A stretch of DNA of 32,000 nucleotides, from contig NZ_RSDW01000001.1 in assembly GCF_003945235.1 (NCBI RefSeq), positions 3,420,001 through 3,452,000 of the forward strand, given 5' to 3'. This document shows positions 1 to 32,000 of the stretch, one piece after another. This stretch comes from Edaphobacter aggregans (GTDB taxonomy: Bacteria > Acidobacteriota > Terriglobia > Terriglobales > Acidobacteriaceae). A program made the translations under genes and the position numbers. Numbering within the stretch: position 1 is the first letter of the stretch; each line of letters begins with the position of its first letter. The notes beneath the pieces were generated by a model that saw only the letters and a list, made by a program, of their open reading frames with translations, had not been told where the DNA came from and did not search any database.

Positions 1-66
1 TATCTCGCGCGCCGTAGACTTCGTCTATCTGGCAGCACACTCTGGGTAAATGTTTACTCGGGTGGC

Positions 67-95
67 AATGTACTTTGTAGGAATAGTTCTGTCAA
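67..95 (-). promoter_or_regulatory. Possible sigma-70-type promoter firing leftwards out of the window
   Basis: The minus strand reads TTGACA (rc of 90-95), 17 nt, then TACATT (rc of 67-72). This is a pattern match only, and no downstream gene is visible in the window. Confidence 0.15.
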
Positions 96-248
96 GAGAA
101 AACCGGCTCCGCAAAATGCGGATTTACTCGCGACAAGGACTGTCGTTCGAACGAACGTGCCCTCGCTATAACATCTTCTACCAACAATTGGAGCGCAGGG
201 ACGAACTGCCGGGGTTTCGCGGTTGGTGAGCTATTACTAGTGTTAACT

Positions 249-3200
249 TTAGTAGTGCTTCCGTTGCAGGGATTCGGCCGGAACTGTTATCGACCCCATC
301 CGGCCGGAATTTTCGTCCACTACAACAATACGAACGGATCCGGTGCTCTCACTCTTCTCAATGGGTTGGTCGAAAGGGATCCCATCCCTTAACAGCGCTT
401 GATAGGTGGCGGGCTTCAAGGATAGTCCCAGCGTTTTCCCGGTAACCCGCGCGTGAAAACCATCATCGTCTCTTTGGGCCAGGAAGATGTCCAGATTGTC
501 CACCCACCGTTCGCCTTGCTTGGCGAGAGCCAGGTCAGCCGTTGCTATGGCAAGCTTGAGGACGATCCCCGTTGACGCGGCTGCCGAATTCACACTTACT
601 CCGATCTCGTTCGCGTCGAAAGGCTGCCATACCGCTCGGCCGAACCGCTCCTTTAGAGTGCTCGGTTCTCTGGAGTACTGGTAGCCATTGCGGTATCGTA
701 ACGTCACTCCGCGCCGGGCGGTCGGCTTAATGGTCAGTACGTGGTACTGGCCGTTAGGCACTTCGTCGGGCGCAAAGCTGAGCAGATAGGTAGCGTGGCC
801 ATCTTCGACAACCCCGTTTAGGGCTGCTGCGATGTTGCCGGAGCGGCGGATGGCGCGTCCCCCGGTGGCATTGGCTACCTCGCGCACAGGCCCCTGAATG
901 GGGTGAAGATCTTGTTGTATCGGCGCAGTGGTTGGGGCAGACTGCGTGTTGACCGACGTCGGCGCATTCGAGCTTTGCGCCGCCTCGATGTCGCGCGCGT
1001 GCGTTTCGATGCTGACCTCGCTTCCCGTTTGAGAGGCATCGAGTGGATAGACAGCTACGTGGGCATCGTTCATCGCCTCCTGCGTTCGCAGGGAAAATTC
1101 ATCGATATGTTTGCTGCCCTTGTTGATACCTCCTGACTTATCAGACGAGCCGGATAGCACGCTATCGCTGGTGACCCAAACCAGGTTCTTGTGGCCAGGA
1201 ATTGCGGCAAGATGGCGGGTCACGCGGATCATGATCGACAACGTGTCTTGCGCTGGATTGCTGCCGATCTGACGCATTTCAGGGTCGATCAGAGTGCCCG
1301 CATTTGGTGCCTGAGAGGAGGTGCCACTCACGGTTTGCGGTTCGGGCTGACTGCCGGCAGTGTCCACCTGTTGCCGGGACCGATGCTCCTCTGCCTGCGC
1401 TCGTGCCAGGTCCTGAGAGTTGGGCATCCATTCGCTCAACTTTGCCGCAAGCACCGCGTGATCGGTCGTTCCCTCCGCCAGAACTTGAAAGCCATGCGTT
1501 TGCAGCACGTAGAGCGCAACGCGCTCGTTGATCGGGAGCACCTGAAGAAATCGCAGTATCTGCCCGCGAACGTAGGTCAACTCGGCCCACGTAAGGTTGC
1601 TGGCATCGATCAGGAGAATTGTGGTGTTGCCGGCCGTGTTTCCGATCTCCGGGCCTGCGTTCGCAGAGGTTGTTCGCCGATTTGAATAGGCGAATTGCGA
1701 CGGAGTCTTGCCGGATTCTGTTGCAGTGGCGCTTGGCCGGTTGAAAAATTGGATCTCCTGCTTGCGTCCGTTGTCGTAGATCTCGAGGTCCTCCGGCGTC
1801 AAGTCTGTTATCGGATGGTTCTTCTTGTCATAGGCCGTCACAGCCACGTCTACCAGGCGCGTTCTTGCTGGTAGAGAAAAGTTTCTGTCTGGCGAAGCAG
1901 AGCGTTGAGTTGCAGCAGTATCCGGAAACCCGGTCGAGTCTGCCACACTGATCTCTGGAATTGCAGCCTCCAGTGTTGCATTTGTCGCCGGGTTGGGAGC
2001 CGTTGGGGTAGGTATAGCCGCAGTCACATTTTGCGCCGGAGTCGTTTCTGTTGGCTTCCCGGCAACGCTTGGCGAGCCTGTGCTTTCTGGCTCGGGAGTG
2101 TTCGCCTCTTGGGCGCTAAAGTTTTTCAGACCCGACGCAGGCGCATCCCTACCCGGTTCTCCGTCGGTCAGAACATGCGCGGACGCGGTAAACACGTGAT
2201 ATTGCTCAAAGGCGACATCATTTACCAATGTTTGAAGTGATCCCGGAAGATTCTCGGTGCCTTGCGTCATATTTGCAGTGCGGAAATCCTGCATCTGCAG
2301 GGTATGGGGTAGAGGCTGCGCCTGCGAGATGGAGATGCTCTTCACGGGACAGAGATAGGTCTTGCCCCCAATCTCCACGGGGCCGTATTCGACTACGATG
2401 CTGGCCTTGACGATTGGATCGGTTGGTTTAAGGTCTGCCTCCAGCGTCAGGCGAAGGATCGTTCCGTTCGCTGGATCGACAGTGATTTCCCCGTGATAGC
2501 CGGAGAGTTGCTGGAAGACGCGACTTTCTTTGTTGTCTCCAGGGACGCAACAGAATTCAACATCATAATGCGACTTCCCTCCGGGAACTGCGTAGCGGAA
2601 GACTGCCACTGGCCCGACTGTGCCTTGCTCCCAATGGCTCCAGGTCAACGTGCCCTGAGCTGCATCAACCAACACCGTGGCAAGAATGGAGCCAAACTCG
2701 CCCGAGGTAGTCAGACCCTGTGTAGCCGATCTGGATTTCTTGCCTTTCGCGGCTCCCGTGTCGACTACCTCCTGACCGTCGCGGTAGAGCACGTTGGTGC
2801 TAGATCTGCCGATGAAGTGTAGCGGCTGGTAAAGAGTTGCGACCGTCTGTCCTTTCTCATATCCGCGTGGGGTATCTTCGAAGCGTGTTGTGACACGTGT
2901 GGCAAAGAAGTTCGGCAATTTAGTGATGGTCTTCCCAACATAGTCGACCGTTAGAGCCATGAGTTGGCGTTGCGAAGGAATATCGGGCCTCGCAACGGCA
3001 GGAATCTCCGCTGTGGGAAGGTCGAGAAATGCTGACATATCGGCCAACGCAATCAGCGCCTGCTTGCTCTCGGTACCGGGCAGGTCTACCTCCAGGCGCG
3101 ACAGCTTGGAGGCACTCAGTCGTTCGGTCAATTGCACATCCGACAGTTGCCGCGCCACCTCCGCATCGGGTTTGCCATGGGCCGCGGCCAACACCTGCTC

Positions 3201-3287
3201 CAACTGTTCCACGTTGACACGTTTAGCCGCGAACGCTGGAAAGGCGATCTCAGTCAGCAATAAAAGGAGGAGGGCTAACTTCTGCAT
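249..3287 (-). CDS. Large secreted protein: N-terminal domain of unknown function, Pro/Thr/Ala-rich linker, C-terminal VWFA-related (acidobacterial-type von Willebrand A) domain
   Basis: ORF 249..3320. I place the start at ATG 3287, which gives a signal-like N-terminus (MQKLALLLLLLTEIAFPAFA) with GGGGGA about 7 nt upstream. The C-terminal half (RTRLVDVAVTAYDKKNHPITDLTPEDLEIYDNGRKQEIQFF ... TILLIDASNLT ... VRIVVVDENSGRMGSITVP) follows the pattern of the acidobacterial VWFA-related family (TIGR03436-like, from memory). The middle is a low-complexity PT-rich linker (TPEPESTGSPSVAGKPTETTPAQNVTAAIPTPTAPNPAT). Confidence 0.8.
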   Translation of the reverse strand: MQKLALLLLLLTEIAFPAFAAKRVNVEQLEQVLAAAHGKPDAEVARQLSDVQLTERLSASKLSRLEVDLPGTESKQALIALADMSAFLDLPTAEIPAVARPDIPSQRQLMALTVDYVGKTITKLPNFFATRVTTRFEDTPRGYEKGQTVATLYQPLHFIGRSSTNVLYRDGQEVVDTGAAKGKKSRSATQGLTTSGEFGSILATVLVDAAQGTLTWSHWEQGTVGPVAVFRYAVPGGKSHYDVEFCCVPGDNKESRVFQQLSGYHGEITVDPANGTILRLTLEADLKPTDPIVKASIVVEYGPVEIGGKTYLCPVKSISISQAQPLPHTLQMQDFRTANMTQGTENLPGSLQTLVNDVAFEQYHVFTASAHVLTDGEPGRDAPASGLKNFSAQEANTPEPESTGSPSVAGKPTETTPAQNVTAAIPTPTAPNPATNATLEAAIPEISVADSTGFPDTAATQRSASPDRNFSLPARTRLVDVAVTAYDKKNHPITDLTPEDLEIYDNGRKQEIQFFNRPSATATESGKTPSQFAYSNRRTTSANAGPEIGNTAGNTTILLIDASNLTWAELTYVRGQILRFLQVLPINERVALYVLQTHGFQVLAEGTTDHAVLAAKLSEWMPNSQDLARAQAEEHRSRQQVDTAGSQPEPQTVSGTSSQAPNAGTLIDPEMRQIGSNPAQDTLSIMIRVTRHLAAIPGHKNLVWVTSDSVLSGSSDKSGGINKGSKHIDEFSLRTQEAMNDAHVAVYPLDASQTGSEVSIETHARDIEAAQSSNAPTSVNTQSAPTTAPIQQDLHPIQGPVREVANATGGRAIRRSGNIAAALNGVVEDGHATYLLSFAPDEVPNGQYHVLTIKPTARRGVTLRYRNGYQYSREPSTLKERFGRAVWQPFDANEIGVSVNSAAASTGIVLKLAIATADLALAKQGERWVDNLDIFLAQRDDDGFHARVTGKTLGLSLKPATYQALLRDGIPFDQPIEKSESTGSVRIVVVDENSGRMGSITVPAESLQRKHY

Positions 3288-3410
3288 CACAGATCCCCCG
3301 CAGGGCGAACGGGTCATCATAGGCTCTTCCGTGCAGACACAGCAATTGATTGAGAACTTTTGACTCGTCCCGTACCGTAGCTCCCCTTTTCATCTATATG
3401 CAGGGCTCAA

Positions 3411-4880
3411 TCACTTCAGACTACGCAGGTAGGCAACAAGTGCATCTGTATCTGCCTGATTCAGATCGACCGGAGGCATCCCTCCCTTGATCATTTGAGG
3501 TGTTCGATGATGCAACAAGAAGGCCAACTGATTAGAGGAATACTTCTGGCCTATGCCGATAAGCGCCGGCGCCTCTGTGGTGCCTTCGCCCCGATCTCCG
3601 TGGCAGCCACCGCAGGGTTGCTCCGCGAAGATGGCGGTGCCTTTGGCGATGAGCGGATCGGCAGTTACCAATGCCACCGGTACAGGATTGGAGGGCTGCG
3701 ATTGAATTTGAAATGGTTGGCGCATGTAGTCGATTTCGGCTTGTTTCTGACGCGTCAGCTGCGCGGCCACGTTCTGATCGGTCCTGTCGTCGCGGTAGCT
3801 GATGGCGCCCAGGCCTGCATAGCAAGCTACGAAGATGGCAAATCCAGCAACAACAACAGGACGCTTCCATGGCCGGCGTTCGCGTCCACGATCAAGAAAA
3901 GGAATTGCTGCAAACAGCAAGGCGAGGAGTCCGGGTAGGAGGATGCCGCCGAATAGAGACCATCTCCCGCTTACGACCTTCAGCCACTGAAAGATTGGCA
4001 GATAATACCATTCGGGGCGAGGTATATAGCTGGTATCTGAAGTATTGGCTTCTGGACCAAGATGAACTGGAACAAAGTATGCCACCAGTGCAAGAGCCAG
4101 AACAATCAGCAGACTTGCAACCATATCCATGACTAACTGGCGAGGATAAAACTTTTGTGTTGGAAGCTTGGGATAAACAGGGTCTTCCTTAAAGGGACCA
4201 GCAGCGCCTGCCTTACGAAACAAGAAGACGTGCATAGCGATGAAAGCTATCAGCATTCCGGGCAATACGAAAACGTGAAGCACAAAGAAGCGCGATAGGG
4301 TCAGCGTCCCCATCTGTGGGCCACCGCGGAGTAGTTGCTGCAGAGGCTCTCCGATAAGCGGGACTTCACTGATGATGTTCGTTCCAACCGCCGTAGCGAA
4401 GTATGCCTTTTGATCCCAAGGCAACAAATAACCGGTAAAGGCCATGCCCAACATTAGAGCAAGCAAGAAGCATCCGGAGAGCCAGAGTAATTCGCGCCGG
4501 CCTTTGTAGGAACCGTAAAGAAGCGTTTGCGAGATATGCAGAAATAGCAGAATGATAATGGCGGTCGCGCCATAGGCGTGAATGCTGCGCAAAAACAATC
4601 CCGAGCTGACCACCTTGGAAATATAGGAGACGGTTGTATGTGCGTGATCGGAGGAGGGTACATAGTATAGAGTGAGGAAAACTCCGGTGATTACCTGCGA
4701 CAAAAACAGATAGAGCAGTCCTGACCCGAAGACGTAGGCCCAGCGAGCGCCCCCTGGGATTGGTTCGTCGAGTGCTTCATTCAGTAGCGAGTGGATGTCA
4801 GTGCGACGATCCAACCACTTCATCCATCCAGAGATGGGCCTCTGGTTTTCTTGTGACAAGGGATGCTCTGGGTCCGGCAT
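3411..4880 (-). CDS. Cytochrome b (b6-like core plus subunit-IV-like part) fused to a C-terminal mono-haem c-type cytochrome domain
   Basis: There is a helix-B His pair (HAYGATAIIILLFLH) and a helix-D His pair with 14 intervening residues (HVFVLPGMLIAFIAMH). The Qo-site PEWY motif is present (RPEWYYLPIFQ). The C-terminal domain carries a CGGCH haem-c motif. GGAGAG lies just upstream of ATG 4880. Confidence 0.9.
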   Translation of the reverse strand: MPDPEHPLSQENQRPISGWMKWLDRRTDIHSLLNEALDEPIPGGARWAYVFGSGLLYLFLSQVITGVFLTLYYVPSSDHAHTTVSYISKVVSSGLFLRSIHAYGATAIIILLFLHISQTLLYGSYKGRRELLWLSGCFLLALMLGMAFTGYLLPWDQKAYFATAVGTNIISEVPLIGEPLQQLLRGGPQMGTLTLSRFFVLHVFVLPGMLIAFIAMHVFLFRKAGAAGPFKEDPVYPKLPTQKFYPRQLVMDMVASLLIVLALALVAYFVPVHLGPEANTSDTSYIPRPEWYYLPIFQWLKVVSGRWSLFGGILLPGLLALLFAAIPFLDRGRERRPWKRPVVVAGFAIFVACYAGLGAISYRDDRTDQNVAAQLTRQKQAEIDYMRQPFQIQSQPSNPVPVALVTADPLIAKGTAIFAEQPCGGCHGDRGEGTTEAPALIGIGQKYSSNQLAFLLHHRTPQMIKGGMPPVDLNQADTDALVAYLRSLK

Positions 4881-4894
4881 GGTCTCTCCAAATC

Positions 4895-5443
4895 TCAGCC
4901 GACCGGTTCTTTTTTGGCAACCAGCTGGCGAAAGTATTGAAAGCGGACCTTGAGAATACCGTTTTCAACCTTGCTTTCGAGCTCGTCCATTGCGCGGAGC
5001 GGTGGCCCGGAAATGTGCACACCAATGTTCGTAAAGGTGCCACCGTGGCAGGGGCAGATGAACTTGTCTCGTTTTCCGATCCACCGCACGGCGCAACCAA
5101 GGTGCGGACATACGGATGAAAGCACCTTAAAGTTGCCGCTCCCCGTGGGCACAATATATACACCGTTTTGCACCACGGAGCTGCGCCAGCCGTCGATCTT
5201 TTTGACGTCAATTGTGCGCGCAACAGGTTCGGCGAGCGAAAGGAATTCATCGATCTTTCCGACATCGGACCAAGATGCTTCTTCAGATGGGACACGCAGA
5301 GGAAAGGTGGCAAAGCGCATAAGCGGAATAGCCAATGTCGCGCTGACTAGACCCCCAGCGGCAGCCAATAATAAGCCAAGAAACGACCGGCGTTCCGGCA
5401 CGGGAACAGGCATTTGCTCAGGAAGATGTGCTGGGGCAGGCAT
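4895..5443 (-). CDS. Rieske 2Fe-2S subunit of a cytochrome bc-type complex, Tat-exported
   Basis: Rieske boxes CPHLGC and CPCHGG are present, with a twin-arginine N-terminus (ERRSFLGLLLAAAGG). The stop lies 14 nt before the cytochrome b start, so an operon is likely. The ORF-track start at 5446 is TTG. I prefer the adjacent ATG at 5443. Confidence 0.9.
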   Translation of the reverse strand: MPAPAHLPEQMPVPVPERRSFLGLLLAAAGGLVSATLAIPLMRFATFPLRVPSEEASWSDVGKIDEFLSLAEPVARTIDVKKIDGWRSSVVQNGVYIVPTGSGNFKVLSSVCPHLGCAVRWIGKRDKFICPCHGGTFTNIGVHISGPPLRAMDELESKVENGILKVRFQYFRQLVAKKEPVG

Positions 5444-5811
5444 CAACTTTATTCCTACGGTTTATAGAGACAGTATTGAACTTCGAGTGGGTTGGGAGGC
5501 AATCCAAATTTGTCCTCATAACGGCTTTTCGTAGAGCCCTCGAACGATCCGAGGCCGTCCGAGAAATCACCCTGGAGGTCTCTTCAGGTGAGGCCAGTTA
5601 ACCAGATGCATGAGTCTGCTTGTGTCATGCGGTTGTAAATAACTTGTCATTAATTGCGTAGCAAGGAAGTGACTACTCGATTCCTCTCCGCCCAAGCCCT
5701 CTTGGATGAGAGGAGACGTATAGCTTTTGAAGTGGTCCCAGCTCTTGTTCGAGTTTGTTGCTTCTCAACTGATTCAGAGACGCTTAGTCTTCTAAGGTTG
5801 TGTTCAGCGTT

Positions 5812-6852
5812 CTAGGTTACCAGCGTGGATAATCGGCGTAGGCTAGCCATTACATCTTCCATACCAATCCCGAAGTCGATGAGACAAGCGATCTCATCCA
5901 CTTCGTGTTCGCTAAGGAACTCAGCTTGATGAGCACACTGATCAAGAGTTCCGATAAAACTCAATTCACTGTGTAGGTCGTTATTTACCTGGATGTTAAT
6001 CATTATTTCGCTTTCCCGCTCACTGATCTGAGAAAAGCCTTTGCTCTGCTTGGCCCCGAGGGAATGATCCTTTTGCATTCCGATATTCACTTTAAGATAT
6101 TTGGCCATAGCGGGCCGGGCGATGGTTTTTATCTCTTCAGCGTTTTCCCCAACAAACGTGTGAGCCATCAACGTGATATGACCACGACGGCCATGATGGG
6201 CTTGAATTGAGTCCCGGTAAATTTGCGCTTTGCGGGTGAACTCTTTGAGGTCATGTTTGAGTGCGAAGTTCGCCGTTAGAACATTGAATCCAAGCTTGCC
6301 GGCATTGAGGAAACTGTCATCCGATTGACCGGTTATCCAGACGGGTAGTTCCTTTTGAATAGGTGCCGGTAGAATCCCAACGTCGATCGTAACCCCCTCT
6401 CCATTTACCAGTGGTATCTTCTCGCCTCGCCAAAGTCTTTGGATTAGGGCAATCTTCTCGTACATGTCGTCATAGCGGTTCTTATATGTACCAGGCGAGA
6501 GCACAAAATCGTTTACGTGCCATCCCGAGGCAGCCGCAATGGCAACGCGGCCATCCGAAAGGTTGTCGATCATAGCCCATTCTTCGGCGACGCGCAAAGG
6601 GTTCTGCAATGGTAGGACGACGCTTCCAGCTCTGATGGAGAGATGTTTCGTAATCATTGCGAGTGCTGCGCCGGTAACAGAGGGGCTTCCATAAAGACCA
6701 CCAAACTGTTGAAAGTGTCTTTCTGGCGTCCACACGGCAGAAAAATTATGTTCATCCGCGAACTTGCTGGACTCTAATAACAGTTGATATTTGTGGTCTT
6801 GACGTTCTGAGGAATCCGCACTGAAAAAAAACAAGCTGATCTCTGGTGCCAT
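5812..6852 (-). CDS. Luciferase-like (LLM class) flavin-dependent monooxygenase, natural-product-type subfamily
   Basis: The N-terminus (MAPEISLFFFSADSS ... KYQLLLESSKFADEHNFSAVWTPERHF ... GSPSVTGAALAMITKHLSIRAGSVVLPLQNPLRVAEEW) is the pattern I associate with the MupA/secondary-metabolite LLM family. The start is placed at ATG 6852, the second Met of ORF 5812..6891. Confidence 0.75.
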   Translation of the reverse strand: MAPEISLFFFSADSSERQDHKYQLLLESSKFADEHNFSAVWTPERHFQQFGGLYGSPSVTGAALAMITKHLSIRAGSVVLPLQNPLRVAEEWAMIDNLSDGRVAIAAASGWHVNDFVLSPGTYKNRYDDMYEKIALIQRLWRGEKIPLVNGEGVTIDVGILPAPIQKELPVWITGQSDDSFLNAGKLGFNVLTANFALKHDLKEFTRKAQIYRDSIQAHHGRRGHITLMAHTFVGENAEEIKTIARPAMAKYLKVNIGMQKDHSLGAKQSKGFSQISERESEIMINIQVNNDLHSELSFIGTLDQCAHQAEFLSEHEVDEIACLIDFGIGMEDVMASLRRLSTLVT

Positions 6853-7417
6853 TTCTCGCCCCGCTATAGAAGAATTTAGTCCTATGTACAACCTATCGAT
6901 GCGTCGGCCAACTCAAAATGCGAGTCGGGCGCCAAAGTAGTGCATTGTTCGAGCTTCGTCTTATACTTTCAAATCCGTAGGGCCGTCCACAAACAAGGAA
7001 TACGCGACGCTTCTGTGAGCGTTAGAGCCTCGGTGTGACTTGCCGTTGCGTTGAACCTGCTATCTTCTTGTGCAAAGGTCGTGGGAGAGAGAGTACTAGA
7101 TACCATGACCAAGACACAACGAAGTTAGCAGAAAGAAAAATAGCGGGCAAGATTATTCATTCTATTGGGCAGGGTATTCGCGATAACGTGACTCCATCGC
7201 ATCGAGGGTCCGCAGAGCACTGGTTAAACCTGTCAGATGGCTTTCCAATCGGCTTGTAGTACGGGGCAGACAAAGCATGCGGCTGTCGGCGAAGCTACCG
7301 TCTGCCTAAAATTTAGGTAACCAATTTGTCTACATATGATTACAGTTAAAAATGGCACCAATCTGTAAACCAACGAATCACCAACTTATCGATAGGATAG
7401 GGTTTGCTCGTGAGAAC

Positions 7418-9883
7418 CTAAGGAATTGTCACTGTGATTTGGTTTGACGGGACGCTTTCTACACCGTTGTAATCAACGCTCTTTACAAGGTAGCTATAGG
7501 TGGAACCACTTGCGACGGCGCTGTCCACATAGGCAGTCTGCGCATCTGGCGAGGCGGTGATCAGTTGAAAAGACCCACTGCTTATCGACCGGTAGATGTT
7601 GTAACCTGCTACCGGGTCTGGCGAACTGCTGGGTGCATCCCAATTGAGGTAGACTTCATGCGCCGCCGCTGCCGTACCTATGCCGCTAAGAGCCACCACT
7701 GCCGTACCTCCGGTAGTCGAGTTGCTGCTAATCGTGATCTGCCCTGCAGCTCCTCCGGTTGCTGTTGGCTGGAATTGGACCTGCAGCGTGACCGTTTGGG
7801 TTGGATTCAGCGTCACCGGTAGGCTTCCACTGATGATGGTGAAACCAGATCCCGTGATCGCCGCTGCGCTTACTGTAACCGGTGAGGTTCCTGTCGAACT
7901 TAGCGTCACGGATTGCGTCGCTGCAGTGTTCACGGTCACGCTACCGAAGCTCAGACTGGTGACACTTACTGTCAGCTGCGGGTTCGCTGTAGAGGGCGGG
8001 GTGGGGGATGATCCGCCACTACAGGAGGGGACGCAGTCTGCCTGGAAGGAGGCGAGGGCATAGATGGTGGATTTTCTTTGATCAACCAGGATGCCTGGAT
8101 TACCGGTTGAATACAGGGAATCGGTTGCCGAGACAGAACTTCCGCTGGAGATATCTGTACAGGTGTAGGTGGTCCCGGTGACAAGAAGTTGTATGGTGTC
8201 GCCGTTCGCGGCAACAGGACAGTTTGAGGCGATGATGTAGTTGCCAGCACCGTTGGCCAGGGAATAGAGCAGGCCGTAGTCTCCCAGATAACATACGCCG
8301 TTGCCAGCCGTATTCATGCGCACGCACACACCGGTGGAGCCCTGCGCCGAAGAATAACCCACGAACTTAGCCTGCGCATACTGGTCATTGGAGAACGAGA
8401 TCCCGGTATAGGTCGCTAGTCCCTGTTGTCCGGAGACGGAGGGTGCAACCGTACCGCTGTTCTGTGCCAGAGATACATACCCTTGTCCATACGACGACGT
8501 GTTGGTCCAGTTTGTCGACAACGCTCCCGATCCACTGAACGTGTCGACTGCGGGATAAGGACTATTGGTATTACAGGAGGGGACGCAGTCTGCCTGGAAG
8601 GAGGCGAGGGCATAGACGGTGGATTTTCTTTGATCAACCAAGATGCCTGGATTACCGGTTGAATACAGGGAATCGGTTGCCGAGACAGAACTTCCGCTGG
8701 AGATATCTGTACAGGTGTAGGTGGTCCCGGTGACAAGAAGTTGTATGGTGTCGCCGTTCGCGGCAACAGGACAGTTTGAGGCGATGATGTAGTTGCCAGC
8801 ACCGTTGGCCAGGGAATAGAGCAGGCCGTAGTCTCCCAGATAACATACGCCGTTGCCAGCCGTATTCATGCGCACGCACACACCGGTGGAGCCCTGCGCC
8901 GAAGAATAACCCACGAACTTAGCCTGCGCATACTGGTCATTGGAGAACGAGATCCCGGTATAGGTCGCTAGTCCCTGTTGTCCGGAGACGGAGGGTGCAA
9001 CCGTACCGCTGTTCTGTGCCAGAGATACATACCCTTGTCCATACGACGACGTGTTGGTCCAGTTTGTCGACAACGCTCCCGATCCACTGAACGTGTCGAC
9101 TGCGGGATAAGGACTATTGGTATTACAGGAGGGGACGCAGTCTGCCTGGAAGGAGGCGAGGGCATAGACGGTGGATTTTCTTTGATCAACCAAGATGCCT
9201 GGATTACCGGTTGAATACAGGGAATCGGTTGCCGAGACAGAACTTCCGCTGGAGATATCTGTACAGGTGTAGGTGGTCCCGGTGACAAGAAGTTGTATGG
9301 TGTCGCCGTTCGCGGCAACAGGACAGTTTGAGGCGATGATGTAGTTGCCAGCACCGTTGGCCAGGGAATAGAGCAGGCCGTAGTCTCCCAGATAACATAC
9401 GCCGTTGCCAGCCGTATTCATGCGCACGCACACACCGGTGGAGCCCTGCGCCGAAGAATAACCCACGAACTTAGCCTGCGCATACTGGTCATTGGAGAAC
9501 GAGATCCCGGTATAGGTCGCTAATCCCTGTTGTCCGGAGACGGAGGGTGCAACCGTGCCGCCGCCCTGCGCCAGAGGAACATATCCTTGTCCATACGACG
9601 ACGTGTTGGTCCAGTTTGCCGACAACGCTCCCGATCCGCTGAACGTGTCCACCGCGGGATAAGGGGCTACACTCGAGGCCGATGCGAATCTGGAACCCAG
9701 GGATAGCGACAGACAGAAAGCCATCGCAAGAGCAAGGGCACCCCACCATTTGCGCAGTTGGGGAGTCTTTGCAGCAGATTGGATGCGAAGTCCATTCGGT
9801 TGCTGAACCTCAGCATTATCTGAGCTGCCAGTGATTTCTACAATGTAGTCGGAGGACGAAGAAATAGCGTAGTTATGGAACAC
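7418..9883 (-). CDS. Secreted repeat protein: three near-identical ~184-aa Cys-containing modules (possibly lectin/jelly-roll-like), one Ig-like (choice-of-anchor-D/ASH-type) domain, C-terminal FN3 domain
   Basis: ORF 7418..9907. A signal-peptide-like segment (RKWWGALALAMAFCLSLSLGSRFASA) is followed by 3 x (PYPAVDTFSGSGALS.NWTNTSSYGQGYV ... FQADCVPSC). Then come an Ig-like beta-sandwich pattern (LSFGSVTVNTAATQSVTLSSTGTSPVTV ... LQVQFQPTATGGAAGQITISSNS) and an FN3 pattern (YLNWDAPSSSPDPVAGYNIYRS ... YSYLVKSVDYNGVES). The start is ambiguous among TTG 9907, ATG 9889 and GTG 9883. GTG 9883 has the best spacing to the SD AAGAGGTGAT. Confidence 0.85.
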   Translation of the reverse strand: MFHNYAISSSSDYIVEITGSSDNAEVQQPNGLRIQSAAKTPQLRKWWGALALAMAFCLSLSLGSRFASASSVAPYPAVDTFSGSGALSANWTNTSSYGQGYVPLAQGGGTVAPSVSGQQGLATYTGISFSNDQYAQAKFVGYSSAQGSTGVCVRMNTAGNGVCYLGDYGLLYSLANGAGNYIIASNCPVAANGDTIQLLVTGTTYTCTDISSGSSVSATDSLYSTGNPGILVDQRKSTVYALASFQADCVPSCNTNSPYPAVDTFSGSGALSTNWTNTSSYGQGYVSLAQNSGTVAPSVSGQQGLATYTGISFSNDQYAQAKFVGYSSAQGSTGVCVRMNTAGNGVCYLGDYGLLYSLANGAGNYIIASNCPVAANGDTIQLLVTGTTYTCTDISSGSSVSATDSLYSTGNPGILVDQRKSTVYALASFQADCVPSCNTNSPYPAVDTFSGSGALSTNWTNTSSYGQGYVSLAQNSGTVAPSVSGQQGLATYTGISFSNDQYAQAKFVGYSSAQGSTGVCVRMNTAGNGVCYLGDYGLLYSLANGAGNYIIASNCPVAANGDTIQLLVTGTTYTCTDISSGSSVSATDSLYSTGNPGILVDQRKSTIYALASFQADCVPSCSGGSSPTPPSTANPQLTVSVTSLSFGSVTVNTAATQSVTLSSTGTSPVTVSAAAITGSGFTIISGSLPVTLNPTQTVTLQVQFQPTATGGAAGQITISSNSTTGGTAVVALSGIGTAAAAHEVYLNWDAPSSSPDPVAGYNIYRSISSGSFQLITASPDAQTAYVDSAVASGSTYSYLVKSVDYNGVESVPSNQITVTIP
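8021..9676 (-). repeat. In-frame tandem triplication, 3 x 552 bp, near-identical at DNA level
   Basis: The units are 8021-8572, 8573-9124 and 9125-9676. By my reading, units 1 and 2 differ at two positions only (8065/8617 and 8089/8641). Units 2 and 3 are identical over 8573-8970 = 9125-9522 and then diverge. The identical spurious ORFs in the track (8100..8327 = 8652..8879 = 9204..9431; 8416..8802 = 8968..9354) corroborate this. Confidence 0.97.
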
Positions 9884-10074
9884 GAACATCACCTCTTCAA
9901 CGTGCAAAACTGCATGGTTTAAGAGGCAGAACGAAAAGGAAAAGAGAAAACGCTAGTCTACGTCTCGTATGACTGCACACCTACCGATTCGGAGGGATAT
10001 GGGTGCAGTGGGATTTTTCTGTCTTACCTGGCAACTACCATGACGCTGCTCAGGTCGCCGATTCTCATTCCCAA
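9881..10074 (-). promoter_or_regulatory. Conserved leader/upstream region, copy A (paralogous to 23861..24053)
   Basis: Read on the minus strand, it aligns block by block with 23861..24053. Shared blocks are TTGGGAATGA, GGCGAC, TGAGCAGC, AGTTGCCAGGTAA, TACGAGAC, a pyrimidine tract, TCTGCCTCTTA, CCATGCA, TTTTGCACGTT and AAGAGGTGATGTTCGTGT. Confidence 0.7.
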
Positions 10075-10577
10075 ATTTTCATACACATCAAAATATCAAA
10101 ATGATCTGCACACAGACCAAGACGGCATTGGAAACGCGGGAAAGCTTTTACACCCATTCCTAACATGTCCGGATCGACATCCATGAATGGGGTCGCAATC
10201 GCACTAATCGGTCGCTAATTGAACTAACTGTTGGTTTCTGAAATACTGCCCCGTTTATATCAAAGATGTTTCCAGCAAGCAAACATCTTCGGCCAATGCC
10301 GCTCTGCGCAGTTACACCTTTGTGCGCGATGCAGCACTCGTCGGATGTTTGGAATTTGCTTTTGCTGCTTGCAACAAATTGAGTGCATATGAGTTATAGG
10401 TTGTAGAGCTGTCACGTTTTACTTTTTCTGTAACTCAGGCGGAGCTTAATCCCCGGTACCTTCATCTCTCTGGTGACTCCCTAACCTGCGTGATCACACA
10501 AAAATCATGCAAGAGCGAAGTACATGTATGCGATGAGTGGTTGAAGCGGCGAGCGCGCACAAAATCAAACATTCCTG

Positions 10578-11873
10578 TCAGGGAGCCTTCGGTTCACCCC
10601 CCTTAGGGGATGCCAGGCTCTCGCTCTCCCGTTTGTTGGCCTTTATATCCTTGTATAGCTGCAACTCCCTATTGGCGTCTTCTGTGCGACCCGCTCGGCG
10701 ATAGGCCACTTGGAGTTGATAGTGTACAAACGCGTCGTGAGGATTGATCCTGGCTGCTGTCTCCAAGTGTCCAATAGCCTCTTCTGTCTTTCCGTCCTCC
10801 AACAAGACCTTTCCCAATTGGTATTGAGCTTCTGAATAGTTTGGGTTCAGTGCGAGCACGGAGCGTAGAAGGGGGAGCGCTTCTTCTTTGTGGGAAGTTT
10901 CGGACAGAGCATACGCCAGGTCGTATTGCGCGTCGATGTCACGTGGGTTGATCTTCAATTCATCTCGCAGTTCTGGAATTGCATCGGCTGGCTTGTCCAG
11001 GTGGATCAGGGTCGCGCCTAGCTCGTAGTGAACACCTGGCATCTCCGGATTCTCAGCTGTAATTGTTCGAAAGCAGGGAAGGGCATGTTCATAGTTCGCC
11101 GAGGCAGTATATAGCTTGCACACCAGCAGGTGAACGTCGGGCGACAGGTTTCGCGCCGCGAGGATGTCAGCGATCGCGTTGGCTTGCTGCGGTTGATCGG
11201 TCCGCACGAGAGAATAGGCCCATGCGTAGGCAGTCCGTGCGTCCTGCATGGCTAGATCGCCGATCGGCGCAAAATTCTTGGACGCGTCAGAGAATCGCTC
11301 CAGAGAGAACAGCGACATCGCAAGCATCAGTCTTGAACGCTGGTCCTCGGGACTCGCGGAGACGACACTCGCGAGAGCCCTCGCACTTTCCTGGTACTCT
11401 TCCTGCTCGAAGGCTGCGGTACCGAGATTACGCATCAGGCCGGGAGTCGATGGATTCCACTTCTCAGCCTCCTGAAAGTGTTTCAATGCTTCTGCGTACT
11501 GCTGTTCATGCGCTTCGGCCGTGCCCCAGTCGTTGAAGCCGGATCCAAGGATCTGTCGCAGTTGGCGCTCGCGTACCTTGAGCCGCTGACTCTCCGCCGT
11601 GGACGCCGATGGATGCCTGAGCCTTGTACTCACGTCTTCGAGTTGCTGCATCGCGAGCGTCGTCAGTGCCTGCGAGGACGCCATCACGGCCGCGGGGTCA
11701 CCCGACGAAGTAGCCTCCTGCTGTTTGTTCTGGAGGTCCTGGAGCTTCCGTGTTGCAGAGTCTATAGTGGCCGGTTGCCGTGAATTCGCTTGTTGAGAAG
11801 ACTGGCTGCGTAGTTCGCCCACCGTGCCTACGGTCAGCAGGAGCAGCAGCGAGATTCGAGCGGTAGAGATCAT
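10578..11873 (-). CDS. Secreted tetratricopeptide (TPR) repeat protein
   Basis: There are multiple TPR-like units (for example AQYQLGKVLLEDGKTEEAIGHLETAARINPHDAFVHYQLQVAYRRAGRTEDA). The start is placed at internal ATG 11873, which gives the signal-like N-terminus MISTARISLLLLLTVGTVGELRSQ. The ORF track extends to 12035. Confidence 0.8.
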   Translation of the reverse strand: MISTARISLLLLLTVGTVGELRSQSSQQANSRQPATIDSATRKLQDLQNKQQEATSSGDPAAVMASSQALTTLAMQQLEDVSTRLRHPSASTAESQRLKVRERQLRQILGSGFNDWGTAEAHEQQYAEALKHFQEAEKWNPSTPGLMRNLGTAAFEQEEYQESARALASVVSASPEDQRSRLMLAMSLFSLERFSDASKNFAPIGDLAMQDARTAYAWAYSLVRTDQPQQANAIADILAARNLSPDVHLLVCKLYTASANYEHALPCFRTITAENPEMPGVHYELGATLIHLDKPADAIPELRDELKINPRDIDAQYDLAYALSETSHKEEALPLLRSVLALNPNYSEAQYQLGKVLLEDGKTEEAIGHLETAARINPHDAFVHYQLQVAYRRAGRTEDANRELQLYKDIKANKRESESLASPKGGEPKAP

Positions 11874-12130
11874 TCGGTTATAGTGCCATGCCCAAGGTGG
11901 CCTCGTCGCGAAGATAGGGCGTTGCGGCGATTTGCCTTGGTCGGTACCTCTAGGCATTTTCGCGTAAAGTATTCGATAAATGGGAGTTACGGGTGGACTT
12001 GTCCGTTTTTGAAAGTGGGAAGTCTCTTGATTCAAGGGTTTGAGAGATGTAGCGGTTGTAAAGTATTGGTTTGATGATACTTATCGCATAAGTATTTCTT
12101 CTTTAATGGATCAGGGTTCCAAAAAGAAAG

Positions 12131-12152
12131 GCCCCGGCTTCCCAGCCGAGGC
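12131..12152 (-). terminator. Intrinsic terminator candidate (minus strand)
   Basis: The minus strand reads GCCTCGGCT-GGGA-AGCCGGGGC, a 9-bp stem with one mismatch. It is followed directly by CTTTCTTTTTGG (rc of 12119-12130). Confidence 0.55.
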
Positions 12153-12351
12153 TCTTTCATCTCTATATCCAGAATAGCAGGTTGAGGTAATTAATCTGCC
12201 ACGTGGATGTTATTGATATGAATGTAGATAAGAGAAATTAGGGCTTGACATCCTAAATTTGGGAGCAAAATGCGATTTGGTACAGCGACTTTTGCAGACC
12301 ATTTCTGATTCGGCTCCATTTTAAGGATGGATCAATTGGTTTGCTAGGACA

Positions 12352-12386
12352 CCGGGCAGACTCCGGATCTTCTGGAGTCTGCCCGG
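12352..12386 (-). terminator. Strong GC-rich hairpin immediately after the TonB-dependent receptor stop codon
   Basis: CCGGGCAGACTCC (12352-12364), a 9-nt loop, then GGAGTCTGCCCGG (12374-12386) form a perfect 13-bp stem. It starts 9 nt after the stop at 12395. No U-tract follows on the minus strand. Confidence 0.45.
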
Positions 12387-12394
12387 AAAGGGGG

Positions 12395-15300
12395 TTAGAA
12401 GTTCACATGGAGGCCGTACTGGATCTGCCGGGCGTTCCCGATCAAACCGCTTGATGTCCCGAAGCCCGTCTGCAGATCCTGGGCGCTGACGATGTTGTTC
12501 GTAGCGCTGCAGGGAGCATAGAGGCTGTGGCCTGTGCTTGCATTTGTTCCGATCGGCCCTCCGCAGTTGACCGCCGAGACAGGCGAGCCCTGCGAGAGTG
12601 AAGCGGGGTTGAAGTTCGGGTGGTTGAAGAGGTTGAAGAAGTCCAGGCTGAACTTGATCGTGGCCTTCTCATGGAACAGAGGCCAGTTCTTGTCCAGAGA
12701 CATGTCCGTGTTGTTGAAGTTCGGTCCGCCGACGACACCCCTCTGCGCCATATTGCTGGGGAGTGTGCCAAGCGCATACCCGATCAGAGTAAATGCTCCT
12801 GGATTGATGATCGTGTTGGTGTGACGGTTAGCGACGGGGCTTTGTCCCGTCAACAGAGGACGCTGCGGCGACGTAAAGCCGGTCTGCACCAAGGCACCGC
12901 TCTGGTTCAACTGGCTCGTATACGTTTTACCGGTAGCCGGGTTGATGCCGAGGTTGTTCTCGTGCGCTCCTTGGAAGATGGTGAAGTTGTTGCCATTCTG
13001 AGACGTAAGGATGGTCGCCAACTCCCATCCTCCGAGCACGCCGCGCATCATCGCATTGGATCCCTGCAGCTTCGGCAGGAACCAGATTGCGTTGGCCACG
13101 AACATGTTGGGACGGTTCACGTTTGAAGTGCCGTAGTCCAGCCGGGGGTTGGTGTAGTAAGTGAGTGACTGGTTGCCGATACCACCGCCCGAATCGTCTG
13201 TGACAACGTTCGTCAGGGCATGCGACCACGTATATGCCGCTCCCAGTTGAAGAATGCTGCTGATGTGGCTGTTGAGCGATAGCTGCAAGCCGTTGTAGTT
13301 CGAGTAGCCTCCATGCGCCCAGTACGTCAGGGTGCTGTTGTTGCCTCCTGCCGGGAACGGGCGCAGTAGGTTGACAGCATTGCTGTTGGCAAAGGTCGCC
13401 GCCATCCAGTTATTCGGAGCAATGGAGTTGACGTCATACGAATTGGTCAGGTGTATGCCGCGATTTCCGACATAGGCCGCCTGGAAGATCGTATTCTTGG
13501 CCATTTGGTGCTCGACGGCCAGGTTCCACTGCCATGAGTTAGGAAGATTGGCGTTCGGATCCTCACCACCGGATGGGCTGGCCGTTCCGGAGAGGCTGGC
13601 CGGCGTCGCTCCTCCCAGTGTGCGGGCGTAGTTATTGGTTGTCAGAGCGAATGGAGCGTTGGCCACCAGCGTGTAGCGCGATACGCGCTCCCGTTGGAAG
13701 AACTGGCCCACACCTGCGCGGACAACTGTCTTTCCCTCGCCGAACACATCGTATGCTACGCCGAGACGCGGTGCGAAGTGGTTGTGTCCGTTATTGATCA
13801 ACGAACGATTCGGTCCAGGTGTGCCGTGGCTGAAGTTCGTTCCGAACTGGCTGTTCGCAGCTCCGCATGGATCCTTTCCAGGCGCAACCCACAAGCCATT
13901 GCAGGCATCGCTGGAAGGTGCGGACGGATTGTAAAGCTGTGGCTGGAAGCTGGTGATCTGGTCATCCGGCTGGAACGGCTGCAGCAGCAGTGAATAGCGG
14001 ACACCATAGGTGAAGGTTACTTTTGGCGAGACTCTCCAGGTATCCCCGGCGTAGAACTCATAGTCGCGCCAACGAAGCTGGGCTCGAACGTTGGTCGATG
14101 TTTCGTTGATGTTGAAGACATTCCCGGTGAGTTCCAGATTTGCGAGCGTATCGTTCGTGTCGATGCCGCCAGCGGTCGTGGCTATGCTGCCGCCAACGGA
14201 CGGACGCTCGCCCGTGCTGCTGTTGACGTCTTCATTCTTGCCGTTGAATCCGAAGAATGCGCCGAACTTGAAGTTGTGCTGCCCCTTCACCCACGAGACA
14301 TCATCGCGGAAGGTATAGATGTCCAACTGGTTCTGCCAGGGCGCCTGCAGCGACGTGTTGCCGCCGTAGGAACCAAAGTTGACCTGCGGAACTCCAAGGG
14401 CACTGTGCTTGAGTGAGGCTGGATACAAGGTTGGAACGGCAGCCGTTACTTGTGTCAGAAGACCCGGGTTTGTGCCGCCGGGCGTAATCGAAATCCGATT
14501 GTTGGAGTAGTTGAACGCCGCATCATTAACCAGCGTGTTGCGAATCGTCGAGGTCCAGTGGGTCGTAATGGACTTCGACGGCTGCGCCCAGTTGCTGTTC
14601 AGAGCCGGATATACCGTGTCTCCCCAATAACCCGCGTTGAAGGCCGGGTTTTCCCATGAGTCCTGCGTATAACGACCCATGATGTGGTTGGTGTGGTTCA
14701 GGTCGAAGTCCCCGCGGACGTTCTCCTGTCTCCAGTTCAATGCCGTCGGAAGCGATGCCGACCAGTTCTGTCCGTTCGAGTTCAGTGCGCCGTTTGGAGT
14801 GGTCGGCAATGGAAGCATCTGCATCATCGTTGCCGCCGAAGGATCGACCGCAGCCAGCTTGGATGGCCCAGCCAGCTTGCCCGCAGGTACAGCGCTGAAG
14901 TTCGGCAGACCTGAGGTATTGCAGCCCAGTACCGAGAAGTCTCCGGCGCGTTCTGCAGCCGTCGGCACGCAGGCGCTCACCTGGCGTCCCTTGATTTCAT
15001 GGTTCCACTCCTGGCTCCAGAAGAAGAAGAGCTTGTCCTTGAGGACGGGGCCGCCGATCGAATAACCCCAATCGTTGCGGCGCTGCTTATCCTTGCCATC
15101 CAGTGGCAGGCCTTTGCCCGCGTTTGGTGCCGAGAAGAACGTGTATGTATTCAGCGCATCATTGCGTCCGTTGTAGAATGCGCTGCCATGGAAGGTGTTC
15201 GTTCCGCCGCGAGTGATGATGCTGATCACAGAACCCGAAGCCTGGCCATATTCCGGCCCGTAGCTGTTCAGAAGCATTTTGAACTCGGCGATCGCCTCGT

Positions 15301-15955
15301 TCGATGGGTAGATCAGGATCGTGCGGTTCGATCCGACGTCGTTGTTGTTCACGCCATCGACCAGGAACAGGTTGTTCGTTGTCGGATTGCCGTTGACCGA
15401 CATATCGACGCCGCCGTTCAGGCCTTTACCCGTGTTCTGGAAGCCGTTTGCTGCAGAGACGCCCGGTTGAAGCTGCGTCAGCTGTACAAAGTTGCGGCCG
15501 TTCAGTGGGAGCTCCCTCACCTGGGTTCCATCCACGACCACGCCCAGGCTGGCGCTGTCGGTCTGCACCTGGAGCGCATTCGCCTGTACGGTGACAGTCT
15601 CGGATACACTTCCCACTTGGAGTTGAGCGTCCACTGTTGTCGTTGTGGCGACGTGAACGATTGCACTCTTTACTCGGAATTCCTTGAAATTGCCGGCTGA
15701 AATTGAGACGTCATATACAGCATCCGGTAGTTCCGCCACGGTGTAGTTGCCCTGAGCATCCGTCGTGGCATTGAACGTCTTCCCTGTCGCCGTGTTCGTA
15801 GCAGTAATGACTGCTCCCGCAACACCGGCTCCGGAAGTATCCGTTACCGCACCGCTAATTGTACCTGTAAGTTTTTGTGCGTACGCCGAAAGCGTGCCCA
15901 GCAATAGAGCTGTGATCAACGCCGTAAGAAGTGACCAGCTTGGTGATCGTTTCAT
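12395..15955 (-). CDS. TonB-dependent outer-membrane receptor with N-terminal carboxypeptidase-regulatory-like domain
   Basis: A signal peptide (MKRSPSWSLLTALITALLLGTLSAYAQ) is followed by a CarboxypepD_reg pattern (GTISGAVTDTSGAGVAGAVITATNTATGKTFNATTDAQGNYTVAELPDAVYDVSISAGNFKEF). Next is a plug-like region (ELPLNGRNFVQLTQLQPGV) and a long beta-barrel ending in a terminal Phe (QYGLHVNF). GGGAGG lies 6 nt upstream of the ATG. Confidence 0.93.
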   Translation of the reverse strand: MKRSPSWSLLTALITALLLGTLSAYAQKLTGTISGAVTDTSGAGVAGAVITATNTATGKTFNATTDAQGNYTVAELPDAVYDVSISAGNFKEFRVKSAIVHVATTTTVDAQLQVGSVSETVTVQANALQVQTDSASLGVVVDGTQVRELPLNGRNFVQLTQLQPGVSAANGFQNTGKGLNGGVDMSVNGNPTTNNLFLVDGVNNNDVGSNRTILIYPSNEAIAEFKMLLNSYGPEYGQASGSVISIITRGGTNTFHGSAFYNGRNDALNTYTFFSAPNAGKGLPLDGKDKQRRNDWGYSIGGPVLKDKLFFFWSQEWNHEIKGRQVSACVPTAAERAGDFSVLGCNTSGLPNFSAVPAGKLAGPSKLAAVDPSAATMMQMLPLPTTPNGALNSNGQNWSASLPTALNWRQENVRGDFDLNHTNHIMGRYTQDSWENPAFNAGYWGDTVYPALNSNWAQPSKSITTHWTSTIRNTLVNDAAFNYSNNRISITPGGTNPGLLTQVTAAVPTLYPASLKHSALGVPQVNFGSYGGNTSLQAPWQNQLDIYTFRDDVSWVKGQHNFKFGAFFGFNGKNEDVNSSTGERPSVGGSIATTAGGIDTNDTLANLELTGNVFNINETSTNVRAQLRWRDYEFYAGDTWRVSPKVTFTYGVRYSLLLQPFQPDDQITSFQPQLYNPSAPSSDACNGLWVAPGKDPCGAANSQFGTNFSHGTPGPNRSLINNGHNHFAPRLGVAYDVFGEGKTVVRAGVGQFFQRERVSRYTLVANAPFALTTNNYARTLGGATPASLSGTASPSGGEDPNANLPNSWQWNLAVEHQMAKNTIFQAAYVGNRGIHLTNSYDVNSIAPNNWMAATFANSNAVNLLRPFPAGGNNSTLTYWAHGGYSNYNGLQLSLNSHISSILQLGAAYTWSHALTNVVTDDSGGGIGNQSLTYYTNPRLDYGTSNVNRPNMFVANAIWFLPKLQGSNAMMRGVLGGWELATILTSQNGNNFTIFQGAHENNLGINPATGKTYTSQLNQSGALVQTGFTSPQRPLLTGQSPVANRHTNTIINPGAFTLIGYALGTLPSNMAQRGVVGGPNFNNTDMSLDKNWPLFHEKATIKFSLDFFNLFNHPNFNPASLSQGSPVSAVNCGGPIGTNASTGHSLYAPCSATNNIVSAQDLQTGFGTSSGLIGNARQIQYGLHVNF

Positions 15956-16342
15956 CGACTGCCTCCCAATGAAAGTTAAATTTCAGGTCAATAAAGGCCG
16001 CCCTGTCACCGCAACACGGTGAGGACAGCTCCGTTTAGTTTTTCTTTTTGTTCGTTTTTATTTTTGTGCGAGCAAATGCGCTGTCGACTAGCTTGCTTGT
16101 CTGGCAGACACACAATAACCATGGCTCCTCAGAAATTTCGCAAAGAAAACAGCAAAGTGCACGATCGATCGCAGTCTGAATTGCCTTAAAGAGAAACCCA
16201 ACTGCGAGAGCATTTAAACGCTTTAGCTCTTCATTTGTCAAGAACTGCGCATCGCAGAAGATACGGTTTCGCAGGATTTTCGATCAGTGGGCCGACCTGT
16301 CGCATCTGGCTGCCACATACCCTGCATTTGCTCTTGTCCGCT

Positions 16343-16369
16343 TACGTCAGAGAGCTAACCTCTGACGTA
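16343..16369 (-). terminator. Perfect 10-bp hairpin downstream of the CRTAC1-family gene
   Basis: TACGTCAGAG (16343-16352), loop AGCTAAC, then CTCTGACGTA (16360-16369). It lies 43 nt after the stop at 16412. There is no clear U-tract. Confidence 0.4.
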
Positions 16370-16411
16370 GGAGTAAGCTTGGTGTTCGACCTGCCAGCAG
16401 ATTAAATCACG

Positions 16412-18277
16412 TTAGCGGTTACGGGTTGGACCAATTTCCTTCGCGTCCACCACTCCGCGTCCCTCGAGCACAGCGTAGAACTGGTCTACTGCGAGCCCAC
16501 CCAACTTCTCGATCTTCCCCGAGGGCCAACGCACCTCCACCGAGTCGATCTTTGTCGCCTGTGCTAGCCCGAAGTGCAGACGCAAGTCATTCTGCGAGAG
16601 GTAGCTTCCACCGCTTCGCACCTCATCGGTCTGAGTCATACCTCCAGCCGTAACCGTCACTCGCGCGCCCAACGCCAGCCGATTGCTCTTCGTGCCCGCA
16701 AGCTCAAAACTCACCCAGTGCGCGCCTGCGACACCTTTATTGTGCAAAATCATCGGCGAGCCATCAACATCAGAGACCACGACATCCACATTGCCGTCGT
16801 TATCCAGATCCGCGATCGCCAGTCCGCGGCTTACACGTGGCTGCTGAAGCGCTTCTCCAGCCTGCTTACTGGCGTCACAGAAGAGACCATTGCGCTCATT
16901 CATGAAAAGGTTCTTCGGCTGGCGATACCGCGCGCCCGATGGAAGCGAGTCCACCTGCGGATATACCTGTCCGTTCACTGCAATCAGATCGGCCCAACCA
17001 TCGTTATCCAGATCCACAAACGCATCGCCCCACTTCACCCACGGAAGCGTTGCCAGCGCAACCCCGGCATCGTAGGAAACATCGCGGAAGTCATAGTTCC
17101 CGAGATTCTTGTAGAGCGCGTTCTCCTCGTCCGCGAAGTTCGTAACGTAGATGGAAAATTTTCCCGTGTGGTTGTAGTCGGCCACTGCGACGCCCATCGA
17201 ACCCTGCTCGGAGCCATCCGCGCTCACCGCAGTGCCGGATTCCAGACCAATCTCCGAAAATTTCCCGTTGCCCTCGTTCTTGTAAAGAAAGTTCGGCGTC
17301 GAGTCGTTGGCGACATAGATGTCAGGCCGACCCGTATTGTTGAAATCCGACCACACTACCCCGAGGCCGTAATAACCGTTCGGATCACTTACGCCCGCTG
17401 CCTTCGAAACATCTGTAAACGTTCCATCGCCGTTGTTGTGGTACAGAGCGTCACCCGCTCCTTTTAGTCCGCGCGGCCCACACTGGACATCGATCCCGCG
17501 ATACCTGCAGGTCGGCGTTTTGCCGAAGCCCGGCAGATCCGTCAATTTGAAATCGACGTAGTTGGTGACCATCAGGTCCACGAACCCGTCCCCGTCGTAG
17601 TCGCCGAAGGCCGCGCCAGTCGACCAGCGCCCATCGACCACGCCTGCCTTCTTTGTCACATCGGTGAATGTTCCGTCGCCGTTGTTGCGATAGAGGACGT
17701 TGCCCCCCAGACATGTCACGTATATGTCTGGGTAGCCGTCGTTGTTGTAGTCGCCGACTGCTCCGCCCATGGCGAAGCACGGTGTTGCCACGCCTGCCTT
17801 ATCCGTTACATCGGTGAAGGTGCCGTCGTGGTTGTTGTGATACAGCGCGCTGCGAGCCTTCTCGCCCTTTAACGCCATCTCAACCGTAGGTGCATTTGTG
17901 AAGTAGATGTCGGGCCAGCCGTCACGGTCGTAATCGAGGATCAGAACACCACCGCTCATCGACTCGACGATGTACTTCTTGTCGGGTGCAGAAAGATGAC
18001 GGAAGTGAATCCCTGACTTCTCCGTTACGTCCACCAACTCAGGGACCGCCCGGTTTTTGCACGTCTCCGATCTCGCGCCGGGAGGAGGAAGAGCGCTTGG
18101 ACTGTGAGCCTGTGCGCACAGACTAGCCACCAACGCGGTCTGCAGGCCCCAGGCCACAATTCCACGTCGACCGCTCCTGATAACGGAGCGCCTTCGAGTT
18201 TCAATAAAGTATGCCAAGTGCCGGGATAGGGGAAATAGACCAAACACCCCCTGCCGCCTCCAGACGATGCTGATCAT
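16412..18277 (-). CDS. CRTAC1-family protein (FG-GAP/VCBS repeats plus ASPIC/UnbV C-terminal domain)
   Basis: Repeated DxDGDGxxD-like calcium-binding/FG-GAP motifs are present (DYDRDGWPDIYFTN, GDYNNDGYPDIYVT, GDYDGDGFVDLMVTN, ADLDNDGNVDVVVSD). The tail is UnbV_ASPIC-like (RSGGSYLSQNDLRLHFGLAQATKIDSVEVRWPSGK). The start is uncertain: the ORF track gives TTG 18337, and I list ATG 18277. Confidence 0.85.
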   Translation of the reverse strand: MISIVWRRQGVFGLFPLSRHLAYFIETRRRSVIRSGRRGIVAWGLQTALVASLCAQAHSPSALPPPGARSETCKNRAVPELVDVTEKSGIHFRHLSAPDKKYIVESMSGGVLILDYDRDGWPDIYFTNAPTVEMALKGEKARSALYHNNHDGTFTDVTDKAGVATPCFAMGGAVGDYNNDGYPDIYVTCLGGNVLYRNNGDGTFTDVTKKAGVVDGRWSTGAAFGDYDGDGFVDLMVTNYVDFKLTDLPGFGKTPTCRYRGIDVQCGPRGLKGAGDALYHNNGDGTFTDVSKAAGVSDPNGYYGLGVVWSDFNNTGRPDIYVANDSTPNFLYKNEGNGKFSEIGLESGTAVSADGSEQGSMGVAVADYNHTGKFSIYVTNFADEENALYKNLGNYDFRDVSYDAGVALATLPWVKWGDAFVDLDNDGWADLIAVNGQVYPQVDSLPSGARYRQPKNLFMNERNGLFCDASKQAGEALQQPRVSRGLAIADLDNDGNVDVVVSDVDGSPMILHNKGVAGAHWVSFELAGTKSNRLALGARVTVTAGGMTQTDEVRSGGSYLSQNDLRLHFGLAQATKIDSVEVRWPSGKIEKLGGLAVDQFYAVLEGRGVVDAKEIGPTRNR

Positions 18278-18364
18278 TCTACTAAACCCAGTTTTGCTGT
18301 CTTTGCACGCACAGATCAGGATATGTCTCTTTAGCAACTATAGATTCGGTTGATTGCCAGTCCC

Positions 18365-19777
18365 CTACGTGATGATGAATGTGGTGACGCTCAACGGTGT
18401 CGTCGTCACCTCGATTTGTCCGTTGGTAGCCGCGATCGTAGGTAGCTTTGCGTGCGTCTCTGTATTTGATGTCCGCACTGCGGTGCAAGTCGTCGCGTTG
18501 AACCCACCGCACTGAATCGTCAGCGGGCGCTCTACCGCGTCGTCGTTGATTGCGACGCAGACCAGGCGCTTGCCCGTCGGATCGATGTAAGCCGAAAAAT
18601 ATGTGTTCGGCGCCGGCGTAGGGCTCGCATCCACCCTGTGAAACCCAGGGCGGATAAAACGTGAGAAGTGCCCGATTGTGAAGAATCGCTTCGATAGCTG
18701 ATACTTCTTGTTCGGCACATCGATCGCAATCAGCGAACTCCGTGACGTCGTCGTTGCTGCCCCCCACCAATATAGCCACGCACTTACGTCATCCTCAATC
18801 ATGTGTGTGTGCACCACGCGCGCCCAGTAGACGCCGTCGTTCATGTTCGTGATGTTGGCGTCGCCTGCGCTGACCTCGGTCTCCCAGATCGCCTTCTTCT
18901 TGTCTAGCGCTGTTGAGAACCGTCCCGTCCGCGCACTGATCGATACGTAAGGGGCAGACGTGGGCGCGTACGCATGTGCCGCCGCAATCTGAATCGCCTT
19001 GTCGCACACCGGATCAGCGAGAATTTCGTTGATCATATCGTCGCTCCAGTGTTCGTGCTCGTTAATGACGATCTTTGCGGAGACGCCCTTCGCTTCGAAC
19101 GTCGGGATCAGGTTCTGTCGCAGAAATTTTGCCATCTGCCCGCCGGTCCAACGGCACGACGCATACTTCTGCGTCGGCGTAAAATTCGGTTCGTTCGCAG
19201 GCGAGATCGCGTAGATATCGAGATCGTATCGCTTCTTGTACTCCAGCACGTACGTCGCGAGGTAGTCTGCGTATTGCTGATACATCGCTGGCTTCAACTC
19301 GCCAGCATAGCTGTCACCGTTGGACTTCATCCACGCCGGCGGCGACCACGCGCTGCTCATAAACCGCGCGCATCCACGTTTTTTCGCCTCATTCATCAGC
19401 CAGATCTGGTCTTCGTCGCCTGTCCAGTTGAACTCAGCCGACTTCGGCTCGATCGACGCCACTGTGCCGTCGGTTTTACCCGCCCCCTCTGGTCCATCGC
19501 CAATCTCATTGCGCAGGATCGAGTAGCCCATGCCGCCGTTCGGCGAAAACATCAGGTTCAACAGATTGTTCTGATCCTTCTCCTCCAGGAGACGAATCGT
19601 ACGCGCCGCGTGGAAGGCCTCCGAAAATCCGAACCCATCAATCAGCTGACGATAGTGGTCCGGCGTTGTCGCAATACCTGCCGCAGCCGGTTTTTCTGTC
19701 GCGTATAGCCCACCCGCATATCCTAATGCTGCCATTCCCGCACTTGTGCGCAGAAATGACCGTCGTGTCATTGCCAT
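18365..19777 (-). CDS. Glycoside hydrolase family 30-like enzyme, Tat signal
   Basis: Tat-type N-terminus (MTRRSFLRTSAGMAALGYAGG). GH30-like motifs are GFGFSEAF, SAWSPPAWMK, an acid/base region ISPANEPNF and a nucleophile region AIWETEVS. Three in-frame ATGs occur at 19792, 19777 and 19771. ATG 19777 has GAGG 5 nt upstream. Confidence 0.8.
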   Translation of the reverse strand: MAMTRRSFLRTSAGMAALGYAGGLYATEKPAAAGIATTPDHYRQLIDGFGFSEAFHAARTIRLLEEKDQNNLLNLMFSPNGGMGYSILRNEIGDGPEGAGKTDGTVASIEPKSAEFNWTGDEDQIWLMNEAKKRGCARFMSSAWSPPAWMKSNGDSYAGELKPAMYQQYADYLATYVLEYKKRYDLDIYAISPANEPNFTPTQKYASCRWTGGQMAKFLRQNLIPTFEAKGVSAKIVINEHEHWSDDMINEILADPVCDKAIQIAAAHAYAPTSAPYVSISARTGRFSTALDKKKAIWETEVSAGDANITNMNDGVYWARVVHTHMIEDDVSAWLYWWGAATTTSRSSLIAIDVPNKKYQLSKRFFTIGHFSRFIRPGFHRVDASPTPAPNTYFSAYIDPTGKRLVCVAINDDAVERPLTIQCGGFNATTCTAVRTSNTETHAKLPTIAATNGQIEVTTTPLSVTTFIIT

Positions 19778-20047
19778 TAAAACCTCACACATCTCTCTCG
19801 AAGGAGGAGTTCCACTTTATATTCTGCAATCGAAGAAAATCAACCCCACATTTACGCTATATTCTGAAACCATTTCTTATCAGGGCGAACTGCTCGCACT
19901 TCCACACCCTTCCATTGCATTCTAACTATTTTCTTCAATCACCAAAGGAATGGCACTTTCAGCCCCAACTCGGATACGCTGGTACACAGCGCCGGCCGGC
20001 CGGCTGATTTATTTAGACAATCTACGAACGCGAAGGTGATCGAAACG

Positions 20048-21526
20048 ATGTATTTCGGAATCGACTGCGGTACTCAGGGCACGAAGGCCCTGGTGATCGA
20101 TGAAAACGGAACCTCCCTCGGGCGTGGCTATGCTCCGCACGCGCTCATCGAACGTGAAACCGGTGCGCGCGAACAGCAGCCTGAGTGGTGGGTCGAGGCC
20201 CTCCGCACCTCTGTCTGTCAGGCCCTGGCGCAGTCGCCGAGCAAAGCCGTACAGGCGCTCGGCGTTTCGGGCCAGCAGCACGGCCTCGTGGTCCTTGATG
20301 AGCACCACAACGTTATCCGCCCTGCCAAACTCTGGAACGACACTGAAACAGCGCCCGAAAACCAGCAACTCGTCGAACTACTTGGCGGCAAACAAGCCTG
20401 CTTCGAGCGCTTCGGCATCGTACCGTTGACAGGCTATACCGTCTCCAAGCTGCTCTGGCTCAAGCGTCACGAACCCGAAAACTTTGCCCGTATCCGCCAC
20501 ATTCTCCTGCCGCACGAGTACCTCAACTTCTGGCTCACGGGCCGCATGTGCGCGGAGTACGGGGACGCCTCCGGCACTGCCTTCTTCGACATCCGCTCCC
20601 GTCGCTGGACCCGCGAGGTGCTCGATGCTATTGATGGGGGCACCGGTCAGCTCTTCGCCGCGCTTCCCCCTTTCATCACCGTGGACGAGCCCGTCGGCAC
20701 GCTGCGCCCCGAAGTAGCCGCAGAGTTCGGCCTTCCCCACTCCTGCATCGTCTCCGCCGGTGGTGGCGACAATATGATGGGCGCTATTGGTACAGGCAAT
20801 GTCCGCGAGGGTGTTGTCACCCTCAGCCTCGGCACTTCTTCCACCGTCTACTCCTTCCACGATCAGCCCGTGCTCGACCCCACCGGCAATGTTGCCCCGT
20901 TCTGCTCCTCCTCCGGGGGCTGGCTACCCCTCGTCTGCACCATGAACGCGACCAATGTCGTTACGCAGACGCTCAACACTCTCGGCAAAACCGTGCAGGA
21001 TATCGAAGCGGCACTCGCCGCCACTCCTCCCGGTGCCAATGGCCTCGTCTTTCTCCCCTTCCTTAACGGAGAGCGTACACCCGACCTCCCAAATGCTCGC
21101 GGAACGCTCACAGGTATCTCGGCTAATAACTTCACGCCCGAGAACCTCATCCGCGCCGCTATTGAAGGCGTCAGCTTCGGCATCCTCAATGGCCTCGACC
21201 TCATTCAGAGCGAAGCGCCGGTCGACCGTATGCTCGTTATCGGCGGAGGATCCCGTTCTGCCGCCTGGCGACAACTCCTCGCGGATGCCAGCGGTGCTAC
21301 CGTGGAGGTCCCACTCGAAGAAGAGGCTGGCTGCCTCGGCGCTGCCATTCAGGCCATCTATACCTACAGCCATGCCAACGGCCATCCAAAGAGCTTCGCC
21401 GAACTGGCCAGCCGTTGCGTCAAAGTCGAGGCCACCCGTACTGCCCACCCAAACACCGCTCTGCGCGCAGCCTACCGTCAAGCTCGCGATCAGTATCAGT
21501 CCAGTTTGAGGATTATTTATAACTAG
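20048..21526 (+). CDS. xylB: FGGY-family sugar kinase, most likely xylulokinase
   Basis: The N-terminus MYFGIDCGTQGTKALVIDENG is the FGGY phosphate-1 motif. The overall length and the motifs GVSGQQHGLV and GGGDNMMGAIGTG fit XylB-type kinases. ATG 20048 is preferred over GTG 20036 because GAAGG lies upstream. Confidence 0.8.
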   Translation: MYFGIDCGTQGTKALVIDENGTSLGRGYAPHALIERETGAREQQPEWWVEALRTSVCQALAQSPSKAVQALGVSGQQHGLVVLDEHHNVIRPAKLWNDTETAPENQQLVELLGGKQACFERFGIVPLTGYTVSKLLWLKRHEPENFARIRHILLPHEYLNFWLTGRMCAEYGDASGTAFFDIRSRRWTREVLDAIDGGTGQLFAALPPFITVDEPVGTLRPEVAAEFGLPHSCIVSAGGGDNMMGAIGTGNVREGVVTLSLGTSSTVYSFHDQPVLDPTGNVAPFCSSSGGWLPLVCTMNATNVVTQTLNTLGKTVQDIEAALAATPPGANGLVFLPFLNGERTPDLPNARGTLTGISANNFTPENLIRAAIEGVSFGILNGLDLIQSEAPVDRMLVIGGGSRSAAWRQLLADASGATVEVPLEEEAGCLGAAIQAIYTYSHANGHPKSFAELASRCVKVEATRTAHPNTALRAAYRQARDQYQSSLRIIYN

Positions 21527-21561
21527 AAATTTTATTGATTGGTGTAGCGACGCTAGAAATC

Positions 21562-22968
21562 CTATGCTTTAAGACCATACCTTTGAATCTTATAAAGTAG
21601 CGTTCGGTAGCTGATGTTCAGGACCTTGGCGGCTCTTCTTCGATTCCATCCCGAAGTAGACAATGCATCTTCGAGCATACGGATTTCTGCCTGATTCTTG
21701 ACTCCATTGACCACGTCTCTCATGTTGGCAGAAGCAGGTGGTTTCTTCTCTACTATAGGTTCCACAGGGACTACGGTATTGACTCGCGTCTTGGTCCGCA
21801 GGTCGTTGTATGCGGATTCCTCGTCCTGGAGGACAAGTGTGCGGGTGACAAAGTTACGCAACTCGCGAAGATTTCCAGGCCAGTGGTATTCCTGAGCTGC
21901 TTCCATAATTCGACTGGAGAAGGTAGAGGGTTGTTCAGGCCGGGACGCACCTCTGCGTATCAACTCTCGCATCAACAATGGGATCTCTTCACGGCGTTCG
22001 CGTAGCGGAGGAACGGTAATGGTTAGGGTGTTTAGACGATAGTAAAGATCTTCGCGGAAACGCTTTTCAGCCAGCGCATCCAACATGTTGATATTGGTGG
22101 CCGCGAGAACGCGTACATCAACTTGGGTGCTAACGCGCGCTCCAAGACGGCAGAAGGAGCCATCCTGCAGTACGTGAAGCAATTTGGCCTGCATCTGTGG
22201 GCTCATTTCACCAATTTCGTCCAGTAGCAGAGTTCCTTTATTGGCGAGTTCAAACTTGCCCGGCTTGGATTTCATTGCGCCGGTAAAAGCTCCCGCCTCG
22301 TAGCCAAATAGTTCACTTTCGAGAAGTTCTGTGGGTAGAGCGGCACAATTGACGTTGAGGAAACTTCTGTCCGCACTTGAGTGATACTTATGCAGCAGCA
22401 TGGCCACTATTTCCTTACCTACGCCGCTCTCACCCAGAATGAGTACTGGAATGTCGACGGGAGCGAGAAGGCGGACATCTTTGTAAAGTTGCATCATCGT
22501 GGGTGACGCTGCCAGGAAAAAGCGGTTATTGTCCAATTCTTCCAAATGGTTGGGAAGGTTCGTTGGGTTGTTTGCTTGCGGGGTTCCTACTGCTGTTGGC
22601 TCGACCTTGGGCCAGGAAGTCAGCTTCTCCAGGTCTTTCTGCAGCAGAGGCTTCGTCAGCACAGTTTTAATGCTCCATTTCGCGGCGTATTTCTCCCAGG
22701 ATGTGTCTCCAATTTCTGAGAGGATGCACAATTTCTCGCTGCTTAGATGTTGCAGAAGATCTGAGGCGAAGAGGCCATCCCGCGATTTACTCTTAACTGC
22801 GTCGAACAAGAGAAAATCTGCGACCACTCCTGTGTGCAATAACTGGAGAGCCTCGCGAGAGGAAGAAACGCACATGGATTTATGACCATTGGATCCCAGA
22901 GAAGTGTGAATCATGTTGCAGACATCGATGTCGTCGCTAATTGCTAAAATCTGCAATGCGTGCGTCAT
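21562..22968 (-). CDS. Sigma-54-dependent transcriptional activator (NtrC-family response regulator: REC + AAA+ + Fis-type HTH)
   Basis: Walker A GESGVGKE, the sigma-54 contact loop GAFTGA, a C-terminal HTH (RRRAAKVLNISYRTLLYKIQRYGL), and an N-terminal receiver with D12/D13, D56, S84 and K106 equivalents. The start is placed at ATG 22968 (MTHALQILAISDD) with GAGGTG upstream. The ORF track extends to 23109. Confidence 0.9.
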   Translation of the reverse strand: MTHALQILAISDDIDVCNMIHTSLGSNGHKSMCVSSSREALQLLHTGVVADFLLFDAVKSKSRDGLFASDLLQHLSSEKLCILSEIGDTSWEKYAAKWSIKTVLTKPLLQKDLEKLTSWPKVEPTAVGTPQANNPTNLPNHLEELDNNRFFLAASPTMMQLYKDVRLLAPVDIPVLILGESGVGKEIVAMLLHKYHSSADRSFLNVNCAALPTELLESELFGYEAGAFTGAMKSKPGKFELANKGTLLLDEIGEMSPQMQAKLLHVLQDGSFCRLGARVSTQVDVRVLAATNINMLDALAEKRFREDLYYRLNTLTITVPPLRERREEIPLLMRELIRRGASRPEQPSTFSSRIMEAAQEYHWPGNLRELRNFVTRTLVLQDEESAYNDLRTKTRVNTVVPVEPIVEKKPPASANMRDVVNGVKNQAEIRMLEDALSTSGWNRRRAAKVLNISYRTLLYKIQRYGLKA

Positions 22969-23860
22969 GTAACACACCTCAAGGCGGAATCGAATAGGTG
23001 GACCAGATGCTACAGAGAGCGAACTATACCAGCCGGGTCGTTTCCAACCTAGCATTTGTCTAACAGATCGATTATTTGTAAAGGGCCCGGAGAACCTTAT
23101 GATAAACACGACGCATCATCGTCGTTTGGCAGATGGCAAGTGCAAAAAATTGCAAAAAGAAAATCAATCCATATATTTACTTCAGGTCGTAATGATGGGT
23201 TGAGTTACCCGCTTTGGATTGCGCCAAGCATTAATGCCCACGAACGATCCCTGAAGTGCAGCGAATTTAACGCTATCCCCGGAAAGTGTCAACAAAAAAT
23301 TGCACACATGGGATGCAGTTAGTCTGCATGGATCGATTTAGCAGCCCTAAGTTATATTGAGTCACAGGATAGCTAATGACCGAGAGAGTTATTAATTTTT
23401 CACTGCGCGACGAAGATAAAAAGATAGTCATGGTTACTAACTGAAGTGTCGGTAACCTTTAAGTACCCTGTTCATTTTGAAGGCATCGAGCAATCGGACG
23501 GCACCATGAAATATCGCGTTGGTGGTCAAGAGGTTGAGGTTTATCGGTGTGTTCGAAAGCGATTTAAGTAGTTGCTGGCGTCCGGCGACAGACATCAAAC
23601 TTTTGCCCAAGCTCGATCTCGATCGTGACGTTTCGGTTGCTGCGGAGTGCCTTGATTGCTGGGAGTACCTCTGCTATAAACATAGCTTGCACGTCAGAAA
23701 CCAACAATAAGGTCTATTGGTAACCAATTAGTGTGATTGTGTCCCCCTAAATACGAATGTCAATCTGAAGTCGTGAGGGGTGAAACATTCCGCTCTTCCC
23801 ATTGACGCGGCTTATCAAAAAGCCGTAAATCGCTGCACAAACTTTGATCTTGTACGAACG

Positions 23861-24053
23861 TTGGGAATGAAAGGCGACTTGAGCAGCTCTCATGAAAGTT
23901 GCCAGGTAAAGACAAATCGTTCCCCTACATTGAGCGCCAATGCTGATTGATGGCACGCATTTCGTACGAGACATGTAGCGCTTCCCTTTTTTCCTTTTTG
24001 CTCTGCCTCTTATCCATGCACTTTTTGCACGTTTCAAGAGGTGATGTTCGTGT
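23861..24053 (+). promoter_or_regulatory. Conserved leader/upstream region, copy B (paralogous to minus-strand 10074..9881)
   Basis: It has the same ordered identical blocks as copy A, ending in the identical 18-mer AAGAGGTGATGTTCGTGT (24036-24053 = rc of 9880-9897). A non-conserved 51-nt segment of equal length in both copies separates the conserved blocks. Confidence 0.7.
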
Positions 24054-26134
24054 CGCCCAAATATGTTATTCCTGTCTCGTCGGGCCGCGTTGTTTCAGCG
24101 CTTTCTCGCACTTCTTATGCTGTCTCTCGGAAGCTGACCAGGCTCCGAATCTGGCTAGGCACACGATCTCGCGAGTGCGATAGTGTATGGATCGCTTTTG
24201 GGATGGCTTGCTTCCTGGTGTTGGCAATCTCCGGTTGTGGGTCGGGGGTCAATGGAAATCTGTCGGTGAGCACCCCGAGTCTGAGTTTTGGAAATGTCAC
24301 GGTCAACTCCGCTACAACACAGGTGTTGATACTGACATCGACGGGCACCTCTCCGGTAACGGTGACCGCAGCGTCAGTTACGGGAGCGGGCTTCTCTATC
24401 CTAGGTGGTAGCTTCCCGTTGATGTTGAATCCGGCGCAGACGGTGACGCTGCAGATACAGTTTCAGCCAACCTCAGCGGGAGCAGCAGCGGGACAACTCA
24501 CGATCAACACCAACTCAACTGATGGCGGCGGCACAGCCGTCGTAGCACTCAGCGGTATGGGCATGGCGGCTACCTCTGCTCCGCCAGCGGCTCCGCAATT
24601 GGCGGTGAGCACCTCGAATCTAAGTTTTGGCAATGTGGCTGTAAACTCGTCAATGACGCAACCGGTGACGCTGACCTCGACGGGCACTTCGGCGGTAACG
24701 GTGAACTCAGCGTCAATTACAGGCGCGGGCTTCTCTATTGTTGGAGGAAGCTTCCCAGTAACGTTGAATCCGACGCAATCAGTGACGCTGCAGGTACAGT
24801 TCCTACCAAGCTCAGGAGGAGCGGCTGGAGGACAACTCACGATCAGCAGTAACTCTGCTATCAGTGGCGCGATCATCGTGGCGCTCAGCGGTATGGGTGC
24901 GGCGGCGACCGGCTCTGCTCCGCCAACTGATCCGCAGCTAACAGTGAGCGCCTCGAACTTAAGTTTCGGCAGTGTGACGGTGAGCACGTCGACAACGCAG
25001 TCGGTAACGCTGGCCTCGACGGGCACTTCGCCGGTAACAGTGAACTCGGCGTCGATTACAGGCGCGGGCTTCTCTATCGTTGGGGGAAGCTTCCCGTTGA
25101 CGTTGAATCCGACGCAGACAGTGACGCTGCAGGTACAGTTTCAGCCGGCATCAGCAGGAGCAGTTGCAGGACAACTCGCGATCAGCAGTAACTCCGTCAG
25201 TGGGGGCGCCATCGCGGTGGCCCTTACCGGTACAGGGGTCACGGTCGCGGATCCCCAATTGACGGTGAGTATCGCCGGCCTGAGTTTTGGAAACGTGACG
25301 GTGAACTCCTCGATGATGCAGTCGGTGACACTGAAGTCGACAGGCACTTCGCCTGTAACGGTGAACTCGGTATCGATTGGAGGTGCGGGTTTTACTATCC
25401 TTGCGGGGAGCTTCCCTGTAGCGTTGAATCCGGGTCAGTCAGTGACGCTGCAGGTGCAGTTCTTACCAGCCTCAGCTGGAGCGGCTGCGGGACAGCTCAC
25501 GATCAACAGCAACTCGACCAGCGGGAACGCGGCGATCGTGACTTTGAACGGTACGGGCGTGACTGCGAATCCGCAGTTGACGGTGAGTGTTGCCAGCCTG
25601 GAATTTGGTAGCGTGACGTTAAATACTTCGACAACGCAGTCGGTAACGTTGACATCGACAGGCACTTCTGCGGTGACGGTAAACTCCCTGTCGATCAGCG
25701 GAGGAGGCTTCTCTATCTTGGGCGGTAGTTTCCCGCTAACTCTAAATCCAAATCAGACTGCGACGCTGCAGATACAGTTTTTGCCGACCTCGGCGGGAGC
25801 AGTTGCGGGACAGCTCACGATCAACAGCAACTCGGTAGGCGGAAGCGTAGCAACTGTAGCTCTCAGTGGGACGGGAGCGGCGAGCGCGCATTCGGTCGAC
25901 CTTAGTTGGGACGCGCCAAGTAGTTCACCCGATCCAGTGGTGGGTTATAACATATATCGGTCGACAAGCAGTAGTGGACCTTTCCAATTGATTAACTCGT
26001 CTCCAGACGCACAAACCACTTATGTGGATAGCACGGTTATCAGTGGCAGTACCTACAGTTACTACGTAGAGAGTGTCGACGCGAGCGGCGTAGAAAGCAC
26101 TCAATCGAACGAGATTTCGGTGAAGATCCCCTAG
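24050..26134 (+). CDS. Lipoprotein with five tandem Ig-like (choice-of-anchor-D/ASH-type) repeats and a C-terminal FN3 domain
   Basis: ORF 24041..26134. Lipobox LVLAISGC. Five ~106-113-aa repeats (PQLTVS..LSFG.VTVN...TQSVTLTSTGTSPVTVNSASITGAGFSI.GGSFP.TLNP.Q.VTLQVQF.P.SAGA.AGQLTI.SNS) are followed by FN3 (DLSWDAPSSSPDPVVGYNIYRS ... YSYYVESVDASGVES). The start is ambiguous among GTG 24041, ATG 24044 and GTG 24050. Confidence 0.88.
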   Translation: MSPKYVIPVSSGRVVSALSRTSYAVSRKLTRLRIWLGTRSRECDSVWIAFGMACFLVLAISGCGSGVNGNLSVSTPSLSFGNVTVNSATTQVLILTSTGTSPVTVTAASVTGAGFSILGGSFPLMLNPAQTVTLQIQFQPTSAGAAAGQLTINTNSTDGGGTAVVALSGMGMAATSAPPAAPQLAVSTSNLSFGNVAVNSSMTQPVTLTSTGTSAVTVNSASITGAGFSIVGGSFPVTLNPTQSVTLQVQFLPSSGGAAGGQLTISSNSAISGAIIVALSGMGAAATGSAPPTDPQLTVSASNLSFGSVTVSTSTTQSVTLASTGTSPVTVNSASITGAGFSIVGGSFPLTLNPTQTVTLQVQFQPASAGAVAGQLAISSNSVSGGAIAVALTGTGVTVADPQLTVSIAGLSFGNVTVNSSMMQSVTLKSTGTSPVTVNSVSIGGAGFTILAGSFPVALNPGQSVTLQVQFLPASAGAAAGQLTINSNSTSGNAAIVTLNGTGVTANPQLTVSVASLEFGSVTLNTSTTQSVTLTSTGTSAVTVNSLSISGGGFSILGGSFPLTLNPNQTATLQIQFLPTSAGAVAGQLTINSNSVGGSVATVALSGTGAASAHSVDLSWDAPSSSPDPVVGYNIYRSTSSSGPFQLINSSPDAQTTYVDSTVISGSTYSYYVESVDASGVESTQSNEISVKIP
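24257..25888 (+). repeat. Five diverged tandem coding repeats (Ig-like domain units of 318-339 bp)
   Basis: Unit starts, read from the translation, are 24257, 24593, 24932, 25253 and 25571. The units are clearly related at protein level but diverged at DNA level, unlike the triplication at 8021-9676. Confidence 0.85.
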
Positions 26135-26442
26135 TGTCCCTGACGGGCTGAGTCAAAAACGTTGGCTTAGGCATGAGTTCTCCTTTAAGATGAGGCCGCC
26201 CCTCTTCGAGCGAAATTTCTGCCCTAGGACATGAGACTTCTCCATTTAGCGCCTTGGCGCATTTCTTTCTCGACATTTTGCCGCTGAACCAGCCGGAAAG
26301 TTGTGCAATTTATTGTTCTTGTATGCATGACCCTGCAACCCCAGGATTGCGTGCAGAAGATCGGGCTGTCACGCTCGCTTTAATTTCCCGGAAAATCAAC
26401 AGTAAATACTGGCATTGGGCTTTTTACCGGCTAGCTGGACTA

Positions 26443-26458
26443 TGGCCATCATCGTGCA
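26443..26458 (+). promoter_or_regulatory. Candidate sigma-54 (-24/-12) promoter upstream of the EPS operon
   Basis: TGGCCATCATCGTGCA has the GG and GC dinucleotides at the canonical 10-nt spacing (consensus TGGCAC-N5-TTGCW). It lies ~140 nt upstream of ATG 26598. This is a pattern match only. Confidence 0.35.
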
Positions 26459-26597
26459 AGCCAGCGTCTTTGCATATCCACAAAAGCGTTCGGAGCCTGA
26501 GCGCAGGATTAAAACAAGGGCTGTAGCCCACAGGGCGAAGCTATGTCTTTGTAACCGAGTATCAGAAATATTGCTGTCAATGGAAAGGCGAAGCTAA

Positions 26598-27221
26598 ATG
26601 CTGACCCCTCAGAGCATCGACATAGAACAAGACACCTCGGGCTGGTGGGCTCTCTACACCCGCCATCAGCACGAGAAGGCAGTGGCGGAGATGCTGTCAG
26701 CAAAGGGCTTTGAGGTATTTCTGCCGCTTTATGAATCAATACGGCGCTGGAAAGACAGAAGTAAGATGCTTGCGCTACCGCTGTTCCCCTGCTATGTCTT
26801 CGTTCGGGGAGGACTCAATCGTCGATTGCAGGTCGTGTCAACTCCCGGAATTCATATGATTCTGTCTCGTGGCGAACGCATCGCGATCATTCCGGAAGCC
26901 GAAATTCAAGCGATTCAAAGAGCGGTCGAAGGGCCCTTTCGCGTGGAACCACATCCTTTCTTGAAGTGTGGTGAACTGGTTCGTGTCATACGGGGCTCCC
27001 TTGAAGGCGTCGAAGGGGTCTTGGTCCGCAAGAAGAATCTGTATCGTCTGGTTCTATCCGTGGACATGATGGCGCAATCCGTGGCCGTAGAGATTGACGC
27101 CACTGACGTGGAGCCGGTGATGGCGCGAGGCGCAGCCGTGTTCGTGATCAACCAAGTTACGGGGCCCGTGAGATTTGGTGAATCGTCACTTTGTAGTGGA
27201 CGACAAATAACCAGTATTTGA
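26598..27221 (+). CDS. NusG-paralog transcription antiterminator (NGN + KOW; UpxY/RfaH-like operon-specific type)
   Basis: NGN pattern: WWALYTRHQHEKAVAEMLSAKGFEVFLPLY ... PLFPCYVFVRG. KOW-like pattern: GELVRVIRGSLEGVEGVLVRKKNLYRLVLSV. It is the first gene of a polysaccharide export cluster. Confidence 0.8.
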   Translation: MLTPQSIDIEQDTSGWWALYTRHQHEKAVAEMLSAKGFEVFLPLYESIRRWKDRSKMLALPLFPCYVFVRGGLNRRLQVVSTPGIHMILSRGERIAIIPEAEIQAIQRAVEGPFRVEPHPFLKCGELVRVIRGSLEGVEGVLVRKKNLYRLVLSVDMMAQSVAVEIDATDVEPVMARGAAVFVINQVTGPVRFGESSLCSGRQITSI

Positions 27222-27456
27222 GAAGAGTCGATCAGACTTGGATGAGATCGTCTCCAAAATGCTTCAACCAAGTCGGACAGCGTGAATCAGCATGTACCCT
27301 TATCACTTCAGTCTCGTATCGCAGACTCAGGTTCTGACTCAGATCTCTGATAAAGAGAGTCAGGTTGGAGGACAAGAGAGATTCGCCAGACGCCAAGGCA
27401 AACCTCTCCAGGGATCCTCGTCGGAAGTCATTTTAAAAAGCAATACAGATCACTCA

Positions 27457-28092
27457 ATGGGATTAGGATTCCTTTTGATTGTTCTTTCCGGTTCTTTATT
27501 AGCTCAAGTGCCAGCCGCAGGTCAGGCTAGTAACAAACTCCCGGTAGCCACCATTGCGGCTTCTCCAGTGCGACCTCTGGCACCATCGGACAGCAAACCA
27601 CACGATGATAGCTTCCTCATAGGTAATGACGACGTTCTGGCGATTAATGTCTGGAAAGAGCCTGACCTCACTCGGTCGATTCAAGTGCGATCGGACGGAA
27701 AGATTTCGTTACCTCTGGTAGGAGAAGTTCAAGCAACAGGACGGACTCCTGTGCAACTCGAACAGGATATAGCTACCAAACTCCGGATCTACATTACCAA
27801 ACCAGAAGTTACGGTAATGGTGGAAAAGATTAACAGCGATAAGTTTAATATCCTTGGACAGGTAGCAAAGCCAGGATCATACTCGCTTGCGCTCGCGCCA
27901 ACAGTTATGGACGCTATCGCAATTGCTGGTGGCCCCGGAGATTTCGCTAAGCAGAAAGCCATTTATATTCTTCGACAGAATCCCGATGGTGGTCAGTCGC
28001 GTATCGCCTTCAATTACAGGGACTTTATCAAAGGCAAAAACTTACATCAGAACATCAAACTCGAACCGCACGACACCGTCGTCGTGCCTTGA
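27457..28092 (+). CDS. Polysaccharide export protein (OPX/Wza family, short form: Poly_export + SLBB)
   Basis: IGNDDVLAINVWKEPDLTRSIQVRSDGKISLPLVGEVQATGRTPVQLEQDIATKL ... FNILGQVAKPGSYSL ... TVMDAIAIAGG matches the OPX PES/SLBB pattern. The start is placed at ATG 27457 (MGLGFLLIVLSGSLLAQ, signal-like). The ORF track starts at 27292. Confidence 0.82.
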   Translation: MGLGFLLIVLSGSLLAQVPAAGQASNKLPVATIAASPVRPLAPSDSKPHDDSFLIGNDDVLAINVWKEPDLTRSIQVRSDGKISLPLVGEVQATGRTPVQLEQDIATKLRIYITKPEVTVMVEKINSDKFNILGQVAKPGSYSLALAPTVMDAIAIAGGPGDFAKQKAIYILRQNPDGGQSRIAFNYRDFIKGKNLHQNIKLEPHDTVVVP

Positions 28093-28266
28093 AGGGCTGC
28101 TTGGAATTCCCCGTAATACTCTCAGCGTTGCCCTCGGTCGCCGGTCTGGCCTAGACCATAAAATCGGTTGTGGCGTTCTCGATCCACAAGGGTACTCCGT
28201 TCTTTTCATACCCAACCACCAGTTCATCTCTGCCATTTATCAGTACACGCACCGCTGGAGACAATC

Positions 28267-29874
28267 ATGGAAGAGATCTCCGAGGAACAAAATTCCGAAC
28301 GAACTGACATCGAACACTACCTGAACATAATCCGTCGCCGCCACATCCATTTTTTTGTACCACTATTTCTAGGGTGGCTCGTGGTTTGGGGGGCCAGTTG
28401 GGTTTTACCGGTGAGCTACAAATCGGGCACGCTCATCTTGGTAGAGCAGCCCACTATGCCTAAAAACTACGTCGTTCCGAATGTCAACGACGATTTACAG
28501 AATCGCCTGCAGAGCATTACGCAACAAATTCTTAGTCGGACGCGCCTTCTTCTGATCATTGACAAGTTGCACCTCTATGGTGACAGCCATCGTCAGCTTA
28601 CGTCAGATGAAAAAGTTGAGCGAATGCGCAAAGACATTGACATCGAACTCGTACATAATTCTCAGGGCGACCAGATCACGGCATTCAAGATCAACTATTC
28701 GGCGCGTGACCCTCGTGTTGCCCAACGTGTAACAAGCGAACTGACTAACCTCTTTATTAGCGAAAATCTAAAAGTGCGCCAACAACTATCTGAAGACACC
28801 ACTAAGTTTATCGGTAGCCAGTTGGAAAATGCACGTTCAAACCTAGCAGAACAGGAAGCTAAAATTAGAGAGTTTAAAGGGGAACATGTGGGAGAGTTGC
28901 CTTCCCAAGAAACAAGCAACCTACAAATTCTAAGCGGGCTCCAGGCGCAGCTACAGAACGCTCAGGATACTCTTAACACTGCGAAACAGCAGCGAGTTTA
29001 CCTCCAGACGTTGATCGAGCAATACCGGGCTCTTCATACGTCTTCCCGGACTGCCGACGGTGCCCCGACAGGTTTGTCAGCAATTGACCAAGAACTCGAT
29101 CGATTAAAGTCGAAGCTAGCAGACCTTAGCACTCGCTACACCGATCAATACCCGGAAGTCGAGAATCTAAAAGATGAAATATCCAAGACCGAAAAGGTGA
29201 GGAGCGCGCTCGTTGCTGAGTTGAAGAAGAAAAACAATAGCGGGGGGCAGGTCGACAGTACTGCTACACGCGACGGAGCGGATCCATCACAAAACTCGTC
29301 GCTGTTGCAGTTGCAAGGCCAACTGCAAGCCAATCAAGCCGAGATCACGAATCGTGAGCAAGCAATCGCCGGGTTACAAGCGAGAGTCAACGGCTACCAG
29401 GATCGGTTGAATTCTGCGCCTACACGTGAGCAGCAGCTAGCAGATCTGACACGTGGTTATGACCAAACTAAGGCTAATTACGACGACCTGCTAAAAAAGC
29501 AGAACGAATCAGAGATGGCAACCAGCATGGAATATATGCAGCAGGGAGAACGCTTCAGCATGATTGATCCTCCGAGCTTGCCACTGAAACCGGATTTCCC
29601 CAATCGTCTCAAATTCTGTGGAATCGGGCTGGGCGTCGGTCTCGCGTTGGGCCTCCTTGTGGTAGGTGGACTCGAAGCTATGGATCATCGCCTGCACAGC
29701 GAAAAGGAAATTAAAGCCCTACTTCCGATGGCGATCTTATCTGAGATCCCTGAGATCGTAAGCCCGTCGGATGAACGAAGCAGCAAAAGGAAGATGGTAC
29801 TGGGATGGGCGATGGGGGCACTAATCATAACCACCATCTTGGCAGGCTCTGCCATCAGTTACCTGCGCGGTTAG
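28267..29874 (+). CDS. Polysaccharide chain-length determinant / co-polymerase (PCP, GumC/Wzz-like, no kinase domain)
   Basis: N-terminal TM (FFVPLFLGWLVVWGASWVL), a Wzz-like motif (YKSGTLILVEQ), a long coiled-coil periplasmic region and a C-terminal TM (GIGLGVGLALGLLVVGGL). The start is at ATG 28267 with GGAGA 6 nt upstream. Confidence 0.85.
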   Translation: MEEISEEQNSERTDIEHYLNIIRRRHIHFFVPLFLGWLVVWGASWVLPVSYKSGTLILVEQPTMPKNYVVPNVNDDLQNRLQSITQQILSRTRLLLIIDKLHLYGDSHRQLTSDEKVERMRKDIDIELVHNSQGDQITAFKINYSARDPRVAQRVTSELTNLFISENLKVRQQLSEDTTKFIGSQLENARSNLAEQEAKIREFKGEHVGELPSQETSNLQILSGLQAQLQNAQDTLNTAKQQRVYLQTLIEQYRALHTSSRTADGAPTGLSAIDQELDRLKSKLADLSTRYTDQYPEVENLKDEISKTEKVRSALVAELKKKNNSGGQVDSTATRDGADPSQNSSLLQLQGQLQANQAEITNREQAIAGLQARVNGYQDRLNSAPTREQQLADLTRGYDQTKANYDDLLKKQNESEMATSMEYMQQGERFSMIDPPSLPLKPDFPNRLKFCGIGLGVGLALGLLVVGGLEAMDHRLHSEKEIKALLPMAILSEIPEIVSPSDERSSKRKMVLGWAMGALIITTILAGSAISYLRG

Positions 29875-30035
29875 GTTTATTTTCTAAATGTACAAAGCGT
29901 TCTTCCATCTCACGATCGAATCCTTTGACCTTACATCCAATCCCACCCATCGGAAACGTGCTCAATGACTTGGATGCCGCCCTGTGAAGACCTATTGCAG
30001 GCGATGGGTAGCGTTAGCCGTTGAAGCGAGAAAAC

Positions 30036-31037
30036 ATGAGTCGCATATTTGAGGCGTTACAAAGATCGGAAGCCGAACGCTCTGAGATTGATTTGACAGT
30101 GGTGTCAGAAGCAACTGAAGTGCTGCGGCGCGTCGAACGTGAATCAGCATTGAAATGGGATACGCCAGGTTCGTCTGAACAGATTGATGCAACGAAAAAC
30201 TCTGACCGTGAGATGTTGTTCGGCCAATCAGGGAAGTCGCCGGTAGGGACGACACCTGGAACTCATATAGGCGCCAAGCTTTGGCAGGTTGAAGAGCGGC
30301 TGGATCCGTTTGGCCAATTCCAATCCCTGGAGATTTCGCTTACTTCTCAAAGTCGACTGGTAAGTCTGACGGACAGCGGGAGTCCGGCGGCGGAAGCTCT
30401 CCGCCTTCTAGGGGTGCGGTTACGACATCTCCGGCGCGATCGGACGCTTAGGAAAGTGCTGATTACGAGCACAATTCCTCAAGAGGGCAAGAGCATGATT
30501 GCTGCTAACCTAGCTTGCACTCTCGCTCTAAGGACTCAACAAAGAATTTTAGTGTTGGAGGGAGATTTGCGGCGTCCGTCTTTATCGCGGATGTTCGGGC
30601 TCGGAAGGAATCCGGGCCTCTGTGAATGGCTGCGAGGCGAGCGCAGCTTGACGGAGAGTATCTACCATCTCGAAGGCCAGGATCTTTGGATATTGCCCGC
30701 AGGCAGTGCTCCCAGCAATGCACTGGAACTACTGCAATCGGGAAAATTATCTGAGCTGATGGATCAATTAACCGTGTTGTTTGATTGGATCATCATCGAT
30801 TCTCCTCCCGTACTGCCTTTGGCTGACACAAGCGTCTGGATGCGGTTGGCAGACGGAATTCTTCTAATTACGCGTCAAGGAACCACAGAAAGGCGACAAT
30901 TAAAGAAAGGACTCGAAGCGCTCGAGCCTAGAAAGTTGATCGGTGCGCTAGTGAATAGTTCAAAGAACGCGGCAACCAGTGACTACTACTACAGTCCTTC
31001 AACGGCTTCACGGTTGAACGACGCTTCGGCAGAATAA
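30036..31037 (+). CDS. Bacterial tyrosine (BY) autokinase, CpsD/ExoP-C type P-loop ATPase
   Basis: N-terminus MSRIFEALQRSE, Walker A IPQEGKSMIAANLA, Walker A' VLEGDLRRP, Walker B IIIDSPPVLPLADT, and a C-terminal Tyr cluster SDYYYS. ATG 30036 is preferred over the track's TTG 30021. Confidence 0.85.
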   Translation: MSRIFEALQRSEAERSEIDLTVVSEATEVLRRVERESALKWDTPGSSEQIDATKNSDREMLFGQSGKSPVGTTPGTHIGAKLWQVEERLDPFGQFQSLEISLTSQSRLVSLTDSGSPAAEALRLLGVRLRHLRRDRTLRKVLITSTIPQEGKSMIAANLACTLALRTQQRILVLEGDLRRPSLSRMFGLGRNPGLCEWLRGERSLTESIYHLEGQDLWILPAGSAPSNALELLQSGKLSELMDQLTVLFDWIIIDSPPVLPLADTSVWMRLADGILLITRQGTTERRQLKKGLEALEPRKLIGALVNSSKNAATSDYYYSPSTASRLNDASAE

Positions 31038-31210
31038 TTCTCTGATTCTCTTATATCCAAAGTCGCCCCATACAGACCCTATTTACACGAACAGTTCTAA
31101 TCGCTTGTTTTTCTCTTACCTCAAGAAAAAATAAGTTAAGAACAAGCTATGAACAATCGTTCCTAACAGACAACAAAAAAGTAAATTGGCCACAAAGAGA
31201 GGAGTTGGCT

Positions 31211-32000
31211 GTGACTCTGCTGCGTATGGATAAAGCTTCAAATCCGGCTGACCCTCTATTAGAGTGGTTATCCATTGGAACGCGCGAGGTTCTGAACGAA
31301 GGAACCTTTAAGAGAATGATTGCCGTCGAGCGCAAAAGGACGGAGCGTTCCAGGGAGCCGTTCCTTCTTATGTTGCTGGAGGCTGGCAATCCTCAGGGTT
31401 CGGAAAAGAATGGAAAAGTTCTCGACAGTATGCTGTCTGCCCTGCTGGTATCCATCAGGGAAACCGACGTAATCGGCTGGTACAAAGATGGTACTACCGT
31501 TGGTGTAATGTTTACGGGACTCGCGGGCAATGACAAGAACTCGATCCTGAGCGTGATCTTAAGCAAGGTGAGCACGACGCTAAAAGCCCAGTTGACATCA
31601 GACCATCTTAGTCAAGTAAGTATCTCCTTCCATTTCTTTCCCGATGACTGGGGCCATGACAACTCCGGACGCCCAAGCAATCCATCTTTGTATCCGGATC
31701 TGTTGAGCCCGGATAAGCGGAGATGTGTCCTGCTGCGCATCAAACAAGTAATGGATGTTGCCGGAAGTGCACTGATACTAATCCTTTGTACGCCTCTACT
31801 TTTGGTGATTGCAGTGGCAATCAAGGCGTCATCCAAAGGGCCTGTCCTTTTTCGGCAACAGCGAGTCGGACAGTACGGCCAAAGCTTTACATTCCTGAAA
31901 TTCAGATCGATGCACACAAACAATGACCATAGCGTTCACAAAGAGTATGTGACTAAATTAATTGCAGGTGAGGCAGAGCATAAACCGTTCAACGGGAATG
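31211..32000 (+). CDS. Priming polyprenyl-phosphate sugar-phosphate transferase (bacterial sugar transferase family) with N-terminal degenerate GGDEF-like domain; 3' end outside window
   Basis: It is not in the ORF track because it has no stop in the window. My hand translation from GTG 31211 (or ATG 31226), preceded by GAGAGGAG, is open to position 32000. The transferase-domain start motif is VMDVAGSALILILCTPLLLVIAVAIKASSKGPVLFRQQRVGQYGQSFTFLKFRSM. Confidence 0.85.
   Translation, partial: MTLLRMDKASNPADPLLEWLSIGTREVLNEGTFKRMIAVERKRTERSREPFLLMLLEAGNPQGSEKNGKVLDSMLSALLVSIRETDVIGWYKDGTTVGVMFTGLAGNDKNSILSVILSKVSTTLKAQLTSDHLSQVSISFHFFPDDWGHDNSGRPSNPSLYPDLLSPDKRRCVLLRIKQVMDVAGSALILILCTPLLLVIAVAIKASSKGPVLFRQQRVGQYGQSFTFLKFRSMHTNNDHSVHKEYVTKLIAGEAEHKPFNGN

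Follow-up and report, generated by a model that had tools for sequence, protein, structure and literature searches.

Riboswitches of the c-di-GMP-I and c-di-GMP-II classes occur in many copies per genome, upstream of surface-protein, adhesin and EPS genes. Long conserved leaders in EPS loci are also known from JUMPStart/ops-RfaH, the 5′ UTRs of Bacteroides UpxY, LoaP and EAR; the EAR (epsC) RNA of Bacillus is an antitermination leader of a polysaccharide locus (Weinberg 2010, PMC2864571). In the PEP-CTERM system, large conserved intergenic regions containing an activator site and a −24/−12 promoter precede single-gene operons for surface proteins (Haft et al. 2006, PMC1569441). This element (a PrsR site plus a sigma-54 promoter) acts at the DNA level, is found in Proteobacteria only and is located approx. 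71 nt from the start (PMC1569441).

The locus analyzed in this study is a 32,000-nt stretch of the Edaphobacter aggregans genome (the window), in which two related non-coding segments precede paralogous Ig-like lipoprotein genes. An earlier note on this DNA had aligned 23861-24053 (+) with the reverse complement of 10074-9880. BLASTN reproduced this alignment (73.0% identity in 204 columns, E 2e-18), and MAFFT placed the ordered blocks identically in both copies. The 18-mer AAGAGGTGATGTTCGTGT is present exactly twice in the window, at 24036-24053 (+) and 9880-9897 (−), and its chance expectation is 0 (no match in 100 dinucleotide shuffles, with up to two mismatches allowed), which bears out the view that it exceeds chance. 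The middle segment is poorly conserved, as had been described, but its two versions are 55 and 54 nt long and not of an equal length of 51 nt. The similarity had been thought to fade approx. 40 nt further upstream; in fact it reaches ~23650 (+) and ~10285 (−), approx. 210 nt upstream of the segment originally noted, and includes a promoter-like element and the block I3 (53 nt, 79% identity; 23694-23746 versus 10189-10241 in the repeat search). At the opposite end, approx. 40 nt of the 5′ coding region are ~70% identical between the copies (I2). The inverted pairs I2, I4 and I16 were found independently by a repeat search of the window.

The complete unit has approx. 400 nt, of which the leader, from the predicted TSS to the GUG, accounts for approx. 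365 nt. It is built of five parts (Table 1): (i) a promoter, (ii) a 5′ domain, (iii) a 125-nt three-stem junction, (iv) a pyrimidine tract, and (v) an anti-SD/SD pair with the GUG. We think it rather probable that this is a transcribed, structured leader through which translation initiation is controlled in a family of paralogous surface-protein genes. We consider the unit a good candidate for a cis-regulatory RNA of a new kind, possibly resembling a riboswitch, because it combines a conserved, covarying three-stem fold with a hairpin predicted to hide the RBS and matches no described family.

Table 1. Features of the two leader copies and their downstream genes (coordinates within the window).
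Feature	Copy	Strand	Position	Details
Promoter-like element	1	+	23652..23680	−35 TTGATT 23652-23657; 17-nt spacer; extended −10 TGcTATAAA 23672-23680; read from sequence
5′ domain	1	+	23687..23848	most conserved block GTAACCAATTAGTGTGATTG, 23720-23739
5′-domain hairpin	1	+	23743-23747 / 23777-23780	CCCC/GGGG; conserved apical loop AUGUCAAUCUGAAG
5′-domain second hairpin	1	+	23807-23826	
Three-stem junction	1	+	23847..23973	covariance model R1: 89.8 bits, E 1e-23
P1	1	+	23849-23858 / 23961-23970	
P1a	1	+	23863-23869 / 23918-23924	GGGAAUG/CGUUCCC
P2	1	+	23877-23887 / 23898-23907	ACUUG-A-GCAGC/GUUGCCAGGU
P3	1	+	~23925-23959	degenerate; two A.C mismatches
Expression platform	1	+	23974..24049	C/U-rich tract 23982-23999; anti-SD UCUGCCUCUU 24002-24011
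Platform, 3′ part	1	+		apical hairpin UGCA 24017-24020 / UGCA 24026-24029; SD AAGAGGUGAU 24036-24045; spacer GUUC
Gene 1	1	+	24050..26134	choice-of-anchor-D / ASH Ig-like lipoprotein; five repeats and C-terminal FN3-like domain (Pfam)
Promoter-like element	2	−	10254..10282	−35 TTGCTT 10282-10277; 17-nt spacer; TGaTATAAA 10262-10254
5′ domain	2	−	10090..10247	block GCGACCGATTAGTGCGATTG; hairpin CCCAUUC/GGAAUGG with conserved loop GAUGUCGAUCCGGA
Terminator-like hairpin and U-run	2	−	10119-10102	
Three-stem junction	2	−	9961..10089	top covariance model match overall: 128.6 bits, E 3e-35
P1, P1a, P2, P3	2	−		P1 GUAUGA/UCAUAC; P1a; P2 ACCUG-A-GCAGC/GUUGCCAGGU; P3 ACUGCAC...GUGCAGU, inner CCC/GGG
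Expression platform	2	−	9884..9960	pyrimidine tract; anti-SD UCUGCCUCUU; small hairpin; SD AAGAGGUGAU 9897-9888
Gene 2	2	−	7418..9883	paralogous lipoprotein; likely GUG start 9883-9881

The product of gene 1 matches NCBIfam NF012200 (311 bits) and carries a lipobox (LAISGC) after an N-terminal extension of ~55 aa. Gene 2 contains three 552-nt tandem repeats (99% identical), one choice-of-anchor-D domain and the C-terminal FN3-like domain of gene 1. Approximately 39 distinct full or partial leader copies were collected from loci of protein homologues, from Tunturiibacter psychrotolerans, T. gelidiferens, strain KBS 89 and Acidobacteriaceae MAGs, and from soil metagenomes; the hosts are Tunturiibacter, Edaphobacter-like and other Acidobacteriaceae genomes, in addition to the soil metagenomes. 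Wherever the ORF downstream of a copy could be assessed, it proved to be a homologue of the two window genes (Ig1/Ig2, choice-of-anchor-D Ig-like), and two copies each were identified in the window and in L001, L012, L034 and L047.

These data bear on two doubts raised by the earlier note, namely that relatives might lack the element and that the similarity might be part of a recent segmental duplication. The element is present in relatives. The paralogs do share their Ig domain (72% nucleotide identity over 263 nt, I1) and the C-terminal domain, as would be predicted if a segmental duplication, or gene conversion between them, had left a functionless remnant; however, conservation of the leader equals that of the best-conserved coding domain, and the larger part of the coding sequence cannot be aligned. 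Moreover, the two window copies share more identity with their respective orthologs from other genomes (80% and 78%) than with each other (73%), which argues against a recent neutral duplication. Since the element is also found across genera and in at least 30 metagenomic variants with structure-preserving changes, we give this explanation virtually no credence, and from these comparisons it appears, for practical purposes, already refuted.

The earlier note had also proposed a structured 5′ UTR, and, as far as computation can tell, the leader contains both a three-stem domain, in which bases have changed in a compensatory manner among 22-28 distinct homologues, and an SD-sequestering hairpin. 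Within the junction, 88.2% (A4) or 89.4% (A6) of the cells are paired, compared with 27-45% when the partners are slid. Two-sided changes were found at 15 junction pairs (45-54 such cells versus 6-23 in the slid controls; the independent events are fewer than these cell counts suggest, because much of the covariation splits subtypes A and B). The covariation score is 0.30-0.33 versus 0.04-0.11 in the controls, and none of 500 shuffles matched the pairing and covariation values. Pair 9:132 of P1 is C-G in 10 sequences and U-A in 10, and pair 36:66 of P2 is A-U in 13, G-C in 6 and G-U in 2. P1 and P2 were recovered both by an unbiased all-against-all column scan and by RNAalifold, which found 7 of the 9 P2 pairs to be compensatory in a set including the short subtype. 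An initial P2 model (GGCGAC/GUUGCC) was dropped for the ACCUG-A-GCAGC/GUUGCCAGGU pairing, favoured by RNAalifold and by the covariation counts. Conserved unpaired elements are a purine-rich internal loop in the P1a/P2 arm and the apical loop of P3. The covariance model R1 gave 34 matches (E 1e-16 to 3e-35), at leader positions only, and none at nine chance loci; in the distant homologues L054-L057, which lack the junction domain, the only match obtained with this model or with nhmmer was the SD region of L056. The three-stem junction therefore represents a conserved structured domain with covariation, as expected of a riboswitch. The folding energy of the leader over its whole length is ordinary (z = −1.7 and −0.5).

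A shared promoter had been suggested as well. We identified a sigma-70-like consensus (TTGnTT-N17-TGnTATAAA) common to both copies, but it is placed at the 5′ edge of the conservation, approx. 190 nt upstream of the segment originally noted, and the whole of that 190-nt segment should therefore be leader. Of 35 distinct leaders, ~22 have the motif TTGnnn-17/18-TGnTATAAA at the equivalent place in the alignment. This conserved consensus match is a predicted sigma-70-type promoter ~365 nt upstream of the start, and it places the TSSs at ~23687 (copy 1, +) and ~10247 (copy 2, −). The promoter of copy 1 was not listed by the consensus scan, which accepts only T as the sixth base of the −10 hexamer. 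Selection acting on the RNA would likewise imply that the leader is transcribed.

The neighbourhood of the leaders recalls the PEP-CTERM regions introduced above: in both cases a large conserved intergenic stretch precedes single-gene, EPS-associated surface-protein loci, with a sigma-54 activator and a TPR gene nearby and EPS genes of the XrtA type. In the window, as well as in L002, L003 and L005, a gene encoding a sigma-54 bEBP is adjacent and divergent (in L001, it is situated at the locus edge; these four are distinct loci reached via protein homologues), the EPS genes are of the XrtA/PEP-CTERM type, and a TPR gene is located upstream of copy 2. Given this precedent (Haft et al. 2006, PMC1569441), and since proven RNA pairing is absent for the most conserved block, GTAACCAATTAGTGTGATTG, the conserved blocks could function purely as DNA (as a promoter, as operators or as sites for upstream activation by the bEBP, comparable to PrsR/sigma-54 regulation of PEP-CTERM genes), with the RNA structure being incidental. 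We consider this quite unlikely for several reasons. Compensatory changes in P1, P2 and P3 are not expected of protein-binding DNA, and the conserved region is located downstream of a well-conserved sigma-70-type promoter, with no −24(GG)/−12(GC) at a conserved position. A scan for TGGCAC-N5-TTGCW (up to two mismatches) yielded 18 sites in the window versus 18.1 expected, none of them common to both copies, and led us to reject a sigma-54 promoter in the leader. Within the leader there is a single −24/−12 match (23951-23966), whose −12 is poor and which copy 2 lacks; in a TGG...TGC overlap with the promoter block the GG is unconserved and the spacing variable. The combination of a PEP-CTERM protein with PrsR/PrsK/PrsT was not found: the bEBP scores 278 against the PrsR cutoff of 503, and the proteins are lipoproteins ending in ...VKIP* and ...VTIP*, without a PEP-CTERM tail. 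Finally, most copies have no bEBP gene within the fetched flanks.

In the 5′ domain, the block GTAACCAATTAGTGTGATTG is invariant or near-invariant in 16-37 homologues and the leader block GUAACCAAUUAGUGUGAUUG is invariant; look-alikes of the former were seen by eye upstream of the distant homologues L054, L056 and L057. Hand-drawn helices of this domain are 66% paired, versus 30-42% in the slid controls, and RNAalifold gave no consensus structure for it; we regard these helices as tentative. A pseudoknot of GAUUG with the conserved hairpin loop CAAUC was rejected, since (by eye) the changes are uncompensated in the A-type and in L005.

An alternative function for the conserved AUG in GGGAAUGA, as the start of a regulatory uORF encoding a leader peptide, was also considered. 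Both window copies have this AUG, and the 3-nt indel by which they differ leaves the reading frame intact over the first 7-8 codons. However, 4 of 26 homologues have AAUAG or AACGA in its place; the copies differ in frame, in length (10-27 codons) and in the peptide encoded, and the indels are not multiples of three. The spacing of 1 nt between GGGA and this AUG also speaks against translation, so that a uORF, rejected by us as a candidate, is very improbable.

The leader ends in a platform where the anti-SD and the SD form a consensus helix, GCCUCU/AGAGGU (27 sequences, RNAalifold). In the full leader, the pairing probability of this helix is 0.82-0.89 for copy 1 and 0.95-1.0 for copy 2, and the SD hairpin is present in the centroid fold of the former and the MFE fold of the latter. 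The G residues of the SD are paired with a probability of ~1 in 37 of 39 whole-leader partition functions. Thermodynamic prediction thus suggests that the SD is occluded by the anti-SD. The helix shows no covariation, because it is invariant; this invariance is in L007-L053 partly a matter of construction, since both collection scans required TCTGCCTCT and GAGGTGATG, and only L001-L005 are independent of this requirement, two of which deviate (TTTGCCTCT and TCTTCCTCG). Compensating changes lengthen the helix in L001a (CCUCUGG/CCAGAGG) and L056 (CCUCUG/CAGAGG).

The second GUG of each copy (24050, +; see Table 1 for copy 2) is likely to be the start codon, because a 1-nt insertion in L050 and its relatives disrupts the frame from the first GTG/ATG and not from the second, and because gene callers place the start of the 97%-identical protein P0001 at MSPKYVIP.

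The SD helix is short, having 5-7 bp and an interior rich in A/U; folding predictions pair the SD in almost every copy, and some of the hosts are cold-adapted tundra isolates (Tunturiibacter). The 3′ hairpin might therefore act as an RNA thermometer or as a constitutive translational damper, the upstream domains affecting only stability or folding and sensing neither a ligand nor a protein. This appears improbable, since neither ROSE, fourU nor any other thermometer model in Rfam gave a match, and a junction of 125 nt, whose stems covary and whose unpaired nucleotides are conserved, far exceeds what a thermometer needs; in thermometers, a short SD hairpin constitutes the whole element, whereas here the element has ~365 nt and includes that junction.

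According to the reading we favour, control of translation initiation, the two segments would be copies of a family-specific Acidobacteriaceae mRNA leader of ~365 nt, transcribed from the sigma-70-type promoter at this distance from the GUG. The RNA would fold into the 5′ domain and a 125-nt three-way junction (P1, the P1a/P2 arm and P3), and at its 3′ end the pyrimidine tract would be followed by the anti-SD GCCUCU, pairing with a very strong SD, AAGAGGUGAU. With the TSS and the direction of switching as we infer them, the RBS would be occluded by default, because the anti-SD pairs with the SD; the junction would serve as a sensor whose state, set by a small molecule, a protein or temperature, decides on SD release. 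Since each paralog has its own leader copy, several EPS-locus-associated surface-protein genes per genome could be placed under one post-transcriptional signal.

The unit shares with SD-sequestering riboswitches, especially c-di-GMP-I and c-di-GMP-II, its predicted position in the 5′ UTR, a multi-stem junction with covarying stems and with conserved nucleotides in junction and loops, an anti-SD:SD helix predicted further downstream, and the presence of several copies per genome before envelope or matrix genes. It differs from a typical riboswitch in its much larger size (~365 nt, with a second conserved 5′ domain), in its distribution, limited to one bacterial family, and in having no match in Rfam and no demonstrable exclusive pairing between aptamer and platform. 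In agreement with the earlier note, whose author recognized no known riboswitch or leader in the segment, no Rfam 15 family reached its gathering score in the window. Neither c-di-GMP-I, c-di-GMP-II nor any other riboswitch or leader model of Rfam 15 matched the window, the two copies or five further leader loci; at E ≤ 10, both copies and these five loci gave only chance matches to lncRNA or IS models. An anti-sequestor formed by J2/3 AGGUAAGACAAAAA and UUUUUGCUCUGCCU was rejected: it makes 12 of 14 pairs in copy 1, yet the mean z is −0.23 against shuffled purine-rich sequence, and no mutually exclusive pairing between junction and platform could be demonstrated, the pairing of J2/3 with the anti-SD region being no better than in shuffles (z approx. 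−0.2). It is conceivable, though doubtful, that the 125-nt junction serves as aptamer in a riboswitch class not described so far, which would turn the Ig-like lipoprotein family on or off by freeing the sequestered RBS; the ligand of the putative aptamer may be a second messenger or a metabolite related to the envelope or EPS.

A further possibility is that the leader acts mainly on transcription elongation, through processive antitermination or Rho attenuation involving a NusG paralog of the UpxY family; the pyrimidine-rich 3′ part (C>G) would then be a Rho loading site unless an antiterminator or a ribosome intervenes. Such a paralog is encoded at 26598-27221, 460 nt downstream of gene 1 (122 bits versus the NCBIfam cutoff of 100), and the window, L001 and the distant loci L055 and L056 all have the gene order Ig gene, NusG paralog, Wza. 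As in the antitermination systems named at the outset, a long conserved leader is thus combined, within an EPS locus, with a UpxY-family NusG paralog directly 3′ of gene 1, in a synteny kept in distant Acidobacteria. The 72 nt before the SD, averaged over 35 leaders, consist of 27% C, 14% G and 42% U, the untranslated leader is very long (~365 nt), and copy 2 contains a terminator-like hairpin with a U-run. We nevertheless regard control of elongation, by either route, as unlikely. The leader precedes single structural genes and not a long biosynthetic operon, and the NusG paralog accompanies copy 1 only in the window: it is missing near copy 2, L002, L003, L005 and most other copies within the fetched flanks, and it is itself preceded by a different conserved leader of its own. 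The terminator-like site of copy 2 has no conserved counterpart in the other leaders, for which reason a conserved intrinsic terminator was rejected. JUMPstart (RF01707) and EAR gave no Rfam match in the window or the leaders, and an ops-like element (GGCGGTAG / GGCGGTAGnnTG) is absent from the leader, where the conserved GGCGAC/GGCGGTC is followed by CTGAGC/CTGATC and not by TAG, as ops would need. Because the leader ends in a helix predicted to sequester the SD, we favour control of initiation over control of elongation; the two are compatible and not mutually exclusive.

Acidobacteriaceae are among the most abundant soil bacteria and, to our knowledge, almost nothing has been reported on gene regulation in this family. 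We know of very few RNA motifs described for the phylum; those that we are aware of in Rfam, Acido-1 and Acido-Lenti-1, are not cis-regulatory. The present element is well delimited, has a working covariance model, ~40 sequence variants and clear base-pair covariation, and is tied strictly to one family of EPS-locus surface lipoproteins, with several copies per genome. If it proved to be a riboswitch, its ligand would reveal the signal controlling surface and matrix remodelling in Acidobacteriaceae, and an undescribed class would be an entry point to this control in poorly studied soil bacteria. If it were the target of a protein or antiterminator, it would give access, for the first time, to the set of genes controlled by an acidobacterial UpxY-like factor. 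Either reading can be tested directly in cultured Tunturiibacter and Edaphobacter strains.

We also considered a kissing or pseudoknot interaction of the 5′ block, ACCAAUUAG, with the loop of P3, CGAAUUGG. This pairing looks good in copy 2, L001b and L041, where CCGAUU/AAUCGG stands against CCAAUU/AAUUGG. However, it was rejected, as the mean energy of cognate duplexes (−2.97 kcal/mol) was no better than that of non-cognate duplexes (−3.14 kcal/mol; permutation p 0.76).

BLASTN comparison of the leaders of the two Ig-like genes confirmed that the segments 23861-24053 (+) and 10074-9880 (−), reported in the earlier note as a duplication, are alike (73.0% identity over 204 columns, E = 2e-18). 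The shared blocks appeared in the same order in a MAFFT alignment, and the inverted pairs I2, I4 and I16 were found independently by a repeat search. Of the terminal 18-mer, AAGAGGTGATGTTCGTGT, there are exactly two occurrences (24036-24053, +; 9880-9897, −), which is indeed beyond chance, since 100 dinucleotide-preserving shuffles yielded no match with up to two mismatches. The weaker similarity described for approx. 40 nt further upstream is present, but its extent had been set too small: another ~210 nt are alike, including a 53-nt block of 79% identity (23694-23746 versus 10189-10241; pair I3 of the repeat search). The upstream limit lies at ~23650 in copy 1 (the leader of gene 1) and ~10285 in copy 2 (the leader of gene 2), at a common promoter-like element, while at the other end the similarity enters the coding region for ~40 nt (~70% identity; pair I2). 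The promoter arrangement was located at an equal aligned position, at the 5′ edge of conservation, in approx. 22 of 35 distinct leaders; a promoter scan missed it only because it requires T at position 6 of the −10 hexamer. Judging from the sequence, transcription is predicted to start near 23687 (copy 1) and 10247 (copy 2), which would give a leader of ~365 nt.

Both genes encode choice-of-anchor-D/ASH Ig-like proteins (Pfam; NCBIfam NF012200) with a common C-terminal FN3-like domain and a lipobox placed after an unusually long N-terminal extension; approx. 55 residues precede the signal-peptide h-region and lipobox (24050-24215; 9883-9720, −). Their closest matches come from Edaphobacter and Acidobacteriaceae.

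When the loci of four homologous proteins were fetched, the leader was found directly upstream of the Ig gene in all four and, in L001, before each of two tandem Ig genes (leaders L001a and L001b). A pattern scan of species-representative genomes revealed nine more instances (in Tunturiibacter psychrotolerans, T. gelidiferens, strain KBS 89 and Acidobacteriaceae MAGs) together with five matches in unrelated phyla, approximately the chance expectation, and a metagenome scan added 33 loci, among them a 158.7-kb JGI soil contig (L027/L053) identical or near-identical to the window. An nhmmer profile of the first 16 leader sequences matched every acidobacterial locus over the full length (~420 nt; lowest E-value 1e-108) and none of the chance loci; relatives of the window, in genomes as well as soil metagenomes, carry the leader. 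The collection comprises ~39 distinct sequences, several loci hold two copies, and wherever the ORF following a leader could be assessed, it encodes a homologue of the two Ig proteins of the window. The invariance of TCTGCCTCT and GAGGTGATG in L007-L053 is partly by construction, because both collection scans required them.

Copy 1 shares 80% identity over 423 nt with L001b and copy 2 shares 78% over 215 nt with L002, compared with 73% between the two copies. Because each is closer to an ortholog elsewhere than to its paralog, recent duplication or gene conversion is disfavoured, and neutral duplication was rejected on the same similarities, the metagenomic variants and the covarying structure. 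The old divergence of the leader contrasts with gene 2 itself, which contains three tandem 552-nt repeats (8020-9423, −; D2), each a 184-aa module, whose 99% identity suggests very recent expansion or ongoing homogenisation within the gene.

Features of the leader in the two window copies
Feature	Copy 1 (+)	Copy 2 (−)	Sequence or remarks
Promoter-like element	23652-23680	10282-10254	TTGaTT (copy 1) or TTGcTT (copy 2), 17-nt spacer, TGnTATAAA
5′ domain block			GUAACCAAUUAGUGUGAUUG; most conserved block in the entire unit
5′ domain hairpin			stems vary by subtype (helices putative, weakly indicated); conserved 14-nt loop AUGUCAAUCUGRA
Junction domain	23847-23973	9961-10089	125-nt three-way junction
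P1	CUUGUACGAA/UUCGUACGAG		8-10 bp
P1a			GGGAAUG/CGUUCCC
Internal loop, P1a to P2			conserved, purine-rich; AAUGARAA..GGCG and AAGACAAAA
P2			10 bp, single bulged A; ACYUG-A-GCAGC/GUUGCCAGGU
P3			(AC)UGCAY...RUGCA(GU), inner CCC/GGG helix, conserved apical loop YUSCGARUY
Expression platform			C/U-rich tract, anti-SD UCUGCCUCU, small variable hairpin, SD

The junction domain was tested for covariation in a MAFFT alignment of 22 distinct domains, with the 3′ partners slid by 1-3 columns as the control. Paired cells amounted to 88.2% (32-41% in the slid controls), two-sided changes to 15 pairs and 45 cells (6-11 and 10-18, respectively) and the covariation score to 0.327 (0.05-0.11), values reached in 0 of 500 shuffles, although the structure was derived from the same sequences that it was counted on and part of the signal sets just two subtypes apart. 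At pair 9:132 of P1, for example, C-G occurs in 10 sequences and U-A in 10, and at pair 36:66 of P2 A-U occurs in 13, G-C in six and G-U in two. The alignment was turned into a covariance model, which gave 34 matches (28 distinct; E from 1e-16 to 3e-35), all at leader positions; the nine chance loci and the rest of the window gave none. Realignment to the model agreed (89.4% paired, 54 double-change cells). Unaided, RNAalifold predicted the base of P2 and P3, and with the short subtype included it recovered nine P2 pairs, seven of them compensatory. When every pair of columns in the full-length alignment was scanned without bias, P2 and P1 again came out among the top stacked helices. The folding energy of the whole leader was unremarkable (z = −1.7 and −0.5 for the two copies).

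In the short subtype (L003, L007, L012 at 6825-7165, L023, L032 and L051) P3 is missing altogether, but the SD hairpin, the promoter-proximal block and P1a/P2 are retained, the last with compensatory changes (UCCG-A-GCAG/CUGC-CGGA); this subtype precedes genes of very large Ig proteins (1000-1765 aa). The P3 apical loop (9990-10010, −, and homologues; UUUCGAAUC in L030-type copies) resembles the tRNA T-loop (UUCGAAU), and, like a T arm, P3 directly adjoins the closing helix at its 3′ strand; the Rfam search returned no tRNA-like match. Between its 5′ domain and P1, copy 2 has a hairpin that resembles a terminator (GGUCUG-UGUG-CAGAUC, then UUUUGAUAUUUUG; 10119-10102, −); it is conserved neither in copy 1 nor in other leaders.

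The ORF list places the start of gene 1 at GTG 24041. Sequence comparison indicates that the true starts are most likely GUG at 24050 (gene 1) and at 9883-9881 (gene 2): a 1-nt insertion in one subtype breaks the frame from the first GTG/ATG and leaves that of the second GUG intact, and gene callers begin P0001 (a 97%-identical protein) with MSPKYVIP. With these starts, the 18-mer runs from an extended SD, AAGAGGUGAU, across a 4-nt spacer to the start codon. The first ~8 codons are conserved in the Ig lipoproteins (M-S/F-x-K/N-Y-A/V-I); the L036 subtype retains the nucleotides in a different reading frame (VSSNILFL versus VSSKYAIL), which hints at an RNA-level constraint on the first ~25 coding nt. 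A uORF within the leader was rejected on homologue comparison.

The consensus fold of the leader's 3′ portion pairs GCCUCU with AGAGGU of the SD region. This helix is invariant and thus unprovable by covariation, but it is lengthened by matching changes in L001a (CCUCUGG/CCAGAGG) and in the distant L056 (CCUCUG/CAGAGG). Partition-function folds of whole leaders paired the SD Gs with a probability of ~1 in 37 of 39 cases, in about two-thirds of them with the proximal anti-SD and in the remainder presumably with another CCUCU-like sequence within the pyrimidine tract. The 72-nt stretch that leads up to the SD is rich in pyrimidines (42% U and 27% C, as opposed to 14% G, across 35 leaders), a composition that would also suit a Rho loading site.

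The best-supported reading is that the transcribed leader would keep the ribosome-binding site closed, with the junction acting as a sensor domain that decides when it opens. A search for the switching helix found none: the conserved joining segment J2/3 (AGGUAAGACAAAAA) pairs with UUUUUGCUCUGCCU (12 of 14 pairs, copy 1) no better than shuffled purine-rich sequence. By analogy, a riboswitch would be an attractive sensor because of the conserved unpaired junction nucleotides, the multi-copy regulon and its surface/matrix protein targets, which are likewise targets of c-di-GMP riboswitches; sensing through a protein partner or temperature is possible. The junction domain was absent from four more distant homologues (L054-L057) despite their long upstream regions, and so seems limited to the Tunturiibacter/Edaphobacter part of the Acidobacteriaceae. 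The anti-SD/SD arrangement is retained in L056 and L057, look-alikes of the 5′ block were seen by eye in L054, L056 and L057, and these other portions may have arisen earlier.

No known riboswitch or leader had been recognised in the earlier note, and Rfam 15 returned no match for either copy, or for five further leaders, at gathering or relaxed thresholds; the two Acidobacteria motifs of Rfam, Acido-1 and Acido-Lenti-1, are not cis-regulatory. A literature search found nothing on this leader or on regulation of choice-of-anchor-D genes, which points to a new motif among structured cis-regulatory mRNA leaders and riboswitch candidates. Sequence and modelling favour the proposed shared promoter plus structured 5′ UTR. 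The leader is a solid, testable, undescribed candidate from an understudied phylum, and will remain one more orphan motif until its ligand or partner is found.

The obvious analogue would be the sigma-54-dependent DNA element upstream of PEP-CTERM genes (Haft 2006, PMC1569441), given the adjoining TPR and XrtA-type genes and the divergent enhancer-binding protein (bEBP) gene upstream of gene 1 (21562-23109). We consider it very unlikely here, as no conserved −24/−12 motif was found, the Ig proteins lack a PEP-CTERM tail, the bEBP scores under the PrsR cutoff and, near most leader copies, a bEBP gene is missing. Next to the Ig genes of L001-L005, a sigma-54 bEBP recurs, as does a DAO-family oxidoreductase. 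The atypical P3 of copy 1 contains TGGCACGCATTTCGTA (23951-23966, +), with a perfect −24 half and a poor −12, which is probably fortuitous because neither copy 2 nor the homologues have it. The number of −24/−12 matches across the window equals chance; TGGCGCCCGACTCGCA (6919-6934, −), a fair match just upstream of a luciferase-like monooxygenase gene (5812-6891, −), may be recognised by the bEBP encoded nearby.

Downstream of gene 1 lies an EPS export cluster, whose first gene (26598-27221) encodes a NusG paralog of the UpxY family (122 bits, cutoff 100), followed by Wza, an XrtA-type chain-length determinant and a tyrosine autokinase. The order Ig-like lipoprotein, UpxY-like protein, Wza (Poly_export) was observed in the window (21562-31037), L001, L055 (a Sulfotelmatobacter-like MAG) and L056. 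Its recurrence even in distant Acidobacteria would suit antitermination by the NusG paralog, or a role in Rho attenuation, but this is the less likely reading for a leader that has no ops, JUMPstart or EAR signature and mostly no NusG paralog nearby; moreover, the UpxY-like gene has a different conserved leader of its own. The ~330 nt preceding it (26290-26597) are strongly conserved relative to L001 (7960-8279), with long identical blocks (AAAGTTGTGCAATTTATTGTT, ACTATGGCCATCATCGTGCAA and GCTGTAGCCCACAGGGCGAAGCTATG) in this comparison of two closely related sequences, and look like a second long leader, heading the EPS export operon and unrelated to that of the Ig genes.

Follow-up and report, generated by a model that had tools for sequence, protein, structure and literature searches.

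A degenerate GGDEF-fold domain with a conserved RxxD motif fused to the priming phosphoglycosyl transferase of an Acidobacteriaceae exopolysaccharide operon

Results

The exopolysaccharide operon and its priming enzyme

The window, by which is meant the entire 32,000-nucleotide stretch of Edaphobacter aggregans DNA subject to analysis, carries on its forward strand an operon headed by a gene for an UpxY/RfaH-family antiterminator (26598–27221; NF033644, 122 bits against a cut-off of 100). This is followed by genes for a Wza-like polysaccharide export protein (27292–28092; Poly_export and SLBB domains, TIGR03027), a chain-length determinant (PCP; 28168–29874; TIGR03007) and a P-loop BY-kinase-like protein of the polysaccharide tyrosine autokinase family (30021–31037; TIGR01007, 119 bits against a cut-off of 108; also TIGR03018), and then by the open reading frame of principal interest here (31211–32000, forward strand), which is still open at the window end. 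Across 80 related loci the BY-kinase-like gene lay directly upstream of the equivalent reading frame in 70, the PCP gene was syntenic in 66 of the 80 and the Wza-like gene in 57, and the gene belongs to a conserved Wza–PCP–BY-kinase-like exopolysaccharide (EPS) operon. XrtA/PEP-CTERM families were still the best or near-best matches for the neighbouring genes even where the relevant equivalog cut-offs were missed (TIGR03027, 143 against 180; TIGR03007, 274.5 against 278.85 bits; TIGR03018, 125.8 against 230.65), with an orthologous transferase similarly placed on TIGR03013 (151.8 against 393); the locus is related to XrtA/PEP-CTERM exopolysaccharide loci at scores below the cut-offs for membership.

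A search of the window and of the 80 related loci for GG[DE]EF-bearing reading frames returned none, and hence no co-encoded cyclase. Small PilZ proteins occur near the fusion gene in approximately six of 84 related loci, a frequency at which the idea of a conserved PilZ neighbour was rejected; their presence in these few loci places c-di-GMP signalling close to such operons.

The reading frame opens with a GTG codon at 31211, 6 nt downstream of a Shine–Dalgarno-like AGGAG read directly from the sequence (31200–31204, forward strand), and contributes 263 codons to the window (translated from 31211 to 31999), the remainder lying beyond its end. Approximately 175 N-terminal residues precede a Bac_transf domain characteristic of monotopic phosphoglycosyl transferases (PGTs). 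Translation reproduced exactly, position included, the peptides from which a GGDEF-like fold had been read in the original prediction (FKRMIAVERKRTERSREPFLLMLLE, KVLDSMLSALLVSIRETDVIGWYKDGTTVGVMFTGL and VSISFHFF).

The start of the transferase domain occupies residues 178–263 (31742–32000), where it is interrupted by the window end. Residues 178–241 matched PF02397 (7e-19, 68.5 bits against a cut-off of 27) over the 64 of 179 profile positions that fall inside the window, the protein also matched TIGR03025 (1.7e-25), and the transferase portion retrieved WbaP and PglC sequences from the PDB. A re-entrant membrane helix with its conserved proline, followed by FLKFRSM, is visible within the window; beyond it, the Asp-Glu dyad (SLDELPQ), the PRP motif (VGPRP) and other PGT motifs proved invariant in 72 full-length orthologues. 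The gene product is the initiating, or priming, enzyme of an exopolysaccharide pathway of the Wza/PCP/tyrosine-kinase type.

The N-terminal domain adopts a GGDEF fold

Residues 1–27 (31211–31291) constitute a poorly conserved leader with variable alignment columns, predicted to be disordered (pLDDT below 50 for residues 1–24 of the AF2 model), and are succeeded by a domain spanning residues 28–147 (31292–31651) with the secondary-structure order α0-β1-α2-β2-β3-α3-β4 and a core modelled at a pLDDT of around 85–90. Single-sequence scans of residues 1–175 with Pfam and NCBIfam gave nothing relevant, PF00990 being absent from the window protein even at E ≤ 10, and a family HMMER profile run on the whole set of PDB sequences returned only WbaP and PglC, by way of the transferase part, with no GGDEF entry among the matches. 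The fold was recognised by structural comparison, the best 50 Foldseek matches of the AF2 model to the PDB being without exception GGDEF domains, with no other palm domain among them (best E 1.6e-5; target TM 0.5–0.7). Profile–profile alignment of the family with diguanylate cyclases by hhalign gave a score of 35.8 over 125 columns (P 3.6e-5; probability 53–71%), approximately 8 SD over the 13.1 ± 2.7 (maximum 21.8) recorded for 60 column-shuffled profiles, the reversed profile scoring 14.5. PF00990 was itself weakly matched by divergent sequences of the family: three of 64 members gave such matches, and the best member (P0259; 3.8e-4, 20.7 bits) lay just under the gathering score of 23.8. Of the sequences deployed in these comparisons, Pfam confirmed the WspR, DgcZ and AdrA references and the PleD query as GGDEF (E 1e-45 to 1e-52), and a search with the last of these brought back actual PleD orthologues.

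Features specific to GGDEF domains followed one another in the right order: RxxR in α0, an acidic residue in β1, RxxD, the hairpin, tvSiG and AD-ALY. The penultimate of these corresponds to strand β4, VSISFHFFPDDW (residues 136–147; 31616–31651), which by both AF2 and hhalign is equivalent to tvSiGva and in which S139, H141 and P144 are conserved. The last corresponds to the linker motif SNPSLYPDL (residues 156–164; 31676–31702), placed on the AD-ALY-AK helix α4 of GGDEF domains by extension of the hhalign alignment and by the alignment of family member P0213, with Y161 present in 95 of 115 relatives and P162 in 111 of 125. The resemblance to a GGDEF fold originally proposed is thereby borne out by structural matches, profile alignment and sub-threshold Pfam matches alike: the approximately 150 N-terminal, cytoplasmic residues of the priming transferase are a GGDEF-fold domain devoid of cyclase function. 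The full-length AF2 model was of low between-domain confidence (pTM 0.51), and for that reason no interface between this N-domain and the transferase can be read from it.

Cyclase features have decayed while I-site residues are conserved

Conservation was counted over 144 non-redundant relatives of less than 70% identity, in an alignment of approximately 140 columns. Where GG(D/E)EF would lie, the β2-β3 hairpin reads KDGTT (residues 92–96; 31484–31498, aligned to GGEEF), as first suggested, and these columns are without conservation, their entropies of 2.2–3.1 bits placing them among the most variable in the family. Loss of the metal-binding DxD strand had also been claimed, and here only half of the claim held: in strand β1 (PFLLMLLE, residues 50–57; 31358–31381, by hhalign) the second metal-binding aspartate is gone, the aligned position being A/G-like, but the first acidic position survives as E57, opposite PleD D327 in the alignment, and 119 of 143 relatives have D or E there. 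The FKxxND substrate helix (α1) is shortened by the deletion of about six residues. On these sequence features, no diguanylate cyclase activity is expected from the N-domain.

The motif RETD (residues 83–86; 31457–31468) is by position homologous to the RxxD I-site, aligning with PleD R359–D362 in a register common to hhalign and to the HMM-to-sequence alignments of many members. Five residues (VIGWY) separate it from KDGTT, R83 lying nine residues ahead of K92, and the PleD-like spacing noted at the outset is exact, PleD reading RAID-LPCRY-GGEEF. Nor is the motif peculiar to the window protein, since among the relatives R83 and D86 are each retained in 141 of 144 and T85 in 136 of 144, R83 and D86 thereby falling within the seven most conserved columns.

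Two further segments are near-invariant. One is the charged end of α0, ERKRTERS (residues 40–47; 31328–31351), identified by conservation and alignment, in which E40 and R43 are each present in 140 of 143 relatives and R46 in 138 of 143; R43, R46, R83 and D86 all rank within the ten most conserved columns. By hhalign R43 aligns with PleD R313, and from its spacing to the β1 acidic residue we take R46 to be the counterpart of WspR R198. The other is GWY in strand β2 (residues 89–91; 31475–31483; G89 143 of 144, W90 142 of 144, Y91 130 of 144), W90 standing where the canonical xRyGGDEF has arginine. It may be observed that the acidic residues E40 and E45 are as invariant as the arginines; together with T85 and W90 they speak against a ligand site, in that the conserved surface could instead denote a protein–protein or intramolecular interface.

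The third basic residue of the I-site has no aligned equivalent: the column that matches PleD R390 contains V, T or A, and a basic residue, 119, follows four positions later in helix α3 (31565–31567), arginine in 102 and lysine in 40 of 143 relatives, and lysine in the window protein. K119 is nevertheless a candidate equivalent of PelD R402 and PleD R390, proposed by inference from position rather than from an aligned column, the interval from the RxxD aspartate to the basic residue being 33 residues here, 32 in PelD (by the residue numbers in PMC8461298) and 28 in PleD. To judge from the alignment, the R83/D86 I-site, the α0 arginines R41, R43 and R46, and the basic residue at 119 are kept under strong purifying selection.

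Distribution of the fusion

The full-length fusion (approximately 384 residues) was present in 72 of the 80 related genomes, and a wider survey of the kind originally envisaged traced it to 494 species genomes, essentially all of them Acidobacteriaceae/Terriglobia, the family comprising 2405 clusters at 50% identity. Databases annotate its members solely as "sugar transferase", the N-domain being invisible to Pfam and NCBIfam. Tandem variants with two N-domains in one chain exist, and are compatible with a module acting in pairs. Database entries of 150–250 residues suggestive of a stand-alone N-domain were also considered; those inspected were broken genes in noisy assemblies, as indicated by frameshifted tails and, in the case of P0098, by a trailing 83-residue Bac_transf fragment, and for this reason no stand-alone form is claimed. 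Literature searches, whose coverage stopped short of the monoPGT network catalogue of fusions, found no published GGDEF–PGT fusion, in keeping with the earlier remark that no characterised case was known.

Discussion

In PelD and BcsE, c-di-GMP is bound by degenerate GGDEF domains whose RxxD is intact (PMC8461298). On the present analysis we consider the chances evenly balanced that the N-domain likewise binds c-di-GMP, as a receptor of the PelD/PssE/BcsE type, and gates initiation by the attached transferase. An intercalated c-di-GMP dimer would bind R83 and D86, probably together with R/K119, and may also bridge to the α0 arginines of a second N-domain in the manner of the secondary I-sites of PleD and WspR. 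Binding would then shift the N-domain relative to the transferase core or to partner proteins, and the shift would gate the first committed, Und-P-consuming step; the analogy of other EPS systems makes activation at high c-di-GMP the likely direction. The proposal is weakened both because no arginine aligns with the third I-site residue (PelD R402, PleD R390) and because neither the window nor the 80 related loci contain a diguanylate cyclase gene. A more specific version can be offered tentatively, and with some doubt, in which the c-di-GMP dimer would cross-link two N-domains through RxxD and the α0 arginines, whether these belong to two enzyme molecules or to one chain in the tandem variants, and so switch the priming PGT on.

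The alternative that survives best, which we regard as rather unlikely, is that the degenerate domain serves as a ligand-independent scaffold, through which the small PGT would dimerise or dock with the PCP/BY-kinase-like complex encoded beside it. The conserved R, D, E and W residues would on this account form a protein interface, with the PGT a possible target of phosphorylation, as is CapM by CapAB, and control of PGTs through partner proteins and tyrosine phosphorylation is documented (PMC12802240). The BY-kinase-like gene directly upstream in 70 of 80 loci is consistent with such docking and the tandem-domain variants with self-association, while the alternation of acidic and basic residues in ERKRTERS and the aromatic residues W90, Y91 and Y161 are typical of interfaces. 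What scaffolding leaves unexplained is why exactly the I-site residues should stay while the other functional motifs of GGDEF domains decay. Purely scaffolding degenerate GGDEF domains, such as those of LapD and FimX, usually lose RxxD, and here it is kept.

Feedback control by some other small molecule bound to the N-domain appears improbable. Candidates would include (p)ppGpp, GTP, a cyclic dinucleotide other than c-di-GMP, UMP, a UDP-sugar or Und-P, given that GGDEF-fold domains bind diverse nucleotides, that PleD structures containing c-di-GMP and ppGpp (9g85/9g86) were among the structural matches, and that the phosphate groups of a ligand would be well accommodated by the arginine-rich surface. 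Against this, the GTP (A) site is destroyed, nothing in the present analysis points to another ligand, and to our knowledge RxxD specifically reads the guanine of c-di-GMP in all characterised cases. Finally, the notion of a lineage-specific domain unrelated to GGDEF, with a generic ferredoxin-like or palm fold and a coincidental RxxD, draws on the failure of Pfam, NCBIfam and the HMMER search of PDB sequences to find GGDEF and on the 53–71% hhalign probability, and is largely refuted and very improbable in view of structural matches that were GGDEF in 50 cases out of 50, a profile score some 8 SD over shuffled controls, several GGDEF-specific motifs in order and sub-threshold PF00990 matches in several members.

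The significance of a c-di-GMP gate at this point would lie in the step controlled. Well-understood examples of post-translational polysaccharide control by c-di-GMP are all synthase-dependent, namely cellulose, alginate, Pel and PNAG (PMC8461298), and control of initiation in Wzx/Wzy-type pathways, the step that draws on scarce undecaprenyl phosphate, is poorly understood, its post-translational control included (PMC12802240). A built-in receptor domain, if such it is, would constitute a simple mechanism for control of the priming step, and cross-linking of N-domains, if true, would be the first case in which a second messenger directly gates the step that commits the lipid carrier in a Wzx/Wzy-type pathway, one used across the dominant soil Acidobacteriaceae. 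Hundreds of species of this family carry the fusion, and the exopolysaccharides they make are important in soil aggregation and for survival. Definition of the N-domain family would improve on the present annotation, "sugar transferase".

Among known systems, PelD of Pseudomonas aeruginosa offers a close parallel, in that it places a degenerate GGDEF domain, lacking cyclase motifs and equipped with RxxD and a further basic residue, within an EPS machine; it is membrane-anchored, and its binding of c-di-GMP switches polysaccharide production post-translationally (PMC8461298). It differs as a separate 4-TM/GAF/GGDEF protein of a synthase-dependent pathway that recruits the glycosyltransferase PelF, whereas the present domain has no GAF partner, binds c-di-GMP only putatively, and is covalently joined to the enzyme that primes the lipid carrier in a Wza/PCP-type pathway. 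Moreover, PelD R402 is strictly required, while the candidate R/K119 lies one helical turn off and is lysine in 28% of relatives. PssE of Listeria monocytogenes (PMC4125290) and BcsE, the GIL protein of enterobacterial cellulose synthesis (PMC8461298), likewise bring degenerate GGDEF domains to EPS operons as c-di-GMP receptors of the I-site type, but as stand-alone accessories of processive synthases, neither of them fused to a PGT. With PleD and WspR the N-domain shares its fold, an RxxD five residues ahead of the hairpin and arginines at the secondary I-site positions of the α0 end; unlike them, it has no GG(D/E)EF, second metal-binding aspartate or receiver domain, and its α1 is shortened.

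On the transferase side, the family shares the Bac_transf domain with its re-entrant helix and, in the full-length orthologues, the PRP motif and DE dyad with small monotopic PGTs (PglC) and with the catalytic core of large ones (WbaP, WcaJ, EpsZ). PglC has no extra domain, and WbaP-type enzymes possess, in place of the soluble GGDEF-like domain of the fusion, four TM helices together with a nucleotide-binding-like domain. Post-translational control acting directly upon an initiating PGT has its counterparts in EpsW–EpsZ of Myxococcus and CapAB–CapM of Staphylococcus (PMC12802240), in which control passes through a phosphorylated response regulator distinct from the enzyme or through phosphorylation on tyrosine, as against the putative second-messenger receptor built into the Acidobacteriaceae enzyme.

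Architecture of the open reading frame

Translation of the forward strand from the GTG at 31211, six bases beyond an AGGAG (31200-31204), yielded 263 codons of a reading frame still open at the end of the window, and contained all of the peptides quoted in the original prediction, including RETD (31457-31468, +; residues 83-86) and KDGTT (31484-31498, +; residues 92-96). The protein belongs to Bac_transf, a domain family that makes up the catalytic core of monotopic phosphoglycosyl transferases (PGTs), PglC and WbaP among them: the start of this domain occupied residues 178-241 (PF02397, 7e-19; TIGR03025, 1.7e-25), and a HMMER family profile searched against PDB sequences matched PglC/WbaP-type PGT structures only. 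Because SLDELPQ (the Asp-Glu dyad), VGPRP and KPGITGLWQ are invariant in the PGT part of full-length orthologues, these catalytic motifs predict an active transferase.

Pfam and NCBIfam scans of the first 175 residues returned no match, and single-sequence and HMMER-profile searches gave no GGDEF signal for the N-terminal part of the window protein. Three more sensitive tests nevertheless agreed on the GGDEF fold that had been proposed for it. An AlphaFold2 model built from an alignment of 64 relatives had a confidently predicted core (residues 30-143, pLDDT about 85-90) ordered helix-strand-helix-strand-strand-helix-strand, for which Foldseek returned 45 PDB matches at E<=1e-3 (best E 1.6e-5; target-normalised TM 0.5-0.7); the best 50 were all GGDEF domains, among them those of a T. 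maritima DGC, PleD, WspR, DgcZ-like proteins, YfiN and SiaD, with no other palm-type fold represented. An hhalign comparison of a 238-sequence family profile with PleD orthologues, themselves fetched using a PleD query sequence, gave P 1.4e-4, and addition to the reference of three further cyclases, which Pfam identified as GGDEF proteins (E 1e-45 to 1e-52), gave a score of 35.8 (P 3.6e-5, probability 71%, 125 columns) versus 13.1±2.7 (maximum 21.8) for 60 column-shuffled cyclase profiles and 14.5 for a reversed profile. Lastly, divergent full-length members matched PF00990 directly, albeit weakly (P0259, 3.8e-4 and 20.7 bits against a gathering score of 23.8; P0141, 0.048; P0157, 0.1), as did 3 of 64 closer members. 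With scores below the PF00990 threshold, no GG(D/E)EF motif and an incomplete metal site, the domain lies outside every curated GGDEF family.

A single register was common to all alignments with GGDEF cyclases. ERKRTERS formed the end of helix alpha0, with K42-R43 over PleD K312-R313; PFLLMLLE formed strand beta1, with E57 over the first metal-binding Asp (D327); about six residues of the FKxIND helix were absent; RETD lay over RAID, the RxxD I-site (PleD R359/D362), as had been predicted; GWY-KDGTT corresponded to RY-GGEEF, VSISFHFF to tvSiGva, and SNPSLYPDL in the linker to the AD-ALY-AK motif of helix alpha4. The protein is a small monotopic PGT carrying a cytoplasmic, catalytically dead GGDEF-fold domain.

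Conserved features of the N-terminal domain

Among 144 family members filtered to <70% identity, the ten most conserved N-domain columns were G89, P144, W90, R43, D86, F33, R83, E40, L124 and R46; R83 and D86 were each present in 141 members and T85 in 136. Positions 92-96, the GG(D/E)EF equivalents, were by contrast among the most variable columns (entropy 2.2-3.1 bits), in keeping with the dead active site proposed. The anticipated loss of the metal site held for its second acidic residue only, the first being kept (D/E in 119 of 143 relatives). The catalytic face has thus drifted without constraint, whereas the I-site face and the arginine-rich alpha0 end are frozen, a pattern to be expected of an I-site receptor; inhibitory-site features are the only cyclase features that the domain preserves.

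Arginines at the alpha0 end of PleD and WspR act as secondary I-sites through which a c-di-GMP dimer bridges two domains, and R43 was aligned by hhalign with one such residue, PleD R313. The third primary I-site residue is the weak point of the I-site reading: the column over PleD R390 holds V/T/A, and a basic residue (R 102, K 40 of 143; Lys in the studied protein) occurs one helical turn further on, at position 119 of helix alpha3. Its spacing from the Asp, 33 residues, approximates to the 32 between D370 and R402 of PelD (numbering from PMC8461298), although R402 is strictly required in PelD and Lys is tolerated at 119 in this family.

Distribution and variants

Relatives were detected in 494 genomes when each species was represented by a single genome; the best 80 belonged almost entirely to the Acidobacteriaceae (Tunturiibacter, Terracidiphilus, Edaphobacter and strain KBS 89 among them), the gene being intact, at 380-399 codons, in 72 of them. 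An exhaustive profile search returned 2405 clusters at 50% identity (E<=1e-3), and a full-length Candidatus Sulfotelmatobacter-like query recovered 120 full-length clusters (76-100% identity) which, where named, were only sugar transferases or glycosyltransferases, with PF02397 the sole recorded domain.

Three divergent members (P0121, 628 aa; P0141, 558 aa; P0157, 505 aa) carried two tandem N-domains before the transferase, each copy with its own RxxD-GWY; the window has no tandem counterpart. The alpha0 motif of the first P0157 copy was partly decayed. A stand-alone form of the domain was considered and rejected, the short database entries that were inspected being broken genes from noisy assemblies: many entries of 110-250 aa had out-of-frame tails or were split in two calls (P0001, P0003, P0036, P0040, P0098/L081 4001-5149; L003, L060, L079), and look like frameshift errors of long-read metagenome assemblies. 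In P0131 (905 aa), an N-terminal half read by eye as aspartate-kinase-like is joined to the GGDEF-like/PGT protein, which could reflect gene-calling read-through or a real fusion. One bin (MFD05513.bin.3.315) held full-length copies at two separate loci (L004 and L015), so that some genomes may have paralogous genes for different polysaccharide loci.

Genomic context

The fusion is conserved and placed in an EPS operon, of which it is the last member visible in the window. Co-directional genes (all +) encode an UpxY-family antiterminator (26598-27221), a Wza-like exporter (27292-28092; syntenic in 57 of 80 loci), a chain-length determinant, PCP (28168-29874; 66 of 80), and a BY-kinase-like P-loop protein (30021-31037; 70 of 80). 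Operon neighbours resemble XrtA/PEP-CTERM EPS families at scores below curated cut-offs, and downstream genes in Tunturiibacter encode a sugar 3-dehydrogenase, an acetyltransferase, an aminotransferase and glycosyltransferases. Upstream and divergent lies a sigma-54-dependent activator (AAA+ plus Fis-type HTH; 21562-23109, -), also resembling, below cut-off, the PEP-CTERM-box regulator TIGR02915, which may control transcription of the operon.

Directly upstream of the antiterminator gene is that of a large ASH/DUF1573/Cep192-type protein (697 aa, five Ig-like repeats; 24041-26134, +); it and a second such protein (7418-9907, -) may be surface or matrix proteins tied to the locus. A carbohydrate-use cluster (12395-15955, -; 16412-18337, -; 18365-19792, -; 20036-21526, +) adjoins the locus and encodes a CarboxypepD_reg/outer-membrane beta-barrel protein (1186 aa), an FG-GAP/ASPIC protein, a GH30-like glycoside hydrolase and an FGGY sugar kinase.

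A putative c-di-GMP switch

By analogy with known receptors, the well-supported architecture suggests a putative switch. The N-domain would bind c-di-GMP at R83/D86, probably with R/K119, and the ligand might in addition reach across to alpha0 arginines on another N-domain; binding would then alter the output of the PGT at the step that consumes Und-P and commits the pathway, the likely direction being activation, as with PelD, PssE, BcsA and Alg44. We give c-di-GMP binding with a regulatory effect about an even chance. Counting against it, no cyclase gene was found in the window or across roughly 1 Mb of sequence from related loci, only some 6 of 84 loci encoded small PilZ proteins close to the operon, and the full-length AlphaFold2 model (pTM 0.51) had unreliable inter-domain geometry. 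The PilZ (c-di-GMP-binding) reading frames (L081 408-710; L052 ~2590-2886; L082/L083 4034-4378 and ~4521; L018 ~910; L058 ~11764) often stood beside a GerE-type regulator, 3-4 kb upstream of the GGDEF-like/PGT gene; none occurred within the window.

The main rival holds that the domain uses its conserved surface, independently of any nucleotide, to dimerise or to dock onto the adjacent PCP/kinase-like complex; it accords with the invariance of acidic and aromatic residues and with the close synteny with the gene for the kinase-like protein, and is judged unlikely rather than negligible. Recognition by the same domain of some ligand other than c-di-GMP is a distinctly poorer prospect, and a GGDEF resemblance due to chance, set beside the three concordant fold tests, is very improbable.

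Comparison with known systems

The known cases of post-translational control by c-di-GMP concern synthase-dependent polysaccharides (PMC8461298). Documented direct PGT regulators comprise a response regulator (EpsW-EpsZ) and tyrosine phosphorylation (CapM); the same source, citing a network analysis, states that regulatory domains, for example receivers, can occur on small PGTs (PMC12802240). Full-text literature searches found no description of a GGDEF-PGT fusion, in line with the lack of precedent originally supposed. In its proposed mode of action the fusion may be likened to PelD, PssE and BcsE, whose degenerate GGDEF domains serve as I-site receptors within EPS machinery.
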